Shown in pieces: positions 1 to 64,000 of a DNA stretch of 64,000 nucleotides. The translations under genes and the position numbers were made by a program. How positions within the stretch are numbered: position 1 is the first letter of the stretch; every line of letters begins with the position of its first letter. The notes under the pieces are model-generated. The model saw only the letters and a program-made list of their open reading frames with translations, had not been told where the DNA came from and made no database searches. The stretch is from a virus (taxonomy: Duplodnaviria; Caudoviricetes). The DNA lies in IMG/VR virus record IMGVR_UViG_3300037418_001301, positions 1-64,000 of that record. One strand, written 5' to 3'.

Positions 1-653
1 GAAGAAGAGCCCGCCGCCAGCGCGGGTGTGTTGGGGGACGGACTAACGGCGGACTCTTCGTTTGAGCCAGTATCGGCGGAGGACTTGGCCGAATCTTCTG
101 GCTCTGTTGATGATGCCTGGACGGAAGGTGAGGCATCATCATCGCCGGCATCGGAGGAGGGGGTGTCCTTGCCGGGATTGGTAATCTCGCCTGTTTGCGG
201 ATCTATGATCTCGTCATCTTCGGCGTCGACATGCGCGGTTTCACGCTTAAGCGTCTCAACGTCCACGCCCGTCAGGCGCTCAAGCAGCGCCATCGCGTCG
301 TTGAAATATTCCTCCATTTCCTTGTCATCCAGATCGACAAGCGAGCGGGGATACTGGAAGAACTGGCCTCCAGCTGTCTTGCTGACGTTGACGATGCCGC
401 AAGCAAGCTTAATGGCCTGGTGGGCGGCTTCCGCGTTCGTCCATGGCGTTTTGCATTCCTTGACTACCTTGCCAAGGATCGCGCGGTATTTGCGCTCCAG
501 CGGTCGCATGCGATCGGCTGTGAAGCGAACCATCACCGTCGATCCGATCCGATACGAGTCCAACCGCTCGGCGTCATACTGCCCAGATGGCACGAGACGC
601 CCGCGCTCGACGCGCATCCTGAACGGTGGCGGGAGATGTTTTGCGGCGCTCAT
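1..653 (-). CDS. Hypothetical phage protein, 3' end off the window (weak NinB/DUF1367-like resemblance)
   Basis: ATG at 653 overlaps the TGA of the upstream gene (ATGA coupling). It reads open to the edge (MSAAKHLPPPFRMRVERGRLVP...). It is absent from the ORF track because there is no stop in the window. Confidence 0.65.
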   Translation of the reverse strand, partial: MSAAKHLPPPFRMRVERGRLVPSGQYDAERLDSYRIGSTVMVRFTADRMRPLERKYRAILGKVVKECKTPWTNAEAAHQAIKLACGIVNVSKTAGGQFFQYPRSLVDLDDKEMEEYFNDAMALLERLTGVDVETLKRETAHVDAEDDEIIDPQTGEITNPGKDTPSSDAGDDDASPSVQASSTEPEDSAKSSADTGSNEESAVSPSPNTPALAAGSS

Positions 654-883
654 GAATCGCCTCCGGCTGCTTTGATGTCAGCGATGATCTTCCCGACATC
701 AGCCCTGTCCATCCAGACGACAATTCCAAGTCGCTGCGTGCCGTTCATGTCGATAGGTTGCTCAGTTCCGAAGGTGATCTTCGTGACGCCCCTGTTCATG
801 TCCAGGCGTTCCGTGCATTGATCCAAGTTTTGGAACTGAATGTGTTCGTCTCCATACCGGGCGATAAGCTCTGAAAGTTTCAT
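650..883 (-). CDS. Hypothetical protein
   Basis: 77-aa ORF, ATGA-coupled to both neighbours. Confidence 0.6.
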   Translation of the reverse strand: MKLSELIARYGDEHIQFQNLDQCTERLDMNRGVTKITFGTEQPIDMNGTQRLGIVVWMDRADVGKIIADIKAAGGDS

Positions 884-1962
884 GACGCGCCTCCAATCCG
901 CTTCAAGGCACGCTTCTTGATGGCCTGTGCAATGCCTTGATTAACGTCACTGTTCGGCTTGCCTTCGAAGTGGGCGAGTGGATCGAAGTCGTTCCAGACT
1001 TCCTCCGCCGTCGCGATGTCAGAAACGACCGCAAGGGCGTCTTCTAATTCTTGGAAGTAATCAGAATCGCTGATCTCAACCTCTTCGTTTGCCTCCGCCA
1101 TTTCCTCGATGCTCGGCTCATCATGCTCGATGACCTTCGACTGTGGTTTTTGCTTTTGTTCCATGCGCGCATCAACGGGGCGCGGCGGCTCAGGCGGCGC
1201 AGGTGGCTTTGGCGGTTCGTGGTTGATCACGACGCCAGTGTCGATTTCCCTGCCTTCCATTTCCTCAGCCGCATAGACGTTCCCCAACTCCTCTGGGAAT
1301 GCCTTGCGCAGCGCGGCGGCCTCAACACATTTGTCCAACTGACCGCGCGGACGTTTTGCCCACATATCGTTCGGCAGTTCAGACTTGCCAGCGCTAGCGT
1401 ACATTTCTTCCCAGAAGACGCGAGCGGTGAAGGCGCAGCGGGCACCATGGTTCATACGATAGACGGTTACTTTCGCCCACTCGGGGTAGCGGACGAGTTT
1501 GGTGACCTTGTTGGAAACTTTCTGCCGGTCTTCCCATTGGTCTACCATGCCCTCGAAATTGCGCTCGACAATCGGGCCGAACTCAACTTCGTCAATGCCG
1601 GCGTAATCGCCCGTGCGCGATGCTGTGGTGCGGATTTCCGCTATTCCGGGCCAAACTGTCTCGACGTACGCCTTCTTCGCTGTTGACCACATAGGAACAA
1701 TGTGAACGGGCTTCTTGAAGATGTCGAGATTGCGCTTCCTGCAATAGGTGAGTGCCATCATGACGGCTTCGACCGTCTTGGCAGCAGGAAAGATTTGTTC
1801 CACAAGAACACGCCAGTCGGCAGGCTGCAACTCAAATTCCTTGGCGATGGCCGGCGAGATGGGAAGGCGCGAAGGCGCTAAAGCTGGGACGTTGTTGGTC
1901 GCCTCGCGCTGTTCTGTGTGCTGTTGCCTAGTTTGCGTCTGAACGTTCATCAGAAATCCCAC
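880..1962 (-). CDS. bet: Phage recombination protein Bet (single-strand annealing protein)
   Basis: Motifs LDIFKKPVHIVPMW, GIAEIRTTASRTGDYAG, W..RPRGQLDKC.EA.ALRKAFP; acidic C-terminal tail. Confidence 0.88.
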   Translation of the reverse strand: MGFLMNVQTQTRQQHTEQREATNNVPALAPSRLPISPAIAKEFELQPADWRVLVEQIFPAAKTVEAVMMALTYCRKRNLDIFKKPVHIVPMWSTAKKAYVETVWPGIAEIRTTASRTGDYAGIDEVEFGPIVERNFEGMVDQWEDRQKVSNKVTKLVRYPEWAKVTVYRMNHGARCAFTARVFWEEMYASAGKSELPNDMWAKRPRGQLDKCVEAAALRKAFPEELGNVYAAEEMEGREIDTGVVINHEPPKPPAPPEPPRPVDARMEQKQKPQSKVIEHDEPSIEEMAEANEEVEISDSDYFQELEDALAVVSDIATAEEVWNDFDPLAHFEGKPNSDVNQGIAQAIKKRALKRIGGAS

Positions 1963-2225
1963 CCTTCGTTTTTCGGCTCTTCGGCCTTCGGCTGCTCCTC
2001 GGCGATGCGGAGGATTTCCTTCTCAGCCATTTCGGATTCGGCCTTGATGGCGACGATTTCGACGGTCGTCTCTCCGCGCTTCGTGGCCACGATGGCTTTG
2101 TCTCCCGGCTTCAAATCCATGCCTTCGGGAATGAAGTAGTCGTAGACTTTGGCATCGCCTTCCTTCTGCCATTTGAACTTTACGGCAGCGATGGCGCGGG
2201 TAGTAGGCGTAAGCGAGTCAGTCAT
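1950..2225 (-). CDS. Hypothetical protein
   Basis: Small beta-rich ORF (YDYFIPEGMDLKPGDKAIV) in the early operon; ATG at 2225 is coupled to the upstream stop. Confidence 0.6.
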   Translation of the reverse strand: MTDSLTPTTRAIAAVKFKWQKEGDAKVYDYFIPEGMDLKPGDKAIVATKRGETTVEIVAIKAESEMAEKEILRIAEEQPKAEEPKNEGWDF

Positions 2226-2401
2226 GACCAATCCTCATGGTTCATCGAGTTTGCTTTGAAGGCGCGGTGCATCTGATCAAGTTCGATCCGGCAATCGTTC
2301 CATGCGTACCAGGCAGCGTCTCTGACGCCCCGGCAGAATGTCGAGATGAACGTCCATGATAGAACCCACGGCGCCGCGACTGAGATCGATATCCGAAGCA
2401 T
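2222..2401 (-). CDS. Small hypothetical protein (59 aa)
   Basis: Read manually; fills the gap with start/stop overlaps on both sides. Confidence 0.4.
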   Translation of the reverse strand: MLRISISVAAPWVLSWTFISTFCRGVRDAAWYAWNDCRIELDQMHRAFKANSMNHEDWS

Positions 2402-3435
2402 CAGCGCACCTTTGCGATTTCAGTTACAGTGATCCCCGGTATATTCGTTCGCCCAGCATCCAGCGCACGTTGCGCAAGCTGTCGCAGAAGTGTGCGGCAT
2501 TCTTCATGGCTGGACATATAGACGGCGAGCGCAGGCCAGTCCGTCACCTGATCGACAACGACGGTTGCCTTGACGGACGCGGCCTTGCCGTAAGAGGCGC
2601 GAATGGATGTCGGCGCGGCGACGGTGAGCGGCTCGGGAACTGGTGCAGCAATCGGCTCAGGATCGCCGCTGACAGGCGCAGCGGCAAGCGCGGCCTCTTG
2701 CTGCTTGCGCAGATCTTCTTGCTGCCTGCGCTCTTCCTCGCGCCGCTGGCGAAGCTTTTCTGTCTCCCATGCCTCCATCGCGGCTTTGACTTTGTCAGCC
2801 CCGGCTTTGGCGTTCTTTACAAGCGGCATCCATGTCTTGTCGATCTTCGTGCCGGCGTCGAGGTGCGGGCGTTTCAAGGCGTCTCTTTTTTTGTCCGCCT
2901 CGCCGGATAGCTCGTTGAGCCGGTTGCGAAGTGACTGAGCCTTTGCCGCCGTTTCGTCGTCGGTGATCTTGGCATAGGCATCTATGCCCTTAATCGCCGC
3001 GTCGATCTGATCCTTGAGTTTTTCAGACTCGTCCACTTCGCCGGAATTGTCACCGATCGTCGGCGCTGGCGGCGCGATCTGTGCGGCAACGACAGCATCG
3101 TCATCTGGCCAGCCCTTGCCTTCGAGGGCGTCTACATATGCTTTGTGTGTCACGGGCTGCCGGCAGGCCCACGTGAAAAGTTCAGGGATGTCATCAACCG
3201 GCCTATTATCGCGATAGGCGACCGTGCGACCTTCTGCGTCCGGATAAATGCCGACAGGCTCCCACGCGCCACCCTTGCGGCGAACTCGGTAGTAACCAAG
3301 CTGATATTCGCCGGGATGAACCGGCAGCGATGCCGAGCCGACTGCAGATGGATTCGCCAATGCTCCGAAATACCACTGCCAACGCTCAATAATGGCGACC
3401 TGTGTAATGTCGCCAGCTTTGATTGCTTCGTTCAT
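2401..3435 (-). CDS. Hypothetical phage protein with coiled-coil centre
   Basis: 344-aa ORF with SD (GGAGGA), next to bet. Confidence 0.7.
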   Translation of the reverse strand: MNEAIKAGDITQVAIIERWQWYFGALANPSAVGSASLPVHPGEYQLGYYRVRRKGGAWEPVGIYPDAEGRTVAYRDNRPVDDIPELFTWACRQPVTHKAYVDALEGKGWPDDDAVVAAQIAPPAPTIGDNSGEVDESEKLKDQIDAAIKGIDAYAKITDDETAAKAQSLRNRLNELSGEADKKRDALKRPHLDAGTKIDKTWMPLVKNAKAGADKVKAAMEAWETEKLRQRREEERRQQEDLRKQQEAALAAAPVSGDPEPIAAPVPEPLTVAAPTSIRASYGKAASVKATVVVDQVTDWPALAVYMSSHEECRTLLRQLAQRALDAGRTNIPGITVTEIAKVR

Positions 3436-4208
3436 CCGTTCCTCCTATTGCGTCCCGTTTTGATGGCGCTGATAGTCGTCTTGGCAACTCCATATTCGGA
3501 AGCCAGATCGACGCCGCGCTCGCCGCGGGAAAGCCTGGTTTTGATTCTGGAAACTTCTTGGCTGGTGAGTCTGCTCTTGTAGTGAGACTCGCCGAAGTAG
3601 GGATGGTATTCGGGGTCATCGTAGACGATGCGATCAGCACTAACGATGCCGTCAAGGTGCTTCCAAGTCCGGCCAGTGATTGCGCCCCATGCAGTATTTT
3701 TAGCGACACCAGTGGCTTTGATGATAGTTCCAAATGATGTGCCTTCACCTGCCATCCTTCGGATTTCCTTGACCAAATCACTGGTTAGGACTGATTTTCC
3801 AGAGTTCTCGCCGATTGCTGGCCTCATTCGTCCACGGCGCCATGCGTCCGCTACATTGTCGATCGGCAAGCCGCGCACTAGGTGATCAGGGTTGACGCAA
3901 CATCTCAAATCGCATCTGTGCCTGACGACGAAGCCAACCGACGATCCGTCTCCGTTGGCAGATTCGTAGCTAGTACGGTGCGCTGAATAGACTTTTTGTT
4001 TGAGGGTGAAATTGCCGTACCCGTCAGCCCCAGTTGCTCCGATCCATAACCAGCATCCGCTCATTGGCTCTTCAATGTATCGGTGGAAATATCGGCTATG
4101 AAAATCAGGAATGAAGGACGGAGTTTTTGCTACACCGCAGAACGCATCGCCAGCAACTTTGTCGACTAAATCCAGAGCCAGCGCGCCGATTGAAACAGCT
4201 TCATTCAC
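3432..4208 (-). CDS. Free-standing HNH (His-Me finger) homing endonuclease
   Basis: GCWLW...GYG...AHR.SY...VRHRCD...CVNPDHL...N; two C-terminal GE..KS.LT..V..I DNA-binding repeats; GTG start. Confidence 0.88.
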   Translation of the reverse strand: MNEAVSIGALALDLVDKVAGDAFCGVAKTPSFIPDFHSRYFHRYIEEPMSGCWLWIGATGADGYGNFTLKQKVYSAHRTSYESANGDGSSVGFVVRHRCDLRCCVNPDHLVRGLPIDNVADAWRRGRMRPAIGENSGKSVLTSDLVKEIRRMAGEGTSFGTIIKATGVAKNTAWGAITGRTWKHLDGIVSADRIVYDDPEYHPYFGESHYKSRLTSQEVSRIKTRLSRGERGVDLASEYGVAKTTISAIKTGRNRRNG

Positions 4209-4311
4209 GGTTCAAACCCTTTCGTGCGGCGTCGGCTTGAGCGACAACTGACAGGCTCAGATCGCCGATTGATTGTTCATTTCCTTGGATGTCGAGAAGG
4301 TCGGCCATGGT

Positions 4312-7006
4312 TCAGACATCCTGCTCAGATGGGAGGAGAGAGCGGAGCCGGAAGCACATGAAACGCTTCTGCTGCATCTCCTGGACTTGGCTGTCGGAAA
4401 TCGGCAGCATCGACTTGAAAAGCAGGTGGCGCTGCGCGTCGGTGTAGAGATTAAGGGCTGAGGCGAAATCGCCACGCTTGACGAAGCTGTCAGCCAGCAA
4501 CAGTATTTGCGCGTAATTCATGGCTACTGAACCTCATTTGCGATGTTGTAATTGTGACCGTTCTGCACCCCGCGCTCGGCAATCATGGCGCCAATGATGG
4601 CGAGGGTTCCGATCAGGCAGCCGATCTGTACGGCTTCGATGATGGCGTACCGGCGGTCAGCGAGGAGTTGGAGGAACTCTGGAAGATCACGCATCAGCGT
4701 CAACCTCCCACTCGCGATCAATCACGACTTCGTAGAATGGCTCATCCTCGTATTGCTCAAGGAGCGCGTCATAGTCGTCTTGAGACGCATCCCAGAGTTT
4801 TTGGACGACATCGCCTTCCACGTTATTCCACACGCTGATTTCGTATCGAGGTTCAGCCATTGGAGCCTCCCTGCATCGGAAGACGCTCAATGGATTCGAC
4901 ATTGACGTCCAACTCGCGGCCATCAATGCCCATATCCTTGATCTCGCCGTAGCCTTCGGTGAAGCAGTCGAGGAGCCCGCGAGCCTGCAGTTGAGCCAAA
5001 TGCTCGACGTGATCGTTGATGTCGTAGAACGGGTAGAAACTCTGTCGAAATTCGGCCATGAAGGCTTCATCGAACTTCGTCTCGTCCAGTTCTATTTCCA
5101 CGTCGATAATGACGGAGGCTTTGAATTTAGCCATTGCCTCCTCCATTGCCAAGCGCGGCGCGGGCGACATCGCCGCAGTCGCATATGGCGCTACCTTCCT
5201 GCTTTGCGACAGGGATGCAATTCTGAGTGAAGCATTCAGGGTCGCCATCCCATGAGGGGCTATTGATATAATTGGCCGGATCGGCGTAGAATTTCAGCGC
5301 CGCCTCCATATCTGCACGCGAGGCGACTGGCGACGATGGGCCGCTCAACAGAGCGACCTCAGCTTCGGATATTGCTTCTGAGAAATCGTACTCGTCGTAG
5401 ACGTTCGGTAAGGCGCTCGCAATTTTCATTGCCACATGAGCGCTGCGCAATGCTGCCATCAGTCGCTCGTTCTCCGCCTCCAGTTCTTCTACACGAGCCT
5501 GGAGAGCGGAGTAGGAGTTGACGGCGGTGACGATTGCTTGCGCACGCTCCGGCCTGCATATGCCAGACATCTCGAAATACTCGTTGCAGTCCGCATTGAA
5601 GGAGTTCTTCCAGCCGGACACCGTGAGATAGACGTGATGATGCTCGTCTTCGTCGCGGTCGCCGATGCGGAGTTCGTATTTATCAGGCGCGGTCATTGGC
5701 TGGCTCCTCGGAAAGGGCGGATGGGTTCACTGCGCCTAGAACGCGCTGTAGCGCCGCGATAATCGCCTCTGCTTCATGGTGAGGTTCTGGGCCGCGCAAT
5801 AGCGTTGCTTCCTCGCTTTCTAGGGAGGCAATCGGGCCGAACATCTCACCGATGGCATCTCGCACCATGCGGAGGGCAGCGGCGTAAGGGGCAACAGCAT
5901 CCGCGAAGAAGTTCGCTGGCTCCTCGGAAAGGATAGCCGCAACCCTCGCAGCAGCCCTGTACTGGCGCGTGACGCGATCCGGCGTGTTTTGGCAGGGGCA
6001 GTAATCATCCACCCCACGGCAAGCGCAGCGGTCGGCTTGGGCCTTCTGTTCGGCGACGGTGAGGAGAGGTTCAGTTCGCATCGCGCTCGTCCTCCCACCT
6101 GACATCGCGGTCATAGTCGGCGTCATAGCTGTCATCGAAGTCGTGATTTTCGGCAATCCAGCCGCACCATTTCCGGTCCTCTGCATCCGTCCACTTGATG
6201 TCGCTGCCAGCCTCATCCTTGACGCTGACGATCTCGACTTCACCGCCTTCGGGCGGATAACAATTTTCAGGCGGCCCGCTGGAGACGCCGGGATCGTATG
6301 GGCTGATCGTGTATTCGACGGTGACTTCCGTTTCGTCGTCGCGCTCAAATGAGGTGAAATGTGTTCTTGGCATCGCCTCAACTCCACATGTGTTCGCAAA
6401 TGCGATTGTTCGGATAGAAAAGCCGAGCGGAGACACGTTCGGCGTCAAGCTTGCGGGCGAAGCGAATGGCGTCCATATGATCCTGCGACCACATGTCGTC
6501 AGGACCGGCCCAATATGTTGGCGCGTCCGGGTTAGAGTCTCCGCGCTCGATGAGCCACGCGGTTTCCTGATTATGCATTTGCCACCTCGCTTTCGCGCTG
6601 AGCGCAGAACTTGTTGACACGACCGATCTGCCCGAGCGCCGCGGTAAGTTGTCGCTGGACATCCTCGACGGTGGCGCCAGCTGCAAACTGGCTGCCCATC
6701 CAATCTCCGAGCGAGGGAAGGACGTTGACCCGTACCGCAGCGGCCAGCATCAGTTTTGGATCAGTCGAGATGTAGAGCTTACGCATCGTCGCGGTCCTCG
6801 ATCTTGCGGCACATAGCGAGCGCCAGCGTTTCTAATCTCACCTGTGCGCTGTCGAGCATTATGGGACGGTCGTCGAGAGTTGCAGCCTTCGCTTCTATCA
6901 GGCGCCTGTGGAGCCTGGCCGCGGCGTCGATGGCCTGTTCAAGTTGAAACTGTGTCATGGCTGGCCTCCCTGGCGGCAGCAAATGCACTGAAGATTGCCT
7001 TGTCAT
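4312..7006 (-). other. Cluster of small coupled hypothetical early ORFs (e.g. 4312-4521, 5127-5696, 5683-6081, 6071-6373, 6378-6578, 6571-6786, 6779-7006)
   Basis: Consecutive minus-strand ORFs, many overlapping or nearly abutting and several with SD sequences; no recognisable domains. Confidence 0.55.
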
Positions 7007-7045
7007 CGGTGCGGTCTGGTGTGGGCTTGGTGAGCATGGCTGGCC

Positions 7046-7795
7046 TCACGCTTCCATCGTCACGACGCAGGTATTCACTGTCGTTCCGGATGACTTGAAC
7101 GAGTCCTCGGGAAGCCGCTCGATCGAGCCGTTATGCGCGTAGACGAATTCTCGGAAATCGCTGGTGAGTTTGTTGTCTCGGAACATGACTCCAGACGACA
7201 TGATGGAAACCAGCCTGCCGCCCGACTTTAGGAACTTGAAGGCGTGCAGCACGTGGTGAATATCCGCTTGCTTGGCGAATGGCGGGTTCATGACGACACG
7301 ATCAAATGAAAATCCGTCGCTTGGATGTGCCGCGAGAAAATCTGAGATGTTAACAGCCTTGGCAATGTCACGAAGCTTCTCAGCGCGCTTCGGATCAATC
7401 TCGAAGCAGGTAACGCGACCGCCTGCGGCACCGGCGGCTGCAGCAATACGACCAATACCGGCGCTCGGTTCTAGGACTGGAATTCCTGGCTCGATGCCAG
7501 CCATAGCGACGATTTCCGCCGCTAAGTCTTCCGGCGTATCGAACTGTCCGAAATCCTGCTTGGTCCGGCTGTAAGCGCCTGTCAGCATGATAGGCTCCAG
7601 AGCCTCGATCGCGTCTCCATCAAACACATGGGCCTTGGCGCTGCGGTTCCATTTACCGCCCGCAGCCTCAAGAACCTTGTTCGTATCGGTGTAGAGCTTG
7701 CGATCAAGTTGGCCGACGAGGACGAACTTCGAGCCGTCGTATTGGCCGGCGTCCAGAACCTTCAAAACTGCTTCGCTGATCTGTGGCATTTCCAT
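7046..7795 (-). CDS. Orphan DNA adenine methyltransferase
   Basis: Motif I VLEPSAGIG and motif IV MNPPF; no cognate restriction enzyme adjacent. Confidence 0.88.
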   Translation of the reverse strand: MEMPQISEAVLKVLDAGQYDGSKFVLVGQLDRKLYTDTNKVLEAAGGKWNRSAKAHVFDGDAIEALEPIMLTGAYSRTKQDFGQFDTPEDLAAEIVAMAGIEPGIPVLEPSAGIGRIAAAAGAAGGRVTCFEIDPKRAEKLRDIAKAVNISDFLAAHPSDGFSFDRVVMNPPFAKQADIHHVLHAFKFLKSGGRLVSIMSSGVMFRDNKLTSDFREFVYAHNGSIERLPEDSFKSSGTTVNTCVVTMEA

Positions 7796-7843
7796 TCCTC
7801 CAGCCGCTAAGCGGCGATCTTGCGCACTGCAGGCGCGTGCTGC

Positions 7844-8209
7844 TTATGCTCGTGAGTGATCGTAAGAGACGGACAGGATCGCCCTGCGGTGCGCTACCTG
7901 GGCCGCGATGTCGTCCTCGTCGCGGCCGTCGATCTGGTCGAGAAACACGCTATCCACAGCCCCACGCGGGCCGGTGACGTTGAACATCTCGTCGGATATG
8001 TACGAGCCGTCTCCGCCAAGCTGGTAGGCCAAGCCTTCGAAGCTGGCGAACATGTCAGCCATGAAAGACCGGAAGGCTTCACGGTTCGTGCGAGGATCAT
8101 TATTCCGGTCCATCTCGGCTTTCGCGCGGGAGATCGCTGCGTGCATGCTGTCGTAATGGTTTTCCATTGTCGTTGATCCTTGGGCGCGGGCAGTGATGGT
8201 GATGGACAT
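7844..8209 (-). CDS. Hypothetical protein
   Basis: ORF within the early operon. Confidence 0.5.
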   Translation of the reverse strand: MSITITARAQGSTTMENHYDSMHAAISRAKAEMDRNNDPRTNREAFRSFMADMFASFEGLAYQLGGDGSYISDEMFNVTGPRGAVDSVFLDQIDGRDEDDIAAQVAHRRAILSVSYDHSRA

Positions 8210-8214
8210 GGGCG

Positions 8215-8616
8215 TTACTCCGCGGCGTCCGCAGAGAACCGATCCTCGAAATGGCTGCGATACCAGTCGAGCATGATCGAGTTCATGTATTTGTTGATGT
8301 GTGGCGGGAATGGCGTATCGACGTGCCGCAACAACGGTTCAATGCGCTCCGAGAAATACAGGCTCGAACCGTCGTGCCAGCAAGGGCACTTCAAAAGCCA
8401 GCATTCCGCGTGGTCGGGCTTATCGGAATTGAAGTCGTACATCGGGGTCTTGCTGTGCTTCTCGACGCCGCCGTAATATTCCTCAGGCCATCTCCAGCCT
8501 TCTGACGGAACGGGCTCGGCCCAAATGTGGATCGCGCCCTTATCGCCGATCGCCGTCCACATGTGCCGCGTTGTTTCGCCTTCTGGCGGAAGATAGTTGT
8601 ACTCAAGGTCTGCCAT
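8215..8616 (-). CDS. Hypothetical phage protein
   Basis: 133-aa ORF with a His/Cys cluster (DHAECWLLKCPCWHDGSS). Confidence 0.65.
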   Translation of the reverse strand: MADLEYNYLPPEGETTRHMWTAIGDKGAIHIWAEPVPSEGWRWPEEYYGGVEKHSKTPMYDFNSDKPDHAECWLLKCPCWHDGSSLYFSERIEPLLRHVDTPFPPHINKYMNSIMLDWYRSHFEDRFSADAAE

Positions 8617-8711
8617 TTCATTCCGTCCTTCCGTCTATCCGCATAAGCTCCACGAGGGGCGTGCGGGTGATGAGGTGAGCCTTTTCTCTTCGTGCTCAGG
8701 AAGGGGGTAGA

Positions 8712-9047
8712 TCAGGCGGCAAAACCAGGCTCTTCATGCCAGGGAACAACCGCCGCAAATGCCTCGCTGGCGTAATCTAGTTCTTTGATTGCTTCTGGCG
8801 ACTGATCTTCGAAAGCGACATGCCTTGCCGCGATAACCAATCTCGTAAGATCACGGAAGCGGAATGCCGACGTCGTGAACCAGTGCGCCGCAAGCTGGTT
8901 AGCTTCGCTTGGGCTGAATCCGGCTCGTGAGGAAAGCAGACCCTCCACAACAGCGCGATCTAGGCGGCGGGAAACGGCAACACCAAAGATCGCTCCGAGC
9001 CGGATGCTCAAAACCTTGTCGCTGATTTTCTTCGTTGCCATTTCCAT
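8712..9047 (-). CDS. Hypothetical protein
   Basis: ORF with SD in the early operon. Confidence 0.55.
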   Translation of the reverse strand: MEMATKKISDKVLSIRLGAIFGVAVSRRLDRAVVEGLLSSRAGFSPSEANQLAAHWFTTSAFRFRDLTRLVIAARHVAFEDQSPEAIKELDYASEAFAAVVPWHEEPGFAA

Positions 9048-9131
9048 CGTCCTCTATCTCTCAGCTTCCCGTAGCTTCGGCTGGGCCGGTGTCGGGGGCT
9101 GGTGAATGTCGAATGTTCGTGCTGGCGCGGT

Positions 9132-9683
9132 TCAGATACCAGCCGCCAACTTTCCGTCTAGGAGTTTTCCGCCCATCATGATCATTGATGGCGCCCATCC
9201 GACGTTGACGAATGCCTCGGCTCTCTGTTTCCCCCATCCACTCTTTCCAGGCACGCCTCCGAACAGCCGTTCCCATCCGGGCTCTAGGCATCGTTTCTGG
9301 TCCCAGAAGTCTCCGTTTTCAGCGAGGTAGTCGGCAAGTTCTTGGCGTGTGGCGAATGGCGGGGAAACGGGGGTTCCTTCCGAAACCGTCTCCCAAAGCT
9401 GAAACCATGTTGCGTCATCGTCAGCCCATGGACGGTAGTAAGCACGGCTAGGCGGGTTGCTCTCCCATTCCCAATACGAATAGTCAGACGGATATTCGGA
9501 GGCGTCGAAATGCGATGGGCGCTCTCCAGCTTCCCATTTTGCAAGCTCAGAAAGCCATTCTGCTTTTGCGGAGGCGTAGTTGCTGTCAAACATAGGTTGC
9601 AGACGCGTCCGCCCATAAGCATCTTCTGTTTCTGGATGCTGCCAATTCGGTGGAACCATTCTGATTTCACGTCCCATCGTCAT
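9132..9683 (-). CDS. Hypothetical phage protein, first gene of the leftward operon
   Basis: SD GGAGGG; lies downstream of the leftward promoter. Confidence 0.7.
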   Translation of the reverse strand: MTMGREIRMVPPNWQHPETEDAYGRTRLQPMFDSNYASAKAEWLSELAKWEAGERPSHFDASEYPSDYSYWEWESNPPSRAYYRPWADDDATWFQLWETVSEGTPVSPPFATRQELADYLAENGDFWDQKRCLEPGWERLFGGVPGKSGWGKQRAEAFVNVGWAPSMIMMGGKLLDGKLAAGI

Positions 9684-9743
9684 TCCCTCCTTGGTTCTGG
9701 TTCCTGCCGCTTCCCGTCAATGTGTTCGGCGGCTGATGGGGAG

Positions 9744-9772
9744 AACATAGCCTTCGACTGAACTTCAGTCAA
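9744..9772 (-). promoter_or_regulatory. Leftward early promoter overlapped by an operator palindrome
   Basis: Minus strand TTGACT-N17-TATGTT; contains GACTGAA-C-TTCAGTC (9756-9770). Confidence 0.75.
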
Positions 9773-9786
9773 CACGAAATTTCGCT

Positions 9787-9815
9787 TTGACTGAAAAAAG
9801 CTGACGCGCTATACC
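9787..9815 (+). promoter_or_regulatory. Rightward promoter for the HTH gene (probably a leaderless transcript)
   Basis: TTGACT-N17-TATACC, with the ATG 7 nt further on at 9823; starts with TTGACTGAA. Confidence 0.65.
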
Positions 9816-9822
9816 GTTCACC

Positions 9823-10128
9823 ATGAGTGAAGAGGCCAAGGCGCTTACGGCGCACTATCTGAGAAAGCGCGACAAGTGGCTACGTGATTTGGCCGATTGT
9901 CTAGACCTGAAACCCTTGTCGGTACGCGTCGGTTTGCACCTGGCTTTGCGCATGAGTTTGCGCAATCAGGAGGCGTGGCCGTCGATTGAGACGATTGCTA
10001 CCTCCATCGGTGCCAGTCAGCGAGGAGTGATTTCGGCGTTGGACGAATTGAAGGAAGAAGGGTTTCTTGGGATCGAGCGAAAACGGAATAAGGGGAACCG
10101 ATATTGGCTTCGCTTCAGGTGGGAATAA
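9823..10128 (+). CDS. Winged HTH protein (HTH_36-like, resembles the N-terminus of phage replication initiators)
   Basis: AWPSIETIATSIGASQRGVISALDELKEEGFL.IER...N.Y. Confidence 0.75.
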   Translation: MSEEAKALTAHYLRKRDKWLRDLADCLDLKPLSVRVGLHLALRMSLRNQEAWPSIETIATSIGASQRGVISALDELKEEGFLGIERKRNKGNRYWLRFRWE

Positions 10129-10165
10129 GTGCAAAATTTGCAGTTATATAAGTGCAAAATTTGCA
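10125..10165. repeat. Two 18-bp direct repeats ATAAGTGCAAAATTTGCA, each internally palindromic
   Basis: Copies at 10125-10142 and 10148-10165, followed by an AT-rich tract to about 10215. Confidence 0.85.
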
Positions 10166-10332
10166 CATGAATATACGTCAAGCTGAATAACGTTAAGGAT
10201 ATTATTTTTAGGTTCTTGCTCTGAAGGGTAATTGTTGGAAGGGTGCGGAACTGATAATTTTAGCGAATCGTCATATAAAATTTACAGAAGGGCGAACTGT
10301 CGCAACGTCGTCAGAGTTGTGACAGTGAGAAT

Positions 10333-10596
10333 ATGATCTCCATTGGGAGTGAAAGCATGCTGAGACGAAACTTTTTGGCCGGGCTAGCGTCGTCTACAAT
10401 CGCCGTTCCCGTCCGCGAAACATCAAACAAGCGGTTGCGTGATGCGTTAGACAATCTGAAGCTGGCACTCATGAGCGATCCGTCAATAGGAAATTTTGAG
10501 GTTCACTACAATCCTCACTCCCCGACCGTCGTAGTCATCGCTGCATTTCGAAATACGCTAGCCGGTGCGTCCGAGGAGGACGGCCACAACATTTAG
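10333..10596 (+). CDS. Hypothetical protein with twin-arginine-like N-terminus
   Basis: MLRRNFLAGLASS from the ATG at 10357. Confidence 0.5.
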   Translation: MISIGSESMLRRNFLAGLASSTIAVPVRETSNKRLRDALDNLKLALMSDPSIGNFEVHYNPHSPTVVVIAAFRNTLAGASEEDGHNI

Positions 10597-10902
10597 GATT
10601 TCCTGCTGCCTCTCGGGCGGCGCTTTAGCCAATTGATCCTGGATGCTCCAGATGGCCGATTTCATGGTCGGGTCGCGCATGAGCAAATCGGCCGGCTCAC
10701 AGTTAAGCGCGTCGGCAATCGCCTCAAGCATCGGCTGGCTGTAACCCTGCTTCCCATTTTCAAGTTGTGAGATCGATGAGACAGCGACATCGAGGCGGCT
10801 GGCAAGCTGCTCTTGCGTTAGCCCGCGATGCTTTCGCCACTGGCGGATAAAATGCCGTGGGCGATCGTCGCCTTTGAGGTTGGTTTTCACTCGCGTTCCC
10901 AT
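10558..10902 (-). CDS. cI: CI-like XRE repressor
   Basis: IRQWRKHRGLTQEQLASRLDVAVSSISQLENGKQ; divergent from a cro-like gene; no S24 peptidase domain. Confidence 0.85.
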   Translation of the reverse strand: MGTRVKTNLKGDDRPRHFIRQWRKHRGLTQEQLASRLDVAVSSISQLENGKQGYSQPMLEAIADALNCEPADLLMRDPTMKSAIWSIQDQLAKAPPERQQEILNVVAVLLGRTG

Positions 10903-10944
10903 GATTCTATTTTCGCACCTGCAAAAAAATCACTCCATAGCGCC

Positions 10945-10990
10945 TGACTGATATTTTTCGCTTGACTGAATTTCGTTTTGACTGAATATA
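10945..10990 (+). promoter_or_regulatory. PR-like promoter/operator array
   Basis: TGACTGA at 10945, TTGACTGAA at 10962 and 10978; TTGACT-N17-AATATA upstream of the cro ATG. Confidence 0.65.
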
Positions 10991-10996
10991 GGGGGC

Positions 10997-11200
10997 ATGG
11001 AAAAGCTCAGAGAATTCTTCAAGGCAAATCGCGGGATGCAGTCGAAGCTTGCAGAGCTTCTGAATTTGCAGCCATCAACGATATCCCAGTGGAAGTCTGT
11101 TCCGGTGGAGCATTTGCCGGAAGTAGAGGCATTCACGGGCATTCCTCGCGAAGAGCTTTTGCCGGACGCGTTCCGGGTCGCTCGGGAGGATGCGGCATGA
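10997..11200 (+). CDS. cro: Cro-like regulator
   Basis: KLAELLNLQPSTISQWKSVP...EAFTGIPREELLPD; divergent from cI. Confidence 0.8.
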   Translation: MEKLREFFKANRGMQSKLAELLNLQPSTISQWKSVPVEHLPEVEAFTGIPREELLPDAFRVAREDAA

Positions 11201-11760
11201 GTAAGCGCAATGGACATGATAGGTACGTCTATTTCATTCGCCAAGTCGGTGGCGTCGGCCCGATCAAGATAGGCTGCTCGCGTAACGTCGGCGAGCGCCT
11301 CGAAAATCTCATGATCTGGTCTCCGATGCCTCTCGAAGTTCTTGCTGCCGCGCCGGGCGGCTACAAGCTTGAGCGCAACATTCAGGAATGCTTCGCTGAT
11401 CTTTTCAGCCACAAGGAATGGTTCCATCCGGGCGAGCGGCTTTTGAAAGCCATAGCCGACTTGGCGAGCGGCGTTCCGCTGCATGAGGCTGTCAATCTCA
11501 ACGAACGTCGCGGCAGGGCATCGTCTCTCCCAAGAGTTTTGCCGGGGACGGAAGGTCGTCGCAGTTATGTGATGAGGATGGTCTGGGCGGAGAAGAAACT
11601 TCCCCGCAATTTCGAAGTCCCTGGTTGGGCCTGGGAACCGTTGAGGAGATGGATGCGTCATGGCGCGTCACACCCGCCAACAGAGGCGCAAATCGCGCTG
11701 ATAGAGAAATTTCTCTCAGACCCGCTGGCACATGCCGTGGAAAGGAAGGTGGCAGCATGA
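11197..11760 (+). CDS. GIY-YIG-like (T5orf172/MUG113) protein
   Basis: YVYFIRQ...PIKIGCS.NV.ERL...LE......F......EWF. Confidence 0.8.
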   Translation: MSKRNGHDRYVYFIRQVGGVGPIKIGCSRNVGERLENLMIWSPMPLEVLAAAPGGYKLERNIQECFADLFSHKEWFHPGERLLKAIADLASGVPLHEAVNLNERRGRASSLPRVLPGTEGRRSYVMRMVWAEKKLPRNFEVPGWAWEPLRRWMRHGASHPPTEAQIALIEKFLSDPLAHAVERKVAA

Positions 11761-12698
11761 GCAATTTTGCAGACGTGAAAGTTATCCAAAGTGCAGAAGG
11801 AAATGTTTCCAAATACGTGTTCAGCAATGAACGCGGGGTTGCCGAGTCCGTCCTCTATCGCTACCCAGATTACCAGACGCGGACGGTGATTTGCTGCTCG
11901 ACCATGAGCGGATGTCCAGTTGGTTGCCGGTTCTGCGGCGCGGGCGATTACTTCGTTCGCAACTTCTCGCCTGCCGAGATCGTGGAGCAGGTTGATCGGT
12001 GCATCGCCGATACTGGCGTAGATCCAGCCACCATGAAGCGCCTGCAGATTATGTTCATGAGCATGGGCGAGCCGCTGCTGAACAAGGGCGGCATGATTTT
12101 CGCTCTCAAGACGCTGTACGAGCGCTACCCGAACGCTGCGCTGCTCATCTCCACCATCGGCCCGGATATCGATTATTCGTGGGTGCATGCGATTAGCAAG
12201 GAAATCCCGATGATCGGGCTGCAGTTCAGCATCCATGAATCGACGGATGAAGAGCGGGACGAACTGATCCCGTTCAAAAAGAAGCTGTCGATCAGCGCCA
12301 TCGCGAGGGTAGGCGAGTTTTGGAACGCCGCGACGAAGCGCAAGCCGTTCTTCAATTATTGCGCAGGCGATGACAATTCTTCGGATGAAGACGCTGAACG
12401 CATCCTCATGGACTTCAACCCCGCTGTCTGGAACGCCACCGTTTCCGTCATCTGCGAGCGCAACGAAGGCATGCCAGCGCGCAACGAACATCAGGTGGAG
12501 TTGGCAGCCAACTTCGCAAGCAAGCTCGTCCAGCGCGGCTATGACGTCCGCGTGTTTGATCCTGCAGGTCAGGATGACATCGGAGGCGGCTGCGGCCAAC
12601 TGTGGTTCGTCCAGAAGTGGATGCAGGATCACCCGGAACTCGCAAAGCCTAGCGTAGGTCATGGCTTGCCCTCCGTGCATACCCCGGAGGCAGCATGA
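11757..12698 (+). CDS. RlmN/Cfr-family (class A) radical SAM methyltransferase-like protein
   Basis: ICCSTMSGCPVGCRFC (CxxxCxxC), MSMGEP, LQFSIH...RDELIP, DIGGGCGQL. Confidence 0.9.
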   Translation: MSNFADVKVIQSAEGNVSKYVFSNERGVAESVLYRYPDYQTRTVICCSTMSGCPVGCRFCGAGDYFVRNFSPAEIVEQVDRCIADTGVDPATMKRLQIMFMSMGEPLLNKGGMIFALKTLYERYPNAALLISTIGPDIDYSWVHAISKEIPMIGLQFSIHESTDEERDELIPFKKKLSISAIARVGEFWNAATKRKPFFNYCAGDDNSSDEDAERILMDFNPAVWNATVSVICERNEGMPARNEHQVELAANFASKLVQRGYDVRVFDPAGQDDIGGGCGQLWFVQKWMQDHPELAKPSVGHGLPSVHTPEAA

Positions 12699-12762
12699 CC
12701 ATCTCCCCCTATCCCATCTCCCGCCGTCTCCCGGCTCATATCCGCTCCAATGAGGTGACGGG

Positions 12763-14019
12763 ATGAGCACAGACAATCGGTTCGAACTCAAAGCGCAGAA
12801 GCTGCCAGAGGCGGAATATCCGAAAGAAATCTGGTTTTCTGCGCTCAATGCCTATCGTGAAATTGGGCTCAGGCAGGGCGGAACCACATCTGACCGCGTG
12901 AATGCAATTGCGGACGCCATCATAGTTGATCGCGAGCGATGCAAGACGATAGCAGACGCTGAAATCGGACACATGCTCGAAGAATACATGAAGGCACTCC
13001 AAGACGCCGACCACTGGCATGCGCATGTCGGCACGTTGCTGGGCATCATCGAACAGACTTACGATTTGGGTGACGACATCGACGCCGAGGATCGTCCAGC
13101 CTTCGATCAGATCAACGGCGAATACGAAGCGCGTTGTCTTGAAATCAAAGATGGCGCAGCCGAGTGCCGAAAGATTCTTGAAAAGGCAAAGGCAAGAGTA
13201 GCCGCCATGCAAGGGGAGGAGTGAATGGATACGATAAGTCAGTACCGCAAGCTCGCCCGCGAAATAGCTGAGAACAGCATTGTCACTAAGGCGCTCGCAA
13301 AAATGCTTGAGCAAGTTGTCGAAGAAGCGGTGAAAGCAGAGCGCGAACGTTGCCTGCTTGAGATTTGTTACCAGGCCGACTGGCTTTTGAAGGACGTGCA
13401 GAACCAGGCCGTGCTGCTTGACGATATTCGCGCTCGTATTCGTGGGGAAGCATAGATGCCGCACGATCCAGACAGCGCATACGTCTTCTCGCTCAAGCGC
13501 CATGCTGAATGCTCCATGTGCTGGCAAAGCATTTCTGAGGATGGCGTCAAAATGCGTGACTACTTCGCGGCTCACTGCCCAGACAGTTGGCTTAAGGAGA
13601 GCATGCCAAAGACAATAGGCGCCATTCGAGACGCGATGATTGCGAGGCGCATAATCCCGGCCGATCGGCGGAACGGCGACGTGTTGCGTTCCTACGATGA
13701 TGGCGACGAGGCTGCATTGAGGGTCGCCCTGCGCTGGGAATATGCCGACATGATGATGAAGGCGAGGGCTGCATAAATGCCCCACCACAACGAACAATAC
13801 GACTGCATGGCCGAGCAGTGGCTTCCCTACGATCCAGACGCCAACTGCACAATGCCATGCGGCACAGAGCGAGACACAATCAGCAGCGACATATTCGACT
13901 GGCTGTTTGAGCGCGCTCCAAAGGCAATATCTCGCAAGCCTGTTCAAAGGGAAACATTGATGGGATGCTCCAAGGCGAGATCTGCTCATGATCTTTCTGA
14001 GGTCGAGGGGGGATTTTAG
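12763..14019 (+). other. Run of small hypothetical ORFs (12763-13224, 13225-13455, 13456-13776, 13777-14019)
   Basis: Abutting plus-strand ORFs, several with SD sequences. Confidence 0.55.
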
Positions 14020-14523
14020 ATGGCTCACACGCTCAGGCCTATACCTGCCAAGATGCTTGCAGTCCTGAAGTACGATCCCGCGTCCGGCGCAATTATTAGA
14101 ATTGCCGGACCAAGGAACGCAAAATTGGGATGCCGTATGGACGCGATCGGCAGTCATGGCTACCGGAGGGTGAGAATTTGGGGATATCCTTATGCCGCTC
14201 ACAGAGTTGCCTGGTTTCTGCACTTCAAAGAGCAGCCGCCATCTCTGATAGATCATATTAACGGAGATAAATCCGATAATAGAATTACCAATCTGAGGTC
14301 TGCTAACTACGCGCAAAACAAGGCAAATTCCGGTCTGCAGAGAAATAATACTTCTGGGTTCAAGGGTGTTACTTGGAACAAGGCGAGCGAAGGGTGGCAA
14401 GCTCAATTCAAGACTAACAAAAAATGCCATTATCTTGGCATCTTCGATACTCCAGAAGAGGCCAATGCTGCATACGAAACAGCACTCAAGCATCATCTCG
14501 GAACGTTTGAGAGGGTTTTCTGA
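14020..14523 (+). CDS. HNH endonuclease with AP2 domain
   Basis: AHRVAW...IDHINGDKSDNRITNLR...N, then SGFKGV.W...WQAQ...YLG.F.TPEEA. Confidence 0.9.
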   Translation: MAHTLRPIPAKMLAVLKYDPASGAIIRIAGPRNAKLGCRMDAIGSHGYRRVRIWGYPYAAHRVAWFLHFKEQPPSLIDHINGDKSDNRITNLRSANYAQNKANSGLQRNNTSGFKGVTWNKASEGWQAQFKTNKKCHYLGIFDTPEEANAAYETALKHHLGTFERVF

Positions 14524-15135
14524 CATGCTGACGCTCGGCTGGATATTCATCGGCATCCTCATCTGCGGATTTGTTGCCTGCTACGGCTTTGTTGTCGGCG
14601 TGGCGATAAAGGATTTGCTGCCGCGCATGGATTTCATTCGCCGGTTTCGGCAGCGCTTCGAACGCGCTGCGGCGATCGCTTCCACTGATGACAGCACATA
14701 CGGCAGCGAGATCGATCCGACGCGCGGCCGCGGCTCCGATTTTCCATTTGCGGGGCGGTGAGATGGCGAAAATTCCAGAGCCAATGCTTCATCTGCCTTT
14801 CCGCTCCCTGTTGGAACTCGGCTTCGACACTCAGGACATTGCGAACGCCAAGGGCATTCACGAGGCCGATGTCTACAACACGCTCGCCCGAGAGAAGGGC
14901 GTAACTTTCTACAACGGCCAGCTTGGAGCGCATTTTATTCGCGCTGCCAGCGGCATGAAATGAAGTCGGTGCTGGCCGCTCAGTTCTTGGCGGGACTGCG
15001 GCCTTAACCGATGTGAATACCGCCGATACGGTCCTCCCGCGGCGGGGCGCCTAGTGAGGGAGCAAGAGGCAGGGCAATACGCGCTCTTCTCCCTCACTTC
15101 GAAGCCCAGGTGGGCGAGGACCAAGTCGGCAAAGG

Positions 15136-15648
15136 ATGGGCTTCGGCCTTTCTCGTAATGCCCGGAGTGTCTTGACGATGGTCAAGGTAACAAGGGCGCA
15201 AAAAATGTGGCGGTCAAAAACCCACTTAAATTTGGTCAAAAAGAACGAGGCAACGCAGATGGTTTACGTAGACGCGATTGGCCCCGGCGGAGAAAGCAGG
15301 GCGCAGCAATACGCAAAGAAGTTGTTCCAACTCAGGAACAAAGGGTGGGGCGACGAGCCAGAGGCGCTCAAGGAAGTAGCCACGCGAAGTCGCGTTTCAC
15401 CACGCAGTTTCAAGCGCATCATGAAGGGCGAGGTAGAGGCTAAGGAAAGCATCGGCGCCCGCATCAGGAATGCCTATCTCGCATATTGCGCCGAACTCGT
15501 ATCGCGTCTCCAGCATGAAATTGAAGTCGAACAAAAGGTCCACGGCGATGCTGCTGATTTTCAAGATCTGGGCGAAGAGGTGGAAATTCTGGCTCGCAAA
15601 ATTGAAGCGGCGCGGAAGCGCCAAGCCCCCAAAGAAGGACAGCGCTGA
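15136..15648 (+). CDS. Putative HTH regulator (CII-like position)
   Basis: HTH-like segment EALKEVATRSRVSPRSFKRIMKGE plus a coiled coil; start uncertain. Confidence 0.55.
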   Translation: MGFGLSRNARSVLTMVKVTRAQKMWRSKTHLNLVKKNEATQMVYVDAIGPGGESRAQQYAKKLFQLRNKGWGDEPEALKEVATRSRVSPRSFKRIMKGEVEAKESIGARIRNAYLAYCAELVSRLQHEIEVEQKVHGDAADFQDLGEEVEILARKIEAARKRQAPKEGQR

Positions 15649-16238
15649 TGACGTGCGCAGTTCAGGGATGTGAAAAGGCGGCCAAGGTAAAAGGATGGTG
15701 CAATCCACATTATCAGCGATGGATCAGGCATGGCGACCCTGTCGGGGGAAGAACGGCTCAAGGAGAACCGTTGAAATTCCTCCAAGATGTCGTCCTCGCC
15801 TATAAAGGCGACGATTGTTTGATCTGGCCATATGTCAAAAATCAAGACGGCTACGGACAAATGAAGGTCCGCGGCAAGATGGAGACGGTGTCGCGCATAG
15901 TTTGCGAGATCGCGCATGGAATGCCTCCGAGTCCTAATCACGAAGCCGCCCATAGTTGCGGCAATGGGGACAAGGGCTGCTGCACTCAAGAACATTTGCG
16001 ATGGGCAACGACCAAGGAGAACTTCGCCGACCGTCTAAAGCATGGAACCTATACTCGTGGCGAGCGGCATCCGATGGTGAAGCTCACAGAGGCAGACGTT
16101 CATGAGATTAGGCGTCTGCGAGGTTCAGGCGTGCCGCTTTCGGATCTCGCCGACAGGTTCTCGGTGACTAATGTAACGATTAGCCAGATCGCCCGACGAA
16201 AGACATGGATATGGCTTGAAGAGGAAAGGATTATCTGA
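15648..16238 (+). CDS. HNH homing endonuclease
   Basis: C..GC...GWC..HY zinc motif; DDCLIWP...GYG...SR...AAHSCGNG..GC...HLRWAT..EN. Confidence 0.88.
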   Translation: MTCAVQGCEKAAKVKGWCNPHYQRWIRHGDPVGGRTAQGEPLKFLQDVVLAYKGDDCLIWPYVKNQDGYGQMKVRGKMETVSRIVCEIAHGMPPSPNHEAAHSCGNGDKGCCTQEHLRWATTKENFADRLKHGTYTRGERHPMVKLTEADVHEIRRLRGSGVPLSDLADRFSVTNVTISQIARRKTWIWLEEERII

Positions 16239-16786
16239 TGACGGAAGCCCTCCGCAACACGACGCTGAATGAGGACGAGCGCGCCGCGCTCTACGGCTAT
16301 CTCTGCCGTCAGGAACGCGACCAACTGGCGGTGATTGCGGAGGCGGAAGCCAAGCGCAAGGAGAACTTCAAGAAGGCAAAAGAGTGGTCTTTCAGCAAAG
16401 AGGAGATCACCTTCCACGAAAAGGCGCGCAAGGCCGGTGAAGGCTCCTCGATCATCAAGAAGCATGCTCTTCACAAGACGATCCTGATCAAGATTGGGTT
16501 TATCTCGGATGATCGTGGCGGCGACTTGCTCTCAGATCGCGTCGACAAGCTCCAACTCCACAATCGCCGCGGATACGACGACGGACTATGCGGGGAAGGC
16601 GGTCCAGGAGCCTCAGGTTTCGCCGCCAACAGCGATGAGGACCGCGCCTATATGGACGGCTGGAAAGAAGGACAACGCGTCTACGTCGAGAATTGGCAGG
16701 CTGCAATGGAGAAGGCGATTGCCGCCAAGACGAATGAAGAGCCGCCGGCAAGCACGGACGCGGACCCCTTCGAGGACGCTGCATAA
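16238..16786 (+). CDS. Hypothetical protein, GapR-like N-terminus and Rmf-like C-terminal motif
   Basis: RGYDDGLCG...AYMDGWKEG resembles Rmf (RGYQAGIAG...WLGGW); recognised by eye. Confidence 0.5.
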   Translation: MTEALRNTTLNEDERAALYGYLCRQERDQLAVIAEAEAKRKENFKKAKEWSFSKEEITFHEKARKAGEGSSIIKKHALHKTILIKIGFISDDRGGDLLSDRVDKLQLHNRRGYDDGLCGEGGPGASGFAANSDEDRAYMDGWKEGQRVYVENWQAAMEKAIAAKTNEEPPASTDADPFEDAA

Positions 16787-17026
16787 CAAAGTGCTCGGGC
16801 TCGCTGTCCTCCCAAGTGCGAGCCTGCAAACTACTCAGCCGCGAATGGCTGAGGCTTTTATTCAAAGCCGGAGTGAAGGCCGGCCAGAATGGCGGATGAA
16901 ATGATCCCAGACGGGGCACGATTTCCATCCAAAAATTCGCTCAGTTAATGCCAATTTCGCCCAGGGCGGACCTGCTGCGGCGATGCGTTTCGGATCACAG
17001 GCCAGAGCACCGAAAGGAGAATTCAC

Positions 17027-17542
17027 GTGCTTAAGAACTTGCTGTTTTACCGCCTGTTGATCGTCAACACTGGGGCCATCCTCTTGATGGCGTGGGGGTT
17101 TACCACTGGTTATATCCAAAACCTTGTCTCGGGCGAAATCAGAGGGCTACCCTACGCCATGGCCGCACTGTTTCTCGTCGGTTTTGTCTCGACCTTCATA
17201 CGAGCGTCGAAGGTCAGCAGTGGGCTCAATACAGTCAAGAGCAAAGGCGTTTATGACGCGAGCAAGATAGCAATCAAGAACGCCCACATCGGCGACATCG
17301 GCAGTTGGCTTGTGACCCTTGGACTGATTGGCAACATCGTTGGCTTTACCATGGCGGTGTCAAAAGTCGATCTCTCCGGCGGTCCTGATCAGGCGATGGC
17401 GGCAATCGGCGCGATGATGGATGGAATGAAGTTCGCTTTCAATAACACTCTGATCGGCACGGCCCTCGGCCTTTGGACCTTGGTCAATGCCAGAATGCTT
17501 TCGACGGCAACGGCGCTCCTTGAGAAGGACGCCACGTCATGA
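17027..17542 (+). CDS. MotA/TolQ/ExbB proton-channel family protein
   Basis: Hydrophobic helices; LVTLGLIGNIVGF and GMKFAFNNTLIG motifs; SD GAAAGGAG, GTG start. Confidence 0.82.
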   Translation: MLKNLLFYRLLIVNTGAILLMAWGFTTGYIQNLVSGEIRGLPYAMAALFLVGFVSTFIRASKVSSGLNTVKSKGVYDASKIAIKNAHIGDIGSWLVTLGLIGNIVGFTMAVSKVDLSGGPDQAMAAIGAMMDGMKFAFNNTLIGTALGLWTLVNARMLSTATALLEKDATS

Positions 17543-18144
17543 AAAGCGCCGATGAAGTTAATTCCGTCGCCTATCGCGACGTGCTGATGAATACAATTCT
17601 TGGCCTTGTGATGATGATTGCCATCGTATTCCTCCTGGTGAAGGTGGAGACGTCAAGGGCTATGGCGCAGGCCGAGCCGCCTGGAAATCTCATGGTTGAT
17701 ATCACATGGCCGCAAGGTGACACCGATGTTGACCTCTGGGTAACGGGACCGGGAGAGCCCGTCCCGGTCGGATATTCGAACAAGGGCGGCGTGCTCTGGA
17801 ACCTGCTGCGTGACGACCTCGGCAACTGGCCCGATGCCACACCGTTCAACTACGAGAATGCCTATACCCATGGGATTGTGCCAGGAACGTATTGGGTCAA
17901 TGTCATGTGTTATTCCTGCAAGATATTTCCTGTACCCGTTGATGTTGAAATATCGCTTAATCCTGGCAAGGGCGAGAAAGACAATAAAGCACCCACGAAA
18001 ATCATCCTGATTACGAAGGTCATGCTCACCAAGCCAGGCCAAGAACGCACCGCAGTGAGTTTCAAAATGGACGCTGCTGGCAGGATTGATGATGCCTCCC
18101 TCAATTCCGTTTTCCGGCCGCTACGGTCGGCAAAGAAGGGATAA
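17539..18144 (+). CDS. ExbD/MotB-like membrane-anchored protein with YfaP/DUF2135-like domain
   Basis: N-terminal TM preceded by a conserved-type Asp (AYRDVLMNTILG); W...DTDVDLWV.GP...DD motif. Confidence 0.65.
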   Translation: MKSADEVNSVAYRDVLMNTILGLVMMIAIVFLLVKVETSRAMAQAEPPGNLMVDITWPQGDTDVDLWVTGPGEPVPVGYSNKGGVLWNLLRDDLGNWPDATPFNYENAYTHGIVPGTYWVNVMCYSCKIFPVPVDVEISLNPGKGEKDNKAPTKIILITKVMLTKPGQERTAVSFKMDAAGRIDDASLNSVFRPLRSAKKG

Positions 18145-18148
18145 GCCA

Positions 18149-18676
18149 ATGCTCAACATAATCCCCACCGATGTCATCGCGCCGGCATCAATCCTGCTTT
18201 TCGTCTGCGGAGTAATGGCGACCGTAACTGTCTGGTCAAGACGGGAAACCAGTTTGCGGCTCGCTTCCGTGGCTGGACTGTTTATCTCCATTCCCGTTGT
18301 CATCGCCGCACTCTCGTTCACGCTCGGCTGGCCTGTGCCTTTGATCGCTGGACTAAATGCGCCTCCTGGTGATTGGCAGGTGATTGGATCGAAGATGGTT
18401 GTCGGTGAGGGCATATATGTCCTGCTCGATACAGGCGATGTTCCGAGACATTACCGGCTGCCATGGGACAAGAAAATGTCCGACAAACTGCAAGAGCTTC
18501 TGGATGGCCAGCAGAACGGCGAGCGCGGCGATCTCAGGCTCAAAATGCCTCCCTTCGAATTCAGTTGGAGCCGCAAGAAGCCCCCGGAATTCTACGCGAT
18601 GCCTCAACCGAAGGTCATCCCTGACAAACCACGTCAGACAGAACATCCGAAACGGTACAATTCGATCGGCGCATGA
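18149..18676 (+). CDS. Membrane protein, third gene of the MotA-like cassette
   Basis: Two N-terminal TM helices and a soluble C-terminus (PRHYRLPW). Confidence 0.65.
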   Translation: MLNIIPTDVIAPASILLFVCGVMATVTVWSRRETSLRLASVAGLFISIPVVIAALSFTLGWPVPLIAGLNAPPGDWQVIGSKMVVGEGIYVLLDTGDVPRHYRLPWDKKMSDKLQELLDGQQNGERGDLRLKMPPFEFSWSRKKPPEFYAMPQPKVIPDKPRQTEHPKRYNSIGA

Positions 18677-18691
18677 CGGAATGACTGCCGA

Positions 18692-19069
18692 GTGAAGCGG
18701 CAGGATAGTAAGGCGGATGAAATGATAATACACCAACGACAAGCGTTCTGTTGCCCTGCCTGCGGCGGGTTCATCGGCGAAGCTGCTCCGCTCGACTTCG
18801 TTGCCAAGACCATCCCCGGTTACCAGGCGCAAGTATTGATGGTCTTACGTCGGCATATTGGCGAGCCAGTTGCCAAAGATCACCTCGCCGACATCATTTA
18901 CCGCGGCGATCCGAACGGCGGGCCGCTCTATTCGAACAACACAGTTCCAGAGCATGTCAAACGGCTGCGCAAGCGCCTTGAGGTGTTTGGGTGGACCATT
19001 GCAGTGCAAGGGCGCGGGCAGGGCGTGCATGCCACCTACCGGCTTATCCCGCTGGAGGCTGGCGCATGA
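18692..19069 (+). CDS. Zn-ribbon plus OmpR/PhoB-type winged-helix protein
   Basis: CCPACGG; HLADIIY...VPEHVKRLRKRL...G..Y.L. Confidence 0.7.
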   Translation: MKRQDSKADEMIIHQRQAFCCPACGGFIGEAAPLDFVAKTIPGYQAQVLMVLRRHIGEPVAKDHLADIIYRGDPNGGPLYSNNTVPEHVKRLRKRLEVFGWTIAVQGRGQGVHATYRLIPLEAGA

Positions 19070-19695
19070 CACTGATCATTGGTTTTGACCCCTCAAAGTC
19101 CACTGGATGGAGCTTGCTTGACACGGGTAAGGATTTCTCCGCCATTGAATGCGGAGTTCTCGAAATGCCCGACAAGTCCGATCACTATTACACTGCAGAC
19201 CAGATCGGTTTGAAAGTCTCGGCTCTGCTGCGCCGCTGCAAGGAACAGCGCGGCAAACTCCCCGACTTCGCTGTGCTCGAACAGCAGATAGAGGCGCAAG
19301 CGTCCATGGCTGGCCGTGGGCAGAGTTTCGCAGGCTCAATATACCCGTGGATAGCTACATCAGCGATCGTCGCCACGATCGCTAATTTCAAAATAGCGTA
19401 TGGCACCCTTATGCCGTCCTCTTGGCGCAAGTCATTCTTCGGCCAAGGCTTCAAGCCGCCGCTCGACAAGAAGGGCAAGAAGGACTGGAAACAGGCAGCC
19501 ATTACCGAATGTGAGCGTCTGGGGATCAATCTGCCGAGCCGCAAGGCACTTGCTGACGATGCTGCTGAGGCTGCGGCGCTCGCGATCTGCTGGGCAAGCC
19601 GCGATATCAATCTTCACGCCGGGCGCTATCACGAGCCGTTCATGAGGCTCCTGCAGCAGCGCAATTCGAAAACTCCAGAAGGAGTCGCCGCATGA
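19066..19695 (+). CDS. RuvC-like Holliday junction resolvase
   Basis: IIGFDPS...GW, LEQQ, WRK, DDAAEAAALA. Confidence 0.75.
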   Translation: MTLIIGFDPSKSTGWSLLDTGKDFSAIECGVLEMPDKSDHYYTADQIGLKVSALLRRCKEQRGKLPDFAVLEQQIEAQASMAGRGQSFAGSIYPWIATSAIVATIANFKIAYGTLMPSSWRKSFFGQGFKPPLDKKGKKDWKQAAITECERLGINLPSRKALADDAAEAAALAICWASRDINLHAGRYHEPFMRLLQQRNSKTPEGVAA

Positions 19696-19878
19696 CGACC
19701 AAATCCCACCACTGTCCCAGATGCTCGAAGGCTCTCTCTATCGCTGAAATTATCACCGAGTTCTGCGAAGAATGCCTTGTTGACGTCAAGCCGACACTAA
19801 ACCCGCCAGCCCACGACTGCCCCCAGGCAGACCGCGCCGCTCCCCGTGATGGCGCACCGACGGCGTAGGCGGCATAGG

Positions 19879-20451
19879 ATGACGGTCACAGCCTCGAAAT
19901 ACGCCCGCAACGAAAACGATCTCTACCAGACTGAACCTTGGGTCACCGAGGCCCTGCTTCGCCATTTCCAAGTCAATGGAATGGACGTCTGGGAATGCGC
20001 CGCCGGAAATCACCTTATGGCTGACGTTCTTGGCGAGACAGCAAAGTCAGTCTTCACCTCCGACATCAAAACCTATGATCGTCAACACGATTGGGTTGCT
20101 GATTTTGTCGCCGATCCTGAAAGCCAGTTTTCGCACGATTGGCAGGCCATCATCACCAATCCACCATATGGCAAGCAGAACAGAACCGCAGTGAAGTTCA
20201 TCGAACTCGCCTTGCGGCGCAGCGTCGGGATCGTTGCGATGCTGTGCACCGCCAAGTTCGACTTCGGCAATACCCGCTGTCATCTCTTCCGAGACAATCG
20301 CCGCTTCGCAGCCAAGATCGCGCTCGTGGACAGGATCTCGTGGACTCTCGACGGCGTCACCGGCACTGAAGATCACGCCTGGTACGTGTGGACGGAGGCG
20401 CCGCGCCTGCCCCGGCTGCCGGCGATGCTCTATGCTGGGAGGACAGCATGA
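19879..20451 (+). CDS. Small DNA adenine methyltransferase
   Basis: D.Y.TEPW, WECAAG, ITNPPY. Confidence 0.85.
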   Translation: MTVTASKYARNENDLYQTEPWVTEALLRHFQVNGMDVWECAAGNHLMADVLGETAKSVFTSDIKTYDRQHDWVADFVADPESQFSHDWQAIITNPPYGKQNRTAVKFIELALRRSVGIVAMLCTAKFDFGNTRCHLFRDNRRFAAKIALVDRISWTLDGVTGTEDHAWYVWTEAPRLPRLPAMLYAGRTA

Positions 20452-21974
20452 GCAAATACGAAGACCGCGCCGCTGCCATGGCAAGGACACGCGACAATCC
20501 GTTTGAGCGGCAGTTGCCGGCGAACATCGAAGCGGAACAGGCGCTCTTGGGAAGTCTGTTGGTAAACAATGCCGCCTATCACGCCATTCTCCCAACCGGC
20601 ATCGAGGCCAAGCATTTCTATGAGCCGATCCATCGGACGATATTTGAGGCAGCGAAATCCTGCATAACGTCCAACAAGATTGCAAACCCAGTTACCATTC
20701 GCTCGTTCATCGCGCCTGATATTCTCAATAAACCCATTGGCGATATGACAGTAGGAGGATACACGGCAAGGCTTTGCTCAGAAGCTACCTCGATCGTCAA
20801 CGCCCCCGACTATGCCGGCGCTGTCATCTTCTACGCCCACCGCCGCGATGTTCTTCCAGCAGCGGATATCATTGACACAGCCGCCTGCAATGCACAGGAC
20901 GAACTCGCCTTTGTCGACCAGATCAGAGACGCGCGGGACCGGCTGACGAACACCATCAATGCGATCGAGGGGCAGGGGGCGCAGGACGACGACCAGATCG
21001 TTGACGCCTATCTCCAGATGATCACGGGCGAGAACGAAGCCACTGGCGCCGATGGAATTCCGCTGCCTTTCCCAGACTTCGAATATCTCATCAACGACAA
21101 CATGCTTCGCCCTGGAAGGACATACGGAATTCTAGGGGCAAGCGCTGAAGGGAAAACATCTCTGACGCTACAGGTTGTCTATGCGGCGCTGATTGCTGGA
21201 CATCCGGTTTGCATCTTGTCCTTTGATCAGGATCAGATGGAAATTCTGGCGCAGATCACGGCGCAGCAGGAAGGCATACCGTTCTCATCACAAATCCAGA
21301 ACTCGCGAAATCATCAGCGTCTTAGCCAGCACCAGATTGACCAGGCGTATGGCTTCATTCGAAAGCTGAAACGGAGGCCGTTCGAGATTATCCAATGCCG
21401 GACTTCTGACACGGTGCAGAAGCTTGAAACCAAAATGGACGGGTTTCTCCGGCGGCGCACCAATGGAAAGATGCCACTCTTCGTTTTCGACCATATCCGG
21501 GCGATCAAGCCCGCGGCGCAGGCAGACGAAGGCACCAAAGCCCTGCAGATTGGACAGGATATCCACGACGCAATGAAAGCCCGCAGAAGCGCCGGTTGGG
21601 TGCTCCAGCAACGATCGACAACTGGCCTCAAGCGTGAGAACCCGCGGCCTGCCTCCGCCGACCTATTCGGAGGAGACTCGGCAAAGCAGCCGTTCGATGT
21701 AATTTTCTACGTCTTCCGGGCCAGTGAGCACCGCGACGAACAGGTGAGGACGGCGAAGGAAGAAAAAGACGTGGCTGGTATCAAAGAACGGTTCAACCGT
21801 ATCTACGGTAGGGACCGCAATGACGAATACATCCCGATCGAGAATTGTGTTGAGCTTGGGCTCATCAAGAACCGCTTCGGGCCGAAGAACCGCCGGGCTC
21901 ACCTAGCCTTCGATCCAGATTACACGCGGTTTTCATCTCGACGCCAGCAGGATCAATGGGAGTTGCTGCCATGA
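20448..21974 (+). CDS. dnaB: DnaB-like replicative helicase
   Basis: PANIEAEQALLGSLL N-terminus; Walker A GASAEGKTS; FVFDHI; LIKNRFGP. Confidence 0.9.
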   Translation: MSKYEDRAAAMARTRDNPFERQLPANIEAEQALLGSLLVNNAAYHAILPTGIEAKHFYEPIHRTIFEAAKSCITSNKIANPVTIRSFIAPDILNKPIGDMTVGGYTARLCSEATSIVNAPDYAGAVIFYAHRRDVLPAADIIDTAACNAQDELAFVDQIRDARDRLTNTINAIEGQGAQDDDQIVDAYLQMITGENEATGADGIPLPFPDFEYLINDNMLRPGRTYGILGASAEGKTSLTLQVVYAALIAGHPVCILSFDQDQMEILAQITAQQEGIPFSSQIQNSRNHQRLSQHQIDQAYGFIRKLKRRPFEIIQCRTSDTVQKLETKMDGFLRRRTNGKMPLFVFDHIRAIKPAAQADEGTKALQIGQDIHDAMKARRSAGWVLQQRSTTGLKRENPRPASADLFGGDSAKQPFDVIFYVFRASEHRDEQVRTAKEEKDVAGIKERFNRIYGRDRNDEYIPIENCVELGLIKNRFGPKNRRAHLAFDPDYTRFSSRRQQDQWELLP

Positions 21975-22306
21975 TCACCGCCTCAATCGCCCGCGCCATC
22001 AACACGCCGAAGGGATGGCAAGCCGAATATCACTTGGCTGGCGAGACGGAGCCGCACAAGCTCTGTGACGCGCTCGGCCGGCCGCAGATATACCCGACAG
22101 CCCAAGACGCGCGTGTGGCCGCCCTTGAGGCTCTGGTGGCCGCCATGGAGCGCGCCGACGCCGCCTATATCGACCCGTTGCCGGATCAATTCTGGCTGGA
22201 GGTAAAGCCGAAGACATCGCTCGGGCTAATCGTGCAGGCGAAGAAGCGGTTCGCCCGGGTCGAGGCGGGCCGGGTTATTCCAGTCGAGCGGAGGGCGAGC
22301 GCGTGA
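21971..22306 (+). CDS. Hypothetical protein
   Basis: Coupled ORF. Confidence 0.55.
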   Translation: MITASIARAINTPKGWQAEYHLAGETEPHKLCDALGRPQIYPTAQDARVAALEALVAAMERADAAYIDPLPDQFWLEVKPKTSLGLIVQAKKRFARVEAGRVIPVERRASA

Positions 22307-23178
22307 GCAACCCGTACCTTATCGAAGGCCCAGCGCTCATCTCGTTTTCTGGCGGGCGCACATCGGCCTACATGCTCTACCAAATCCTTCAGGCGCATGG
22401 CGGAAAGCTGCCTGACAACGTCGTCGTAGCCTTCGCCAACACAGGCAAGGAACGTGAGGAAACGCTTCGCTTTGTCCATGAGTGCGGCAGCCGGTGGGAT
22501 GTCAAAATCCACTGGGTAGAATGGCGCCGAGGCAAGCCGGGATATGAGGAAGTCGGATTCAACAGCGCCAGCCGCGACGGAGAGCCATTTGCTGATCTCA
22601 TCGCATGGAAGCAACGCTTGCCGAACAGCTTCGAACGCTGGTGCACGGAATTTCTCAAGGTGAAACCAATGTTCGCGCTGATGCGGGAAACGATGGGCTT
22701 GTCCCCTGGCGAATTTCAAGAAACTATTGGTCTCCGCGATGACGAAGGAGTTCGCATCTTCAAAGGTTTAGAAGCGGCCGAACGACACGGCCGCCGTGTC
22801 GTTTACCCGCTCGCCAGCGCGAAGGTGAAAAAGCCAGACATCTGGAAATTCTGGCTTGGCGAGAACCGTGATCCAAAGCATCTCACCAACCCATTGCCGC
22901 AGGGCTTTGATCTCGGTCTCTATCCGTGGGAAGGAAACTGCACGCTTTGCTTCCAGAAGGGTAAGGGCATCCGCAAGCGGTACATCCGAGAAAACCCGTC
23001 TGAGCCAGCGTGGTGGATAGCCCAAGAGGTCAGTCAAAACGGATGGTTCGATAAGCGCGATCTCGTTTCCGAACTCGTTGCCCAAGTGCGGGCAAATCCC
23101 AGCTTTTTCGATGCCGACGACGACATGGAATACGACGTTGAATGCGGGCTTCACTGTGCATTGGAGGCAGCGGAATGA
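22303..23178 (+). CDS. PAPS-reductase-like (PP-loop) protein
   Basis: ISFSGGRTS, FANTGKEREETL.F, RWCT..LKVKP, GNC.LCF. Confidence 0.85.
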   Translation: MSNPYLIEGPALISFSGGRTSAYMLYQILQAHGGKLPDNVVVAFANTGKEREETLRFVHECGSRWDVKIHWVEWRRGKPGYEEVGFNSASRDGEPFADLIAWKQRLPNSFERWCTEFLKVKPMFALMRETMGLSPGEFQETIGLRDDEGVRIFKGLEAAERHGRRVVYPLASAKVKKPDIWKFWLGENRDPKHLTNPLPQGFDLGLYPWEGNCTLCFQKGKGIRKRYIRENPSEPAWWIAQEVSQNGWFDKRDLVSELVAQVRANPSFFDADDDMEYDVECGLHCALEAAE

Positions 23179-23687
23179 TCAATTTCCCCAAACTCTATCT
23201 TGATCTGGACGGCGTCATGGCTGACTTCGACGCCCATTTCCCAGCAGTATTCGGGCTGGACCACAAATCACTTGCCGATGATGAAATGTGGCTGCAGATC
23301 AACGCTCACCCCTCCTACTTCCGCGATATGCCGCCATGCGAGGGCGCTAAGGCGTTCTTCGATGGCATCTCGTGGCTTGACCCGATCATTCTCACAGCCT
23401 GCCCACGGACGAACTATGCCAATGCAGCGCGACAGAAGTGGGCATGGGTGCGGGAGCATCTATCCACCACATGCATGATCCTCCCGGTCATGGGCGGCTA
23501 CAACAAGCCGCTGTTCATGCATGCGCCGGGAGACATCCTCGTTGATGATTTCGAGCGCAATACGAAGTGCTGGGAGAAAGAGGGCGGAGTTGCGATCCTG
23601 CATCGTGACTTTGCCACGACGCGCGCGGAATTGGACCGTTGCCTCCGGCCGCAGTTCGACGCCGCAGAAGCGAGGGCCGAAGCATGA
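23175..23687 (+). CDS. 5'(3')-deoxyribonucleotidase (HAD, NT5C-like)
   Basis: LYLDLDGVMADF, ILTA, K..W, DILVDD. Confidence 0.88.
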   Translation: MINFPKLYLDLDGVMADFDAHFPAVFGLDHKSLADDEMWLQINAHPSYFRDMPPCEGAKAFFDGISWLDPIILTACPRTNYANAARQKWAWVREHLSTTCMILPVMGGYNKPLFMHAPGDILVDDFERNTKCWEKEGGVAILHRDFATTRAELDRCLRPQFDAAEARAEA

Positions 23688-24837
23688 CCATTCCGTTCGA
23701 TTTGGACTACGATATCTACTCCCTGTCGCTCAATCTGAGCCATGCCAAGAAAGGCTCCCGCACGTTCGACAAGCTGATCGCCAAGGTATTCGGTCGATCG
23801 ACGACCGAGCCGTGGTCAACGCGGTTTGAAAAGGCCGCTGATCTCTTCAAGGAGGAATTCGGAACCCAAGGCTGGTCGCGGGAATGCCTGTATAATTCCT
23901 GCAACGGCATCAGCTGGCACGTTCGTAATGACGAGACAGGAGAATGGTTTCCGGGCCATGGCGATACGGATGCGCTGGCATTGTGCGTGGCCATCGTCAA
24001 AGCGAAGCGTGGGGAGACGGAAGAATGAAGCCCACCAAATCCGTATTTACCAACGAAGCTGCGCTCTGCCAGCAATTCATCTCTAAACTGCCAGAGGGTT
24101 GGACTGCCTATCCTGAAACTGCAGGCTTCGATATCTTGCTTATTCGCAATGCAGATGGTGCCCAAGTCGGCATCGAGGCCAAGCTTACGCTCAATGCAAA
24201 GGTGGTGCTGCAGTCTCTTGGCTACGAAGACTATTACAGCTTTGATGGTCCAGATTTCCGGGCAACATTGGTCCCGAGCGGAACTGCTGGTGGTGAACTC
24301 AAACAGATCGCCAGAAGGCTCGGTATCGTCACCATCGAAGTGATGAGCGATGAAGTCCACGGAGCTTCAATGACTGCGATTTATGGTGGTCGCGTCTATC
24401 TGAAATCCCAGCCTCAACCATTTTTCAGCCCCGATCTGCCCGCGATCGTTTCACCATGGGGAGATGTCTGGCTAGACCATTGCCCGCCCAGGCGCTGCAA
24501 ACTGCCAGAATATGTTCCCGATGTCGGCGCCGGCCATTCCGCGCCCATCCAACTTTCCGACTGGAAAATCAGGGCCATTAAGATTTGCGTCATCCTTGAA
24601 CGTCGCGGCTATGTCACCATGGAGGATTTCAAGCATCTCCAAATCAACCGTCAGCGTTGGATTGAGATGAGGTGGCTGTCTCTCACCGAGACCAGGGGCA
24701 AGTATGTCGCCGGAGCTAGGCCAATCGATCTTAGGGCGCAACATCCCGTCAACTATGAGCAGATCGCGGCCGACTTCGACAAGTGGGCTCCAAAGGACAC
24801 GCCGTTGTTCCGGGAAAAGCAGGAGGCGTTGCTATGA
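23684..24837 (+). other. Two hypothetical ORFs (23684-24028, 24025-24837)
   Basis: ATGA-coupled; the second has a PD-(D/E)xK-like pattern (FDIL...GIEAK). Confidence 0.55.
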
Positions 24838-25607
24838 ACACCCCCGCTTATCAAATCGGCCCCATAGAGGCCAAGGCAATCGCGGATGCCATAGCGTGCC
24901 GTAAAAGGCTTATGGCAGCCAAGCCGCCAGCGCCGCGCCTCATGCTGGTCAAGCCCGCCGAACCCGCTACAGAAGCCCCACAGCGGCTGCCAGTGGCGTT
25001 CGACCATCATGTGCTTGCCTACAGGGCTCAAACATCCGGCATCGCCTACGTGCTCTATGAATGCCGAGAGCGCGGCCTGACGCTCGATGACCTGCGCCGG
25101 TCGAACCGAAGCCACGAAATGGTGATGTTGCGGGGAGAAATCGCCCACAACTTGTCAATCCGTTTCGGCTGGAGCTATCCGCAGATCGCACGACATCTCA
25201 ATCGCGACCACTCATCAATTATCGGATGTGAGGCGACGTACTGCTCGATCAACCATATAGCAACGCGGACAAAGCAGCCTCGCCGCGTCGTCACACCTGA
25301 GCAGATGGAAGAGATCAAGCGCCGGATAACTGCTGGCGAAGGTCTGTCAACAGTCGCTAGGTCGTTGGGCCACTGCGTTTCCACCATCGTGCGCCGATCG
25401 ATCGAGAGCGGCTGGTATGTCGTCAATCACCGGCCCGGCAAGAAGAAGATGCCATTGCCCCTCGACAAGATCGAGCAGGATTACAACGCCGGCATGGCGT
25501 TCAGGGCTATCGCCGCCAAATACCGCGTCAGCACTCGGACGATCAGCCGGGCCGTTGCTGACCATGGGTGGGCGCGGAAGGCGGAAGCGAAGAGGGCATG
25601 GCAATGA
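24834..25607 (+). CDS. DnaA C-terminal-domain-like HTH protein with further HTH repeats
   Basis: R.......R.EIA..L..RFGWSYPQIARHLNRDHSSII. Confidence 0.75.
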   Translation: MNTPAYQIGPIEAKAIADAIACRKRLMAAKPPAPRLMLVKPAEPATEAPQRLPVAFDHHVLAYRAQTSGIAYVLYECRERGLTLDDLRRSNRSHEMVMLRGEIAHNLSIRFGWSYPQIARHLNRDHSSIIGCEATYCSINHIATRTKQPRRVVTPEQMEEIKRRITAGEGLSTVARSLGHCVSTIVRRSIESGWYVVNHRPGKKKMPLPLDKIEQDYNAGMAFRAIAAKYRVSTRTISRAVADHGWARKAEAKRAWQ

Positions 25608-27312
25608 CCGATCGCATCACCTGCTGCGTCCCCTTCTGCCATCATACCCGTGGTGATCGTAAAGGCGATCCGATCCTTGGAATGCGGGAATGGCTTTGCG
25701 CAGAGCATTGGCGGCTCGTCTCAGGCACGCTGAAAGCCAGACGGGCGAAGTTCCGACGCATGTACAAGCGCACGAGCGACATCATCCGCAAGGTTCGGAT
25801 ATGCAAGGCAGATGAGCGCGCTTGGGAGGCTTGCAAGCGCCAGGCAATCGAAAGGGCGGCTGGGATATGACAGACATCGCCGAAATGCTCCAGAAAATCC
25901 CGCCGCACCGCATGGAGTGGCGCGCTCGGCTGATTGACTTCCTTCTGCCTCGCCTCACAGGCACGGCGCAGGAAAAGGAACTGGTGCTGGATATGGTATT
26001 CGCCTCGCTTTCCGAAGCTCATAACGAAGGCATCAAGGATTGTTCCGATTTCGCTGGTGACTTGGCGGACAAGTTCACTGGCGATCGGCAGTTTGTTCTC
26101 AGGACAATACAAAAGCGGCTGCTTCAATTGCACGACCTGAACGCGGAAGGGCAGGGAACATGACTATCGCAGACCTCATCGAAAGACTGGAGAAGGCAAC
26201 CGGGCCAGATAGGGAACTGGACCGCGAGATAGGCATCGCCATCGCTGGATGGCTACCGGGTCAATCCTCCACGATGATAACTCCGAATGGCCCAGTTTCA
26301 TACGCTGGACTTATCTATGTCCCAAGCGACAAAACCCACTATGCGGACCATCCTGGCTCAATGTATCCGAGTTTCACGGAGAGCGTGGACACCGCCATAG
26401 GGCTTTGTGAACGAGTCCTCCCCGGCTGGATTTGGCGCGTAGCAACATGCTCTGTCTCTGACGATGCATGGGTAATTCCCGACTTCAATTGCCCAGTTCA
26501 CGGGGAGCGTTTGAAGCGCGACTTGCCGGAGGTATGGGCGCAGCGCGATCCGTTGGAATTCCTTGGGACAGATATCGATCTCAGGCCATCGGGTAGGCCA
26601 GCGATAGCGCTGTGTATCTCGGTTTTGACAGCCGTGGAGCGGATCAACAAACTGAAGGCGAAGGGGCAAGGGATATGACCAGCGATGACAAAATCATCCG
26701 TGCCTATCTCCAAGCGGCACACCACCGCGGCGGCACCTTCTACATGGCCATGGGTATGATGGTGGGTAGGATCATCCTGCTTGAAGACCGGCTCACAAGG
26801 GCAGGGGTTAGTTTCGAGCCAGACATGGTGATCGCGAAGGCGGAGGTCGACGGCACATGATCAACACTGCCGAGGCGATGGCTATCTTGAAGGAGTTCGG
26901 AGTCGAGGTGATCCCGTCGAGCGGGCACAGTGCGCCTGGAAATACCAAAGCTCTTCGCAGCCTGCAAAGGATAGTCAATCATCGTGGCTACGATCATGCG
27001 CGGTTTCTGATCTTGACCTGGAAGGAATCAAACATCCGGAAGACAGTGCTAGATGCCCCAACCGCGTGGGCTCTCAGTGACACAATAAAGGCCATGGAGA
27101 AGAATTTCCCCGATATCCTAACCAACGACCCGGAACGATGGTTTCGCTTTGTTGACGGGCTGCCTATCGGATGGATGCAGGAATGGGCTAGGCCAGTCGA
27201 TGACGTCAACCCTAGAAGGCATGTAATGTTTGGCCAGATTTGGGAGCGAGCTATTCGCATCTTTGGAGCAAAGCAGGGGGATTTACTGGATGACAGGAGA
27301 CTGAGCGCATGA
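25604..27312 (+). other. Run of hypothetical ORFs (25604-25870, 25867-26163, 26160-26678, 26675-26860, 26857-27312)
   Basis: ATGA-coupled plus-strand ORFs. Confidence 0.6.
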
Positions 27313-27546
27313 CATCCTTCCTTCAAAAGCAAAAAGAAAAAACCGAGGCAGAGGAATGGGACTTCGGTGGTTTCCAGAGGCTAAGGCGCGGTTCGAAGGA
27401 CAACGTCCTTCGGCGGGGTTTGGGGCGGCAGCCCCTCCTTAATTGAGATAGAGAAGGGAAATGCTGAAATACTGTTGGGTTCTACCACACGCGGCTATGG
27501 CATTGATGTTCTGTGTGATATCGATAATATCTCCAGAGATAACGAG

Positions 27547-28008
27547 ATGCCGTACATGCCACGTAGACAAATTAGTCAGATCGACGCAAGGACTGGTGAA
27601 GTGTTGGATGGCGGCTTTGTCGCCTATGTAACTCCAAAGAGGTGCAACGGATTTGGGAGAGGTTGGATGGCATTGAGTCAGGAAGCATCTAGGATGCTGT
27701 CGCAACGCCGCAAGGAAATTGGCTTTGAGGCCTTTGCAGTCATGCACTTCTTGATAAGCACGGCTGAGTTCAATGGCCAGTTCAAGACGGTTAATCAGAC
27801 ACAGATTGCCAAGGAACTGGACATGCAAAAGAGCAACGTCTCGCGCGCAATCAAGCGGCTCTTAAACTTTGGTGTGCTTGTAGAAGGTCCACGAGAAGGA
27901 TTGAACAAGGCATACGCAATATCGCCAGAGATAGCATGGAAGGGCGAAGCCAAAGAGCACATCATCGCCCTGCATGATTATCGCCGTTCACGAGAGGTGC
28001 CAGCATGA
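27547..28008 (+). CDS. RepL-like plasmid replication/maintenance HTH protein
   Basis: QIDARTGEVL..GFVAYV.PKR.NGFG.GW, NQTQIAKELDMQKSNVSRAIKRL, Y.ISPEIAWKG. Confidence 0.7.
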   Translation: MPYMPRRQISQIDARTGEVLDGGFVAYVTPKRCNGFGRGWMALSQEASRMLSQRRKEIGFEAFAVMHFLISTAEFNGQFKTVNQTQIAKELDMQKSNVSRAIKRLLNFGVLVEGPREGLNKAYAISPEIAWKGEAKEHIIALHDYRRSREVPA

Positions 28009-28742
28009 CGTTCGAAGACATCCAAGCGCTATTCATCGCCGCCGCTGGCACGGATCGCAAACTCCCTGATACGGCGCGGCCAACACCACTAAGGGCGCAA
28101 GCATTGCCCTACTTCCACCTCGACGTGGAGAAGGCTGGCTGGATTCCCGCCGACTACATCAACGGGGAACCAATACCAGGCAAGACGATTAGGGAGCGGA
28201 TCGCCATCAAGAGAGCCGTCAAGGATCAACTGGAGATCGGAGATCGAGGGCGGCTTGACGAGGAGGCGGATCGGTTCTGGGCCGGCGGCAGAGTAGCGCC
28301 ACACGATGTTACGGAGTGGGAGCGCTGCAACGAACTTATCGTTCATGTCGAGGATACCAGCGAGCGCCGCTGTCTCTGGCATTGGGCGATCGCTAAATCA
28401 GGCGGGAGGCCATTCAATCATTGGTGCTTCGAGGATGAAGATATCCACCCTGAAACAGGGCGCCGACGCAAGAATAATGCAATCCGCAGCATCGTTTTGG
28501 CACAATCCTGCGTAAAGACGGCTTTTAAGCACGAAATCGACGTATCAACTCTGTTGCATCAACCCACCGAAATCATGCATATTGAGGCTAAGATTGCACA
28601 AGGCGTCACAGCATGGATGGCCGATAACAATCGCCCTCTCATCTGCGATTTCGACACCGGCCTGAAGAACTATCAGTGGGCCGAACGTCAGAATGAACTC
28701 CGCCGGCAACGCGAACGGAAACGCAAGCAAGAGGCGGCATAA
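28005..28742 (+). CDS. Putative late-gene regulator (hypothetical)
   Basis: Positioned at the end of the middle operon before the late genes; N-terminus F..AA.T.RKLP. Confidence 0.5.
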   Translation: MTFEDIQALFIAAAGTDRKLPDTARPTPLRAQALPYFHLDVEKAGWIPADYINGEPIPGKTIRERIAIKRAVKDQLEIGDRGRLDEEADRFWAGGRVAPHDVTEWERCNELIVHVEDTSERRCLWHWAIAKSGGRPFNHWCFEDEDIHPETGRRRKNNAIRSIVLAQSCVKTAFKHEIDVSTLLHQPTEIMHIEAKIAQGVTAWMADNNRPLICDFDTGLKNYQWAERQNELRRQRERKRKQEAA

Positions 28743-28748
28743 GATACA

Positions 28749-29057
28749 ATGACGTGCTGTCCGCGAAGCTCCAGCAGCCTGAGGGCCACAACGGACTTTC
28801 TTTACTGGTCCGAGCGCGACGAAATCCGCAAGGCGGTATTCGATCGCGATCCGCCGATCTGTGTTTGGTGTCATGCCCGGCTAGGCGATCACAGATCGGC
28901 GCGGTACTACCACATGGATCATATTGAGCCGCGATCCATCGGTGGCGCATATGATGAGGATAACCTCGTCATGTCCTGCAAGGACTGCAACACCGCTCGT
29001 GGGTCAATGTCTTTGCTGCAGTTCATGGCTAGCAGGTCGGCTCAGCAGGCAGCATAA
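28749..29057 (+). CDS. Small HNH endonuclease
   Basis: VFDRD..ICVWC...MDHIEPRSIGG...NLVMSCKDCN..RG. Confidence 0.88.
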   Translation: MTCCPRSSSSLRATTDFLYWSERDEIRKAVFDRDPPICVWCHARLGDHRSARYYHMDHIEPRSIGGAYDEDNLVMSCKDCNTARGSMSLLQFMASRSAQQAA

Positions 29058-29064
29058 TTCGCCC

Positions 29065-29405
29065 GACAGGGCAACAAGAGTGCGGTTTCGACCAGACCAC
29101 TTCCGGACATGCAAAGTAGCGTCTGCAGCGCGAAATGCAGGACCAAAAAGACAAGGCGACTGCCGGGAAAGTACGGCACAGTTTCGCGGGCAGATCGCAA
29201 GATCACCGAAAGGCCGGGTGACCGGTGCCCGCAACGAGAGCGGTCTGGATAAGTAGGGCACACTGCGGTTTATCCAGCGGGAGGCATCCCGGCCCACCAT
29301 GCACGATGCGGCGGGGCAATGCCCTGTCTAGGTCACGACGCTGCAAGTTCCCTGACCTTAGCCTTAGCGGGCCGAAGTTGGAATCATAGGTACCAGCGCC
29401 GCATC
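29065..29405 (+). ncRNA. Candidate large structured non-coding RNA (family not recognised)
   Basis: 9-bp closing stem 29065-73/29320-28; four GNRA-capped hairpins and one UUCG-capped hairpin; perfect four-way junction 29186-29232. Confidence 0.7.
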
Positions 29406-29428
29406 ACGTCTTCACATGGAGAAGAGCG

Positions 29429-31119
29429 ATGGACAACCGTCAGCAAGCCGCCTACACAAAGCAAACGTCTCCGTATCCTGGCTACATCAACGTGACCCGC
29501 GAGGGTGACAACGTCACCATCAGCCTGCGCGGCGATGCTCGTGACAATGGCGAATGCGGCCCGCTCTCCACGTTGAAGCTGACTTGGAACGAGTGGCTCA
29601 TGTTCATGGACGACATTAAGTACAGGCTATGACCGCCGCCGCCTTCCCCCACACCCGCCGTGCCCGGCTGATCTACTACCTGCGCAGCGGACTATCCTTC
29701 ATGCTGCTGTCGTGGGCCATGTCAGTCGCCCCGGAGCGTGAGCGGTTCTCACTCGCTATGTCCGCAAGGGATCATGCCTACAGGACAATGGGGATGGATG
29801 TGAAATGAAGGGCAACCCAGATAGCGGCGACGAAGAGGAGTTCAGCATTGGGCAAGCTCTCCTATGCATTCCGCTCGGCATCGCCATCGCTGGCCTATTT
29901 ATCCTTTTCGCATCATTCGCTCATGCCGCGGTGCATCCCGACACGGAAATGCCATCTGTAAGGCCAGAGACGGCCAAGGACGCTCAACAGCCAAAGCCTC
30001 GATGTGTGAGGCTTCGCACTGCGATCGTCACTGTACGCCTCGCTAATGGTGCAGTGCTGATAGCCCCTATGACTATTGCGGTGCCGTGCTGATGCCAAAA
30101 CTCAGGGATTGGGAGAGAGATGGTATGCTTCGCGATTATGCAAAGGGTGTCCCACTGAGCGAGATCGCCGCGCGATACGAGGTGAGCAAATCTGCCCCGA
30201 TCATGCTGGCAAAGAGCTATGGTGTCATCCGCGGCTCGTATGTTGATCCAGCGAAGATGAAGACGCCGGTCCCTGAATGTCCCGTTGCCGAAGTCCGCAG
30301 ACTCGCCGCCAAGGGGCTATCCATCACCAGGATAGGTGCCCTGCTTCGGTGCCGCTATGCCGATGTGGCGAGAGTGCTGGCGTCGTGAATATGGCGGGAT
30401 GGTTTGGGCCCTGGTTTTTTGGGAGGCCTAAACCAAAACCTCAAGAGACAGATTGAAAGGATATCGACATGGCCAAGAAAACCAAGCCGAAGCCGATGAA
30501 GCCGCGGCCGGGGTACTGAGATGATCGGCCGGCGCAAATTCCTCGCGACGACGGCGGTGATCGCGCCCAACTGTTCTTCTTCGCCGACCGGTACGATATC
30601 AAGGTGGCGACGGTGCATTAGGCGAATTCAACCAATCACTTATGGGAGTGAGAAATGGACGCTGATAAGCGCGCGTTTCTGAGGGGTATTATGGCGACCG
30701 CTGCGGTGGCTGCAACCACTCTTCCCGCCATTGCTGACACTGTGCCAACAATCTATGGCGACGGTCGTCGCGACGATACTGCTGGGCTGCAAGCACTACT
30801 AGATGGCAAGCCGTTTCGAATTGACGGAGAGGTTGTCACGGCCGCCGCCGATTGCATCATCTACGGTGATTTTCGCATCAGCGATACGCTGGAAATGGGC
30901 CGATCCAAAAGCAGCCTGCGTTATAAAAGCTTCGAATGGATAGGCAAGCAGACAAAGCCCAAGTCCAAGTCGGTTTACCCTCATAAATCAGTCACTGTGG
31001 GTCATTTCTACCACCCGTTGGCTGTTAAGGCCATGGCAATTACGCAATCTAATCAGCTATTTGAAGCGTTACGCGAGATGCGTTACGCGATACCTAGAGA
31101 ACAAAACCCAAATCCATGA
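29429..31119 (+). other. Small ORFs at the start of the late region (29429-29632, 29805-30092, about 30092-30388, 30655-31119)
   Basis: ORFs on the late strand; the one ending at 30388 is HTH-like; 30655 has a KRAFL signal and a GDG..DDTA.LQ motif. Confidence 0.5.
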
Positions 31120-31159
31120 AGCCGCGACCCGGCGGCTACTGAACCAAGGAGTTCCGTCC

Positions 31160-31294
31160 ATGCCCCTCAAAAAAGGCAGTGACCAGAAAACCATTTCGTC
31201 CAATATCAAGACGGAAGTCGCGGCCGGAAAGCCGCAGAAGCAGGCGGCGGCAATAGCCTACGCCGTCGCGGGCAGAAAGGCATCTAATACATGA
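31160..31294 (+). CDS. Small basic phage protein
   Basis: SD AAGGAG; MPLKKGSDQKTISSNIKTEVAAGKPQKQAAAIAY. Confidence 0.7.
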   Translation: MPLKKGSDQKTISSNIKTEVAAGKPQKQAAAIAYAVAGRKASNT

Positions 31295-31764
31295 CGCCGC
31301 AGTATATGGCCGGGTTCTTTGACGGCGAGGGATGTGTTGGGTTTTGCCGAGTCAGGCAGTCTATTTATCCAAGGGTTTTGGTTACCAACACGAACCTGGA
31401 GATTTTGGAAGAGTTTCGAAGCCAATTTGGTGGCGGTGTCTGGCCTCTTTCCAAAAGAAAGGCTGGGTGGAAACAGGGATACAGCTGGCGAATATCATGG
31501 TCATCGGCGGTAAAGTTTTTGGCCGTTATTCAACCGTATGTTCACCTCAAATGTCGTCAAGTTGAGACGGTTTTTGCGTGGGACGCAATCAGGCTTGGGA
31601 GAGGAAAGCCGAGCGCTAGCCGTCGTGAAGAGTACGACGATGCTGTAAGCTTTCTGATCGAAAGGATGACTTGGCTTAATAAGCGCGGTCCCATAGAGGG
31701 AATAGATCCGGCAGAAGAAATTGCGGCCATCGCAATGTCGGAGGCTCGCAAGAGCAAGTCCTGA
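31291..31764 (+). CDS. Single-motif LAGLIDADG endonuclease
   Basis: YMAGFFDGEGCV...V.NTNLEILE....FGG...LK..Q...LNKRG. Confidence 0.88.
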   Translation: MTPQYMAGFFDGEGCVGFCRVRQSIYPRVLVTNTNLEILEEFRSQFGGGVWPLSKRKAGWKQGYSWRISWSSAVKFLAVIQPYVHLKCRQVETVFAWDAIRLGRGKPSASRREEYDDAVSFLIERMTWLNKRGPIEGIDPAEEIAAIAMSEARKSKS

Positions 31765-31766
31765 TC

Positions 31767-32261
31767 ATGCCAGCCCTCAAGGACCCAAAGCACGAGGCAT
31801 TCGCCCAGCAGCTTGCGAGAGGGCTGAACCAGACCGACGCCTACACTGCCGCTGGCTACAAGGCGAAACTGGCGAGCGCCAAAGTCAATGCTTCACGGCT
31901 GCTAACCAATGCTAATATTCAGGCCAGAGTGTCTGAATTACAGGCAAAAGGTGCTGAAAAAGCAATAGCTTCCGTCTCTTTCGAGGCGAAAGATATCTTC
32001 CAGCGGATGGAGGATTTGATCAAGCGGGCGGCAGAGGCTGGCGACTATAAGGCTGCGATGGACGGCATGAAGTTCGTGGCCCGCTGCTTCGGCTACGAGG
32101 ACTCGCCGACGCTCACCCACGAGCACGTCAAGGGCCAGGCAATTCAGGCTCCAGACCGCAAGCCGGATGAGAACGAAGGCGAAAAGCGTGAAGAACTCAG
32201 GGATTCCGTCGTCAAGAACTTTGCTGAGGAGCTGAAGAAGCTGAGGCGGCGGACGGGCTGA
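31767..32261 (+). CDS. terS: Terminase small subunit
   Basis: KHEAFAQ.LARG.NQTDAY.AAGY......ASRLL....I..R. Confidence 0.82.
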   Translation: MPALKDPKHEAFAQQLARGLNQTDAYTAAGYKAKLASAKVNASRLLTNANIQARVSELQAKGAEKAIASVSFEAKDIFQRMEDLIKRAAEAGDYKAAMDGMKFVARCFGYEDSPTLTHEHVKGQAIQAPDRKPDENEGEKREELRDSVVKNFAEELKKLRRRTG

Positions 32262-32264
32262 GTT

Positions 32265-32642
32265 TCAGGGCTTTGTCATTGGAGGCGGGGATGCTGTTCC
32301 TTTTTCTCGGCCTGGTGGTGGCAAAACCCCTTTGTGATCAATCGCTTCGATCTCTCCGAAACCAAGTTCTGCGCCTACTATTTCTGCCGCAGGAAAAATT
32401 TCTTCCTTACGAATATCAAACCATTCGCCCTTGATCCGCTTTGATTTGAAATGACGGTGCAGAGCAGATTCGATTATCCACGCGCCGCCATCAACAACCA
32501 CAATGTATTCAACACATTCAAGGCTGAACGGTAGAGGCTTCTCCAACTGCGATATTCTCGCAGCAATATCGTATGTCCAGCCGATTTTGATTGGCTCATC
32601 ATCGCGTCCCGTGCGGGTAAGAAAATACACATATTCCGTCAT
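32265..32642 (-). CDS. GIY-YIG-like (T5orf172) protein
   Basis: YVYFL...IKIGWT.DI.ARI..L...IESALHRHF..KRIKGEWF. Confidence 0.82.
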   Translation of the reverse strand: MTEYVYFLTRTGRDDEPIKIGWTYDIAARISQLEKPLPFSLECVEYIVVVDGGAWIIESALHRHFKSKRIKGEWFDIRKEEIFPAAEIVGAELGFGEIEAIDHKGVLPPPGREKGTASPPPMTKP

Positions 32643-32830
32643 TTGTAAGGTTCCATTCTATGGAGCAGGGCGCGGCACGCAAGGTCTGTGCGGCGATCAG
32701 TTCCGCGCTTTTTCATATCGACAATGGCATTGGCAGAGACACCGAGAAAGCGGGCGCAGTCTGCATCGGACTTGGCGAGGCCGGCGGATTTCATCTCTGC
32801 GAGCCATCGCAGGAAAGCATCAGGCGACAT
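32639..32830 (-). CDS. Small HTH protein
   Basis: DADCARFLGVSANAIVDMKKRG; coupled to the GIY-YIG-like gene. Confidence 0.6.
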   Translation of the reverse strand: MSPDAFLRWLAEMKSAGLAKSDADCARFLGVSANAIVDMKKRGTDRRTDLACRALLHRMEPYK

Positions 32831-32945
32831 ATCGAATCCTTGTATGGTTTTGACAAGCTGGAATATACAAGCTGGCTGTATTTCATACAAGTAGAATGGA
32901 TAGAAATATCAATGAGGCGAAGCCGAAAGGCAGAAAGAGGCGAAG

Positions 32946-34399
32946 ATGGCAAACTACGAACATTGGGATGGCGGAGTTGATAATTCCGTGGACAGGATGC
33001 AAAAACTGATCGAGCACAGATGTGCCGAGGTTGAGAAACGGCTCACTGATCGCGTCATTGATCTTGCCCAGCAAGCGGCAGCATCGGCGCAGGATGTCCG
33101 CATGGCGTGCATGTCGCTTGTGTGTGAAGGCGCGAACCTTTTTGCTGCTCATGCGGCTGAGGACGCAGTGACCGCCGCTGACAAACTTGCTTCCTTCGTC
33201 CTGAACGGCAAGGCGAAGCCGGAGGAGAAGTCCAATGGCTGAGGAGGTCAAAGAGAATGCAGCGATCCGCATTCTGAAACGCCGCAGGGAAGAATGCAGC
33301 CGCAGTCTCGATATGGCTGAGGCTGCGGTGCTTTCGGCCCATAGCCGGGCTGGCGAAGCCATAGAGAACGTTGCTGGATGGCGGCGCGAACTATCTGAGA
33401 TCGACGCCGCGTTGGCTGCTCTTGAGGCGGGAGGCGGCGATGGCTGATCAAACATCGAAGCCGCTTGAGCGCTTCACCGCCCGGCGCACGCGAAACGGCG
33501 GATGGATCATTGGCGAGGATGGCAGCGACCGCGGCATGATGTACCCGGAACATGCTTTCTCTACCGCAGCCGATATGCTGGCGGCACTGCCTGGGCTGAT
33601 CGGTGCTGTTCCTGACAACGAGGCCGCAATGATCGCCAGATTGGATGCCGAGCGGCAAATACTGGGGATGGGTAGTTTGGGCGGGCCGATTTCTGGTTCC
33701 GGGACTGACCGTCTCGTTCCTCGGGGAGTGTGAGGCGATGGACGCTGAGGCCATTATCCGGCGCATGGTCGCCGAAAACTTCGACGCTGAACGGGCATAC
33801 GAGCGACTGTGCCGTGATGGCCAATTCACTACCACCTCCACCATCGAAGACGGCAAAGTCAAAACCGACTTCGTTGATCTTTGGGAACTCTACGAGGTCG
33901 AGCCGAGAGAAGATGATGAGCATGGCGGCGTTCGCGTCATCTCGGAATATTTATGGCCAATGGTATTGAGTAGGCGGGCGCATCCAAGCGCCGCGACAAG
34001 TCCCATCTGTCGCCGACAAAATCTTGCATTCAATCCAACTGGAGAATTTGAGCCATGGCCTTTTCAGGTGTTCATGCCATCTGCGGCTTTGTCGGCGGCG
34101 ACGGCTTTTCCAAATCGCCATCTCTGTCCACTACCATGCCAGTGATCTGCAAGCCGGTGTGGTCTGAAGCCCCAAGCACAGGTGTTACCAGCACCAATGT
34201 AGCGCCAGCTGGCAGCAGCAACGGGGCGGCTTGTCGAACCGGCCAGCCGATGATGCGCTTTCGGGCGTCGGCGGATTCATGGGTATCTGTCGGCACAACG
34301 CCGGACGCTACCTCGGGAACGCGGTTCCTTGTGCCGTCTGACACCGACTACGACGTCTATGTGGAAGCCGGCGACAAATTCCAGTGGATCGCGGCATAA
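32946..34399 (+). other. Small hypothetical ORFs between terS and terL (32946-33242, 33235-33447, 33440-33733, 33738-, 34055-34399)
   Basis: Closely spaced or overlapping plus-strand ORFs. Confidence 0.55.
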
Positions 34400-34402
34400 T
34401 GC

Positions 34403-36112
34403 ATGCTGTCCCGTTACAAAGGAGATCGCTACAGGGCCGCTGCAAACCCTGAACTGGTAGCATTTGTCGAATCCGACGAACTGCACTCACTCGACTACGA
34501 CAGCGCCTGTGATTTCTACGCTATGGTCGCAGAGACGGCCACTGAAGCGGATCTGGCTTATCTGGGATGCGTGGATAGGTATTTCCTATTCACCGCGATC
34601 CTGGGCCGCCATGACGGGTTTCATCCGTGGCTCTATGATCGCTGCAGGGAGGTGGAGTTAGAGCCGGATGGATTCCTTGACCTATGGTCGCGTGACCACC
34701 GTAAAAGCTCGTTGATCACGTTCTCTGGCTGCATTCAGGAAATCCTTAGCGATCCTGACATAACCATTGGCATCTTCTCGCACACGCAAAAGATTGCCAA
34801 GGAGTTTGTGAAATGGATCAGGCGAGAGTTCGAGGCGAACAGCAAACTGCGGCGTCTTTACCCGGATGTGTGCTGGCTCAAGCCTGCAAGCGAAGCTCCG
34901 GTTTGGACTGAGAACGCTTTTACGGTTCGTCGCCGTGGAAATCCGAAAGAGGCAACCTTGGAAGGATGGGGACTTGTCGATGGCCAGCCCACTGGCAAGC
35001 ACTTCCGCCTCATGGTCTATGACGATGTCGTGACCAAGGACAACGTGACGAATGCGGACCAGATCAAGAAGACGACGGAGTCGTGGGAACTCTCGGATAA
35101 TCTCGGCGCCGACGATGCCCGCAAGTGGCACATTGGTACAAGATATTCTTTCGCGGACTCCTACGCTGAGATCATCAATAAAGGCGTTGTGACGGTTCGG
35201 AAATACCCGGCCACGGACAACGGCAGGATTGATGGTAAGCCCGTCTTCCTTGATCCTGAGGTGTGGGAGAAGAAGAAGAAGGCCCAGACATCCACCCTCG
35301 CCGCACAGATGCTCCAGAACCCGCTATCTGGCAAAGAGCGGACCTTCGAGCCAACATGGTTCAAGCGCTGGGAAGTCCGGCCGGCGGCGGTAAACGTCTA
35401 CATTATGGCCGATCCATCGCGGGGCAGGACAGCAACATCAGACCGGACAGCAATGCCAGTCCTCGCCATCGATACCAAGGGCAAGAAATATCTGGTCGAC
35501 GGCTTCTGTCACAGGATGACGCTCTCCCAGCGGTGGGATAACCTGAAGCACTTGCATAAGAAGTGGGCCGCGATGCCCGGAGTTGGCATTCTGAAAGTGG
35601 GATACGAGCGCTTCGGGCAGCAATCCGATGATGAGTACTTCACCGAGCGGATGCGCAACGACAACTATTTCTTCAACATCGAGGAACTGGCGTGGCCTCG
35701 CGAAGGCGGGGCGTCGAAAGAGCACCGCGTCGAGCGGCTGCAGCCTGACGTCCAGTTCGGAACGTTCTATTTCCCCGCATTTGTCCATGTACAGGGGCAA
35801 GGCGACTGCCAATGGTCAGTGGACGAAGATCAGCAGATCATGCGCTATGAGCCGCTACGGGGCGAAACAGCGATCGTCAGACGCATGAAGGAACGAGGGC
35901 AGGGGTATCTTGCCGCCGCTCCTATCAAACGGAAGAACGAAGCTGGCGAGATATACGATCTCACCCGTGAGCTTATCGATGAAATGATGTTCTTCCCGTT
36001 CGCGCAGCATGACGACCTAGTCGATGCCGTGAGCCGGATTTACGACATGGAGCCGATGGCGGCTGCTGTGATCGAGGTGTTGCCAGAGGAAAAGATACCT
36101 GAAGATGCGTGA
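34403..36112 (+). CDS. terL: Terminase large subunit
   Basis: SRDHRKSS (Walker A-like), LMVYDDVV (Walker B), MADPS, VGYE, HDDLVDAVS. Confidence 0.9.
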   Translation: MLSRYKGDRYRAAANPELVAFVESDELHSLDYDSACDFYAMVAETATEADLAYLGCVDRYFLFTAILGRHDGFHPWLYDRCREVELEPDGFLDLWSRDHRKSSLITFSGCIQEILSDPDITIGIFSHTQKIAKEFVKWIRREFEANSKLRRLYPDVCWLKPASEAPVWTENAFTVRRRGNPKEATLEGWGLVDGQPTGKHFRLMVYDDVVTKDNVTNADQIKKTTESWELSDNLGADDARKWHIGTRYSFADSYAEIINKGVVTVRKYPATDNGRIDGKPVFLDPEVWEKKKKAQTSTLAAQMLQNPLSGKERTFEPTWFKRWEVRPAAVNVYIMADPSRGRTATSDRTAMPVLAIDTKGKKYLVDGFCHRMTLSQRWDNLKHLHKKWAAMPGVGILKVGYERFGQQSDDEYFTERMRNDNYFFNIEELAWPREGGASKEHRVERLQPDVQFGTFYFPAFVHVQGQGDCQWSVDEDQQIMRYEPLRGETAIVRRMKERGQGYLAAAPIKRKNEAGEIYDLTRELIDEMMFFPFAQHDDLVDAVSRIYDMEPMAAAVIEVLPEEKIPEDA

Positions 36113-36147
36113 GGCGAAAGGAAACTTGAGGTGGGGAGTGACATGCT

Positions 36148-37678
36148 ATGACTGACATCATTGACCTCCAGCATGAGCGCGCTGCACGCGATCAGCCCGA
36201 CGCAGATTGCGTCCGCAAGGATGATTACGGCCGACCGCTCTATCTATTTGCGCTCGAATACAAGATGGACGGCCACACCTGGTCAAATGATGTCTGGGCC
36301 TACTCGTGGGAAGACGCTGAGAACCGCGTTGCGGCTATGCGCAGCACCCTTGAGGTTCGCGGGCAGTTGATGGGGTTTGTGCCAGCATGAGCAACCGCGC
36401 ACGGATGCCGAACGTCATAAAGCTCCCAAGCCGTTTTCAGATTGGTCAGAACGTCCGCGTGGGGCGCCGTCGTGGATCTGCGCGCCATGGCTGACAGGAT
36501 TGAGCGAGGCGAGATCGATGCGCAATCGGCGTTGTTCATTGTTCCTCAAGACAGTGACTGGCCATGCATTTACGGATGGGGCGAGCATCTCGGTGACTAC
36601 GGCAACATCGCCGTTCTCGATTTAGCGAAGACGTGGTTTATCCACAATCTGGTGGGGAAGGCTTGAATGGCTAAATACAAAATTGCCATCAACGCGAAAA
36701 CTGGCGAGCCATTTTATAAAGACAGAGCCCGCACAAGGCCGTTCTATGTGCGGACTGATCTGATCAAGTCCATGGAACCTATCGATTGCAGAAGCGAGGT
36801 TGGCATAACCATCGGATTGATCGACGGTATTATTTCTGCCGCCCGCATCCTCGCCCGCAGAGATTTGACCGATCCAAATATCGTTGAGGCGCTCAAAGAT
36901 ATTCGTGCGGATGAGGATGTTCATCGCATCGTCGGGTCCGCCAAGGAATAAAGCCCATGGCCCGCCTGGTCGAACGCTCCTACCTCTCTCTTCTGCTAGA
37001 GGCGGACCCGGATTATTACACGACCAGCCGCAACACCAATCTGGCTGAGTATCGCTTCTCCAATGGTCGGGAATTCCTCGGGCATAACATCTACGAGAAC
37101 TACAAGCCCTTTCTATACGGCGTCGAATATCTGGGTGTCCCCGTTTTCTACAACGGCGAGATCGTCACCTATCAGACCACCGAACTCTACGATGAGTTCT
37201 TCGACAATCCATACACGCAATGGGTCACGGATGACGACGGCAACTATGTCGTTGATCTCTATGGCCGGTATGTGACCGGGAATTAAGGCTGACCATGTTC
37301 AAACTGAACTACGAGTGCGGCGATGATGGCGGCAACGAATACGGCCGCATGGAAGTCGAGACGGCCAAATGGGCGGGCGAGATGTTGCACCGCCATTACC
37401 CCGGCTATCCGTGGTTTGTCGAAGTCCGCGGCGACAAGTACAACGCCGTGATCCAGTTGCAGATCAGAGGCATCATGCCGCCTGACCGCTGGTATGTGGT
37501 GAAGTTCCGCGATGTCCTGACCGATCCCGGCGGCAGGAGAACCATCCTCAAAGGCGCTGGAGAGCTTCTGGAGCGCTACAACATCCCCCGCTCCGGCTTC
37601 ACTACCGACCACTGGCGCGCCGCGCTGGAGCGCTTCCCCATCGGTAACGGACGAGGTCACCTTGAACCCCTCAAATAA
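36148..37678 (+). other. Hypothetical ORFs between terL and portal (36148-36390, 36667-36951, 36957-37286, 37295-37678)
   Basis: Plus-strand ORFs. Confidence 0.55.
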
Positions 37679-39992
37679 CCGCGTTCCAGGCGAGGATTTC
37701 ACACGCCAGAGCGACAGCACGCCCACCGATGACAAGCAGTGGATCGACCTGTTCAAGAACGCGAAGAAGTCGGCCGAGGATCACCAGACTTCAAAACTGC
37801 AGGCGGCATGGTCGCGGAACTATCGGGCATTTGCAAACCGGCATTTCAACGGCTCGAAATATGATACCTATCGCTACCGCTCGCGCTCGAAACTGTTCAA
37901 GCCCAAGACCAGGGCAGCTGTGCGCAAGAACGATGCCACCGCAGCGGCTTCCATGTTCTCGACAGAGGATGTGGTGTCCATCACGCCAGAGCGCGCCAGC
38001 GACAAGCTGCAGATGTCCATGGCGAGGTTCCTGCACGAGGACCTGAACTATCGCCTTGACCGATCCAACAAATGGGCCGGCCCGAATTGGTTCCTCACCG
38101 CCATCGGCGCAAGGCAGGATACTCAACTCACCGGCATATGCGTTTCAAAGCAATACTGGGAGTACGAAGAGCGCGTCGTCTCTACCTATGTCGATGTTCA
38201 GACACAGACCATGGCGCTTGACGAAACCGGCATGCCGATCATCGACATGGCCACTGGCCAGCCGGTGATGACGACAAGTGTTGAACAGGGTATTCAGGAT
38301 ACGGTCGACATCGTCCGCGATCGGCCGATGATCACGCTCATTCCACCAGAACATGCTCTGATCGACAGAACAGGCGACTGGCGCGATCCGATCCAAGAGG
38401 GCGGGTTTTTTATCGCCGCCATGCCAGCGCGCATTGACGATGTTGAATACATCGTTGCGCAGCAGGCGACCCGCAACGTCATGGGTGGTGGGAAGTGGCG
38501 GGACGACATCGATCTTGCCAAGCTTCGCCAGGCCAAGGCGCAGAAGCAGGACAATGCTGCATCTGTCAGGCGTGCCCGTGGCGATGGCATCGATCCCTAT
38601 GACAGCGCGTTTCAAGGTAAGGACAACGAAACCGTCTGGCTGTATGAAGTCTTCTACCGCAAGGACGGCGAGGACTGGCATTTCTGGATGTTGGGCGACA
38701 ACATCCTCTTGAGCGATCCGCGACCAACGATCGAGAGTTATCCAGAGCAGTTCGGCGACAGGCCATATGTCCGCGGTCTCGGCGCCCTTGAGGCCCACAA
38801 GACGCACCCCATGGCGCCGGTCGAAAGCTGGCAGCCGCTGCAAATGGAGATCAACGACACCACCAATCTTGCACTTGATGCGATGAAGATGTCGATCTCG
38901 CCCATTACCAAGATCCTGAAAGGTAGGGGCGTCGATCTCAAGCAGGTCCAGAACCGCGGCCCGGATGCGGCAATCCTCGTACAGTCCATGGATGATGTCG
39001 CCTTCGACCGGGCGCCATCACCTGATGGCAACTCGCAGATGGCCGTCAACATCATGTCAAACGACATGGACGAGCTTGCTGGCGTCTTTGCTCAAGGCTC
39101 TGTCCAATCCAATCGAATGCTCAATGAGACCGTCGGCGGGATGCAGCTGCTTTCCGCCTCTGCCGGCGCTCTGACGGAATTCGATCTCAGGGTTTGGGTT
39201 GAGACCTGGGTTGAGCCCGTGCTTTCCCAGGTCGTCAAACTCATCAAACATTACGAATCCGATGAAGTGGTGATCTCCGTTGCTGGCGACCGCGCCGGAC
39301 TGATCGAAAATCTGGTAGCGGGCCAAGGCAGCAGCAAGAAGCCGCTCGACCCGCAGGGGCAGCAGCAGGACGCCGAAGAGGCGCAGAACCCGTTTGAACC
39401 GCCGATCACGATCCACGACGCCCTGAGCAATCTCGACAAGGCCCAAGTCGCGGTCAAGGTCAATGTCGGCATCGGTGCGCTCGACACTACACAGCGCATG
39501 CAGAAATTCATGGGCGGCGTCAATATCACCAAGGACTTGGCCCCGCTGCTTCAGGAGCAGGGCATCCAGCCCAATGGCGCAGCCCTCCTGCAGGAAGCAT
39601 GGGGCCTCTGCGGCTATAAGGATGGTGACAGGTTCTTTACCGTTGCACCGCCGAAGCAGGACGATGGCACGCCACCTGAAGCAGCCCAGTTGGAGATGCT
39701 CAAGCAGAAGGGCACCATGAGCAAGGCCCAGCTTGACGCCGATACGAAACTGCAGATCGAGCATATCAAGGCCGACGTCGAAGCGCAGAAGCTTTCTCTG
39801 CAAGAGCGTGAATTCGCCTATCAGCAGATGATCACGCAAATGAGCATTAACCAGCAACAGCAGACACAGAACCTGGACTACATCATGCGACTGCTGGAGA
39901 GCGTCGTGCCAGGACATCCGGCCCCTCCGCGGCAGATTGTGCAGCAGCCTTTACAGACTGCGCAGGTTACACAGTTCCCGCAGGCGCGATAG
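37662..39992 (+). CDS. Portal protein (podovirus type)
   Basis: 776 aa between terL and scaffold; S.LF.PKTR; Q-rich coiled C-terminal barrel. Confidence 0.85.
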   Translation: MNPSNNRVPGEDFTRQSDSTPTDDKQWIDLFKNAKKSAEDHQTSKLQAAWSRNYRAFANRHFNGSKYDTYRYRSRSKLFKPKTRAAVRKNDATAAASMFSTEDVVSITPERASDKLQMSMARFLHEDLNYRLDRSNKWAGPNWFLTAIGARQDTQLTGICVSKQYWEYEERVVSTYVDVQTQTMALDETGMPIIDMATGQPVMTTSVEQGIQDTVDIVRDRPMITLIPPEHALIDRTGDWRDPIQEGGFFIAAMPARIDDVEYIVAQQATRNVMGGGKWRDDIDLAKLRQAKAQKQDNAASVRRARGDGIDPYDSAFQGKDNETVWLYEVFYRKDGEDWHFWMLGDNILLSDPRPTIESYPEQFGDRPYVRGLGALEAHKTHPMAPVESWQPLQMEINDTTNLALDAMKMSISPITKILKGRGVDLKQVQNRGPDAAILVQSMDDVAFDRAPSPDGNSQMAVNIMSNDMDELAGVFAQGSVQSNRMLNETVGGMQLLSASAGALTEFDLRVWVETWVEPVLSQVVKLIKHYESDEVVISVAGDRAGLIENLVAGQGSSKKPLDPQGQQQDAEEAQNPFEPPITIHDALSNLDKAQVAVKVNVGIGALDTTQRMQKFMGGVNITKDLAPLLQEQGIQPNGAALLQEAWGLCGYKDGDRFFTVAPPKQDDGTPPEAAQLEMLKQKGTMSKAQLDADTKLQIEHIKADVEAQKLSLQEREFAYQQMITQMSINQQQQTQNLDYIMRLLESVVPGHPAPPRQIVQQPLQTAQVTQFPQAR

Positions 39993-40016
39993 CGATCCAC
40001 GACAAACTGAGGCGAT

Positions 40017-40364
40017 ATGACAGACCTTGAAGAACTGATGGACGACGAGGTTGCTCGCATCCTCGCGATAGACGCCGGCTTGCAAATTCAACAGCTTCTC
40101 CAACGGGGCGCTGCGTTCGAAACCCTGCTTATCCATGCGCGGGATGAGGCGCTCGCTGCGATGGACGAGTTGATCCACAGCAAGTTCGATACCCTCGAAG
40201 ACGTCGCGCAGAAACAGTGGGAGGTCACCCGCTATCACGCGCTTGTCGGATGGATACAGGCCATCCTTGAGAACGGAGCAGCAGCCATGGATGGCGCTTC
40301 CGAAGAGGAAGGCACATGGCTGCAATCAATGATCAGAGGCGAACCGGAAGAAAGGGATTCCTAA
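40017..40364 (+). CDS. Hypothetical head-module protein
   Basis: Short helical ORF between portal and scaffold. Confidence 0.65.
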   Translation: MTDLEELMDDEVARILAIDAGLQIQQLLQRGAAFETLLIHARDEALAAMDELIHSKFDTLEDVAQKQWEVTRYHALVGWIQAILENGAAAMDGASEEEGTWLQSMIRGEPEERDS

Positions 40365-40365
40365 C

Positions 40366-41676
40366 ATGGCCGGCGAAAATCAAAACATGGCGGCGGAAGA
40401 TGATGTCCGCGATCTCATCCCGACCGCCGATAATGTCGAAGTTGTCGAAACCCGGCAACGCGAGGCTGAACCAGCCCCGACCGCAGTTCAGGAAGAACCG
40501 AAGAAGCCCCGCGAGGGCGGCAAGTATGACGACAAGCGCGCATCGATTGTCGAAAAGCTGAAATCGCAGCGCAGTGGGCAGGATGTGCCGCTGAAGACCG
40601 TCGCTGAAGAGGCGCAGCAAAGCCGCCCCGCACCACAGCAGGCGGAAGTGCGCGAAGAGCGCACCCCGCAGCCAGTGGAACAGGCCGCTCCTGTAGTGGT
40701 CAAGACCGAAGACATTCCGGCGCCAGTGCGCCATAAGCTCAAAGTCAACGGCCGCGAGGTCGAAGTTGACGATGCACAGTTCACAGCGCTTGCCCAGAAG
40801 GCCCTTGCCTCCGAGAGCATTCTCGAAGATGCCAAGATTCTGAAGATACAGGCGCAACAGAGATTGACTGAACTTGATCGGTTAATGGCCAACCAAAGCC
40901 ACAATGATCAGCCTCAGTCGAAACCAGCGAATGCCCCGGCAGAGGATACCAAACCGGCCACGGATGCAGAGTTGGACGAGATCATCGATCGTATCCAGAC
41001 AGGTGATCTCAAAGAAGGCGTGGAAGCCCTCAAGAAGTTCGGAAAACAGGTTACGGACCAAGTGCTGGAAACAGTCAGGTCCAATCTCGGAGACGTCGAT
41101 GCGCGTATGGCTGCTACCATACAGCATGCGCAGGAAACCGCTCGTATCCAAGCCGAAACTCAGAAGGTGCTTGACGACTTCGTTTCCGAAAACCCTGATT
41201 TCTCTCAATCGCAGCGCCGGCTGGAAGTCTTGCTCGACTCCACCGTCGAAGTGATGCGAGACAACCTCTATGCGATCGGCGTCAGGCCGGAAGTTCTTCA
41301 GAATTTCGCGCAGACCCACGGCCTTGCCCCACAGGCGGCCATCGGTTTTGCCTATCGCAAACTGCGTACGGAAGGGCAGCCTCTGGCTGATCCATCCGCC
41401 GTCATGAAGACGGCAGTAAAGAACGTCAGGGAAGCTTTCGGAATGCCGGAACCGCAACGTGGAGAGGCAAAGCCCGATCCCGCTCCGGCTTCAGCAGACA
41501 ACTCAAACTTCGTGGCCGAGCGCATCGAAAGAAAGCAGGCCATGGCTCCCCAACCCAGACGGGCTAACATCTCCCCCGGAAATGACAGCGCACAGCCCGC
41601 CAATACCGAAGACGCTACCAATCAAAAGTATCGTCAGGTGGTGGCGCAAATGCGCGCATCGAGAAAGGGCAGGTAA
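40366..41676 (+). CDS. Capsid scaffolding protein
   Basis: Acidic, coiled; HKLKVNGREVEV; basic C-terminal helix; directly upstream of the capsid gene. Confidence 0.75.
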   Translation: MAGENQNMAAEDDVRDLIPTADNVEVVETRQREAEPAPTAVQEEPKKPREGGKYDDKRASIVEKLKSQRSGQDVPLKTVAEEAQQSRPAPQQAEVREERTPQPVEQAAPVVVKTEDIPAPVRHKLKVNGREVEVDDAQFTALAQKALASESILEDAKILKIQAQQRLTELDRLMANQSHNDQPQSKPANAPAEDTKPATDAELDEIIDRIQTGDLKEGVEALKKFGKQVTDQVLETVRSNLGDVDARMAATIQHAQETARIQAETQKVLDDFVSENPDFSQSQRRLEVLLDSTVEVMRDNLYAIGVRPEVLQNFAQTHGLAPQAAIGFAYRKLRTEGQPLADPSAVMKTAVKNVREAFGMPEPQRGEAKPDPAPASADNSNFVAERIERKQAMAPQPRRANISPGNDSAQPANTEDATNQKYRQVVAQMRASRKGR

Positions 41677-41703
41677 CCCGTCATCCTCTGAAAGGACGAT
41701 GAC

Positions 41704-41979
41704 ATGGCCGGACAACTTTGGTCAGTCAACACCCAGGGCGGTTATCTCTATTCCGATAACCTCTCTGACCACCTCCGCTTCGAACTGCAGCCGCGGACCA
41801 AGCTCCGCAATCTCGCCGACGCCTCCGACAAGGCAATCGGCCTGCACAAGGGCAACACCTTCCGCTGGGATCGGTTCTCCAAGCTCAACAAGCGCGGCGG
41901 CCCGATCGATGAGCAGCAGAGCATGCCGGAAACAAACTTCACCATCGGCCAGGCAAGCCTGACCATCGGTGAATTCGGT
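41704..41979 (+). CDS. Major capsid protein (N4-gp56-like), exon 1
   Basis: MAGQLWSVNTQGGYLYSDNLS...TIGEFG; joins in frame to NSVPYTG at 42959. Confidence 0.9.
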
Positions 41980-42958
41980 TATAGATTAGCCGCTTGATTT
42001 GGATTGGTAGTACCTTCGAAAGGTAACCGCCTTCGTGCCATATGTATCTGTGGCGCGATGGCACTTTATGCAAAGCGTTCTCAGATTGCTCGGATTCATC
42101 CCCAAAGATGGCTCCGAGGAAGTTGGGAGAATATGATCAACGTGCAGAATTATGCGAGACCCACGCCCTTCGTGGTTACGGTCCCCGCATAGTTGGCAGG
42201 TGTAGTTATCGCGTTTTAGAATTTCGAGGCGCAGCTGGCGATATTCGCTGGTGTCTCGGAACCCTCTGACGCCGCCACACCAATTGCCGTGATCCTTTCC
42301 AGTCGGGAAATCCCTAGAATACTCCTTCTTGGTTTTTCCTCTATTCCAAGCTACCTGACCTTTCTTTGACCGAAGCCATTTGGTTCGAAGAACTGGGTCA
42401 GAGGCAAGCCTCTCATTGACGTGTGACCAGTCGCAATAGGCTTCATGGCCTTTGCGAAATCCCATGCGTTCAAGCGATGGATGGTCTCCTTTCTTCATCC
42501 CTCTGTTCCAGCCCGCAACGGTTTGGGTCTTTCGGGTTTTGGGATGGTGACCAACCTTATATTCGCCAATGATCAGGCCGCCGCCTTCAGACCTTGGACG
42601 ATACACTGGGAATGGATAGAACGTTTCACCGCATCCGCATTTGCAGATAACAGCGGTTCGTTCTCTTTGCGCTTTGCTTACGCCCAAGTTAGTTCCTTTC
42701 GATGAGTAAATTCCGAATCTAGAAAACGGGGTGAATTGCTGGAAAGCCCAACCGCTGAGAGGCGAGGGTAATCAGCAGCCAAGCCGCATATGTAAGCCGA
42801 AAGGCCTAGGGATGCGGAAGGTTCAACGACTAGGCTTTGACGAAAGAATAAGAAGCCCACGAGCGCCCTGCGCCACACCATTGGCGATGATATAGTCTGA
42901 GCTACCGCGAAATCGGTAGAAGCGAGAGTTTAAACTACACTCGCGATAACACAAACTG
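41980..42958 (+). mobile_element. Group I intron 1 in the capsid gene, with HNH ORF
   Basis: Exon ends in U and intron ends in G. P1 CGGUUA/UAGCCG with a U-G pair. P AATTGCTGGAAA 42734, Q AATCAGCAGCC 42770, R GTTCAACGACTA 42821, S GATATAGTC 42889. Confidence 0.93.
41986..42687 (-). CDS. Intron-encoded HNH endonuclease, antisense to the intron
   Basis: RDNYTCQLCG...LHVDHI...NLRTLCIKCH; WNRG repeats; TTG start with AAAGGA SD. Confidence 0.9.
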   Translation of the reverse strand: MGVSKAQRERTAVICKCGCGETFYPFPVYRPRSEGGGLIIGEYKVGHHPKTRKTQTVAGWNRGMKKGDHPSLERMGFRKGHEAYCDWSHVNERLASDPVLRTKWLRSKKGQVAWNRGKTKKEYSRDFPTGKDHGNWCGGVRGFRDTSEYRQLRLEILKRDNYTCQLCGDRNHEGRGSRIILHVDHILPTSSEPSLGMNPSNLRTLCIKCHRATDTYGTKAVTFRRYYQSKSSG

Positions 42959-43616
42959 AATTCTGTACCGTACACCGGACTCCTCGAGAACCTCGGGGAA
43001 ATCGATGTCAAGGACATCATCGACCAGACCCTCCGCGACGACGCACGTCAAACGCTGGATCGTCTCGTCGGTTACCAGATGTTCCAGACGCCGCTTCGTG
43101 TGGCGCCGACATCCGGCACATCGACAACCGCTGTCACGTTGACCACCAACAGCGCGACCGCAACCACCAACAACGTCGAACTCGGCACTGGCCACATCAA
43201 GGCCATTTCCGATATCATGAAAGATCGTAACGTGCCCGCGTATGATGGGGACGACTACGTTGCGGTCACTCATGCCACGACGATGCGCACTTTCAAGAAC
43301 AGCCTGGAGACCATTCACCAGTACAGCGAGACTGGTATCCAGCTGATCTTCAAGGGCGAAGTAGGCCGCTACGAATCGATCCGCTGGATCGAGCAGAACG
43401 AAATCCCGAAGGGTCACGCCAATGACGCGGCGTTCAACCTGACCTCCGGTTCCGCCAACTACGTCTATGACGCCGTTGCCGACGACTGGAACAACGGGAA
43501 GTCCTCTTGGGCTCTGTTCATGGGCTCGGACACCGTTCTGGAAGCGCCGGCCATCCCTGAGGAAATCCGCGCAAAGTTGCCCGGCGACTACGGTCGCGAC
43601 AAGGGCATCGCTTGGT
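42959..43616 (+). CDS. Major capsid protein, exon 2
   Basis: NSVPYTGLLE...GEVGRYESIRWIEQ...DYGRDKGIAW; in frame with the listed 43079 ORF. Confidence 0.9.
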
Positions 43617-43935
43617 TGAACTGAAGAGGTATAGCCAAGCCTAAACTCCGTGAACTGACTGGAAACCCCTGAGAGCACAGAACGCCACAGCGTAGCTTGG
43701 AAAGGCAAGCGCGATGGCTTGAAAAGTTCTGTGATTGGGCAATCAGCAGCCAAGCCCCGAGAACCGGGGAAGGTTCAACGACTAACATGTAGGGCCAAGC
43801 GGCCCGAAGTGCGGAGCGCCCCTTACCCAAGGGGACGAAGATATAGTCTCGTCCCATAGGAAACTATGGGCAGCAATTGCCAGATGCGTTTGGCAAGAGC
43901 GGCACGGTTTTAGCGAAACCGTGTGAAGATTTCCG
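43617..43935 (+). ncRNA. Group I intron 2 in the capsid gene (ORF-less, 319 nt)
   Basis: P1 GCUUGGU/GCCAAGC; P10 GAGGUA (43626)/UACCUC (43938); Q 43741, R 43763, S AAGATATAGTC 43838; terminal G. Confidence 0.93.
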
Positions 43936-44012
43936 ATTACCTCGGCGGTGCCGGCCTGACCCACCAGGACGCCACCAACGCGCGTGTCATTTTGTGGGAC
44001 AGTGCTGCCTGA
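43936..44012 (+). CDS. Major capsid protein, exon 3
   Basis: T|AT restores W-Y-Y-L-G-G-A-G-L-T-H...WDSAA*; spliced CDS is 1011 nt (336 aa). Confidence 0.88.
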
Positions 44013-44019
44013 TCCGGCG

Positions 44020-44050
44020 GGGCGGGTTAGCGCCCGCCCTTTCCATTTCT
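44020..44050 (+). terminator. Weak intrinsic terminator after the capsid gene
   Basis: GGGCGGG-ttagcg-CCCGCCC followed by TTTCCATTTCT. Confidence 0.5.
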
Positions 44051-44072
44051 TCAAATCGAAAGGACATTGGAA

Positions 44073-44462
44073 ATGTCTTATTCCAATCCGAACCGCCGGA
44101 CCTACAGCTTTTCGGCCATTGACTTCGGGACATCTGGCTCCCGTTTCATCATTGGCCCGAAGGGCAAGACTGGCCATCTCGTGGAAATCCACGCATCGGT
44201 TACCACGACCTTCACCGCCACGACAACGGCAGGCCGCATCGATGTCGGCAATTCCACATCCGCAACAGCTTATCAGCAGTTGTCGATGGGAACGACAGCG
44301 GCCGGCGTGGCAATCTCGACCAACGATGGTGTGTCCACTGTGACCACGACGCTGCTCGATATTCCGGCCGATACTCAGGTCAAGATCTCCTCGACTGCGC
44401 CCACTGGCGGCACTCCCGCTGGCGTTGCGACGTTCCAGGTGACCATCGACTGGGCCGACTAA
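44073..44462 (+). CDS. Putative capsid decoration/cement protein
   Basis: Thr/Gly-rich beta protein immediately after the capsid gene. Confidence 0.6.
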   Translation: MSYSNPNRRTYSFSAIDFGTSGSRFIIGPKGKTGHLVEIHASVTTTFTATTTAGRIDVGNSTSATAYQQLSMGTTAAGVAISTNDGVSTVTTTLLDIPADTQVKISSTAPTGGTPAGVATFQVTIDWAD

Positions 44463-44512
44463 GCCCCTGCCGTTCGCTCACGGGCGGGCGGCCATCATCA
44501 AAGGAGAATGCG

Positions 44513-45307
44513 ATGTCAGAAGACAAACGCAGATATGTCTCCCGTCATCCCCGCAACACGGAAAAGCCGATTGCGCCGACCGGCGGGAAGAATGCAGCCG
44601 CAGACGGATACACCATCCGTCATCGTGAAACCTTCGATCGTAAGTGTGACGGTGAACTCTGGAACAAGAGCACGGACGTGTCTCCGGGACTCAAGGACGA
44701 CACCGACATTCTCTACGATTCTTACTTGATGGATTGAACATCATGGACAACACCACTGTGAAAATGCCCGCAGCCAACGGCAAGATGATCTACAAGTCCA
44801 CCGCCGTTGACACTTCCGACTACCAGGTCAAGGGCACCGACGCCGGCACGCAGCTCAAGAACCAGGGCTTCGGCGGCGGCCGTGACAACCTCAGCCATTC
44901 CATCACTTCCGGCACCGTGCCGGGCGGCAAGTGAGGGTCTGACCATGGCTGATCCGCGACTGGACATGAGCCGGCCTTACGGCACGATCTATCCGCCGCT
45001 TGAAGACGGTTCCCGTTTCGAACAGGACGGGTGCGTATTCGGGCATGACGGCAGGTTCATCAAAGGTCCGGCGCGGGCATCAGGGGCGGCGAAATCCGCC
45101 CCCAAGCCCCCCGTCGAACAAATCGAACCGCAACCCGACGAAGCTGTTGACCTCGTTGCCTGGGCGAAGGGCAGGAACTACCCGTTCTTCAAGGTCAAAG
45201 AGGCGATGAAGCAGGCAATGCCGAACGCTGACGTCTCCAACGCCAAGACCATTCTTGCTGCGCTGATCGATGGCGCAATCGTCGGCGCCGATGAGGTCGG
45301 CCGCTGA
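44513..45307 (+). other. Three small virion-module ORFs (44513-44737, 44743-44934, 44945-45307)
   Basis: Consecutive ORFs after the capsid module; the first has SD AAAGGAG. Confidence 0.6.
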
Positions 45308-45942
45308 TGGATTACGATACGCTTGTCGGGGAAAAGACCGTCGTAGGATCCATTAAGTACCAAATAAACTACGACCGTATCGACTCCGCCGGCGTCCTGA
45401 CAGAAGCGCAGGCGTGGATTTATTCCAAGCTTCGCGTCAGGCAAATGCAGACCTCGGCAAGCGTGACGATCGCGCAAGGGGCGTCAACCGCCTCTTTCCC
45501 GACAGGCTATCTCGATCCGCTCCATTTTGGCATCCCCGGCTTCATCTCAAGGATCAGGCGCAAGGATGTCGAGTGGTTCAGGACCAATCTTGGCTTCGAT
45601 GAAACGGCAACTCTTCCCGAAGGGCTGCCCACCTATTGGACGGACTATAACGATCTGATCCAACTGAACACCGTGGCGGACCAAGCCTATACGGCTTCAA
45701 TGGTGTTCTTCAAAACCCCAGATGCGTTGAGTTCGTCCAACCCCACCAATTGGCTAACGACCAAATACCCGACATTGGTCAGGCGCGTCTGCACCATGAT
45801 CGCCGCGGAGGCACGGAAAGAGTTCGACACCTTCGATCGTGACGAAGCCAGAGCGCTTCAGATGATCGAGGAAATCAAGATTGAATCCGACAATTCGTTG
45901 CGCGGCATCGAGTTAGACTTCGAATGGAATGAGAGCTACTGA
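45307..45942 (+). CDS. Head-tail adaptor protein
   Basis: I..AEA-like (LTEAQAWIYSKLR), P..YL, NWL...YP motifs; position in the module. Confidence 0.65.
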   Translation: MDYDTLVGEKTVVGSIKYQINYDRIDSAGVLTEAQAWIYSKLRVRQMQTSASVTIAQGASTASFPTGYLDPLHFGIPGFISRIRRKDVEWFRTNLGFDETATLPEGLPTYWTDYNDLIQLNTVADQAYTASMVFFKTPDALSSSNPTNWLTTKYPTLVRRVCTMIAAEARKEFDTFDRDEARALQMIEEIKIESDNSLRGIELDFEWNESY

Positions 45943-46481
45943 TGGGCAGTTTCACCAACGATCTCCAGCTTATCGATCTCCTGCTGGGCGAAAGCGCAGG
46001 CTCGGGCTACGCCAACTGGGGCGATGCTGCGGATGACAATTTCAGCAAGATTGAAAAAGCTCTCACCGCCACCACGGATATCACCGTCACCACAGCGAAT
46101 GTGACGCTGACGGACACGGACATCAAATGCCTAAGGTTGGCCTTTTCCGGGACCAAGACGGCCAATCGCAGCGTCATCTTCCCAACCAGGAAACGGTTCT
46201 ATTTTGCCAGCAACCAGACTGGAGGTAGCTTCACTCTAACAGGAAAATGCTCCGGCCAACCCGGCATCGAGATCAGGTCTGGCGTCGACATCCTTTATTG
46301 TGATGGTACGGATATTTCGTCTTTGATGACCGGGCCGCACAACAGGTTTCTGAACAGCATTGACATGGAGCCCCCGCCGGCCGGACGCATAACGATCTTC
46401 GCCAGGAACGATGATGGTAAGTTCGGGACGGCCGAACTCGACAAGACGACAGGCCAACTTCTCGGCTTCACTGAGCTTTGA
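45942..46481 (+). CDS. Virion structural protein (hypothetical)
   Basis: WG...N...IE pattern typical of tail-proximal proteins. Confidence 0.55.
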   Translation: MGSFTNDLQLIDLLLGESAGSGYANWGDAADDNFSKIEKALTATTDITVTTANVTLTDTDIKCLRLAFSGTKTANRSVIFPTRKRFYFASNQTGGSFTLTGKCSGQPGIEIRSGVDILYCDGTDISSLMTGPHNRFLNSIDMEPPPAGRITIFARNDDGKFGTAELDKTTGQLLGFTEL

Positions 46482-46487
46482 CGGCAT

Positions 46488-48281
46488 ATGCCATTCATTC
46501 CGATCACTATTCCGCCTGGCGTCGTCAAGACGAACAGCGATTTTGCCGCGACTGGCAGGTGGGTCGACATGGACAAGGTGCGGTTTACTAGCGGCTTTCC
46601 AGAGAAGATTGGCGGCATCCGCAAGTTCTTCGCCGGACAGTTCACAGGGAAGGCTCGAGGTGCCCGCGCATGGTCAGCGTCCGATGGTGTCCAGCATTTG
46701 ATGTGGGGGACACAGAACGATCTCTATGTGCTCCGCCAAGGCACGAAGACGCGGATCACGCCATATCGAAAGAATGCCACCAACATAGCCCTGACAGACC
46801 CGTTCTCGACCACCAATGGCTCACCCATAGTGACAGTCACCGATACGCTCCATGGGATCAGCAATGTCGGCGTGACGGTCACATTCTCTGGAGCGTCAGC
46901 AGTTGGCGGGATTACGATCAATGGCGATTATCTCGTCACCGAGATCGTTGACCCAGACAACTTCAAGATCACCCACACCTCAAACGCTACATCGACGGCA
47001 ACGGGTGGCGGCTCAGTGACGGCGTCCTATGAAATCAACTTCGGCCTGGAAAGCCCTTCCTATGCCCTTGGCTGGGGCGTAGGCGGCTGGGGCGAGGGTT
47101 ATTGGGGTATGGAGGCATCGATTGCCGAATCCACGCTCAGTGACATGCGCTGGTGGTCTATCGACGGCTATGGCGAAGATGTCATGGTCTGCCCGCTGAT
47201 GGAGACGGTCTATCACTACGACACCAGCGCCGGTCCTGCGCGCCCCGCGAAACTCACCAATGCGCCGGCGCAGATTCGCTATGTATTCGTTACCCCGGAG
47301 CGCTACATCTTTGCGCTCGGCTGTACAAATCTTGCCGGTGATTTTGATGCGATGACGGTGCGCTGGCCAGATGTCGATGATTTCACGGTCTGGACGCCGA
47401 CAAGCACCAACACGGCTAACGAGAGAAAGCTCCAGCTCGGATCGCGGCTTATGGCCGGTGTAGGGCTAACCTCTGGCGTATCGCTGGTCTGGTCGGATTA
47501 TGCAGTCTTCGCCTTCCAGTTTACCGGCTCGCGCTTCATCTATGACGATCATCCAGTCGGGACGGAATGCGGGCTGATCGGGCCTCACGCATTCTGTAAA
47601 ACCGATCAGATGGCGTTCTGGATGTCGGCTTACGGCTTCCACGTCTATTCGTCCTATGTGCAGGCCATTCCGAACCAGGATGATATCCGCGACTGGGTTG
47701 CTGCGATGATCAATATCCAGCATCTCCAGAAGACATTCGCGTTCTACAACAAGAACTTCAACGAAGTGTGGTTTGTTTTCCCGACAACGACATCGGAACC
47801 AGACACCTATGTCGCGGTCAATCTCGACGCCTATTACTGGATGAACGGAACCTACGACCGGACCTGTCACGCCAAGTACACGTCTGGCGAAATCCGCCCG
47901 ATCCTGTTTGGGACAAACGGTTACATCTATCTGCACGAGACAACCGACAATCACGATAATGACGGCGCCGCGATGCGCGCGTTTCTGGACATGGGGCTAT
48001 TCGCCCTCAACGACGGCAATGACAGCGTCGATATCTTTGGCTTTGCCCCAGATACCCAACGGCAATCCGGCGATCTGCAAGTGACGATGTACGGCAAGGA
48101 TTGGCCGAAAGACGAGGTCATGGACACCGACGCCATTACCGTAGGCGAGACGGATCGGCTGGTGGATTGCCGGGTTTCCGGCCGGCACGTTGGCCTGACC
48201 ATCGTATCAGACACCATTGCGGGGGACTTCCGGCTTGGAAAGTTCGGGGTCGAAATAACCGGGGCGGGCAAGAAACGATGA
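46488..48281 (+). CDS. Tail tube/stabilisation protein (P22 gp10-like)
   Basis: PPGVVK....A.GRWVDMDKVRF..G.PEKIGG; beta-propeller-like length; position. Confidence 0.7.
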   Translation: MPFIPITIPPGVVKTNSDFAATGRWVDMDKVRFTSGFPEKIGGIRKFFAGQFTGKARGARAWSASDGVQHLMWGTQNDLYVLRQGTKTRITPYRKNATNIALTDPFSTTNGSPIVTVTDTLHGISNVGVTVTFSGASAVGGITINGDYLVTEIVDPDNFKITHTSNATSTATGGGSVTASYEINFGLESPSYALGWGVGGWGEGYWGMEASIAESTLSDMRWWSIDGYGEDVMVCPLMETVYHYDTSAGPARPAKLTNAPAQIRYVFVTPERYIFALGCTNLAGDFDAMTVRWPDVDDFTVWTPTSTNTANERKLQLGSRLMAGVGLTSGVSLVWSDYAVFAFQFTGSRFIYDDHPVGTECGLIGPHAFCKTDQMAFWMSAYGFHVYSSYVQAIPNQDDIRDWVAAMINIQHLQKTFAFYNKNFNEVWFVFPTTTSEPDTYVAVNLDAYYWMNGTYDRTCHAKYTSGEIRPILFGTNGYIYLHETTDNHDNDGAAMRAFLDMGLFALNDGNDSVDIFGFAPDTQRQSGDLQVTMYGKDWPKDEVMDTDAITVGETDRLVDCRVSGRHVGLTIVSDTIAGDFRLGKFGVEITGAGKKR

Positions 48282-48541
48282 GGCGCGTTTCATTCGGCAA
48301 CCCGCCAGGCAATATCCTCCAGGCAACACCGGACATGCGATTTGTCCTGGAGGCACTTCGGGAGATCGAGAAGGCGAGCGCAGAGGCGGATGCGGGGCAA
48401 GTCGCCGACGCATTTACGCTGAGCAATTACACGGAAACGCGAACGCTTGATGCTGGGGCCGCCACGCTTGGCGACGTTGCGAACGTCTTGGCCACCTTCA
48501 TTTCCGATCTCCAAAAGCGCGGCACAAAGAGGACTGCCTGA
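48278..48541 (+). CDS. Small tail-associated protein
   Basis: Coupled ORF. Confidence 0.55.
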   Translation: MRRVSFGNPPGNILQATPDMRFVLEALREIEKASAEADAGQVADAFTLSNYTETRTLDAGAATLGDVANVLATFISDLQKRGTKRTA

Positions 48542-49371
48542 TGTCGACAGAAACCCAAACCTCGCTACCAGACTGGTTGACGGAGCCAACCAAGGATGCC
48601 CTGTCGAAACTGCAGGGTTATCTCGGCTCCGACGACAACTATACCTATGGTATGAAGAAGGGCGAGAACCTCTTTACCGGGTTCAACCCATACCAGAACA
48701 AGGCGCTCGGAAACGTCGGCTGGCTCGCCAATCAGAACCTTGGGAAGATGTTTGGGCTGGATGCCGCAAAGAGCGGCTTCAACCGCTATATGGGGACCGG
48801 GCTTGTCAACGGGCAGGTCGGCTCCGTCAAAGACTATATGAGCCCGTATATCAAGGGCGTCCTCCATCCGCAAATCAGGGAAATCACGCAGGAAAGCCAA
48901 CGGCAGGCGAATGATATCGGCAATCAAGCCGCCGCCGCAGGAGCTTTCGGAGACGCTCGCCACGGGATCGAAGAAGGCGAGAACATGGAGAAAACCAATC
49001 AGGCGATCTCCGACGCCACGGGGCAGGCCTACCAGAACGCTTTCGACCGCGGCCAAAACCAGCAGAACGTCATAGCGGAGCGGCAGGCTACAGGCGCCCA
49101 AGGGCTGATGGGCGTCGGCGATAACCTTTTCCAGAAGTTCAACGATGTCAACGACAGTCTCTATAACGCCGGCAACATCGCCTACAACATGGACGAAAAG
49201 CGCCGGCAGACCATGCAGTCTTTCCAAGAGGCGCTGAAGGACAAGAACTACAACGACGCAATCAAGCTTCTGGCGGCGCTCAATGGCTCGCCGAAAGAGT
49301 CGACCACGACCACGTCATCCAATGATGGCCTCTTTGGCATTCTTGGTTCCGTGCTCGGCGGCCTGTTTTAA
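48541..49371 (+). CDS. DNA ejection / internal virion protein
   Basis: T.TS.P.W, YMSPY...V, AGAFGDAR.GI motifs; G/Q/N-rich. Confidence 0.7.
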   Translation: MSTETQTSLPDWLTEPTKDALSKLQGYLGSDDNYTYGMKKGENLFTGFNPYQNKALGNVGWLANQNLGKMFGLDAAKSGFNRYMGTGLVNGQVGSVKDYMSPYIKGVLHPQIREITQESQRQANDIGNQAAAAGAFGDARHGIEEGENMEKTNQAISDATGQAYQNAFDRGQNQQNVIAERQATGAQGLMGVGDNLFQKFNDVNDSLYNAGNIAYNMDEKRRQTMQSFQEALKDKNYNDAIKLLAALNGSPKESTTTTSSNDGLFGILGSVLGGLF

Positions 49372-49382
49372 CGGAGACGCAC

Positions 49383-50189
49383 ATGACCCCCTATCAACAG
49401 CTTCTCATGCTGCTCTCCGGCTCTACCGGCCTTTCCGGGCAGCCCAACGCGGGCGGCATGATGGCCAGTCCAATGGCCAGTCCGATGGCAGCACCGCAGG
49501 CGTCCAATCAGATGCGGCTCACGGGCGGATTGAATGCCGACCAGAAAATGGCGCCAAGTCCTCAGATGCAGAGTCAATCTGTGGTTGGCGACGATTGGGA
49601 TCACGGCGGAAAACCTGGATTTTACACCGGGGACCCTGGTGATAACGGCGATAACGGCCACAACGGCGATACTGGCGGAGATGGCCACGGCAAGGGTGAC
49701 GACGTGCCGGACTTGACCGCTCTTATGCAGCAATGGCGAAACGCCGTCGATCAGGGTCCATCTGGCTACACCAACGCGATGCGCCAGAACCTTGGCATGG
49801 GTGGTTCGCCCTATTCACTTGGCAATCAATCCGGCATGGCATCGTTCATGGATCTGTTCATGGGCAAGAATGCCAATCGCGGCAATAACAACGGCGGTCC
49901 CGGCCGCGATATCGGTGGTCCCGGTTCGGAGGGGCCAGGATTCCGCTGGCTCGGTGACCACAACAACCGCGGCGGGCCAGGTTCAGAAGGTCCGGGATTT
50001 CGCTGGCTAGGCGGTCATAATGGCGGCAACGGTGATAACAACGGCGGCGGCATGCATCCGCTGCAACCGATCAGCCCTCTTGGCCCGAACATCGGGCGCG
50101 TTCCAACCCCTCGCGATATCGGCGGCCCAGGCTTGGAAGGCCCCGGCTTTCGCTGGCTCGGGGGTAGCAATAACGGGAGGCAAGCATGA
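49383..50189 (+). CDS. Gly-rich low-complexity protein with three GGPGxEGPGFRWLG repeats
   Basis: Direct translation; lies in the ejection gene block. Confidence 0.65.
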   Translation: MTPYQQLLMLLSGSTGLSGQPNAGGMMASPMASPMAAPQASNQMRLTGGLNADQKMAPSPQMQSQSVVGDDWDHGGKPGFYTGDPGDNGDNGHNGDTGGDGHGKGDDVPDLTALMQQWRNAVDQGPSGYTNAMRQNLGMGGSPYSLGNQSGMASFMDLFMGKNANRGNNNGGPGRDIGGPGSEGPGFRWLGDHNNRGGPGSEGPGFRWLGGHNGGNGDNNGGGMHPLQPISPLGPNIGRVPTPRDIGGPGLEGPGFRWLGGSNNGRQA

Positions 50190-50992
50190 TTGATACCAGC
50201 GCGCTTTCTGCGCTTCTCTCCGGCTATAACAGCCAGACGCCGGCCATTGCTCCGCCCACTGTGGCGCCGACAGCGACCACAAATCCGTTTGCCAAGTTCG
50301 CAGGCTTGTTCAATGGCGATACCAACTTGGGCGATTACGCTCAAAAGGTCGGCATGGGCCTGTCCAACATGAGCAGCACGGGTGGCGATCCATATCTTGC
50401 CTTTGCGCAAGGATTTGGCGGCACTGCGAAGTTCACCACGGCAGAACAGGCAGCTGCGGCTGCAGCAAAGCAAAAAGAGATCGACAACGCCATTGCTGCG
50501 AACAAATTGGCGATGGATCAGAACCAGTTCGACGCTCGACTAGGGCAGGATCAATCGCAGTTCAATCAGCGGATGGGGCAGGATCAGAGCCAATTCGACA
50601 CTCGCCAGACACAGCAGGCATCGGAATCGGATCGTGACTATGCCCTGAGGCAAGCCGCAGACAAGCGCCAGCAGATGCTTGCCGATCAAGAAGTCAAGAA
50701 GTCCGCAGCCGAGATCGAGCGCATGGCGCGCGGCAATGGGATCACGGTTGATCAACAGCTTCAGATCGAGCGCATCGCGCAGGCTGCGGCTGAGAACATC
50801 GTTGACCCGGAAGAGCGCAAGAAGACCGTTGATGCAGAGCGTCAGCGCCTGACGGACCAATTCAAAACCGGCGATACCAGTCTCAGCAACGGGCCTGGTG
50901 TTTCCGCGCAGGAACAGCAGCCGATGACAGCAACTGGCCCGAATGGCGAAAAGCTCGTTCTCAAGAACGGGCAGTGGGTACCGCTCCAATAA
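50186..50992 (+). CDS. DNA ejection / internal virion protein
   Basis: Q/A-rich coiled coil; C-terminal TGPNGEKLVLKNGQWVP. Confidence 0.65.
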   Translation: MIDTSALSALLSGYNSQTPAIAPPTVAPTATTNPFAKFAGLFNGDTNLGDYAQKVGMGLSNMSSTGGDPYLAFAQGFGGTAKFTTAEQAAAAAAKQKEIDNAIAANKLAMDQNQFDARLGQDQSQFNQRMGQDQSQFDTRQTQQASESDRDYALRQAADKRQQMLADQEVKKSAAEIERMARGNGITVDQQLQIERIAQAAAENIVDPEERKKTVDAERQRLTDQFKTGDTSLSNGPGVSAQEQQPMTATGPNGEKLVLKNGQWVPLQ

Positions 50993-50993
50993 C

Positions 50994-53900
50994 ATGACAG
51001 ATCAAAGCTTGAACACGGTCGGCGCTACTCCGACCGATCTCCCGCCGTTGCCTGAAGGGTTCGCGCTCGACGTGCGCCCTGCTGCGCAGCCGGTAAAGGA
51101 GACGGTGAAGGATACGTTCAGCGTGCCGTCGCTGCCGGATGGATTCAAGCTCGACCAGCCGTCCGCTTCGCCTGTTGGTGATTTCAAGGGCGTTGTCGAG
51201 CGTGGCAACATCGACCTCACCAAGCGTCCCGTTGTAAAGAACGACGATGGTACGATCAGCACCGTCCGTTCCATGTCGTTCGAGGAAAACGGCAAGGAAA
51301 TCCTCGTTCCGACCGTGAGCGATGATGGCAAAATCCTCACCAATGATGAGGCGATCAACCAATACCACAAGACGGGCAAGCATCTTGGCGTCTTCGACAA
51401 TGCAGATGATGCCACGGCCTACGCACAGGCTCTGCATGATGCGCAGGACGCGCACTACAGTGCCGCAAATCCAAAGCCTGTGAATAACGCCCCGGTCGAA
51501 CAGCAGATGGAGGACTTCGTCAAGAAGCAGCGCAAGGCTGGCACGCTTGGGACGACCGATAGCCTAGACAAGAACACCGTCAATTTCGCGAAAGGATTGG
51601 GCGAAAACATCGTCAAGCTGGAAGGCTCGGCAGTTCGCGGCATGTCGTTGTTGCCTGGAAATGACCCGGTTGATGATTTTATCTATTGGCTCACAGGCAA
51701 GGAAAAGCCTGCCAATTATCCAACGCCAGAACGGGTGAACAAAGCCACCCAAGAAGTGGCGAAGCAGATGGAGAATGTCGATTTCGGGTTTGATCCCGGC
51801 GACACATGGGAGGACGTGAAAAAGGCCCCAGCCTCAAAATTCATTCCGTGGGCACTGAAGAACGGCTTGCTATCCGCTCCTGATATGGCTGCCATGATGG
51901 TTTCATTCCCTGGTTATGCGGCGGTAAGGGCGGGATCATTGGCCCAACAGCGCGCGCAAAATGACCAGCGCGAGAATGCGACCGTTGGGGATATGCTTGT
52001 TGCCCTACCTGCATCGACAGCATCAGCTCTGCTTGATCGCATCGGTGCCAAGGGAATGTTTGGCATTGATGAAGCCGCAGTCCAAAGCATGAAGCAACTG
52101 CTGAAGGAAGGCGGAAAAGCAGCGACGAAAGAGGGAACGACCGAAGCTGCGCAGCAAGTTATTGAAGATGTTGCCACGGACGCTGGCACAAAGAAGGGCT
52201 TTGACCCGAAACGGACGGCCGAGAATGCCTTGGCTTCGTTCGTTGGCGGCTCGGTGTTTGGCGGTGTTACTCGTGGTGTTGAAGGCGCAACGGAACTCAA
52301 CGCGCATGCCAAGACCGGCAAGGTAGGTGCCTCCGATCTACCCCCACTCCCAGAGGGCTTCACCCTCGATCCTACAATTCAGAAAACCGACCGTTTGCCT
52401 CAAGAAGGCAAGCAGGGCGAAACGGTTGAGACGTCCGTCCTCCCCGGCCAGGCTCCCGTAACGCGAGACGGCAGCGAGGAGAAGGTTTCGCCTCCCGAAT
52501 CCTTGCTGCCGTCCATCTCTCCTGAGGAAAGGGCTATTCTCCGCCGCACTTCCATCCCAGACGAAGATATCGATGCGATGTCGCGGCCGGAGATTGAGCA
52601 AAAGGTTGCCGAGGCCCGCGCCGCCAATATCAAAGTCAACCCGGCGATGATCAACAAGGCGGCTCAATACAGCCCGCCAGAAGCGGTCACGCCTGCGGAC
52701 GCCGCACAGCCGCCATTGATCGCAGAAGCCACTCCTGAACGTCCTGTGGCTGAAAGCGTGCCCATCCCGGAAGCGCGGCCGGTTTTGTCTCCCGAGGATG
52801 AGGCGGCACTTCAGGATGCGACGAAACAATCCGTGGCCGAAGACCGGCAAGCACAGATCGACCGTGCGGTAAATCCCGAAGTTCAGCAGCAACTTGCAAA
52901 AACCGTTCAAGACCAACTTGAGCAGGATCGCAATCAGGCCGCTGATCAAGCGCTGGCTTATGCCGAGCCCGATCTTTCGAAGGCCGTCCAGCAGTCGGTT
53001 GATGAGGATTTGAAAGGCGATGGAACACGGCAGTCTCCTGTTGTCGTCCAGCAACCGGCCCATATCGATGTCGCTGCTCAGCAGGTCAATACCGAGCCTA
53101 GCGATGCCCAAAGAGAGGCAAACAATTACAAGCACGGTCACATCAAGATTTCTGGGATCGACATAACGCTTGAGAACCCGAAAGGTTCTTTGCGATCTGG
53201 CGTCTCCCCGAAAGGCGAACGCTGGCAAGTCGAAATGCCAGCCCATTATGGGTATGCAAAGGGCTCTGTGGGACGAGATGGCGATCAGGTAGATACCTAT
53301 ATCGGCGATAACCCGCAGTCCAAGCGAGTCTATGTCATCGACCAGAAGGATTTGAACACTCGCAGGTTTGATGAGCACAAGGCGGTGCTTGGCGTCAATT
53401 CCGTCACTGAGGCGCGTGATCTCTATGCGCGTGGCTTCTCCGATGGCATGGGTGCAGACCGCATCGGCGGCATTACCCCGATGACCATTTCCGAATTCAG
53501 GAAATGGCTGGCATCGGATGAAACCACCAAGCCGCTCGCCATGGGCAAGCCGAAGGTCCGCACCAACGAAGAAGGCTTCCCGATCGACATCAATGGCAAC
53601 GTCAAGAAGCCCGACAGCCTTATTGAATTTCTCGCCCGCAAAGGTGGCGTCCGCGAGGATCATGGCGAACTCTCCGTTCTTGGCCTTCGTGACCGCAAGA
53701 GCGGGTTTGTCGTCGGCGCTGGACCACTGATCCGCCGTAACGGCATGACAGTGGACAAGGCGCGTGAGGCCGCTGCCGAGGCCGGCTACCTGCCCATGGT
53801 GTCTTCACTCAAGGATTTCTACGATGCGCTGGATCAGGACGCCCGGTCAGGTCGACAGGTTTTTTCGCAGTATGACGATGACCACGCGGCTCGCTGGCGT

Positions 53901-56900
53901 GAAGCGCAAGGCGGAGAAGCAAGAAAAGCAGAAGAAGACGCCTCCCGTAGCGAAGCCTACGACCGCCTGAAAGCAGACGGTTTCCCGGTTGACGAAGGCG
54001 CGGACTACGTCGATCGTGTCGCCGCACACATGGCCAATGGTCAAACCTACGAAGATGCGGTAGAGTTGGCATACCAGAACATCGGTGCGGAACAGCCAGA
54101 AGTCGCCGATATCCCGTTCTTCGGAGAAGACGTAAATGAAACTGTCGCCGGAACAGCACCTGTCGATCGTGCGCCAAGTCGAGCAGAAGGCGAACGCGAC
54201 CAACGATCCATCGATTCAAGCTCAATTGAAGCGGATCGCCAAACTGGGCAGGTTCGTGGCGAAGGTGGGCCGGAAGTATCGGGCAGCCGAGGCGAGCAAG
54301 ACGGCGGACGCGGCGATCAGCAAGGCACGGCTCAGCGCGAAAAGTCTCAGCCGCAAGAGCCTGTAGCCGAGCGCGGCGCTCTTCCGTCCGGATTCACGAC
54401 ATCGATGGGTTCGACGTATACCGTTCATGAGGACGGCACAACTACCCGCGACAAGGCCGCTCGAAGCACTCCCGGCCATGAAGGCGACAGCGGGCTAAAG
54501 GCTCGAACCGAAAAGACCATTTACACGGATGCGAATGCTGGCGCACTGAGCGCGGCGGGCCTGACGTTTGCCCCCGGCAGCAAGGGCGCGCGTGTAGTCA
54601 TCAGGAATGGCAAGGCATCGCTCGCTACATGGAACGTGAAGGAAAACCGTTGGGGCGTTTCCGAGGGTAGCCGTGATATCCAGTTCTTCAATGAGCCTGC
54701 GGTTGGCCGCTACCCGTTGGAACTCTGGAAGTCTGCGGATGATGTTCCCGGTTACGAAGCCTATGCGAAGATGCATGCCGGCAACAAGATCACAGAGATT
54801 TCCAGTGGCAAGGAGCCCGTAAGCGAAGCCGGAGCAGACAACAAGCAGCAACTCGTCATTCCCGGAGCAGAGCGAGCCTCTGACGCGACTATGGCTCAAC
54901 GCGGGGCAGATGCCGCCCTCAAGCCAAAGGTCGCGCAGAAGGAGCCCGCTGGGCTGTTTAGCGATGAGCGGAACCAGGGCGACTTGCTGGATTTGGCGAA
55001 GAAGCCAGCTCAGCGCGAGGAAGCTAAGGTTGAGCCCGCAGAGCCGGAAGCCAAAGCCGCCACGTCGGAAGAGCCAAAGAAGCTTGTCCCGCCGTCAGTC
55101 GTCTATCACGGCACGTCAACAGGCGGATTCGATGCCTTCGACACATACCAGGGCAAATACGGCCTATTCGGTAGCGGTGGCTATTTCACCGAAGATCCAA
55201 ACATCGCGCTCGAATACACCCGCAAGGGCAGGGGCGAGAAGCCGACGGTCTATTCCGCCAAACTCAATGTCAAAAACGCGTTGGACATGGACGCCAAGGC
55301 CGATGTTGCGGCTTGGGAGAAAGCGTTCCCAGACCATTTCGACCCGGATAACCTTCCCGAGAATGCCACCAACGAGCAGGCCTATCGCGAAGTCGAAGAA
55401 ATGCTCTCGCAGGATATGATCCCTGACTACGAGGGCGCCGAGACCATGCAGGACGGCGTTCAGAGCATGGGTTATGACGCCATCACGCATATCGGTGGTG
55501 GTCGTCACAAGGCTTCCAAAGGTACGAAGCACCGTGTTTGGATCGTGTTTGATCCTGAACAGGTCACCAATTTCAAGGAAGAGGAACGGCATTATTCGGC
55601 AAATCCAGCCGGCTGGGATACCGCTGGCGAAATGGACGCCAAGCCGCTGCTCTCGAAAGCCGATCAGCGGGAACTCGTAGATATCGTCCGCACCACGGCT
55701 GGCCTCGACCCCGAATTTGTCGATACGATCAAAATCCCCGAAGGTGGCGCAAAGGGTTGGGGCAATCTAAATTCTTCAACGGCAGCCGGCGCTTACAGCC
55801 CGATGCGCGATATCGTCACGCTTGCGCTCGACAGCGCGACCAAAAAATCCGCCCAACACGAATCCTTCCATCGCCTTCAAAACCTGTTCCTCACCGAAAA
55901 AGAGCGCAGGGTTCTGAAAGCAGAAGAGCCTCGCCTGCGGAAGATGATTGCCGACAGCACTACCTACGGGCAAGATGTTGCCGCCAAGATGAGCCGCAAG
56001 GAAGTCGAAGCGGAAGCCTACGCCATGTGGGCAACAGCGAAGAAAAAGCAGGAATCCGCGCCGAAAATCCATATCGCGCTGCGCAAAGCGTGGAACAGCA
56101 TTGCCACCATGCTTGAGCGCGTCCGCAATTACCTCAATGGGCGTGGTTTCCAGACTTTGGAGGACGTGTTTGGCAAGGCGAAAACGGGTGAGATTGCCAA
56201 GCGCCCAAAGCGCCAAAGCCAGAGCACTGATACGCAATATGCGATCACGGACGAGCGCGGCCCTGTTGCCGAACCGGATACCGGCACCGTCACTCCAGGC
56301 GCTGCCATCGGCACCCGTATCAACGATTATCTCAACGCCGCCAGCAAGGCGCTTGCCTCAAAGATCAAATCCAAGGGCAGCCGTTTTGATCGCTCAACAG
56401 CAGAAGACGGAGAAACCACCGCCCAGCTCGCGCACCGCAAGATCGTGGACTATCTCTCCCCGGTAAAGCAGATGCAGGAGAAGGTTGGCGGCAACCTCAA
56501 TGATCTGGCAAACGCCTATCAGACGGCTCGGCTGGCGGAAGGAACGATCCGCCACGAAATCCACCAGATCGATGACAAGTACGTAACGCCTGCCGTTGAT
56601 GCACTGGCAGCCGTAGGAGCATCACTGGAGGACTTGCACAAGTACATGTACGCCATGCACGTCCCGGAGCGTAACCGTGTCGTAGGGCTGCGCAATGGTG
56701 AGGAAGGCAAGCAGATCGAATTTTCGGAAGTTGATGGAACGTGGAAGATCGGTAGCGGGCCGGTAAGTGACGGGAAACGGGAGCAGTTATTCCGTGCAGC
56801 TACTGACCCAACTGTCCGCGGCGCGTCTGGTATGTCCACCAATGAGGCAAAGGACATCATCCGCGAACTCTCCCAAGATCGTGAAAAGTTCATGGGCATC

Positions 56901-59174
56901 CGCCGTGCGGCCTCGCATATCCGCGCCATGCTCGACAACTCGCTTGAGACGCAGCTCAAGAACGGCCTAATCAACAAGGAAACCTATGACCGCCTGACAA
57001 GCCAATGGCAGAACTATGTTCCGCTCCGCGCCGAAAGCGATGAGGACGGCGTAGGCGGCTCGTTCCCGTCCAAGTCTCGCGGCTTCGATGTCCGCGGCGA
57101 CGAATTCAAGGGCGCAACGGGAAGATTCACGCCGGCTGACAACGTTGTGGTCTACTCCATCAACAACGCCGAGCAGAGCGTTATTCGTGGCGAAAAGAAC
57201 AAGGCTGCCACCGCAGCGCTGCGCTTCATCAACCAGTTCGATCCAAAGGGCGAAAACATCGCACAGGTCTATTGGTCAGATCAGCCGGAGCAGTTGGGCG
57301 ATATCACCAAGGCCCCGGCCGTTTATCGCCGGGTGATCGGTTCGGATGGCAAGGTTACTCAGCGCAAGGTCAATGACTTCCAGATGCGTGACGATGTCTT
57401 GGCCGCAAAGGTGGGCGGAAAGACGTACTACATGCGCTTTGCCGACCCCAAAGTGGGCTTGGCGCTCAAGAAGATGACGTTCTCGGAATTGGGTGTTGCG
57501 CTCAAACTGGTAAAGACCGTCTCCAACTGGCAATCGCTTATCAACACCAGGGCGAATCCGGCTTTCATCCCTCTCAACCTAATCCGCGACGTTCAGACCG
57601 GCGCTACTCTGGCCCTTTCAAAGGGCTTCAGCACGGGCGAGATAGCCAAGACCGTCGGCAATATCCCGAATGCTTGGGGCGCTCTCTGGCGTCATGCTCG
57701 TGGCAAAGAAGGCAATGGCGTCTGGGATACCCGCTTGCAGGACTTCATGTCAGCCGGCGGCAAGATTTCCTTTGATCAATACAATTCGATCGAAGACACC
57801 CTCAAGAAATTGCAAAAGGACGTGGCACGGCGCACGGGCGGCAGCAAGCCGAAAGAGGCATGGAATGCCGTCGTCAAGCTGGTTACGGATCTGAACGACA
57901 CGATCGAGAACGGCATGCGCCTGGCCGTCTTCAGTGCCAGCCGAGCACGGGGAGATACGTCTAAACAGGCAGCATTCCTCGCTCGTGACCTCACCGTCGA
58001 TTTCCAGAAGAAGGGCGAAATCGCGCCGAGCATGAATGCGCTCTACACCTTCTTCAATGCATCGGTGCAGGGCAATTATAACTTCGCCAAAGGCTTGGTC
58101 CGGTCACGCAAGGTCCGCGCCGCGATGATGGGCCTGATCGTTGCCGGCTATGCGCAGCATCTCTGGAACCTCGCCATGGCCGGCGATGACGACGATGGCG
58201 AGAATGCCTACAAGAAAATGCTCCGCAATGAGCCGTGGAAGTTCGAACGGCAGATGGTGTTCTTCCTGCCTGGTCGAAAGGATTACATCACGATCCCACT
58301 CGGTTTCGGGCTCAACGCCTTCTGGCATCTCGGGGTAGAGGGCGGCGCGGTGACTTCTGGAGTAAAGGGTTTCCTGCCTGCTGCGCTCGATAGTACCCGC
58401 GTTGCCTTCGATGCATTCAATCCGCTCGGCTCTGGTGGATGGGTTGGCATGGTGCTGCCATCGATCATCGACCCGATCTGGGAACTTGGCACCAACCAGG
58501 ATTTCACGGGGCGACCGATCTATCCGAGCGAAAACCAGTTCGACCCGGCACCGCCCCCGAAAAGCGAGCAGGCGTTCAAATCTACCGCCCCAGCCTTCAA
58601 GGTTGCAGCGAAAACGCTCAACAGCCTTACGGGCGGCAACGACAAGGAACCAGGCGCGGTCGATGTCTACCCGGACTCGCTCGAATATCTCTGGGGCTGG
58701 TTTTCTGGCGGCTTGGGCCGGTTTGTCTCTCAGTCCGGAGAAACCGCGCAACGCGCTGTCAATCTGGAGTTCGAGCCCAAAAAGACGCCATTCATCCGCT
58801 CTTTCTATGGCGAGACGGACGACCAGACCCATCGCGCCGAATACTACAACGAGCGCGAACGGGTCCAATACGCCGCTGGCAAGATGAAAGAATATGAGGA
58901 TGCCGGGAACAAGGAAGACACGGCTAATTTCTTGGCAAGCCACAAGCAGGACCTTGATTCCGCCTATGCATTCGAACAGGCCGAAAAGCAGCGCAAAAAG
59001 ATCAACAAAGAGCGCCGCCAGCTCGAAAAGTCGAAAATGCCGCAGGATAAGATCGACAACGAGTTAGATCGCCTGAACGATCTTGAACTTGAAATCATGG
59101 ACGACGCCCGCAAGGAGTATTTCAAGGCTCAGCAGAAAGCCGCAGCGAAGGATCAATTGCAACAAGCGCAGTGA
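50994..59174 (+). CDS. Giant polyvalent virion protein (PPase-like, ADP-ribosyltransferase-like, HExxH metallopeptidase, LPD38-like)
   Basis: ENPKGS.RSG...HYGY..G..G.DGD.VD; VYHGT...G.G.YFTED...IVFDPEQV; HESFH; C-terminal YITIPLGFGLN. Confidence 0.85.
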   Translation: MTDQSLNTVGATPTDLPPLPEGFALDVRPAAQPVKETVKDTFSVPSLPDGFKLDQPSASPVGDFKGVVERGNIDLTKRPVVKNDDGTISTVRSMSFEENGKEILVPTVSDDGKILTNDEAINQYHKTGKHLGVFDNADDATAYAQALHDAQDAHYSAANPKPVNNAPVEQQMEDFVKKQRKAGTLGTTDSLDKNTVNFAKGLGENIVKLEGSAVRGMSLLPGNDPVDDFIYWLTGKEKPANYPTPERVNKATQEVAKQMENVDFGFDPGDTWEDVKKAPASKFIPWALKNGLLSAPDMAAMMVSFPGYAAVRAGSLAQQRAQNDQRENATVGDMLVALPASTASALLDRIGAKGMFGIDEAAVQSMKQLLKEGGKAATKEGTTEAAQQVIEDVATDAGTKKGFDPKRTAENALASFVGGSVFGGVTRGVEGATELNAHAKTGKVGASDLPPLPEGFTLDPTIQKTDRLPQEGKQGETVETSVLPGQAPVTRDGSEEKVSPPESLLPSISPEERAILRRTSIPDEDIDAMSRPEIEQKVAEARAANIKVNPAMINKAAQYSPPEAVTPADAAQPPLIAEATPERPVAESVPIPEARPVLSPEDEAALQDATKQSVAEDRQAQIDRAVNPEVQQQLAKTVQDQLEQDRNQAADQALAYAEPDLSKAVQQSVDEDLKGDGTRQSPVVVQQPAHIDVAAQQVNTEPSDAQREANNYKHGHIKISGIDITLENPKGSLRSGVSPKGERWQVEMPAHYGYAKGSVGRDGDQVDTYIGDNPQSKRVYVIDQKDLNTRRFDEHKAVLGVNSVTEARDLYARGFSDGMGADRIGGITPMTISEFRKWLASDETTKPLAMGKPKVRTNEEGFPIDINGNVKKPDSLIEFLARKGGVREDHGELSVLGLRDRKSGFVVGAGPLIRRNGMTVDKAREAAAEAGYLPMVSSLKDFYDALDQDARSGRQVFSQYDDDHAARWREAQGGEARKAEEDASRSEAYDRLKADGFPVDEGADYVDRVAAHMANGQTYEDAVELAYQNIGAEQPEVADIPFFGEDVNETVAGTAPVDRAPSRAEGERDQRSIDSSSIEADRQTGQVRGEGGPEVSGSRGEQDGGRGDQQGTAQREKSQPQEPVAERGALPSGFTTSMGSTYTVHEDGTTTRDKAARSTPGHEGDSGLKARTEKTIYTDANAGALSAAGLTFAPGSKGARVVIRNGKASLATWNVKENRWGVSEGSRDIQFFNEPAVGRYPLELWKSADDVPGYEAYAKMHAGNKITEISSGKEPVSEAGADNKQQLVIPGAERASDATMAQRGADAALKPKVAQKEPAGLFSDERNQGDLLDLAKKPAQREEAKVEPAEPEAKAATSEEPKKLVPPSVVYHGTSTGGFDAFDTYQGKYGLFGSGGYFTEDPNIALEYTRKGRGEKPTVYSAKLNVKNALDMDAKADVAAWEKAFPDHFDPDNLPENATNEQAYREVEEMLSQDMIPDYEGAETMQDGVQSMGYDAITHIGGGRHKASKGTKHRVWIVFDPEQVTNFKEEERHYSANPAGWDTAGEMDAKPLLSKADQRELVDIVRTTAGLDPEFVDTIKIPEGGAKGWGNLNSSTAAGAYSPMRDIVTLALDSATKKSAQHESFHRLQNLFLTEKERRVLKAEEPRLRKMIADSTTYGQDVAAKMSRKEVEAEAYAMWATAKKKQESAPKIHIALRKAWNSIATMLERVRNYLNGRGFQTLEDVFGKAKTGEIAKRPKRQSQSTDTQYAITDERGPVAEPDTGTVTPGAAIGTRINDYLNAASKALASKIKSKGSRFDRSTAEDGETTAQLAHRKIVDYLSPVKQMQEKVGGNLNDLANAYQTARLAEGTIRHEIHQIDDKYVTPAVDALAAVGASLEDLHKYMYAMHVPERNRVVGLRNGEEGKQIEFSEVDGTWKIGSGPVSDGKREQLFRAATDPTVRGASGMSTNEAKDIIRELSQDREKFMGIRRAASHIRAMLDNSLETQLKNGLINKETYDRLTSQWQNYVPLRAESDEDGVGGSFPSKSRGFDVRGDEFKGATGRFTPADNVVVYSINNAEQSVIRGEKNKAATAALRFINQFDPKGENIAQVYWSDQPEQLGDITKAPAVYRRVIGSDGKVTQRKVNDFQMRDDVLAAKVGGKTYYMRFADPKVGLALKKMTFSELGVALKLVKTVSNWQSLINTRANPAFIPLNLIRDVQTGATLALSKGFSTGEIAKTVGNIPNAWGALWRHARGKEGNGVWDTRLQDFMSAGGKISFDQYNSIEDTLKKLQKDVARRTGGSKPKEAWNAVVKLVTDLNDTIENGMRLAVFSASRARGDTSKQAAFLARDLTVDFQKKGEIAPSMNALYTFFNASVQGNYNFAKGLVRSRKVRAAMMGLIVAGYAQHLWNLAMAGDDDDGENAYKKMLRNEPWKFERQMVFFLPGRKDYITIPLGFGLNAFWHLGVEGGAVTSGVKGFLPAALDSTRVAFDAFNPLGSGGWVGMVLPSIIDPIWELGTNQDFTGRPIYPSENQFDPAPPPKSEQAFKSTAPAFKVAAKTLNSLTGGNDKEPGAVDVYPDSLEYLWGWFSGGLGRFVSQSGETAQRAVNLEFEPKKTPFIRSFYGETDDQTHRAEYYNERERVQYAAGKMKEYEDAGNKEDTANFLASHKQDLDSAYAFEQAEKQRKKINKERRQLEKSKMPQDKIDNELDRLNDLELEIMDDARKEYFKAQQKAAAKDQLQQAQ

Positions 59175-60025
59175 CGATCTATGTTAGTTGCATGCGCTTG
59201 TTGAACATTTTCCTCGGTATTGCCCTCCTGTCCGCCTCTTCGTCGGCGGAAGCGGCTTCTTTCAGCCATTCGTATGACAAAACTGGGAACCCAGTTGTCA
59301 ATCTGAGTGGCGAGATACTGCCCGGCGACGATCTGAAGTTTGCCTCCGCCATCGGTGGGGATGATCACCTCACAATATCGCTGAACAGTTTTGGCGGCGA
59401 CACCCTGGCGGCTCTGGCGATTGGACGGCAGATCAGGAGCAAAAAATACTCCACAGTGGTTCCTTCTGGGGCCATCTGTGGATCGGCATGCGCCCTGATC
59501 TGGCTTGCTGGCGAGAGAAGGATACTCTCTGGCACTGCAAGAGTAGGCTTCCATGGGGCATTCAGGAAGCAGGGCAGCGCGTATGTCGTCAGCCCAGAAG
59601 GGGATGCCCTGATTGGCGCGTATCTCAATTGGTTGGGATATGGGGTTGCCGCCATCGTGTATTTTACGGAATCGCCGCAGGACAAGGCGCACTGGTTAAG
59701 TCCTGACGCCGCAAAGCGGATCGGTTTTGTCTATGAGCAAGAACCGCAGGCCGAAAACACTTCGACCTTGAACATCATGGTCAAGCCTGAAAGACGTCCG
59801 CGGTTGATGACTGACTGGATGCCGCCTGGCAAGGGGGTTGAAATCCCCTATGAGGCGTACATCACCTACAGCAACCGCACCTTTTTCGCCTGCCAGTCGA
59901 GTTGCCAGAACGACCCGATGTGCAAGGCGATAAACTACGGCAAAGACGGATCGTGCAGCCTTCTCGATGGCAGTTCGTTCGGCCATCCGAACGAATACAT
60001 GACTTCTTGGGAGCGGAAGAACTAA
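59171..60025 (+). CDS. Exported protein, ClpP/crotonase-like domain plus PAN/apple-like domain (moron)
   Basis: Signal peptide; LNSFGG...A..IG..IR, CGSAC.LIWLAG..R; C...C..DPMC.A.NY...C. Confidence 0.75.
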   Translation: MTIYVSCMRLLNIFLGIALLSASSSAEAASFSHSYDKTGNPVVNLSGEILPGDDLKFASAIGGDDHLTISLNSFGGDTLAALAIGRQIRSKKYSTVVPSGAICGSACALIWLAGERRILSGTARVGFHGAFRKQGSAYVVSPEGDALIGAYLNWLGYGVAAIVYFTESPQDKAHWLSPDAAKRIGFVYEQEPQAENTSTLNIMVKPERRPRLMTDWMPPGKGVEIPYEAYITYSNRTFFACQSSCQNDPMCKAINYGKDGSCSLLDGSSFGHPNEYMTSWERKN

Positions 60026-60052
60026 AACCGCTCACGTCTAAAAGACAGCAAC

Positions 60053-60079
60053 AGGCTCCTTCGGGAGCCTTTTTTGTTT
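60053..60079 (+). terminator. Rho-independent terminator
   Basis: AGGCTCC-TTCG-GGAGCCT followed by TTTTTGTTT. Confidence 0.9.
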
Positions 60080-60090
60080 GGGAAAATTGA

Positions 60091-62613
60091 ATGGCAATGC
60101 TCGCGAGGACAGATCCCCAAGTCATCGCGGGCGAAGCTGTGCGCGGCTCCCTGCAAGAACGCTTCCAAGACATGCTGAACATTGCCAGCGTGGCTTACAA
60201 TCGCGCCAAGATGACTGACACGACGATGAGCGATCAGTTCTCCGCCCCCGGCCAGTTCAACGCCTATGGCCAAAAGATGCCGCCCGGCACGCGCTCGCTT
60301 GTCGGACTGGCTCAAGCGGCGATTGATCAGGTCAACAAATACGGCCCTGTCAACAACGCAACTTACTACGCAACGCCGGCTGCGGTTGGCAATCTGCCCA
60401 GCAATCTTTCGCTGGAAACGGCAACCGTTGGCCATCAATACTTTTCGGACCCACTGAACCGCGGCATTATTACCGCCCAAGGCACTCTCGTTCCAGACCC
60501 TTCAAAGCTTGGGTTGGAAGCTAAGATGGTGACAACGACGCCAGACGTCGTGACTGCCCCGGTTGATCCTGCATTCGCTGCCTCTGGCTTGCTGGCCGGG
60601 TCGCCACTCGCCACGCTTGGCGCTCCCGTCGCCACGCCGACTGCCGAGAATTACGCCGGGACGGGCCTTGAAGGCTACGCAGCGGTTCCGAGCACACTTG
60701 GCAATGTGCCGGCGGAAGCGGATGCAGGTGCATCTCTTGGGCTTGATGCAAACGCCAGGATAAGCTCGCTCATAGACAACGCTTCGCCATTTGAGCGCAT
60801 GGGCGTGCCTGTTTCATCGTTCCCGTCCCTGGCGGGAACAGGGCCATTCAGCGCGTCGATGGATGTAAATGCCTCGCTCGGTGGAATGAAACAGCCGAAC
60901 CTTGCCGCATCTGCCAGTGTGCCGATGTCGGCCGCACTGTTTTCGCCGACGATGTCCACGCCAACTCTGAACAGTTTTGCCGAAATGGCGGCGGCTAAGC
61001 CGATGGCTACGCCCATAGACGCTTCTGTCTCTGCGCAGCTTGGCCTTCCTTCGCCTATGGAGGCCTCTGCAGTCGCGCAGCCGAACCAGAGCATGCCAAC
61101 GGTCAACTCTTGGTCAGATGTCGCTGCAGCAAGCCCTATTCAGGCACCAGAGGCAAGCGGTATCAATTCGCCAGAAATGCAGGCGATGCGGGAAAGCGTT
61201 GCCGAGCATCTCGCCAATATGAAATCGATCACGGCCAGCCCCACGAAGAACGGCTATGTGGATATGGCAAATGCCGGGCCTATGGCAATCGGCGTCCCGG
61301 CCGATCCGAATGCGTCATTGGGCGTTGGTGCAGAGTTGGCAGCCACAGGCGCGGCAACGCCGGTCAACAACGAGACACCATCGCAGCGCATGGATATCGG
61401 CCCGGCTGGCTTCGACCCGAGCCGCTTTGGCGACGTGACAGCGAAGAATTTTGACCCAGCGCGCTATGGGACGCCATCCGCTTTAGATCAGGTAATGTCG
61501 ACGCCAACCAGTTATCTCGACGCGCCGGCAATAGCCTCCACTACACCAACACCTACGACAACCACTGCAACGCCAAGCCTCAATTCGCTCGTCGGCCCTG
61601 CCGCGGACGAAGCCTATGCCAATGCTCAACTGGCAAGTTACAACACGCCTTCAGTCCCCGCGATGGCGTCAGACGGTTTGCTTGGAGCGCCAGCCTCAAT
61701 CCAGTCCGTCGTAAACCCAACAACGGTCCCAGGCGCAAGCATTCCGTCCGTCAACGCACCAAGTCTGCCATCATCGACCTTAGACACGCCAAGCATCGCG
61801 GCCGATCCCAATGTCTCGTTGACAAGTCCATCGTTGATCAGCTCCACGCCTATTTCGAACGTGACCGCGCCACAGGTCGTAGACTCAACGCCAGCAGTAA
61901 CCAGCCAAGTTACCGCACCATCGTTGACATCCTCGCTCAAGGCCCCGAACAACTCGATCTCCAGCACAACATCTGCATCGCCGATGCATACTGCGATGGA
62001 TGTCTGGGGCGGATTGGCGACAACGGGTATCGCAACGGATGGCTCGACCGTGTCGCGCCTGGATGACGGAACGATCGGCCGATACAATCCGGCATTTGAC
62101 CACACCGAATTTACCAACCCAGACGGCTCTTATGGCGGCATGAAGAAGGGCAATGTGCTTGGGCAAACGGACCCAAATGCCTCACTGTCTTCGCCGTCGA
62201 TTTCGAGCACGTCAAGCACCGCACCGGGGTCTTCGCTTAATGGCGGGCTTTCGCGGCTTTCAAACTCGATCTTCAGCGGCGGCACTCTTGGTGCGCTAGC
62301 CGGGGGCCTTCTCGGTACTGCACTTGCAGGCCCAATCGGCGGAATTGCGCTCGGCATGGTCGGACAGAAGTTGGGCGGCAATTATCTCGGCGATCAAGTC
62401 CCGGATGAAAGCCCGATGCACTCGCTCTTCGGTCTGCTGACCGGCAGCCCAGCGCCGGGTGCCACAACGACATCCTCGTCAGCACTTGGCGGCGGTGGCG
62501 GAACTTATGGATCTCCTAGCCACGGTTCTACCAGCCCCGGCGGCGGTGGCGGCGTCAACGGGACATCGACTGGCCCCGGCGGCGGTGGCGGCTTCAGCCC
62601 CGGACTCTTCTAA
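60091..62613 (+). CDS. SleB-like cell wall hydrolase fused to a long S/T/P/A-rich region and glycine zipper
   Basis: VIAGEA, VAYNR, QF.A, ATYY, VGHQYF; C-terminal GGTLGALAGGLLGTALAGPIGG. Confidence 0.75.
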   Translation: MAMLARTDPQVIAGEAVRGSLQERFQDMLNIASVAYNRAKMTDTTMSDQFSAPGQFNAYGQKMPPGTRSLVGLAQAAIDQVNKYGPVNNATYYATPAAVGNLPSNLSLETATVGHQYFSDPLNRGIITAQGTLVPDPSKLGLEAKMVTTTPDVVTAPVDPAFAASGLLAGSPLATLGAPVATPTAENYAGTGLEGYAAVPSTLGNVPAEADAGASLGLDANARISSLIDNASPFERMGVPVSSFPSLAGTGPFSASMDVNASLGGMKQPNLAASASVPMSAALFSPTMSTPTLNSFAEMAAAKPMATPIDASVSAQLGLPSPMEASAVAQPNQSMPTVNSWSDVAAASPIQAPEASGINSPEMQAMRESVAEHLANMKSITASPTKNGYVDMANAGPMAIGVPADPNASLGVGAELAATGAATPVNNETPSQRMDIGPAGFDPSRFGDVTAKNFDPARYGTPSALDQVMSTPTSYLDAPAIASTTPTPTTTTATPSLNSLVGPAADEAYANAQLASYNTPSVPAMASDGLLGAPASIQSVVNPTTVPGASIPSVNAPSLPSSTLDTPSIAADPNVSLTSPSLISSTPISNVTAPQVVDSTPAVTSQVTAPSLTSSLKAPNNSISSTTSASPMHTAMDVWGGLATTGIATDGSTVSRLDDGTIGRYNPAFDHTEFTNPDGSYGGMKKGNVLGQTDPNASLSSPSISSTSSTAPGSSLNGGLSRLSNSIFSGGTLGALAGGLLGTALAGPIGGIALGMVGQKLGGNYLGDQVPDESPMHSLFGLLTGSPAPGATTTSSSALGGGGGTYGSPSHGSTSPGGGGGVNGTSTGPGGGGGFSPGLF

Positions 62614-62630
62614 CAAAAAGAGAAAATCAG

Positions 62631-64000
62631 ATGCCAAGCAATTATCCTTTCCTGGTGGCCCTGAACGGGACACTAACGGAAGCGGCTGCGCTCGCAGGCG
62701 AGTTGCCAGAAAACCTGCGGGATGCTGCGGATGTCTATTCCAAGGAGGAGATAACCGGGGCATCTCTCGCCACCTCCGGCGTCTCTACGCTTGTGGGGGT
62801 GGATGGGAGTGGGGGGATTGTTCGCATGGCACCGGGATACGTCACTCCCGAAATGCACAATGCGAAAGGTGACGGCGCAGCAAACGACACAGCAGCGCTG
62901 ACGGCGGCGCTTGCTGTCGGTCTTCCTCTCCGTCTTACAAAAGGTAAAAATTACAAGGTCACAAACCTTATTCTATCTTCAGGCACCATTCTTGATCTCA
63001 ATGGCGCGACGATCACGGCATATGCGGGCGCGACCAATATCCTGGAATTTGCAGACGACGCCACCGACGTCGCGGTCAGTGGGCCAGGGTATATCAACTG
63101 CAACTCCATCGCAGCTTATGGCATTTTCGCAGAAGGCACGGCTGCGAAAAGGATTGACATCAACAACCTGCACATCAATGCGCCAACCTCGGATGGCATT
63201 CGCATCCGGCAGGCATCCGATATCAGCATTTCCGATAATACGGTTGACAGTCCTGGCCAACATGGCATTTGCCTCACGACAACCGCGCTCGATTTCTCAA
63301 TCGACAACAACAAGATTTATAATCCGGCCGGCGCTGGCATTATCTTTTCCGTTGGCGTGAAAGGCTCGATCAAAGGCAACGTGATCCACCAGCCTGGCCC
63401 TAGTGGTGACGGCATCACCGGCTATTCCGTGGACAATGCTGATGTCGAGATTTCCGGCAACACGATTGTGGATTCGGAAAATCACGGCATCCATGTCGGC
63501 GGTCAGCGCATCAGGATCATTGGCAATCTGGTAAACGGCGCGAGCGCAAACGATGGCATACTCATCGGCGCGACAACGACCGGAAGCTCTACCGATCCTC
63601 ATGCCGACAGCAATCATTGCGTCATGTCGGGAAATGTTGTGACTGGCGCACTTCAAAACGCGCTGTATTTCCGCGACGTCTATTACAGTTCCATGACTGC
63701 GAACGTGGCGACGGGCACAACAACTGGCGTTCAGGTCAATATCGAAACATCGTCCTTTAACACCATCACTGGGAACGTTGCTCAAGGCGGCGCAAGTCAT
63801 GGCTTCTACCTGCATGGCGGAACGTACAACACGCTTACCGGCAATATGTCGAAGGCCAATCTCGGCAACGCGTATAGGCTTGAGGACAATTCCGGCACAG
63901 GATCGACGCACAACGTCCTGACAGCCAACATGTCCAAGGATGACAATCGCGGCTTTATCGAATCAACGAATTCTGACTACAACTACTTCGTTGACAACGT
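62631..64000 (+). CDS. Tailspike / right-handed beta-helix protein (partial)
   Basis: Read manually from the ATG at 62631, open to the edge: AKGDGAANDTAAL, then repeated I.GN.I/V...GI parallel beta-helix units. Confidence 0.85.
   Translation, partial: MPSNYPFLVALNGTLTEAAALAGELPENLRDAADVYSKEEITGASLATSGVSTLVGVDGSGGIVRMAPGYVTPEMHNAKGDGAANDTAALTAALAVGLPLRLTKGKNYKVTNLILSSGTILDLNGATITAYAGATNILEFADDATDVAVSGPGYINCNSIAAYGIFAEGTAAKRIDINNLHINAPTSDGIRIRQASDISISDNTVDSPGQHGICLTTTALDFSIDNNKIYNPAGAGIIFSVGVKGSIKGNVIHQPGPSGDGITGYSVDNADVEISGNTIVDSENHGIHVGGQRIRIIGNLVNGASANDGILIGATTTGSSTDPHADSNHCVMSGNVVTGALQNALYFRDVYYSSMTANVATGTTTGVQVNIETSSFNTITGNVAQGGASHGFYLHGGTYNTLTGNMSKANLGNAYRLEDNSGTGSTHNVLTANMSKDDNRGFIESTNSDYNYFVDN

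Follow-up and report, generated by a model that had tools for sequence, protein, structure and literature searches.

P0001, the product of an early gene of a temperate phage, is predicted to be an intact class A radical SAM methyl synthase, and it belongs to a clade that appears from its sequences to have shed the RNA-docking N-terminal domain and most of the RNA-contact residues. The reading that we favor, which we hold at about an even chance, is that the enzyme has been retargeted to a small nucleotide of NAD salvage, with a likely benefit in the contest over NAD+ with NAD-depleting defense systems. To our knowledge, the only class A radical SAM methylases that have been characterized are RlmN and Cfr, and both act on RNA; RlmN is a housekeeping enzyme and Cfr is a clinically important resistance factor.

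Gene, operon and phage

The phage record is an IMG/VR virus contig of 75,326 bases with a CheckV completeness of 100%, and the window, meaning the whole stretch of DNA that was analyzed, spans 64,000 nucleotides of it. Table 1 presents the features of the early region and of the radical SAM gene. In the rightward operon, the cro-like gene is followed by the T5orf172/MUG113-domain gene and then by the gene for P0001. The original prediction had placed the latter just after cro; it does lie in the cro operon, but as the third gene, with the T5orf172/MUG113 gene in between. The open reading frame gives a stop-free translation whose ATG overlaps the stop of the upstream gene (ATGA) and is preceded by an SD-like AGGAAGGTGG; together, the overlap and the SD-like element make the start well supported. 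The two genes are translationally coupled, and the T5orf172 gene is not conserved as a neighbor of the P0001 family beyond this phage. The repeated element between cI and cro probably provides the operators and promoter of the operon. When 24 kb of the window were compared by megablast with 50,697 phage records, no match was found.

Table 1. Features of the early operon and of P0001 (window coordinates)
Feature	Position	Strand	Remarks
cI-like HTH_3 repressor, 114 aa	10558..10902	-	divergent from cro
Three direct copies of (C/T)TGACTGA(AT), 16-18 bp spacing	10941..10987		cI-cro intergenic region
cro-like gene, YdaS/P22_Cro HTH, 67 aa	10997..11200	+	heads the rightward early operon
T5orf172/MUG113-domain gene, 187 aa	11197..11760	+	Pfam; gene calls of the identical contig L001
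Radical SAM gene P0001, 313 aa	11757..12698	+	short RlmN/Cfr-like class A enzyme without RlmN_N domain
C46 codon	11892..11894	+	counterpart of RlmN C118 / Cfr C105 (resolving Cys); within ICCSTMSG, residues 45-52
C53-x3-C57-x2-C60, radical SAM [4Fe-4S] ligands	11913..11936	+	invariant in the family; Pfam Radical_SAM match
MSMGEP, residues 101-106	12057..12074	+	GEP SAM-binding motif common to RlmN/Cfr
Methyl-carrier Cys loop F267-D268-P269-A270...D273-D274-I-G-G-G-C279-G-Q-L	12555..12602	+	FDPA of the family corresponds to RlmN R344-K345-T346-R347

Enzyme class and clade

The class A signatures on which the original prediction was built (ICCSTMSG, C53/C57/C60, MSMGEP and DIGGGCGQL) are all present, and the similarity lies far beyond chance. 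The NCBIfam model for RlmN, TIGR00048, matches P0001 with an E-value of 5.7e-26 and the Cfr model NF000424 with 3e-20, and a PDB sequence match to the RlmN entry 6fz6 has an E-value of 8e-18. In the family alignment, C279 within DIGGGCGQL (residues 274-282) aligns with C355 of RlmN. C46 is a cysteine in 122 of 126 family rows and C279 in 123, and each of the five catalytic cysteines is kept in at least 122. An AlphaFold model of P0001 (pLDDT 95) has RlmN and Cfr as its best structural matches; the top 11 PDB matches are all one or the other, with E-values from 2e-18 to 4e-13, and the TM score against 6FZ6 is 0.73. A decaying gene was considered and rejected, as the motifs are intact and conservation is very strong.

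Among known enzymes, RlmN (TIGR00048; PDB 3RFA, 5HR7 and 6FZ6), the dual-specificity methyl synthase of 23S rRNA m2A2503 and tRNA m2A37, is the best match of P0001 in both sequence and structure. The two have in common a partial TIM-barrel radical SAM core, the CxxxCxxC, GEP and SxH motifs, and the C118/C355 pair at C46/C279. The expectation that a protein of 313 amino acids would lack the usual N-terminal extension is borne out: P0001 matches the RlmN model, which is 355 positions long, from 70 to 343, and since the match begins only at position 70, the N-terminal domain is absent. Accordingly, residue 6 of P0001 aligns to residue 81 of E. coli RlmN and to residue 67 of Cfr, and a Pfam search of P0001 did not find PF21016 (RlmN_N). 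Unlike RlmN, the family also has a WxVQxWM C-terminal tail and occurs in phages and NAD operons, in most of the genomes examined beside a canonical RlmN. Cfr (NF000424/TIGR04432; PDB 9P0P), the 23S rRNA m8A2503 methyl synthase that confers PhLOPSA resistance, shares the class A fold and cysteines with P0001, but P0001 has no N-terminal lobe and falls outside the Cfr clade.

In score, P0001 remains far from either enzyme, with 91.3 bits against a cut-off of 290 for TIGR00048, 72.9 against 530 for NF000424 and 64.6 against 550 for TIGR04432. Its family forms one clade in a tree of 159 rows (SH-aLRT 99, branch 0.82) and again in a mixture-model tree (SH-aLRT 96, branch 1.55); both trees are quick searches, and the one quoted is the quick mixture-model tree. 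RlmN of E. coli and Sinorhizobium and Cfr fall on the opposite side of the tree from the family, and in both trees Cfr groups with P0260, away from it. Thus the phylogeny against RlmN and Cfr that the original prediction proposed leaves P0001 in neither clade (SH-aLRT 96-99). Since the clade that does contain P0001 is itself uncharacterized, the protein does not nest in a characterized clade with a non-RNA substrate either. A third branch beside RlmN and Cfr was described in 2010 (PMC2836569), with its function unknown there and phages not mentioned; the P0001 family is likewise a third branch, although the identity of the two is not evident from the text of that paper.

Judged by its sequences, the family is a separate, strongly conserved clade found mainly in phages and prophages. 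Members from Saccharibacteria and from a Methanobacterium MAG are still ~60% identical to P0001, a Rhizobium-type phage protein, and the closest cellular homologue found, from Rhizobium sp. AC27/96 (L088, P0003), is 85% identical. No family member was found among 72,556 plasmids. A universal small partner gene is not apparent beside the family, as no neighbor cluster occurs in more than ~15% of loci. Within the phage family, the pipeline annotation reads '23S rRNA (adenine2503-C2)-methyltransferase', a label that is probably wrong.

RNA contacts and NAD salvage neighbors

The residues by which RlmN and Cfr contact RNA were taken from lists in a recent preprint (bioRxiv 10.1101/2025.09.18.677109), the Cfr contacts there being those of an AlphaFold3 model. 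With a mapping that rests on alignments at 22-27% identity, R206 and R207 of RlmN correspond to A127 and A128 of P0001, K332 to S255, and R344, K345 and R347, which lie beside the target base, to F267, D268 and A270. Except for S255, the replacements at these basic positions predominate in the family. Of the ten basic residues with rRNA contacts in the Cfr model, no more than one is matched by a basic residue in P0001 (K196, a position that varies across the family), and two of the ten columns adjoin alignment gaps. Near A2503, the residues shared with Cfr come to two cysteines and one methionine; among the Cfr-type residues around A2503 (M95, Y97, W101, S103, D150, S151, S153, S328, Q329 and F330) only Y97 is matched, by Y36, and the rest differ or fall in gaps. 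What distinguishes P0001 from RlmN is a family-invariant pocket of Y34, Y36, V44, Q97, M99, F267, D268, P269 and A270. With Y34, Y36, V44, Q97, M99, F267 and P269 near-invariant, the pocket is unlike those of both RlmN and Cfr, and it is more aromatic and acidic. P0001 as a whole has a net charge of -11 and a pI of 5.1, and the family medians are -5 and 5.7.

In an unbiased clustering of the neighbors of the family over 164 loci, seven clusters are common to viral and cellular loci, and all seven consist of NAD salvage genes, namely NrtR/NUDIX, NAMPT/NAPRTase, PncA, NadE, NadE-Gln, NMNAT and Prs. Within 10 kb of the family gene, 21 of 66 genome loci have a NAD gene (at least two kinds in 15, directly adjacent in 11), as do 12 of 71 viral loci; NAD genes reach a density of 1.59 per 10 kb over the first kb, which falls to 0.12 at 8-10 kb. 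The linked loci come from distantly related carriers, namely Saccharibacteria, Actinomycetota, Bacillota, Methanobacterium and Woesearchaeota MAGs and jumbo phages, and their gene order is variable. NAD-linked members occur throughout the tree, with L013 and L004 in the 5-row clade of P0001 itself. One relative, P0138, which is 44% identical to P0001, is a fusion of the radical SAM enzyme with NUDIX, and in its operon the gene overlaps those for NAMPT and NMNAT. A PF04095 gene is present anywhere in the record in 19 of 50 viral records that carry the family gene, a figure inflated by large phages, in which NAD genes are commoner than in small ones; in the NARP literature, NARP1 and NARP2 together are reported from 5.4% of phages.

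Against a link to NAD, a NAD gene is missing within 10 kb at roughly two thirds of the genome loci and five sixths of the viral loci. None was found in complete small temperate or proviral relatives or at the loci of the nearest relatives of P0001 (L008-L012), and in this phage P0001 stands alone, without NAD genes in the record. With respect to fusions, a search with P0001 for longer forms returned members with inteins and some fusions among distant RlmN-like proteins, and no NAD-enzyme fusion beyond P0138. Longer relatives of an operon-linked PncA are fused to NAPRTase, NadE, NUDIX or QueG-like domains and none to a radical SAM domain, and P0291, a candidate PncA-radical SAM fusion, was rejected as unrelated on comparison. 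A protein atlas contains a bacterial cluster of 520 amino acids that combines an isochorismatase (PncA-type) domain with this fold (TM 0.81), which we record as a lead only.

Host rRNA at A2503 and tRNA at A37, the targets that the original prediction put forward, find no support in these comparisons. P0001 lies outside both clades at less than a third of the RlmN cut-off, its N-terminal domain is absent, the basic RNA contacts are replaced, and its relatives are found in NAD rather than translation operons. On these grounds, the family probably no longer acts on rRNA or tRNA. It is unlikely, but worth weighing, that P0001 is still an RNA methylase that makes m2A or m8A in tRNA (A37) or rRNA of the host or phage, or in another RNA, with the lost N-terminal domain replaced by another surface or a partner protein; the effect could then be to adjust translation or to protect RNA against anticodon nucleases. 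Such a role would fit the RlmN/Cfr fold with its complete set of catalytic residues. It would also fit the position of the family gene amid the tRNA array in Stenotrophomonas phage ANB28 and near RNA ligase genes in Salmonella phage Arash. tRNA genes are included in 19 of 71 viral loci, and RtcB turns up in 6. On the other hand, RtcB is a viral neighbor only, no translation-related cluster among the 164 loci is common to viral and cellular loci where NAD salvage supplies seven, no tRNA gene was found in the 64-kb window, and profiles for RtcB and the NAD genes had no match in the whole 75-kb phage. The loss of most contact residues, including the R344/K345/R347 trio, and the acidity of P0001 weigh in the same direction, and so do the fusion partners found in relatives, which are NUDIX and HD nucleotide hydrolases and not RNA-binding domains. 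One Saccharibacteria genome carries the short form and no canonical RlmN, as an RNA methylase might lead one to expect; in 4 of the 5 bacterial genomes with the short gene, including Rhizobium sp. AC27/96, a canonical RlmN scores above the cut-off, and a replacement for a missing host RlmN was rejected for that reason.

Candidate substrates and their meaning

The original prediction left the substrate unknown, and on this point it stands. With the family linked to NAD genes and the parts that hold RNA lost, P0001 probably methylates a small NAD-related molecule. By the chemistry of RlmN and Cfr, one SAM would methylate C279 and another would be cleaved at the C53/C57/C60 cluster, giving a Cys-CH2 radical; this radical would add to an sp2 carbon beside a ring nitrogen, and C46 would resolve the adduct. 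Candidate targets may include C2 or C8 of adenine or the pyridinium ring in NAD+, NMN, ADP-ribose, or their derivatives. The gene is integrated into NAD salvage operons in large phages as well as in several lineages of bacteria and archaea; in this temperate phage, as a lone gene in the cro-led early operon, it would rely on the salvage enzymes of the host. The small-molecule substrate, methylation as the outcome and the anti-defense role are all things that we infer. Catalysis by RlmN-type enzymes is slow and costs two SAM in each turnover, a point against modification of the NAD pool in bulk. We know of no class A radical SAM methylase that acts on a free nucleotide; that this family is the first, with NAD+, NMN, ADP-ribose or an ADP-ribose-derived immune signal as substrate, is a possibility we advance only tentatively.

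A quite improbable and purely inferential variant would make the target an immune signal derived from NAD, such as the cyclic ADP-ribose isomers or His-ADPR of Thoeris-type TIR proteins, so that C-methylation of the adenine inactivates or antagonizes the signal and the NAD clustering reflects an anti-defense island. Lone genes in the early operons of temperate phages, where anti-defense genes are common, and linkage to NARP2-type genes in large phages are consistent with it, and the low abundance of a signal would suit a slow enzyme better than would a millimolar NAD pool. On the chromosomes of Saccharibacteria, Actinomycetota and Bacillota, the family gene is also part of Preiss-Handler/NrtR operons, a setting in which an anti-defense role makes little sense.

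Methylation of adenine carbons in phage DNA as a guard against restriction is very improbable: phages do use many DNA modifications, and temperate relatives carry the gene near replication and recombination genes (SSB, YqaJ, primase-helicase and DnaB), but P0001 is acidic and without nucleic-acid contact residues, the same highly conserved enzyme occurs in cellular NAD operons and in archaea, and we know of no C2- or C8-methyladenine in DNA. A Cfr-type resistance gene was rejected on clade, pocket and the lack of plasmid members where cfr itself is common on plasmids, and nothing suggests that P0001 confers antibiotic resistance.

Returning to the small NAD-pathway nucleotide, the closest published setting is NARP2, the phage NAD+ reconstitution pathway 2 of Nampt and Nmnat/NUDIX (bioRxiv 10.1101/2024.02.11.579819). 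Relatives of P0001 are embedded in NARP2 and in bacterial NrtR-regulated operons, where their frames overlap NAMPT, NMNAT, NUDIX, NadE and PncA genes. In this phage, by contrast, the pathway genes are all absent, and a radical SAM component does not figure in the pathways as published. Neither radical SAM nor RlmN is mentioned in a jumbo-phage review (PMC7824862) or in the NARP papers, and a literature search for radical SAM with NadV, NAMPT, NrtR or NAD salvage found no paper.

The conflict between phage and host over NAD+ has become a central theme through NARP1, NARP2 and NARP3, in papers that include no radical SAM step. Here, a large and strikingly conserved family present in many phages is repeatedly wired into NAD salvage operons. 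If the family does work on such a free nucleotide or immune signal, a radical reaction would be new to NAD metabolism, and phages would have, in addition to resynthesis and sponges, a chemical means of weakening immunity directed at NAD, with a single early gene being sufficient in temperate phages such as this one. The identity of the substrate would reveal either a metabolite or reaction not previously seen around NAD, or a new form of RNA recognition without the usual domain.

Catalytic core and loss of the RNA apparatus

The 313-residue radical SAM protein of this phage, P0001, is translated from an uninterrupted frame of 313 codons whose ATG shares bases with the stop codon of the upstream gene (ATGA) and is preceded by AGGAAGGTGG; alignments of its homologues begin at query residues 1-6. 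The class A signatures named in the original prediction were all found: ICCSTMSG (residues 45-52), C53-x3-C57-x2-C60, MSMGEP (residues 101-106) and DIGGGCGQL (residues 274-282). P0001 matches the RlmN model TIGR00048 (E 5.7e-26), the Cfr model NF000424 (E 3e-20) and the RlmN sequence of PDB entry 6fz6 (E 8e-18). Its AlphaFold model, built with an 85-sequence alignment as input, has a pLDDT of 95.1, and RlmN and Cfr structures fill the first eleven places among its PDB matches, led by 6FZ6 (TM 0.73). The match to the 355-position RlmN model starts no earlier than position 70, and a domain search found no RlmN_N domain, so P0001 does lack the N-terminal extension, as had been proposed.

Aligning 126 rows of the family to RlmN of E. 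coli and to Cfr separates the catalytic residues from those that contact RNA. Cysteine is kept at C46 (RlmN C118) in 122 of the 126 rows, at C53, C57 and C60 in 125-126, and at C279 (RlmN C355) in 123. The RNA-contact positions come from a 2025 preprint (bioRxiv 10.1101/2025.09.18.677109), which draws on a crystal structure of Cfr, an rRNA model from AlphaFold3 and the structure of RlmN with tRNA. Two of ten basic Cfr rRNA-contact residues fall in the N-terminal lobe absent from P0001. The columns of RlmN R206/R207 hold A127/A128, that of K332 holds S255, and further basic Cfr contact columns hold P37, W225 and V258, with K196, variable across the family, as the sole basic counterpart among the ten; the mapping is less sure for Cfr K98 and K283, two of the ten, which adjoin alignment gaps. 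Within 5 Å of the target adenine, Y34, Y36, V44, Q97 and M99 are near-invariant in the family, unlike RlmN and Cfr, and a near-invariant F267-D268-P269-A270 replaces RlmN R344-K345-T346-R347, again unlike Cfr. The neighbouring motifs (L/I)STxG and DDIxxxCGQL fix these pocket mappings in place, which makes them reliable although overall identity is low. The net charge of P0001 is -11 and its pI 5.1 (family medians -5 and 5.7), compared with -1 and 6.6 for E. coli RlmN and +1 and 7.6 for Cfr. A pocket in which three cations have given way to aromatic, small and acidic residues does not fit a base held inside a phosphodiester chain, and would better suit a free, possibly cationic ring.

Spread and placement of the family

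P0001 scores 91 bits against a curated cut-off of 290 for RlmN, and 73 against 530 for Cfr. Its relatives of about 310 residues number in the thousands. Metagenome homologues run from 87% down to 65% identity among the 119 matches listed, while cultured carriers include Stenotrophomonas phages (62% identical to the query) and Salmonella phage Arash, Vibrio and Aeromonas phages (47-51%). Matches in species genomes include Alpha- and Betaproteobacteria, Actinomycetota, Saccharibacteria, Bacillota, Bacteroidota, and Methanobacterium and Woesearchaeota MAGs. No family member was found among 72,556 plasmids, in which only canonical rlmN and cfr matched, at below 32% identity. The family forms a single clade in a 159-row tree (SH-aLRT 99, stem 0.82) and again in a 53-row site-mixture-model tree (SH-aLRT 96, stem 1.55), both of them quick searches. 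The opposite side of each tree holds E. coli and Sinorhizobium RlmN, Cfr and four full-length RlmN-like representatives, and several other short RlmN-like groups fall in between. A canonical RlmN above the cut-off accompanies the family member in four of the five bacterial genomes examined; Rhizobium sp. AC27/96 carries one in addition to a prophage copy 85% identical to the query, and a 1-Mb Saccharibacteria MAG has the short form only, without canonical RlmN.

P0001 retains an intact class A methyl synthase scaffold in a separate clade and has lost the RNA apparatus. Its chemistry is probably that of RlmN and Cfr, yet score, domain content, RNA-contact residues and clade all set it apart from both. 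A Cfr-type resistance gene was rejected. Among class A radical SAM methyl synthases the family is a variant, spread by phages, that had gone undescribed. A 2010 paper (PMC2836569) has a third branch, functionally uncharacterised, next to RlmN and Cfr, which may correspond to this family.

Public annotations of the family range over 'rRNA methyltransferase', '23S rRNA (adenine2503-C2)-methyltransferase', 'prohibitin family protein' and hypothetical. The prohibitin label stands on the matching regions (60-62% identical to the query) of Stenotrophomonas phage BUCTxx99 and Xanthomonas phage JGB6 (GenBank OR529408.1 and OQ436456.1) and may be a misannotation. In some family members of about 640 residues (P0271, P0272, P0273 and P0276) an intein bearing a LAGLIDADG/Hint domain interrupts the protein precisely at the last CxxxCxxC cysteine (query C60), which thereby becomes the +1 residue of the C-extein. 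In the divergent P0143, P0160 and P0172 the methyl-carrier cysteine is gone (GxGPGQ or ARGAGH for GGGCGQL), and some also lack the resolving cysteine; part of the wider family is therefore unable to use the RlmN mechanism.

NAD genes beside the relatives

The neighbourhood was surveyed at 80 viral and 80 genome loci, the latter the best 80 of 134 matching stretches, with flanks of up to 10 kb per side. Open reading frames were called crudely, and their 4136 products were clustered by BLASTP, ranked by number of loci and annotated only afterwards. Seven clusters were common to viral and cellular loci, and all seven are NAD genes: NrtR/NUDIX (24 loci), NAMPT/NAPRTase (20), PncA (11), NadE (9), NMNAT (7), glutamine-dependent NadE (6) and Prs (6). 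Phage genes confined to particular lineages, among them primase-helicase, YqaJ, SSB and Metallophos, make up the rest of the frequent clusters; RtcB occurs at six viral loci. With profiles built from the clusters, and at loci whose flanks reach 8 kb or more, a NAD gene lies within 10 kb at 21 of 66 genome loci (at least two kinds in 15, directly adjacent in 11) and at 12 of 71 viral loci (at least two kinds in 11). Distance served as an internal control: NAD genes have a density of 1.59 per 10 kb inside the first kilobase, and of only 0.12 once 8-10 kb away.

Linkage to NAD salvage and NUDIX genes is at the level of the operon, and extends to fusion. Frames frequently overlap and gene order varies by lineage: NUDIX-NadE-[gene]-NMNAT-PncA and NMNAT/NUDIX-[gene]...NAMPT in phage-like contigs of 570 and 289 kb, PncA<[gene]>NrtR<NadE<NMNAT in Saccharibacteria, NAMPT-[gene]-NadE-NMNAT in a Bacillota MAG and [gene]-Prs-NAMPT in a Methanobacterium MAG. 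The whole tree is dotted with NAD-linked members: one, in a Woesearchaeota MAG (33% identical), forms the deepest branch, and the starred clade of five rows that contains the query includes the NAD-linked loci L013 and L004. In one relative, P0138 (44% identical, E 1.6e-65), the enzyme is fused to a C-terminal NUDIX domain and its gene overlaps NAMPT and NMNAT genes in an operon of a phage-like contig. In another, P0209 (locus L173, 724-3003), a more remote RlmN-like radical SAM domain (33% identical) shares a chain of 759 residues with a phosphohydrolase domain of the HD/dGTPase type.

A PF04095 gene is present somewhere in the genome of 19 of 50 viral records with the family gene, and of 10 of the 26 that are at least 90% complete. 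The 19 are all large phages or incomplete records, and none of the complete small phages and proviruses carrying the family gene has one. For comparison, about 1.1% of sequenced phages have the NAD+ reconstitution pathway NARP2 (bioRxiv 10.1101/2024.02.11.579819), and 5.4% is the figure for NARP1 and NARP2 together. NARP1, NARP2 and NARP3 as published are without a radical SAM enzyme, unlike the operons described here, and a full-text literature search found no paper that pairs radical SAM with NadV, NAMPT, NrtR or NAD salvage. A search with an operon-linked PncA returned proteins (P0278, P0279, P0282, P0284 and P0289) in which the PncA domain is fused to a QueG-like domain of the epoxyqueuosine-reductase kind (Fer4_16, DUF1730); a nicotinamide enzyme is thus, unexpectedly, tied to an Fe-S/B12 fold known from tRNA modification.

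The phage copy and the target of the enzyme

Features of the 64-kb window
Feature	Position	Strand	Remarks
HNH endonuclease gene	3432-4208	-	early region; HNH_3 plus HTH_7
cI-like repressor	10558-10902	-	
Three direct repeats, TTGACTGA-type	10941-10987		CGCCTGACTGA / CGCTTGACTGAAT / TTGACTGAAT; 16-18 bp spacing; between the divergent cI-like and cro-like genes
cro-like gene	10997-11200		first gene of operon
T5orf172/MUG113 gene	11197-11760		second gene of operon
P0001 radical SAM gene	11757-12698	+	
HNH endonuclease gene	14020-14523	+	early region; PHROG 99 match, HNH_3, weak AP2 in Pfam table
HNH-like ORF	15648-16238	+	early region; read as HNH-like from its sequence
Polyvalent protein, 2743 aa	50943-59174	+	amid late genes; 'InPase' pyrophosphatase domain (PF18823) and LPD38

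The gene had been described as lying just after cro; it does belong to the cro operon, but as the third gene, with the T5orf172/MUG113 gene between. The three repeats are probably operators overlapping the early promoter, and the HNH genes look like homing-endonuclease genes. The full record is a virus contig of 75,326 bases, rated complete, with RecT and N6-type DNA methylase genes in its left part, a DnaB gene farther right and an SU10-type portal gene. Polyvalent proteins of the kind tabulated are described in conjugative elements and phages.

Profiles built from the neighbour clusters match no NAD gene in the 75-kb record. The nearest relatives (loci L008-L012, 76-79% identical) are early-region genes of temperate-type contigs beside cI/cro-type regulators, and their loci likewise hold no NAD genes. 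The enzyme must therefore be useful alone; for a temperate phage, the host would provide the NAD salvage enzymes. As the pocket residues are identical in NAD-linked and stand-alone members, the same molecular function is assumed for both.

The target is probably not RNA, and the original observation is confirmed with its interpretation, action on host ribosomes or tRNAs or on a new RNA or DNA substrate, supported in part. We lean slightly towards a small NAD-related molecule, including as a rather improbable variant an immune signal. An RNA target is unlikely on the pocket and contact residues, and its main supporting context is the lytic Stenotrophomonas phage ANB28 (locus L007, 4732-10050), where the family gene sits amid a tRNA array with Ile, Pro, Leu and Thr genes upstream and Ser downstream; the 64-kb window holds no tRNA genes. 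DNA is a very improbable target, and the remaining probability goes to one that is neither a small NAD-related molecule nor a nucleic acid.

If a small NAD-pathway nucleotide is the substrate, a Cys-bound methylene radical would attack, as in RlmN, an sp2 carbon adjacent to a nitrogen of the ring. For that carbon, adenine C2 and C8 offer a precedent, and a pyridinium carbon of NAD+ or NMN would be chemically plausible and match the aromatic and acidic pocket. RlmN-type enzymes are slow and costly in SAM, which counts against bulk NAD conversion and makes it more likely that the target is scarce, for example a side product, an immune signal or a ligand with a regulatory role. The gain to the phage may lie in the contest for NAD+ against NADase-type defence systems. 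The copy in this phage is an ordinary stand-alone member, and the interest lies mainly at the level of the family.

Follow-up and report, generated by a model that had tools for sequence, protein, structure and literature searches.

The locus described here raises the question of whether three adjacent membrane-protein genes in the genome of a phage encode an ion-driven motor of their own. Motors of the 5:2 fold are known from flagella, the Ton and Tol systems, gliding and type IX secretion, and Zorya, each of which opened its own field. The window, i.e., the whole 64,000-nucleotide stretch of DNA that we analyzed, belongs to a complete 75-kb phage from the rhizosphere (soil). The three genes, designated g1, g2, and g3, occupy positions 17027–18676 on the plus strand, where they are translationally coupled inside a rightward early/replication operon. 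Based on the anatomy of the three products and on their co-conservation, we consider the trio as a whole to be, with a probability of roughly 0.7, a single, small membrane machine that is ion-driven, belongs to the 5:2 "stator" type, and has periplasmic output.

The g1 gene (17027–17542) encodes a MotA/TolQ/ExbB-type channel subunit of 171 residues and begins with a GTG codon located 7 nt downstream of a Shine-Dalgarno sequence, AAGGAG (17014–17019, plus strand), which can be read directly from the sequence. The g2 gene (17539–18144), encoding a MotB/ExbD/TolR-like axle subunit of 201 residues, overlaps g1 in an ATGA. The g3 gene (18149–18676), encoding a two-TM protein of 175 residues with a periplasmic domain, follows the g2 stop codon after a gap of 4 nt and is preceded by GAAGGG. 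The ATG at 18149 is the most likely start of g3; a longer reading frame starting from a TTG at 18086 is unlikely according to the aligned N-termini of relatives. The hairpin cluster (16795–16880, plus strand) following the upstream gene has a predicted RNA folding energy of −49.6 kcal/mol with a z-score of −3.1 against shuffled sequences, and it includes a terminator-like stem-loop (16834–16853) succeeded by a T-run (GCTTTTATTC). All these elements, namely the three open reading frames, the ATGA coupling of g1 and g2, the Shine-Dalgarno sequence, and the hairpin cluster, had been listed in a preliminary description of this DNA and are indeed present. A scan for the sigma-70 consensus detected no promoter in the interval from the hairpins to g1. 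Pfam scans of seven neighboring genes matched only HNH, winged-helix, and DnaB families, and a PHROG scan identified a RuvC-like resolvase as the next-but-one gene, which, like DnaB, shares its strand and operon with the trio.

The g1 protein comprises four helices and is almost devoid of a cytoplasmic domain, with a cytoplasmic loop of ~25–30 residues between TM2 and TM3 and a C-terminus ending ~13 residues past the last helix. Its match to the Pfam model MotA_ExbB (PF01618) is weak (E = 9e-4, 19.5 bits) and lies below the curated cut-off of 22.9 bits. Precomputed tables assign PF01618 to 7 of 30 close g1 homologues, and a chromosomal homologue (L121) is above the cut-off with 38.1 bits. The PADLOC model for ZorA1 matches g1 at 5e-6, and a profile search against the PDB retrieved ZorA (8vvn) with an E-value of 6e-5, whereas PHROG gave no match. 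The last two helices of g1 carry conserved Thr/Asn residues. According to the fold-search lists, the structure model of g1 (pLDDT 88) has, in its last helices, the fold of A subunits from 5:2 motors; the Foldseek list is almost entirely composed of ZorA, PomA, TolQ, ExbB, and MotA (E = 0.013–0.4). The VIA Z-scores amount to 10.2 for ZorA, 9.8 for ExbB, 9.7 for MotA, and 9.6 for TolQ over 133–142 residues, but unrelated helical bundles score alike, so the fold of g1 by itself is not decisive. Considering the ZorA profile match, the fold lists, and the relatives above the Pfam cut-off together, the assignment of g1 to the MotA/ExbB/ZorA superfamily, which had been proposed from the sequence, is supported. 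The TM2–TM3 loop is trimmed in phage g1 proteins, nearly absent in p038 of phage 16-3, and kept in the cellular copies.

As in other axle subunits, g2 has a single N-terminal TM helix, a conserved aspartate, and a gene adjoining that of the channel subunit. The sequence AYRD (residues 11–14) directly precedes the only hydrophobic helix (residues 15–33), placing Asp14 at the cytoplasmic end of the TM helix. Of 156 relatives, 147 retain the aspartate: none of the 98 cellular copies has lost it, and it is found in 49 of the 58 copies from phages. One phage subclade lacks it, and seven phage loci carry Ala, Thr, or Gly instead, indicating that ion coupling via this residue is not universal. The helix is followed by a linker of ~12 residues and a periplasmic β-sandwich (residues ~48–190) with many invariant acidic residues, which we take to be reminiscent of the calcium sites of TerD. 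Both features expected from the preliminary description, an aspartate at the start of the TM helix and a β-domain other than the OmpA type, could thus be seen in the sequence and in the structure model (pLDDT 78).

The family affiliation of the β-sandwich is less straightforward. The g2 family comprises 1667 clusters at 50% identity among 1.84 billion proteins, and g2 itself has no match in Pfam, PHROG, PADLOC, or NCBIfam; neither an ExbD/TolR domain nor a MotB plug with an OmpA-like domain was found by the Pfam, NCBIfam, and PADLOC scans. When 156 g2 domains were aligned by hhalign to nine DUF2135 proteins, the probability was 76.5% (E = 2.2e-5, 70 columns), compared with 0.2% for the reversed control. 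The g2 domain shares with DUF2135 proteins of the YfaP type the W-x-D-x-D-L-[WH] start and the G-x-Y-x-V-x-V strand of the C-terminal domain, and in the ESM Atlas, the closest clusters that bear any Pfam domain are DUF2135 clusters (score 0.83). However, hmmscan with E-values up to 10 detected no DUF2135 (PF09906) in 33 g2 members or in the phage genome, and in both fold searches TerD ranks first (Z = 7.7 over 131 residues and 6.9). TerD (PF02342) produced weak hmmscan matches in 3 of the 33 members (best E = 0.041) and no match at the curated level; with an hhalign probability of 1.5%, it was rejected on the basis of sequence as the family to which the g2 domain belongs, leaving a resemblance of fold. 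A search of BFVD yielded weak β-sandwich matches, one of them tellurium-resistance-like (E = 1.2e-3), and a sequence-profile search of the PDB with g2 returned matches at chance level only. We consider the earlier label "DUF2135-like" to have moderate support: the profile comparison points to a weak relation of the g2 β-sandwich to DUF2135/YfaP, with no Pfam match. To our knowledge, proteins of the DUF2135/YfaP and TerD types have no Asp-bearing helix as an anchor, and we know of none paired with a MotA-type channel.

The g3 protein shows, by hydropathy and charge, two hydrophobic helices (residues 9–27 and 41–59) with a basic cytoplasmic loop between them, as anticipated for a two-TM protein, and the predicted topology places 116 residues in the periplasm. 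The C-terminal periplasmic domain contains the motifs LGxPKP, AIYV, and PRxYxLPW and a Pro-rich tail, PQPxxPxK. The mean identity in an alignment of 34 g3 relatives is 22%, and no family in Pfam, PHROG, PADLOC, or NCBIfam matches g3.

That the three proteins belong together is supported by the conservation of their genes as a set. At 59 phage loci, g1 and g3 accompany g2 in the same order at 53 and 52 loci, respectively, and the same-order trio was found at 78 of 80 genome loci and at all 18 divergent chromosomal loci. Any other gene family occurs at a maximum of 14 phage loci and 21 genome loci. The trio even survives homing-endonuclease insertions between its genes. Among 401 sampled alphaproteobacterial species, 54 (~13%, about one in eight) carry g2, and the cellular trio often adjoins housekeeping genes, also where the genome is small and low in GC. 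The lineages of the phage copies are for the most part distinct from those of the cellular ones. The trio is present as p038, p040, and p042 in the temperate Sinorhizobium meliloti phage 16-3, lies next to a tRNA cluster in a 171-kb Rhizobium phage, and is found in the rightward operon of Mesorhizobium prophages, where a gene for a Cro-like HTH protein lies ~3 kb upstream of it. Two predicted proteins, P0240 (342 residues) and P0299 (372 residues), read as a g1-g2 fusion and as a frameshift-like g2-g3 fusion missing the last third of g2, respectively; since each is a single metagenomic cluster, we discounted both as evidence of binding. Phages and Alphaproteobacteria thus share the trio as a module that is old and self-contained. 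The previous view of a three-gene stator-like unit carried by a phage was correct regarding the unit and its phage carriage, but the unit is not phage-specific, being chromosomal in many Alphaproteobacteria. The papers that we searched neither describe the trio nor mention "DUF2135," and they contain nothing on p038–p042 of phage 16-3.

Comparison with the known motors of this superfamily reveals a close analogy with the ExbB-ExbD-TonB and TolQ-TolR-TolA systems, both of which likewise consist of a superfamily channel, a single-TM partner with an aspartate buried near the cytoplasmic end, and a third protein that is anchored in the membrane and Pro-rich in its periplasmic part; the output is presumed to be periplasmic as well, and the g1 fold matches both ExbB and TolQ. 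However, ExbB and TolQ possess a large cytoplasmic domain in contrast to the four helices and short loop of g1, and g2 bears a DUF2135/TerD-like β-sandwich instead of the ExbD/TolR fold. The two-helix hairpin of g3 lacks a TonB_C or TolA domain and has only the short Pro-rich tail in common with these proteins; with two TM helices and no family match, g3 departs from the TonB/TolA type of transducer, which has a single N-terminal TM helix and a long Pro-rich or helical spacer, and none of the Pfam models of Ton/Tol families matches g2 or g3. The ZorA-ZorB complex of Zorya (PDB 8qyd, 8vvn), a non-flagellar member of the same motor superfamily that is linked to phage biology, provides the best sequence and fold matches for g1, with the ZorA Z-score obtained over 133 residues. 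ZorA, however, has ~700 residues with a long cytoplasmic tail that g1 lacks, g2 has no ZorB-type peptidoglycan-binding domain, and the trio, which is phage-borne but also chromosomal beside housekeeping genes, has no ZorC, ZorD, or ZorE nearby. The proposal that the trio is not a Zorya system was borne out, as only the ZorA models match, only to the tailless g1, and the Pfam scans of seven neighboring genes revealed no effectors. The flagellar MotA-MotB and PomA-PomB stators also combine a four-helix A subunit, conserved in the last two helices, with an Asp-bearing single-TM B subunit encoded by an overlapping gene, and the Aquifex MotA shows 18% identity with g1. Unlike these stators, the trio lacks the torque-generating cytoplasmic domain, family scans of g2 match neither the OmpA-like domain nor the MotB plug, the third gene is always present, and no flagellar genes occur in the examined neighborhoods.

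By homology with these motors, g1 would form a pentameric ring enclosing two copies of g2 as the axle, and Asp14 of g2 would bind and release the coupling ion. As g1 is almost without a cytoplasmic domain, the work output is presumably periplasmic, resembling Ton/Tol rather than flagellar motors. The anatomy of g2 suggests that its acidic β-sandwich, which is probably metal-binding, sits on the short linker just above the ring. Likewise, g3 may play a TonB/TolA-like role, with its helix hairpin presumably docked on the ring and with the periplasmic part, including the Pro-rich tail, extending to a target in the wall or the outer membrane. We would guess from the gene order that the phage makes the trio in the course of the lytic cycle and that the machine acts on the envelope of the host, possibly maintaining or altering an envelope function such as surface integrity or the access of competing phages. 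Against the motor reading stand the score of g1, which taken alone is below the Pfam cut-off, its Z-scores, which do not exceed the values for unrelated helical bundles, the replacement of the g2 aspartate at seven phage loci, and the lack of curated family matches for g2 and g3.

The resemblance of g1 to ZorA in sequence and fold could also suggest a superinfection-exclusion or anti-phage device, in which the motor would sense or block the entry of phages or bacteriocins at the envelope, much as in Zorya but with none of its effectors. The presence of the trio in temperate phages such as 16-3 and in the Mesorhizobium prophages is in line with this idea, and a gene for a lipoprotein trypsin-like protease, found ahead of the trio in 14 phage loci, would fit an envelope-directed programme. 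We nevertheless consider such a device unlikely because the ZorA tail and ZorC-E are missing and the PADLOC models match neither g2 nor g3. Moreover, the chromosomal copies beside housekeeping genes, also in small low-GC genomes, are seemingly conserved clade-wise, unlike defence islands, and the prophage trio resides in the lytic rightward operon instead of next to the repressor.

The loss of most of the cytoplasmic loop from phage g1 proteins, while cellular copies retain it, together with the loss of the coupling aspartate of g2 in one phage subclade, would be compatible with decoy or poison subunits, i.e., stripped phage proteins that mix or compete with the TolQR, ExbBD, MotAB, or trio proteins of the host and disable them, thereby blocking Tol- or Ton-dependent entry or weakening the envelope prior to lysis. 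This seems quite improbable for an old phage lineage in which all three genes are strongly constrained, the g2 domain is nearly invariant, and most phage copies retain the aspartate; a decoy would have no need for a complete conserved set of partners. We regard as very improbable an ion leak or lysis-timing device, which would mainly lower the membrane potential at a set time without performing mechanical work: a mere leak would hardly account for the highly conserved periplasmic domain of g2 or for the conservation of a third protein, the cellular copies would be costly leaks in streamlined genomes, and the trio does not adjoin the lysis genes, even though the short linker of g2, the failure of family scans to detect a plug segment or a peptidoglycan-binding domain, and the production of the trio with early/middle genes, as judged from gene order, would suit a leak.

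Returning to the ion-driven machine with periplasmic output, the trio would represent a further and very small version of the 5:2 fold, whose two partner proteins belong to no family described so far, present in many phages of the Alphaproteobacteria as well as in ~13% of the sampled species. Being so small, it lends itself to structural and single-molecule studies of the conversion of ion flow into force, and phage 16-3, being a classical genetic system, brings direct tests of the trio within reach. A bolder proposal, which we put forward tentatively and consider possible but doubtful, is that alphaproteobacterial phages possess an ion-powered periplasmic machine of their own as a third force transducer beside Ton and Tol, in which a metal-binding β-sandwich would form the head of the axle and a hairpin-anchored arm would work mechanically on the host envelope during infection, excluding rivals, holding the envelope until lysis, or aiding release. 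In its cellular version, the trio might then serve many free-living Alphaproteobacteria, among them some with streamlined genomes, as an envelope system that has so far gone unrecognised, and a phage-borne motor would constitute a new type of tool with which phages handle the envelope of the host.

The gene for the MotA/TolQ/ExbB-type channel subunit, g1 (17027–17542), starts with GTG and is preceded at 7 nt by AAGGAG, the strong Shine-Dalgarno sequence pointed out in the preliminary description. As also described there, it is coupled by an ATGA junction to the putative axle subunit gene g2 (17539–18144), whose start lies within its stop codon. A further 4 nt separate the g2 stop from the start of g3 (18149–18676); all three genes are on the plus strand. 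The 240-base gap ahead of the trio indeed holds a hairpin cluster (16795–16880; z −3.1), together with one terminator-like stem with a T-run.

Across neighbourhoods, the trio is kept in most phage and genome loci and in all 18 divergent chromosomal loci. In the phage set of 59 loci, drawn from isolates and IMG/VR contigs with g2 identities down to 33%, g2 is accompanied by g1 in 53 and by g3 in 52, with a constant gene order; the remaining loci are mostly cut contigs. Both partners are found in 78 of the 80 best genome loci, with g1 only and g3 only in one each, and each partner accompanies g2 in 18 of the 18 divergent loci. No further gene family occurs with the trio in more than 14 of the 59 phage loci or 21 of the 80 genome loci. 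All three genes persist even where homing endonuclease genes are inserted between them, as in phages 16-3, RHph_X2_25 and RHph_TM3_3_14B and in Mesorhizobium prophages. Such endonuclease genes (HNH, Seg-like and AP2-type) also crowd the trio region (14020–14523 and 15648–16238, plus strand; also at the g2-homologue loci L001, L003 and L143).

Other neighbours are restricted to subsets of loci. Directly ahead of the trio, 14 phage loci (e.g., L019:1981–2688, plus strand; also phage 16-3 p036, RHph_X2_25 and RHph_TM3_3_14B) encode a trypsin-like protease whose signal peptide is of the lipoprotein type (lipobox L-T-A-C), which fits an envelope-directed programme; the window has no such gene. Eight of the 18 divergent chromosomal loci have a fourth gene (about 250 aa) behind g3 and in the same orientation (e.g., L148:7133–7864, plus strand); its DUF3108-like match is weak and below the cut-off (E 1.4e-5). 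Two single metagenomic proteins read as fusions, P0240 (342 aa) of g1 and g2, and P0299 (372 aa) of g2 and g3, the latter frameshift-like with the last third of g2 gone; either could be an assembly artefact.

The 171-residue g1 protein scores just below the Pfam MotA_ExbB cut-off as a single sequence, and a chromosomal homologue exceeds it (38.1 bits). PF01618 is present in 7 of 30 g1 relatives in precomputed tables, the ZorA models of PADLOC and NCBIfam match g1, and a profile of the 30 relatives matched Shewanella ZorA (8vvn) in the PDB with an E-value of 6e-5 and MotA with 0.2. The channel motifs ascribed to g1 earlier are confirmed as those of the family, G-L-I-G-[T/N]-x-V-G-F in helix 3 and T-x-x-x-G-T-x-x-G-L-W in helix 4. 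The predicted model comprises four long helices (pLDDT 88), and Foldseek matched it almost exclusively to A subunits of 5:2 motors. A second, independent aligner placed ZorA (Z 10.2), ExbB (9.8), MotA (9.7) and TolQ (9.6) within the top six, with unrelated helical bundles scoring similarly. Being basic, the loop that joins helices 2 and 3 is predicted to face the cytoplasm. It spans about 25–30 residues in the window phage, is nearly absent in phage 16-3 p038 and reaches roughly 40–100 residues in chromosomal copies. Unlike MotA, ExbB and ZorA, g1 therefore has no equivalent of their large cytoplasmic domains.

The g2 protein (201 aa) has one hydrophobic helix (residues 15–33) with R-D directly ahead, in agreement with the Asp placed there by the preliminary description. 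Pfam, PHROGs, PADLOC and NCBIfam gave no match for it, yet its family is large: clustering at 50% identity yields 1667 clusters, almost all of 180–230 residues. Of 156 relatives, all 98 from cells and 49 of the 58 from phages have the Asp. One phage subclade (seven loci, L020, L023–L027 and L029) carries F-R-[A/T/G]-Y instead of the R-D of the others, with no other Asp in the helix, so that ion coupling at this site may be lost there.

The predicted g2 model (pLDDT 78) continues the helix to residue 43, followed by a β-sandwich from about residue 48 to 190. Positions W57, D63, D65, L89, R91, D92, D93, G95, D99, N104, E106, G116, Y118, N121, E169, T171 and F175 are fixed or nearly so in the 156 relatives, and the many fixed acidic residues suggest, by inference, a putative metal or ligand site. 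A C-x-x-C pair in the sandwich (C124 and C127; 17908–17919), present in 30 of 58 phage and 6 genome copies, may form a clade-specific disulfide or metal site; most other genome copies have Leu/Asn there, and the divergent clade varies. TerD ranked first in both fold searches (Foldseek E 1.7e-3; Z 7.7 over 131 residues and 6.9 over 133) but was rejected as the domain family by sequence (hhalign 1.5%). The YfaP/DUF2135-like assignment made earlier fared better: nine DUF2135 proteins aligned through their C-terminal domain with a diverse g2 domain profile at 76.5% (E 2.2e-5, 70 columns; reversed control 0.2%), and the nearest Pfam-bearing ESM Atlas clusters also carry DUF2135. We term the domain DUF2135-like with a TerD-like fold; at the curated level, it belongs to neither family.

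As previously described, g3 (175 aa) is a two-TM protein, with helices at residues 9–27 and 41–59. Because the loop joining them is basic, the short N-terminus and the 116-residue C-terminal part should be periplasmic. It has no match in the same four collections and evolves fast (mean identity 22%, 34 relatives), conserving L-G-x-P-K-P past helix 2, A-I-Y-V, P-R-x-Y-x-L-P-W, a helix and a Pro-rich end, P-Q-P-x-x-P-x-K.

The window comes from a virus record of 75,326 bases that is rated complete, and rhizosphere and soil metagenomes contain near-identical DNA. Leftward genes for a RecT-like annealing protein, an exonuclease and a DNA methyltransferase occupy the left part of the window. From about 12.8 kb, rightward genes comprise two HNH endonuclease genes, the trio, and then a winged-helix protein, a RuvC-like resolvase and DnaB helicase, an order that places the trio in the early or replication part of the operon; the rightward large terminase gene lies at 34.4 kb. 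Directly past DnaB, a PAPS-reductase-like protein (22303–23178, plus strand; PHROG 424, E 1e-44) may be connected with DNA modification, and one open frame of 2743 aa (50943–59174, plus strand) lies among the long ORFs beyond the terminase gene. Gene order points to production of the trio in lytic growth, since it shares an operon with replication genes, follows a Cro-like gene in Mesorhizobium prophages, and occurs in a large (171-kb) Rhizobium phage, where it adjoins a tRNA cluster.

Of 401 sampled alphaproteobacterial species genomes, 54 hold g2. Ordinary metabolic and transport genes flank the trio on two large chromosomal contigs, and in genomes of 1.4–1.6 Mb with 29–30% G+C it lies near genes for glycyl-tRNA synthetase, polyprenyl synthase and a UbiB-type kinase. 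A survey of one family found runs of adjacent genome entries in which every genome has a similar divergent copy, which looks like vertical inheritance. Some genomes have two g2 copies, either just 24 kb apart (G003:C3:494691 and 519206, an Azospirillum strain) or with the second much more divergent (G001:C5:118932 and 2745629). A tree of 145 g2 sequences, a sketch whose genome sequences were picked by similarity to the phage profile, has three groups: mostly phage (37 phage and 6 genome sequences, the latter probably prophages), mostly cellular (73 genome and 11 phage) and a divergent cellular clade (18). Phage and cellular lineages are largely separate, and the mere 7 label changes argue for an old phage lineage, seemingly not recently captured.

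By homology, a g1 ring would encircle a g2 pair, whose buried Asp would carry the ion. Output would be periplasmic because the ring exposes next to nothing on the cytoplasmic side, and the g2 sandwich, whose linker of about 12 residues could not span the distance to the wall, would rest on the ring. The g3 protein, which has a hairpin anchor and an extended tail, is the natural candidate for a target-reaching part, by analogy with TonB or TolA. Homology gives the mechanism a firm footing as far as the ring and axle, and the later steps we infer.

A Zorya-like defence or exclusion device is possible, but fits poorly, since the cellular copies sit in housekeeping neighbourhoods and the seven genes around the trio that were scanned with Pfam include no effector. 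The trimmed g1 loop of phages and the replaced Asp in seven phage loci would suit a decoy, a role that sits poorly with the strong constraint on all three proteins. A simple ion leak would leave the conserved periplasmic parts unexplained. Term searches found no such trio in recent surveys of the superfamily and of periplasmic force transducers, the literature searched does not mention DUF2135, and a paper on 16-3-like phages says nothing about the trio genes. We conclude that the phage carries a real and conserved variant of the 5:2 motor family that is apparently undescribed.

Follow-up and report, generated by a model that had tools for sequence, protein, structure and literature searches.

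A conserved 59-nt four-way junction, probably a small RNA signal, in a variable tRNA and endonuclease locus of uncultured rhizosphere phages

Does a 371-nt gap between two small phage genes encode one large structured RNA, as a preliminary description made from the sequence had proposed, or is only a part of it an RNA element? The gap lies in the first 64 kb of a 75,326-bp IMG/VR phage record (this 64-kb stretch, the whole of the DNA analyzed, is called the window), in which all genes from ~15 kb on are on the plus strand and for which the nearest protein matches in cultured phages are 22–36% identical. Upstream of the gap, all on the plus strand, are an O-like winged-helix replication gene (27475–28008), a 245-aa gene of PHROG 37864 (28005–28742), and a gene for a free-standing HNH endonuclease of 102 aa (28749–29057; Pfam HNH, E 6.8e-12; PHROG HNH families). 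On the same strand downstream is an accessory 67-aa ORF (ORF67; 29429–29632) with the ribosome-binding site GGAG, which had no match in Pfam and PHROG searches; its 76% identical homolog in L005 is not preceded by this spacer. Then follows, at 29629 (+ strand), the conserved ORF that closes the variable locus in relatives; small ORFs lie between the gap and the terminase gene, which starts at 34403 (+ strand). The phage record has no tRNA genes detectable by ARAGORN, none of the ORFs that overlap the gap (98 aa on the minus strand; 110, 54, and 58 aa on the plus strand) belongs to a Pfam family, and the gap sequence is not repeated elsewhere within the 64-kb window.

The pairings from which a large RNA was proposed are present, each with its complementary segment on the plus strand: a closing helix (29065–29073/29320–29328), a UUCG-type hairpin (29084–29093), a TGCCG/CGGCA helix (29161–29165/29174–29178), a stem that closes a four-way junction by enclosing three hairpins (29186–29192/29226–29232), a helix and a hairpin in the 3′ flank (29245–29252/29270–29277 and 29278–29291), an AGGTCA/TGACCT helix (29330–29335/29354–29359), and a long-range pair (29305–29313/29397–29405) that had been put forward as a pseudoknot or switch. 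The start of these pairings was also correctly placed 7 nt past the small HNH gene, with the HNH stop at 29057 and the first helix at 29065. Rfam scans of the gap and of the corresponding loci in relatives, at gathering thresholds and at E ≤ 10, returned only tRNAs and two group I introns; the gap itself matches no family, in agreement with the earlier view that it is not a group I or group II intron, RNase P RNA, or tRNA. For the group I model (RF00028), there is no match in 28900–29600 even at E ≤ 10; the same scan recovers introns at 42680–42919 and 43588–43870 of the window (65.8 and 76.2 bits).

Related phages divide the gap into three parts, all on the plus strand: a 5′ flank (29058–29178), which is an unconserved spacer with UUCG-type and other hairpins; a conserved core (29179–29237), consisting of a leader and the four-way junction; and a 3′ flank (29238–29428), an unconserved spacer with several hairpins. 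The core is 91–95% identical in six related IMG/VR contigs (L002/L003, L007, L010, L024, and L028). In L002/L003 the flanking genes are 83–99% identical to those of the window, and the gap DNA between the 245-aa gene and the ORF at 29629 is different apart from a 56-nt match to the core (29179–29234, 91%), the sole segment of the gap shared with relatives. The gene order in L002/L003 is tRNA-Asn, tRNA-Met, tRNA-Thr, the core match, ~245 nt of unrelated DNA, an HNH_3-type endonuclease gene, a terminator, and another ORF. In L010 and L024, the array that precedes the core comprises tRNA-Gln, -Pro, and -Cys, one weak tRNA, and tRNA-Thr. Wherever tRNA-Thr is present (L002, L010, and L024), it is the last gene of the tRNA operon and the closing stem of the core begins 5 nt past its CCA end; the orientation of the core is always that of transcription. 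In L007, 140 nt of other DNA separate the core from an ORF, without an adjacent tRNA, and in L028 the tRNA-Thr before the core is broken by an inserted HNH ORF of a third kind. This insertion (L028 1648–2123) is a 146-aa HNH-like ORF that splits tRNA-Thr at the anticodon region, with the 5′ end partly deleted and the 3′ half and the core remaining. Reading frames through the core were considered as genes and judged not to be coding, because in relatives the same frames run into tRNAs.

Several features of these tRNA regions were recorded in passing. A tRNA with the anticodon CUA, of amber-suppressor type, is located upstream of the core locus in L007 (9596–9671; called tRNA-Pyl by ARAGORN; RF00005, 42.6 bits). 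Between tRNA-Cys and tRNA-Thr, L010 (12426–12497, minus strand) and L028 (1594–1665) have a low-scoring tRNA (RF00005, 34.2 bits; no ARAGORN call), which may be degenerate or unusual. The tRNA-Thr of L002 (4903–4978) has two U·U mismatches in the acceptor stem by eye and still obtains a tRNA score of 61 bits. Visual inspection of L007 and L010 revealed a TTGACG-17-TATGAC box before the tRNA unit, which failed a promoter scan. In L002, a promoter-like TTGAAA-17-TATCTT box was seen by eye just upstream of the HNH_3 endonuclease gene (5190–5220); this endonuclease cassette may bring its own promoter.

The core consists of a 7-nt leader (29179–29185) followed by the four-way junction (29186–29232), in which a closing stem of 6–7 bp joins three hairpins with arms of 2–4 bp and the loops GCAA, GAAA, and GUGA; the 3′ tail is AAC or AAG. 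All three loops are of the GNRA type, and on the transcribed strand only. The four-way junction folds with z −2.94, and 2 of 200 shuffles fold equally well. The junction recognized in the preliminary description is present, and it is the sole part of the gap that is structured as well as conserved. The covariance model built from the core (R1) matched only these copies (E ~1e-23). In the alignment of the core, which comprises five distinct sequences with a mean column identity of 97%, 96.5% of the cells in paired positions are paired. The closing stem has 7 bp in the window, and 6 bp plus an A·C pair in all relatives; columns 27–48 form A-U in the window and G-C in all other copies; one pair becomes G-U in L007; and hairpin 3 of L002, after three substitutions, again forms 4 bp, with its register shifted. 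L010/L024 and L028 have one uncompensated helix mismatch each. A test for covariation among homologs, which had been named as a check on the proposed RNA, found one covarying pair, but 92 of 500 shuffles reach this value and it is not significant, because there are only five distinct sequences with 97% mean identity.

Conservation of the core exceeds that of its surroundings: the L010 core has 3 mismatches in 56 positions versus 80–86% identity in the surviving flanking patches (binomial P 0.02), and between L002 and L010 the core is, by eye, better conserved than the adjacent tRNA-Thr. Part of this conservation could be due to shared ancestry, because the phages are close relatives. The cores of the relatives fold at z −0.6 to −1.8 only, and the minimum free energy (MFE) structure omits the four-way junction for L010, for L028, and for L002 when folded with five extra upstream bases; when the L002 core is folded with its 3′ flank, the four-way junction appears. 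We consider it rather better than an even chance that the core acts as RNA, and the core is probably a small RNA signal.

To the extent covered by exact-pattern scans, the core occurs only in a narrow set of uncultured phages from the rhizosphere. Among viral contigs, four patterns retrieved the same six contigs plus chance matches; two patterns gave zero matches among genome contigs, and the one hit of a pattern run against metagenome contigs lies in coding DNA and is a false positive. BLAST of the gap found no match among 50,697 phage records and only two chance matches of 26 nt among plasmid records. Neither the 5′ flank nor the 3′ flank has a match in the relatives, in the phage and plasmid collections, or upstream of the ORF67 homolog of L005.

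The status of the core in the population is apparent from contigs of four rhizosphere and soil metagenomes mapped on 28600–29800. Summed depth over the core is 40–200, like that of the backbone genes on either side (20–250), and that over the HNH gene and both flanks is 0–7. At least four kinds of neighbor occur on each side of the core in the metagenomes, including the tRNA-Thr end and an L007-type hairpin, with mosaic joints at both core edges. Because the depth of the core equals that of the backbone and its neighbors vary, the core is part of the backbone and everything around it is accessory. The locus, between the replication genes and a conserved block of small genes, varies more than any other in this phage group.

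Endonuclease genes are among the accessory material. The 102-aa HNH gene is missing in most relatives, being not at the locus in L002, L007, and L010; its closest homolog, with 73% identity, occupies the corresponding position in L029. The locus has been invaded by three different HNH genes in different phages, 0–250 nt from the core, and the L029 core, whose 5′ half adjoins the HNH gene directly, is scrambled over precisely that half, leaving a barely recognizable piece. Presence or absence of the gene, together with three endonuclease genes at one locus, conforms to the pattern of free-standing homing endonucleases. Directly after the HNH stop, L029 (3304–3420) has a hairpin that resembles the L007-type 3′-flank start, a GUAA-capped copy of hairpin 3, and an L002-type 3′ flank start; this patchwork suggests repeated recombination among spacer types.

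Our preferred reading, to which we give a probability of about 0.55, is that the gap is not one large RNA and instead contains a small RNA element linked to tRNA operons, situated in a homing-endonuclease hot spot. The core would be a compact four-way junction, each arm sealed by a GNRA loop, that is co-transcribed with the tRNAs and forms the terminal element of the phage tRNA operon transcript, marking the 3′ boundary of the array. Its role would probably be in processing or stability. With its tRNA-like shape, it could admit RNase P or RNase E to the transcript and so free the last tRNA; equally, it could resist nucleases and cap a downstream small RNA or mRNA at the 5′ end. Both could apply, with a cut by RNase P or RNase E and a block to exonucleases together setting where the downstream RNA begins. 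That RNase P would recognize the core is a guess, because the core has no T-loop, D-loop, or CCA. Since the core is kept without an adjacent tRNA in the window and in L007, a boundary role fits only if the core also serves a downstream RNA. In the window phage, the tRNAs would have been lost, with the HNH cassette and filler in their place and the core isolated between two GC-rich spacers that are unrelated and unconstrained and have chance-level hairpins. The 5′ flank has weak collinear similarity to the 3′ end of tRNA-Pro, the spacer, and tRNA-Cys of L010 (p ~0.014–0.03, before correction), and may be the remains of a decayed tRNA array; we regard this as a lead and not as a result.

A bolder form of this idea, which we consider unlikely, is that the core represents a new class of RNA, a triple-GNRA four-way junction that closes phage tRNA operons, either as tRNA-shaped punctuation or a nuclease block, or as a decoy or docking module with a host or phage partner for its three tetraloops, and to which downstream bodies that vary between phages are attached. 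If so, the 3′ flank of the window, and perhaps the 5′ flank, would be one such functional downstream body.

Alternatively, the core may have no function as RNA, and be a DNA site for homing endonucleases or module exchange, or a leftover of recent ancestry. The proximity of the three HNH genes, the scrambling of the L029 core at the HNH junction, the mosaic joints at both core edges, and the uncompensated mismatches in two variants speak for a DNA site or relic. However, the sense strand has GNRA in all three loops, each with a chance probability of ~1/32, one pair covaries, and one hairpin was rebuilt after three substitutions; further, the core always keeps 5 nt from the tRNA end where tRNA-Thr is present, the orientation always follows transcription, and the core is, by eye, better conserved than the neighboring tRNA-Thr. 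We therefore hold a DNA site or relic to be rather improbable, and favor the small RNA element.

The original proposal, that the whole 260–340 nt constitutes one large non-coding RNA or ribozyme, with the junction as its heart and the flanks as peripheral domains that differ between phages, is quite unlikely. Perfect inverted repeats are in excess across the gap, with nine arms of at least 7 nt versus 3.1 expected (1/500 shuffles) and two of at least 9 nt versus 0.19 expected (4/500 shuffles), an enrichment that is moderate, in the top 3.5–7% of equal-sized stretches of the same genome. The gap is also rich in tetraloops, long-range complements are nested around the core (29065/29320 and 29091/29243), and each relative too has a stem-rich stretch 3′ of the core. 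Against shuffles, however, the fold of the whole gap reaches z −1.57 on the plus strand and −0.97 on the minus strand, and its MFE structure leaves out the proposed closing helix. When the flanks alone were shuffled and the core was held fixed, z was −0.95; folded alone, the 5′ flank gave z +0.24 and the 3′ flank z −1.34; and the energy of the flank-to-flank duplex is close to the shuffle mean, matched by 138 of 300 shuffles. The flanks have no structure or mutual complementarity above chance. Relatives retain only 56–59 nt, with both flanks wholly replaced by unrelated DNA (by tRNAs in three cases), and in metagenomes the flanks occur as near-identical copies only; together with the absence of an Rfam match, these observations count against a single large RNA. 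GC-rich filler in such hot spots can seem helix-rich by eye without being structured RNA.

A cis-acting antitermination or regulatory function, in the manner of HK022 put, would have the core allow read-through of a following terminator. L007, L010, L024, and L028 share a near-identical stretch of ~105 nt 3′ of the core that ends in a 10-bp intrinsic terminator; such a terminator is located ~110 nt past the core, or past the inserted endonuclease gene in L002, and in all five phages it is strong, in the same direction as the core, and followed by conserved genes. Yet the window has the core without a terminator, as a scan of the 3′ flank for promoters and terminators detected neither, and the core is a four-way junction versus the two-stem layout of put-type elements; on this comparison, antitermination would be a very unlikely function.

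The earlier suggestion that the 102-aa HNH protein uses the RNA as guide or partner, in the style of HEARO or omega RNAs, draws on the position of the RNA 7 nt past the HNH stop codon and on L029, where an HNH gene is likewise followed by a structured gap, but it is exceedingly improbable and is rejected because core and HNH gene occur without each other: four relatives (L002, L007, L010, and L024) carry the core without this HNH gene, and the HNH homologs of L030–L036 (58–64% identity) are followed by DNA unrelated to the gap, while the protein consists of an HNH domain only and the Rfam HEARO model has no match in the gap.

The small RNA element favored here can be compared with several known systems. 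IscB-type proteins, the partners of HEARO/omega RNAs, have RuvC plus HNH and ~400–500 aa, unlike the 102-aa protein with HNH only. With tRNAs and tRNA-like processing signals, such as tRNA punctuation and the minihelix substrates of RNase P, the core may share a cloverleaf outline, given its closing stem of 6–7 bp (7 bp in the window only), its three short arms, and its place in the slot of the next tRNA; unlike a tRNA, it has no T-loop, D-loop, anticodon loop, or CCA, and ARAGORN called no tRNA gene in it and RF00005 did not match it at E ≤ 10. Among the endonucleases, T4 SegB is a free-standing homing endonuclease in a phage tRNA region (PMC2330249), with similar presence or absence in that region and replacement of flanking markers, to which the L028 insertion within a tRNA gene may be likened; SegB is a GIY-YIG enzyme, whereas those of the present locus are of HNH and HNH_3 type. 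The locus offers a clear natural case of the endonuclease-driven scrambling of a tRNA region.

Phage tRNA islands repeatedly hold RNAs other than tRNAs, such as T4 species 1 and 2, ROOL, and GOLLD. ROOL and GOLLD are phage-encoded structured RNAs that are often beside tRNA islands (PMC12286853), a neighborhood that the core shares, but they are 580–800 nt in size and have conserved complex folds and Rfam models (which had no match in the window or its relatives), whereas the conserved unit here is 59 nt. The closest parallel in layout is T4, in which tRNA-Gln through tRNA-Ile are followed by segB, tRNA-Arg, and, 1 nt further on, rnaD and rnaC. T4 species 1 (rnaC, 139 nt) and species 2 (rnaD, 119 nt) are stable RNAs of the tRNA cluster (PMC2330249); as the core would do in the relatives of the window phage, a small non-tRNA RNA directly follows the last tRNA of an array that also contains a homing endonuclease gene. 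This placement directly after the last tRNA holds for L002, L010, and L024 (5 nt), and not for the window phage, which has no tRNAs. The R1 model did not match rnaC or rnaD in the T4 tRNA region; rnaC has a tRNA-type T arm, unlike the core, which has GNRA loops only and is less than half the size, and for the T4 RNAs expression and processing are known. A minimal, sequence-invariant junction 5 nt past the last tRNA would provide a simple system for the punctuation and processing of tRNA operons. The core is new to Rfam, and would belong to a kind already known, the small structured RNAs that accompany tRNA clusters in phages.

Follow-up and report, generated by a model that had tools for sequence, protein, structure and literature searches.

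A phage capsid gene with two group I introns and an inverted HNH endonuclease gene

The major capsid gene of an uncultured phage, held in a 75-kb IMG/VR record (IMGVR_UViG_3300037418_001301), consists of three exons and two group I introns at positions 41704–44012 of the window, the whole 64,000-nt stretch that was analysed. The sequence evidence makes it highly probable that this is a single capsid gene with two mobile and selfish introns, that intron 1 is a unit of intron and homing endonuclease, and that the spliced product is an HK97-type capsid protein of 336 aa. A preliminary description of this DNA had proposed one capsid gene with three exons and two group I introns, and every boundary was confirmed to the nucleotide. 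The features are listed below.

41704–41979, plus strand: capsid exon 1, 92 codons, 3′ end ...GAA TTC GGU
41976–41992, plus strand: P1 hairpin of intron 1, CGGU/UA ... UAGCCG, in which U41979 pairs with G41989 at the cleavage site
41980–42958, plus strand: intron 1, group I, 979 nt (Rfam, 65.8 bits)
41986–42687, minus strand: predicted HNH homing-endonuclease gene encoding 233 aa, AAGGA upstream of the TTG start, stop codon within the P1 3′ strand
41996–42003, plus strand: P2 5′ strand GAUUUGGA, pairs with UCCGAAUC at 42712–42719 and closes the HNH-bearing loop
42005–42716, no strand assigned: HNH cassette segment, with about 30 nt in its place in the near-identical phages L005–L008 (blastn breakpoints)
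42727–42958, plus strand: catalytic core of intron 1, with P3, P4, P5, P6/P6a, P7, P7.1, P8, P9, P9.1, a GAUAACA tail and the terminal G42958
42959–43616, plus strand: capsid exon 2, 219 codons plus 1 nt
43610–43640, plus strand: P1 of intron 2, a 7-bp helix of exon GCUUGGU (43610–43616) with guide GCCAAGC (43634–43640), in which U43616 pairs with G43634
43617–43935, plus strand: intron 2, group I, 319 nt, without an ORF (Rfam, 76.2 bits)
43936–44012, plus strand: capsid exon 3, 2 nt, 24 codons and the stop
44019–44040, plus strand: GC hairpin and T run resembling a terminator, immediately 3′ of the capsid stop codon

The split capsid gene and its predicted product

Removal of 41980–42958 and 43617–43935 joined the three exons into 1011 nt encoding 336 aa, with the sole stop at the end, and translation reproduced the frame and the junction peptides that had been predicted (...GEFG/NSVPYTG... 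and ...GIAW-Y/YLGG...). The unspliced frame ended after 97 aa (ORF 41704–41997), a stub that had also been foreseen. The splice junctions are unique because moving either of them by one base loses both the reading frame and the agreement with homologues. The 75-kb record, which is rated complete, has no capsid gene other than the one at 41704–44012. Splicing as an obligatory step toward the full-length capsid protein is supported by the arrangement of the frames, and we infer that both introns are actually spliced.

Exon 1 was 70% identical to residues 1–94 of the intron-less capsid of L009, exon 2 matched the major head protein family PHROG 1357 (2.4e-10), and the capsid of E. coli phage PTXU04 covered 100% of exon 2 in tblastn. 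The protein had been called N4-gp56-like. A distant relationship was borne out, but TIGR04387 (N4-gp56) scored 31 bits on exon 2 alone and 58.9 and 56.8 bits on the full-length relatives L009 and L037, below the equivalog cut-off of 60. Judged by these scores, the capsid is distantly related to the N4-gp56 fold family and is not an equivalog.

The preliminary description had staked the split gene on the contiguity of intron-less homologues across the junctions. The capsids of PTXU04 and Vibrio phage D279 aligned without gaps across both, as did 26 intron-less capsids from IMG/VR and about 28 in GTDB genomes (about 55 in total), and most members of the capsid family have no intron. A scan of the GTDB genomes with exon 2 peptide words found no relative; a scan with the capsid alignment found 36.

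The nearest capsids in genomes were those of Aminobacter (70%), Hyphomicrobium, Bradyrhizobium and Xanthobacteraceae. The nearest genomic relatives of the capsid are in Hyphomicrobiales, and this kinship supports an alphaproteobacterial link. The phage had been described as temperate and alphaproteobacterial; the latter stands by capsid kinship, but temperate is unproven because no integrase was found. Neither tyrosine nor serine integrase (PF00589, PF00239) had a match in the 75-kb record, and Pfam scans of 20 further ORFs gave no lysogeny genes. Related capsids sit in large bacterial contigs of Aminobacter (999 kb), Aromatoleum (716 kb) and Aestuariivirga (2.9 Mb).

Structure of the two introns

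Both inserts matched the group I intron model RF00028 over its full span (1–253) and above its gathering threshold of 50 bits, intron 1 at 42680–42919 (E 1.8e-14) and intron 2 at 43588–43870 (E 1.4e-17). A permissive Rfam scan (E up to 0.1) gave no third intron and no other RNA family in the whole window. The splice rules and U-G P1 helices that had been pointed out were found at both sites: the 5′ exons end in U41979 and U43616, which pair with G41989 and G43634, and the introns end in G42958 and G43935. Two 16-mers, also pointed out before, are common to both introns, each intron holding one copy of each, with no further copy in the window and 0 expected. Extra covarying hairpins (P7.1/P7.2) lie between the P7 5′ and P3 3′ strands at 42833–42857 and 43792–43805. 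By this feature both introns fall into the IA-like class, which is common in phages.

Intron 1 has short P1 and P2 helices at its 5′ end, then a P2 loop of 700 nt, then the catalytic core. Its P1 was recovered as a 6-pair hairpin by a hairpin scan and also in the fold of the ORF-less allele; it holds only four exon-guide pairs and two intron pairs, with the guide GCCG at 41989–41992, and P10 is weak. P2 covaries between the window and L005, which has GAUCGGG/CCCGAUC in the same place with compensatory changes. The segment CCGAAU at about 42714 was also considered as an internal guide. It makes six pairs with the exon but leaves a U.U at the cleavage site, and it was ruled out as being the P2 3′ strand, which pairs with 41996–42003 and covaries with L005. 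Folding of intron 1 could be slowed by the 700-nt antisense insert in P2.

The core of intron 1 was examined by counting pairs across eight site-1 introns. For 56 pairs, 88.5% of cells were paired versus 27–44% in slid controls; double (compensatory) changes were present at 22 pairs, and none of 500 shuffles was as good. P7 was invariant among these introns and therefore uninformative for covariation. The low count for P9 (53% paired) was due to a MAFFT register shift in L005–L008, in which the stem is present. The GAUAACA tail was conserved. Because RNAalifold alone mis-paired the P7 region, itself a long-range pairing, an explicit structure with pair counting was used instead.

For intron 2, the minimum free energy fold (z = -5.0) reproduced P1 and P3–P9.2, and a P10 was found in which the guide GAGGUA (43626–43631) pairs with UACCUC of exon 3 (43938–43943). 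The core helices of intron 2 are supported by the Rfam alignment and this fold, the covariation count being one of site-1 introns only.

The antisense HNH gene and natural controls

The ORF inverted in intron 1 had been omitted from the preliminary description. It matched Pfam HNH (PF01844, 2.7e-7, above the cut-off) and PHROG HNH families down to 1.7e-16. The ORF is intact, and H185, N201, H210 and C164/C167/C206/C209 were invariant in five orthologues, with 78 invariant columns. The orthologues are 49–68% identical and all lie antisense within capsid introns. Full-length orthologues were found at six further independent loci in hosts of several phyla, and at all of these loci, as in the window, the HNH gene is antisense and the intron occupies the same capsid site or one 8 nt away. 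The shift of 8 nt is that of L066 and L069. Judged from these matches, the antisense HNH lineage is confined to this capsid family, although its hosts belong to several phyla. No Mycobacterium phage was among the matches listed, or Mycobacterium among the ten leading host genera, in tblastn with the HNH of the window. Antisense ORFs and capsid genes are not mentioned in the group I intron reviews and databases PMC3984707 and PMC11835236. The only HNH_3 gene of the window lies 40 kb away, at 3432–4208 on the minus strand.

The HNH gene probably has its own promoter. A promoter-like element was present at equal distance upstream of the gene in four of eight instances; in L195 it reads TTGACT-17-TATAAT and was matched by 2 of 500 shuffles. 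That of the window is weak (8/12 matches; 121 of 500 shuffles as good), and a simple sigma-70 scan gave no minus-strand promoter in 40000–45000. The HNH gene would be transcribed antisense to the capsid gene.

Near-identical IMG/VR phages, with 93–99% DNA identity to the window, provided natural controls, and the presence and absence of introns among relatives, which had been named as a check, was observed. Site 2 is empty in L005 and L006, and their protein is the same as that of the window's ligated exons. The empty site and the ligated junction differ by four synonymous changes, two of which fall in the P1 (GCU) and P10 (CUC) pairings of the window, as would be expected after co-conversion or selection for pairing. 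In L005–L008 intron 1 is 292 nt long and has no ORF, and compared with the four closest relatives only the window has the large insert. Intron 2 of L007 is 797 nt long and carries a sense HNH_3 ORF of 184 aa. Several life-cycle stages of a homing element are preserved among near-identical phages: empty site, intron alone, and intron with endonuclease.

Homologous introns at the identical nucleotide were also found in distant capsids, at site 1 in L064, L070 and L193, and at site 2 in L070 and the cultured Vibrio phage 1.232.O. At least five intron positions occur in the capsid family, including an unannotated one in Vibrio phage 1.232.O, which makes this N4-like family a hot spot for introns; its dedicated HNH lineage is always encoded backwards. 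The intron-bearing capsid of 1.232.O is annotated as a shortened 289-aa CDS, in agreement with the expectation that automated annotation misses such introns; gene callers report intron-split genes of this kind as fragments. In this phage the site-2 intron is ORF-less and a free-standing HNH_3 gene lies immediately downstream of the capsid gene. Together with the Aromatoleum anaerobium LuFRes1 prophage, the other isolate genome with introns, which has site 1 occupied along with the antisense HNH gene, it is a cultured system usable for study.

Origin of the introns and known systems

In the reading that we prefer, the primary late transcript would undergo two guanosine-initiated self-splicing reactions, one cutting after U41979 and ligating to A42959 and the other cutting after U43616 and ligating to A43936, which together would give the mRNA for the 336-aa protein. 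An in-frame stop lies at most six codons past each 5′ splice site, so that ribosomes would drop off ahead of the ribozyme core. The HNH gene, inverted in the P2 loop of intron 1, would be expressed from its own ribosome-binding site, and we infer that its product, with a putative activity and a putative target, cuts intron-less capsid alleles. During co-infection the cut would fall near the segment coding for the invariant EFGNSVPY, and repair would copy the intron in. Intron 2 would be an ORF-less derivative of a related intron, whose endonuclease-bearing form survives in a sister phage; there the sense HNH_3 gene has its start in the P9 stem and extends through the P9.1 loop. On this reading the introns are selfish passengers, not regulators, and a phage can require two ribozyme reactions to make its most abundant virion protein.

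The preliminary description had raised splicing as a possible control point, in which double splicing or antisense transcription of the HNH gene would time or throttle capsid output. Nothing was found in support of such control, and we consider it quite improbable. It would fit the antisense orientation of the HNH gene, conserved in seven of seven independent full-length orthologues (the window and six loci), and the promoter-like element upstream of half of the eight instances, transcripts from which would complement P1 and exon 1; in addition, T4 intron splicing is cited as depending on translation and growth state (Sandegren & Sjoberg, 2007, cited in PMC8541194). However, sister phages with capsids 99–100% identical do without intron 2 or the HNH cassette, so that the life cycle requires neither of them. 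Most of the capsid family is intron-less, and a sporadic distribution, several insertion sites and loss of the ORF mark a selfish homing element. A related proposal is that the site-1 element is a distinct capsid-specific lineage of intron and endonuclease with a functional inverted orientation, an antisense-regulated mobile intron; this is unlikely. If true, the HNH promoter would be embedded opposite the P2–P4 region of the ribozyme, transcription of the gene would precede that of the late operon or be independent of it, and through its complementarity to P1 and exon 1 the RNA would link endonuclease expression to splicing or stability of the capsid pre-mRNA.

The short P1 of intron 1 and a large insert absent from the four closest relatives could also point to a capsid gene that has died, the phage being defective or in decay, with relic introns that have ceased to splice, intron 1 being disabled for example by the 700-nt insert. 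This is very unlikely, given that the three exons are open, in phase and encode a protein 100% identical to that of relatives, that both cores score above the Rfam threshold with every helix intact, and that P2 still closes around the insert. Moreover, the architecture of intron and antisense ORF is retained by six distant lineages whose capsid exons are intact, and no second capsid gene occurs in the record, which is rated complete. The source being a metagenome-derived IMG/VR contig, the inserts might be chimeric joins of reads, yet the chance of such an assembly artefact is negligible: four independent contigs from other samples have the same introns at the same nucleotides, as do the isolate genomes of A. 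anaerobium LuFRes1 and Vibrio phage 1.232.O.

The selfish element proposed here is of a known kind, already documented in other phages, and the understanding of how group I introns work is unchanged by these findings. The rarity implied in the preliminary description was overstated. For mycobacteriophage LittleE (Cluster J; Pope et al., 2013, PMC3706429), RT-PCR and N-terminal protein sequencing demonstrated that a capsid-gene group I intron is spliced. As in the window, the host gene of LittleE is a late and highly expressed capsid gene, the group I-type intron follows an exon ending in U and itself ends in G, its endonuclease gene runs in the opposite direction (leftward), and related phages lack the intron or, in sister phages, have a related ORF-less one. 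In contrast to the two introns here, LittleE has one, in another capsid family, with an actinobacterial host and an unrelated endonuclease. A group I intron is also reported in a capsid subunit gene of the temperate lactococcal phage Tuc2009 (as cited in PMC3706429); by this description it is a single intron in an unrelated capsid of a Gram-positive host.

The T4 introns of td, nrdB and nrdD (sunY), with I-TevI, I-TevII and I-TevIII (PMC2988022), share with those of the window an IA-type core that has one more hairpin between P7 and P3′, a stop in frame shortly past the 5′ splice site, and mobility by intron-encoded endonucleases with ORF-less and ORF-bearing variants among relatives. They lie in nucleotide-metabolism genes with sense ORFs in P6 or P9 loops, whereas the window has a structural host gene and, in the P2 loop of intron 1, an antisense ORF. 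For orf142 of Staphylococcus phage Twort, a single gene with three group I introns is reported (Landthaler & Shub, 1999, as cited in PMC6669764). Twort thus likewise has several related group I introns in one phage gene and needs multiple splicing for one protein, but differs in host gene and phage. The study of Landthaler and Shub reportedly describes no antisense endonuclease. Zeng, Bonocora and Shub are said to have described in 2009 a 'collaborative homing' of the psbA intron of cyanophage S-PM2 with an adjacent free-standing endonuclease, an arrangement that resembles the ORF-less site-2 intron and downstream HNH_3 gene of Vibrio phage 1.232.O and not that of the window.

Exons and splice joints of the capsid gene

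The capsid gene was found to occupy 41704-44012 as three plus-strand coding pieces, separated by spacers of 979 nt and 319 nt.

41704-41979, plus strand, exon 1
41980-42958, plus strand, intron 1 (site 1)
41986-42687, minus strand, HNH ORF of intron 1 (233 aa; TTG start, AAGGA before the start)
42959-43616, plus strand, exon 2
43617-43935, plus strand, intron 2 (site 2), ORF-less
43936-44012, plus strand, exon 3

The joined exons gave 1011 nt, or 336 codons with the sole stop at the end, and the unspliced frame stopped after 97 codons. Both the three-exon gene and the short unspliced product of the preliminary description were thus recovered. The Rfam group I model (RF00028, gathering score 50) matched 42680-42919 (65.8 bits) and 43588-43870 (76.2 bits). 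No other Rfam match was detected in the 64-kb window at E up to 0.1, or in the whole 75,326-bp record. The two 16-mers described as common to the introns each occurred twice, once per intron, with zero expected.

Over 100% of its length, exon 2 alone matched major capsid proteins from E. coli phage PTXU04 and from a Vibrio phage group. The ligated protein aligned gap-free across both junctions, EFG/NSVPY and AWY/YLGG, with the intron-less capsids of PTXU04 and D279. Contiguous capsid genes were present in 26 of 30 IMG/VR relatives and in about 28 of 36 relatives in GTDB genomes. Moreover, invariant protein motifs span both joints (G92, N93, S94 and P96; Y312, Y313 and G315). A one-base shift of either joint abolished the frame, the homologue match and the U...G rule, and the predicted joint positions are unique. 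No second capsid gene of this family was found in the virus record, indicating that the phage should need both splicing events. From the sequence, we infer that both introns are spliced. A strong terminator-like hairpin (44019-44040, plus strand; 9 pairs, 7 of them GC, and a T run) lies 7 nt past the capsid stop codon.

Ribozyme anatomy of the two introns

The U-G pair expected in P1 was located in each intron. In intron 2, where exon 43610-43616 and guide 43634-43640 form a 7-bp P1, the pair at the cleavage site is U43616.G43634. In intron 1, P1 is a short hairpin (41976-41992) that contains U41979.G41989. Further elements were assigned as follows.

41996-42003 with 42712-42719, P2 of intron 1, closing a 700-nt loop
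42727-42958, core of intron 1
43626-43631 with 43938-43943, P10 of intron 2, 6 bp

Intron 2 lacks P2 and has an extended P5, followed by P6, P7, P7.1, P8 and three P9 hairpins; its helices were recovered by an unconstrained MFE fold (z = -5.0). For intron 1, the site-1 introns of the window, four close and four distant relatives were aligned on an explicit P3-P9.1 structure. In this alignment 88.5% of P3-P9.1 cells were paired, compared with 27-44% when partners were slid; 22 core pairs showed compensatory double changes, and none of 500 shuffles matched any measure. A hairpin lying between P7 and P3' covaries, and on this basis both introns were grouped with IA-type introns, which are typical of phages. 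An in-frame stop lies at most six codons past the 5' splice site in each intron.

Intron variation and the antisense HNH gene

Intron presence varied among four IMG/VR contigs (L005-L008) with 93-99% DNA identity to the window over the capsid region, and every intron in them had an Rfam match. The capsids of L005 and L006 were 100% identical to the window's ligated protein, while their intron 1 was 292 nt without an ORF and their site 2 was empty. L008 carried both introns, neither with an ORF. L007 carried the 292-nt form of intron 1, whereas its intron 2 was 797 nt long, with a sense-strand gene for a 184-aa HNH_3/His-Me endonuclease in the P9/P9.1 region. The preliminary description proposed splicing as a possible control point; nothing supports regulation of this kind, since intron 2 and the HNH cassette are both dispensable to sister phages that have the same capsid. 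In L005 and L006, the empty site 2 differed from the window's ligated junction by four synonymous changes within 15 nt, two of them in the window's P1 (GCU) and P10 (CUC) pairings, as expected after co-conversion or selection on guide pairing. A free-standing HNH_3 + HTH_7 endonuclease gene (3432-4208, minus strand) in the early leftward region of the window encodes a protein with 36% identity to the intron-2 endonuclease of L007, and this enzyme could possibly serve the ORF-less intron 2 in trans.

The ORF of intron 1 matched the Pfam HNH domain and many PHROG HNH profiles. It accounts for the approximately 712 nt (42005-42716) missing from ORF-less relatives, and its stop codon falls within the P1 3' strand. 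Four distant GTDB capsid genes (40-52% identical to that of the window) contained an Rfam-confirmed intron of about 1 kb at the site-1 location: L064 (Aromatoleum anaerobium), L066 (Thermodesulfobacteriota), L069 (a deltaproteobacterial MAG) and L070 (a Thermotogae-binned MAG). All four of these introns contain an orthologous HNH ORF, likewise on the opposite strand and ending at the P1 region; identity was 49-68%, with the H-N-H residues and four cysteines invariant. A profile scan of IMG/VR yielded only three further full-length orthologues (L193-L195), all antisense within site-1 capsid introns; L194 and L070 look like one phage. In contrast, among 118 sampled IMG/VR loci that share the intron-core words, three related HNH domains adjoined the core, and all three were on the intron's strand. 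Inverted orientation is thus fixed in the site-1 HNH lineage. A -35/-10-like element occurred at equal distance upstream of the HNH ORF in 4 of 8 instances, being strong only in L195 (TTGACT-17-TATAAT; 2/500 shuffles) and weak in the window, and gives only a hint of a candidate promoter. We infer endonuclease activity, its target and antisense transcription for the HNH gene.

Insertions were compared across the capsid family, which is an intron hot spot.

After G92: window, L064, L070 and L193
8 nt beyond the G92 site: L066 and L069, with guide sequences altered to match
About residue 244: locus L131, 5980-6213, group I, 103 bits
After FFG, about residue 283: locus L060, 4768-5001, group I, 90 bits
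One base into the codon that follows W311: window, L007, L008, L070 and Vibrio phage 1.232.O

In a Rhodospirillaceae MAG (L062, 3102-4000), an insert of about 900 nt splits the capsid gene near residue 82; a 271-aa ORF on its plus strand weakly matched LAGLIDADG_3 (E 0.0085), and no Rfam group I match was found in the insert. The prediction in the preliminary description that automated annotation would misread such a gene was borne out by the cultured Vibrio phage 1.232.O (MG592596.1, 1596-2859), whose major capsid is recorded as a truncated 289-aa CDS. An unannotated 83-bit group I intron lies exactly at site 2; after it come exon 3 (29 codons) and, directly downstream, a free-standing HNH_3 gene (NVP1232O_09), possibly a collaborative-homing arrangement. 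This phage is a ready experimental system. In Pseudomonas phage Pa_WF01 (OQ848593.1, 2210-4451), a group I intron splits a DNA-dependent RNA polymerase gene, whose two parts flank an ORF; the intron core in such N4-like Pseudomonas phages is similar to intron 2 (79% over 126 nt).

Precedents, host and phage genome

Many reports describe phage introns in essential genes, terminase and polymerase genes among them, and several introns within one phage gene, as in Twort. Pope et al. (PMC3706429) showed splicing of an intron in the capsid gene of mycobacteriophage LittleE and considered group I its most likely class; this intron has a leftward-transcribed endonuclease gene, and sister phages have a related ORF-less intron. 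The same authors cite a capsid intron in Tuc2009. Like intron 1 of the window, the LittleE intron has an oppositely directed endonuclease gene, so a capsid intron of this kind was already known. Modestly new are the two introns in one capsid gene, the set of life-cycle stages captured, and a capsid-specific HNH lineage, always antisense, with hosts from several phyla.

The virus record, an IMG/VR contig rated complete by CheckV, encodes RecT, an exonuclease, DnaB, the terminase large subunit, a portal and a 2743-aa virion protein. The closest capsids in genomes were from Aminobacter anthyllidis (70%), Hyphomicrobium, Bradyrhizobium, Xanthobacteraceae and Aestuariivirga, and several of them lie on contigs 0.3-2.9 Mb long, indicating that prophage relatives exist and that a Hyphomicrobiales host is likely. 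The phage had been called temperate and alphaproteobacterial; the closest capsids agree with the latter, and a temperate lifestyle is only a possibility, as prophage relatives exist but no tyrosine or serine integrase was found in the record.

Between the terminase large subunit (34403-36112), which aligns with just the C-terminal 415 positions of its PHROG profile, and the portal (37662-39992) lies about 1.5 kb (36113-37661) with small ORFs only and no Rfam match. The 2743-aa virion protein (50943-59174, plus strand) matched giant phage proteins in endolysin-like, DarB-like and minor-head segments. Outside the window, genome 64327-65412 (L036 327-1412, minus strand) encodes a GSCFA-family protein (Pfam 1.5e-54).

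Follow-up and report, generated by a model that had tools for sequence, protein, structure and literature searches.

An antisense HNH endonuclease gene occupies the P2 loop of a group I intron in the major capsid gene of an uncultured phage family

An endonuclease gene placed antisense in a capsid gene intron of a phage is already known from mycobacteriophage LittleE (Pope et al. 2013, PMC3706429; GenBank JF937101), in which the major capsid gene has a group I-type intron with gene 14 on its bottom strand, and splicing was shown by RT-PCR. The 177-aa LittleE gp14 is LAGLIDADG-like with an HNH-like tail and is unrelated to the 233-aa HNH family described below; the position of the gene in the ribozyme, the promoter and the conservation across phages were outside the analysis of that study (PMC3706429). 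Nuclear rDNA group I introns (Didymium I-DirII and the L2066 introns) likewise carry antisense endonuclease genes in a peripheral loop, where His-Cys box enzymes are expressed from their own promoters, independently of the host transcript (PMC3073962, PMC9548176). These elements differ from the present one in being eukaryotic, with a Pol II promoter, spliceosomal introns and polyadenylation, in encoding another enzyme family, and in residing in an rRNA gene and not in a protein-coding late gene. The T4 (I-TevI/II/III), SPO1 (I-HmuI) and Pf-WMP3 (I-PfoP3I) systems share with it a group I intron in a conserved phage gene and an ORF with expression signals of its own, placed in a loop of a peripheral helix; the HNH enzymes among such endonucleases nick DNA close to the insertion site (PMC3428280, PMC2988022). 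Their ORFs, however, are on the sense strand and are translated from intron-containing or internally initiated sense transcripts, and none of these endonucleases has been reported with an opposite-strand stop codon in the P1 3' strand. The first-pass annotation of the DNA analysed here was right that phage intron endonucleases usually run in the sense orientation, although LittleE is a published exception.

A standing question for phage introns is how a selfish endonuclease gene inside an essential, very highly expressed late gene can be expressed and leave splicing unharmed. The HNH family presented here offers a clean natural design: a reversed gene with a putative private promoter, which fills P2 and whose C-terminal codons double as the P1 guide and a P2 strand. 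In contrast to the LittleE gene, the HNH gene fills P2, overlaps P1 and is laid out in this way in 20 of 20 loci, so that the inverted HNH is a fixed design of an uncultured phage family. What is added to the LittleE case is an HNH enzyme family, a defined position in P2 that overlaps P1, a conserved candidate promoter tied to a P2 strand, and naturally occurring alleles without the ORF or without the intron in the same habitat.

The window, i.e. the whole stretch of 64,000 nucleotides that was analysed, is part of a 75.3-kb IMG/VR virus record rated complete. The head module of this record contains an SU10-type portal gene and an N4-gp56-family major capsid gene, the latter in three exons separated by two group I introns:

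41704-41979, plus strand: capsid exon 1, 92 codons ending in ..G-E-F-G, from DNA aligned to the intron-less allele L173
41980-42958, plus strand: group I intron 1, 979 nt, with the 5' splice site after U41979 and the terminal G at 42958
42959-43616, plus strand: capsid exon 2, from alignment to uninterrupted homologues
43617-43935, plus strand: group I intron 2, 319 nt, no ORF, matching RF00028 at 76.2 bits (gathering score 50)
43936-44012, plus strand: capsid exon 3, from alignment to uninterrupted homologues

Exon 1 is 88% identical to residues 1-92 of an uninterrupted 336-aa homologue (P0123), with all 92 residues covered. The predicted spliced capsid protein also has 336 aa, and dozens of uninterrupted homologues are exactly as long (identity up to 88%). 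Intron removal restores the capsid reading frame as it is in these homologues, and both resulting junctions, ..GEFG/NSVPYTG.. and ..GIAW/YYLGG.., are identical in P0123 and in the intron-less L173 DNA. The parts of intron 1 to which the text refers are as follows:

41976-41992, plus strand: P1 hairpin, in which exon CGGU and intron UA (41976-81) pair with UAGCCG (41987-92, the internal guide); the loop is 41982-86
41986-42687, minus strand: putative HNH homing-endonuclease gene (Pfam HNH), 233 aa, TTG start, TAA stop
41993-42003, plus strand: P2 5' strand, pairing with 42712-42722; the opposite strand codes for the last HNH residues
41995-41997, plus strand: in-frame TGA, from the translation, which halts ribosomes entering intron 1 from exon 1
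41999-42716, no strand assigned: 718-bp cassette (HNH gene and 5' leader), with a 33-nt hairpin in its place in closely related phages
42693-42698, minus strand: Shine-Dalgarno (SD) sequence AAGGAA, 5 nt upstream of the TTG
42712-42722, plus strand: P2 3' strand, the complement of which in relatives holds the putative -35 box of the HNH promoter
42716-42745, minus strand: weak candidate HNH promoter (TTTCCA, 18-nt spacer, TAGATT; 8/12 positions)
42723-42958, plus strand: J2/3 and ribozyme core (P3-P9, 3' extensions), from the Rfam alignment; 87% identity to the core of L003

The core of intron 1 matches Rfam RF00028 at 65.8 bits over 42680-42919 (gathering score 50), and the P1/P2 portion of this alignment is poor because the real P1 sits 700 nt upstream. 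In P1 there is a U41979.G41989 wobble at the 5' splice site, and P10 can form between AUU (41985-87) and AAU (42959-61), the first three bases of exon 2. Across relatives the guide covaries with the exon (GCCG/CGGU, GCGG/CCGU, and GCCCG or GCCCC/GGGU), as does P10. It had been proposed in the first-pass annotation that the flanks GATTTGGA (41996-42003) and TCCGAATC (42712-42719) pair and loop the ORF out; they do, and the helix is longer than was claimed, with 10 pairs and one U.U mismatch between 41993-42003 and 42712-42722. The P2 flanks pair in 20/20 related loci even as their bases differ from locus to locus, and over these 20 loci the cognate flank duplexes have a mean energy of -15.0 kcal/mol versus -8.3 kcal/mol for non-cognate ones (0/20000 permutations as low; p < 5e-5). 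The pairing is real on two independent lines of evidence, namely this covariation and ORF-less variants of the intron that retain P2. The idea that the HNH gene is free-standing between two capsid gene fragments is rejected in view of the ribozyme core, P1/P10 and the exactly restored 336-aa frame.

The minus-strand HNH ORF with its own SD and TTG start is found where it had been annotated, and it scores 31 bits with Pfam HNH PF01844 (cut-off 21.4). In the alignment its TTG falls in the column of the homologues' ATG, the homologous proteins starting with MG[VTI]SK.Q. The overlap of the stop codon with P1 was also borne out by the sequence: the TAA (41986-41988) takes in the final base of the P1 loop and the two bases with which the P1 3' strand begins. 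The ORF fills the P2 loop, and its final codons lie opposite the P2 5' strand and the guide sequence. Eight residues (D160, C164, C167, H185, N201, C206, C209 and H210) are invariant across 32 sequences and are all kept in the HNH of the window, which has the catalytic His, Asn, His and two CxxC zinc pairs. In a structure search, the C-terminal 80 aa resembled the phage GVE2 HNH protein (5h0m), which among solved structures is closest to the nuclease domain. For the N-terminal ~140 aa no Pfam, PDB or fold match was obtained (pLDDT ~50-88); this region is Cys-rich, with a CxCGC motif and repeated GH.P / WN.G.xK motifs, and is presumably the DNA-binding part. It may be an undescribed module.

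A protein search returned 403 homologues of the HNH protein, ~100 of them full length at 45-75% identity. Full-length relatives were gathered through this search, contig look-ups, and viral and genome scans. In the phage GenBank collection neither the locus nor the HNH gene had a close relative, the matches being limited to generic core matches to intron 2 and distant HNH domains, and a scan of metagenome contigs with the HNH alignment gave only distant HNH domains among the matches listed. Against the related loci L001 and L003 the HNH gene has a dN/dS of 0.11-0.13, a ratio indicating that it is under purifying selection. A stop-free "mirror" frame is absent, with 5 stops in the window and at least 1 in each of the relatives.

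Since the capsid transcript cannot be translated into the endonuclease, the HNH protein must come from its own minus-strand mRNA. We consider it likely that the locus is a mobile group I intron with a P2 loop cassette, from which an antisense HNH homing endonuclease is made by way of such an mRNA. The capsid pre-mRNA would fold P1 and P2 around the cassette and splice, giving the 336-aa capsid protein. The minus-strand mRNA would give a protein in which the ~140-aa Cys-rich region precedes a zinc-bound HNH (beta-beta-alpha-metal) nuclease domain. In co-infecting relatives this enzyme would nick or cut capsid alleles that lack the intron, and perhaps also those with an ORF-less intron, close to the EFG/NSV junction, and by analogy with the HNH intron endonucleases I-HmuI and I-PfoP3I (PMC3428280, PMC2988022) repair after cleavage would copy the element.

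The family has expression signals that fit a separate mRNA. Most relatives have a conserved block resembling a sigma70-type extended -10 (TGnTATAAT, TATAGT or TAGAAT) between the P2 3' strand and the HNH start, and at many loci TTGAC(C/T) upstream of this block is the complement of the P2 3' strand. Two classes of spacing were observed: in the first the -10 block lies 5-8 nt before an ATG, implying a leaderless mRNA, and in the second the distance is 26-32 nt and a GGAGG-type SD intervenes. ORF-less introns lack the block, which argues that it serves the cassette and not the ribozyme. Per-locus promoter scores beat shuffles in only ~1/3 of loci, and the case for a promoter is made by positional conservation and by the coherent spacing to ATG or SD. 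The TATAAT block is also partly palindromic, and a small hairpin in the sense RNA is possible as well. In most members of the family, then, the HNH mRNA may start at a sigma70-type promoter between the P2 3' strand and the start codon. From the layout we infer that such a private promoter would uncouple endonuclease synthesis from late capsid transcription and keep ribosomes off the P1-P2 part of the ribozyme.

The window departs from this pattern. It lacks the family -10 block, the homologous positions reading TAGATT and AAGGAA, and no minus-strand sigma70-like site in the window passes the promoter scan. The candidate at 42716-42745 is below the scan threshold and does not score above shuffles, but its -10 ends 28 nt before the TTG, a spacing typical of the family. 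The first-pass claim that the HNH gene needs a minus-strand transcript of its own was sound, with the candidate promoter of relatives exactly at the expected start, although in the window itself the match is only 8/12. Because the -10 block is lost and a TTG start follows the SD, HNH expression in this phage is probably low.

One could go further and suppose that the HNH copy of the window is silent or nearly so, recently immobilised and heading to loss, with the intron persisting only as a self-splicing passenger. The missing -10 block, the altered -35 position and the change from ATG to TTG all speak for such a view, as does the greater depth of ORF-less derivatives in three metagenome runs (see below). 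Yet all 233 codons of the ORF are intact and no invariant residue is lost, its dN/dS is ~0.12 against L001 and L003, the SD is well placed before the TTG, and the weak candidate promoter sits at the family-typical 28 nt. Full decay is argued against by the intact ORF and the low dN/dS, and we regard a silent copy as unlikely. The copy may instead be entering the decay that gives rise to ORF-less introns such as those of the same habitats.

A second role for the minus-strand transcript also has to be weighed. The HNH mRNA could double as a regulatory antisense RNA that pairs with L2, P1 and exon 1 and blocks splicing or translation, thereby timing capsid synthesis or homing. Such a transcript is fully complementary to 41986-42687, a scan of the window found no terminator past the HNH stop, so that it would cross P1 into exon 1, and the antisense layout with its own putative promoter is conserved across the HNH family. 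Against this, the window lacks the family promoter, L2 is peripheral so that pairing there need not perturb the ribozyme core, and abundant close relatives carry ORF-less introns without the cassette. An essential antisense-RNA role is argued against because the cassette is dispensable in nature, and such a block of splicing or translation seems to us very unlikely.

These ORF-less relatives bear directly on the preferred reading of a mobile intron with its own endonuclease gene. ORF-less forms of intron 1 are present in runs X2-X5, which are soil and rhizosphere metagenomes with close relatives of the phage. In run X3 an ORF-less contig (depth 35.7) joins 41998 to 42717 via 33 other bases, which form a hairpin atop the same P2 stem, and run X5 has loose contig ends matching the same joint. 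Run X2 has both forms, the ORF form being a 702-nt contig without differences. In runs X3-X5 ORF-less intron 1 outnumbers the ORF form by depth, with contig depth being a poor measure; an HNH copy that is weakly expressed and in early decay fits this excess. Among the contigs listed from the four metagenome runs none lacks intron 1, and intron-less homologues are common elsewhere. The element is thus polymorphic for presence and absence, given ORF-less intron 1 in X2-X5 and the many uninterrupted 336-aa capsid genes. Because P2 covaries and ORF-less relatives swap the cassette for a hairpin, the 718-bp cassette is a separable module in L2. Its GC content is 0.51 and its GC3 0.52, versus a GC3 of 0.72-0.76 for the phage genes, and the low GC3 is consistent with a recent horizontal arrival. 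As ORF-containing, ORF-less and intron-less alleles co-circulate in soil phages, the timing of the endonuclease, antisense effects on splicing and the cycle of invasion, decay and loss are directly testable.

The same comparisons bear on whether the HNH protein has been domesticated to serve the phage, for example in packaging as a terminase-associated HNH, without a homing role. The GVE2 protein is the closest solved relative of the nuclease domain and the gene sits in the head module, but closely related phages do without the gene, most capsid homologues are uninterrupted, the HNH gene always accompanies one intron at one site, and its codon composition is foreign to the phage. We consider such domestication highly improbable.

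The first-pass annotation had further suggested that the HNH enzyme might help to mobilise intron 2 by co-conversion. The distance of about 660 bp given for this purpose is close to the 658 nt measured between the two introns, and intron 2 is indeed ORF-less. Co-conversion is nonetheless unnecessary, because intron 2 assorts independently of intron 1 and relatives have a sense-strand endonuclease gene of their own at the intron-2 site. In L001 and L003 the HNH intron is present and intron 2 absent. Related soil phages in run X4 have an intron-2-less allele with the joint 43616 to 43938, and in runs X4 and X5 a variant of intron 2 has a 489-nt insert at 43885/43891. In L012 an endonuclease-like ORF runs in the sense direction within the intron at the intron-2 site. 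Endonuclease genes of both orientations thus occur in one capsid gene family, antisense in intron 1 and sense in intron 2.

The inverted arrangement extends well beyond the window. In all 20 full-length loci with genomic context (the window and 19 further distinct loci, which include an Aromatoleum anaerobium LuFRes1 prophage, L004, whose -10 block is the TATAAT version, and MAGs of Thermodesulfobacteriota and Thermotogae) the HNH gene is antisense to the ribozyme, lies on the opposite strand between capsid exons 1 and 2, and has a capsid-strand RF00028 core abutting its start. All 20 fall in capsid modules of the N4-gp56/SU10-portal type. The HNH stop codon is at or past the 3' end of the guide sequence in 15 of the 20, so that genes of this family usually overlap P1 and P2. 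Antisense endonuclease genes in phage capsid introns are accordingly not a one-off, which is relevant to the annotation of split capsid genes in metagenomic phages. At L020:2495-3136 the HNH frame stays open for 36 nt beyond the guide 3' end and apparently crosses the 5' splice site into the complement of exon 1.

Homologous HNH introns sit at two capsid positions that are 8 nt apart (41972-41979 and 42959-42966 in the window; loci L001-L169). At the first type of site (type a), which is that of the window, the intron directly follows the E-x-G codons, and at the second (type b) it follows AAYTCSGT, at the second base of the Val codon in N-S-V. The site type is matched by covariation in the guide sequence and in P10. 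That types a and b are two clean lineages was rejected, as the two are intermixed on the HNH tree and on the ribozyme-core tree alike; the mis-framed L018 was disregarded on the HNH tree. The trees force at least three switches between the types. Possible explanations of these switches are that reverse splicing has occurred repeatedly, at look-alike CGGU sites, or that two old lineages have exchanged internal patches by gene conversion.

It is tempting, if doubtful, to see in the inverted layout a selected design and not a frozen accident, with the HNH gene transcribed early by host sigma70 and the element toggling between targets 8 nt apart by guide-directed reverse splicing. If so, the P2 3' strand would have the -35 box of the HNH promoter as its complement, homing would be over by the time the late capsid transcript is made, and the ribozyme of a very highly expressed gene would stay free of ribosomes. 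Toggling between the positions after the E-x-G codons and after AAYTCSGT, at look-alike CGGU sites, would then document, in nature, the transposition of an intron by reverse splicing.

Introns are concentrated in the capsid gene of this phage group, a hot-spot with at least five different insertion sites among relatives, some of them with sense-strand HNH_3 or LAGLIDADG_2 genes. Further intron sites were seen at L007:2087-2378, L016:1361-1659 and L021:444-741, and in L168 (downstream of intron 1). In L006, a region upstream in the same head module (L006:4024-5090) gives a group I-like match of 47.2 bits, slightly below the cut-off. This element holds a 250-aa LAGLIDADG_3 ORF on the opposite strand (4105-4857), a second and unrelated antisense endonuclease gene in the same phage.
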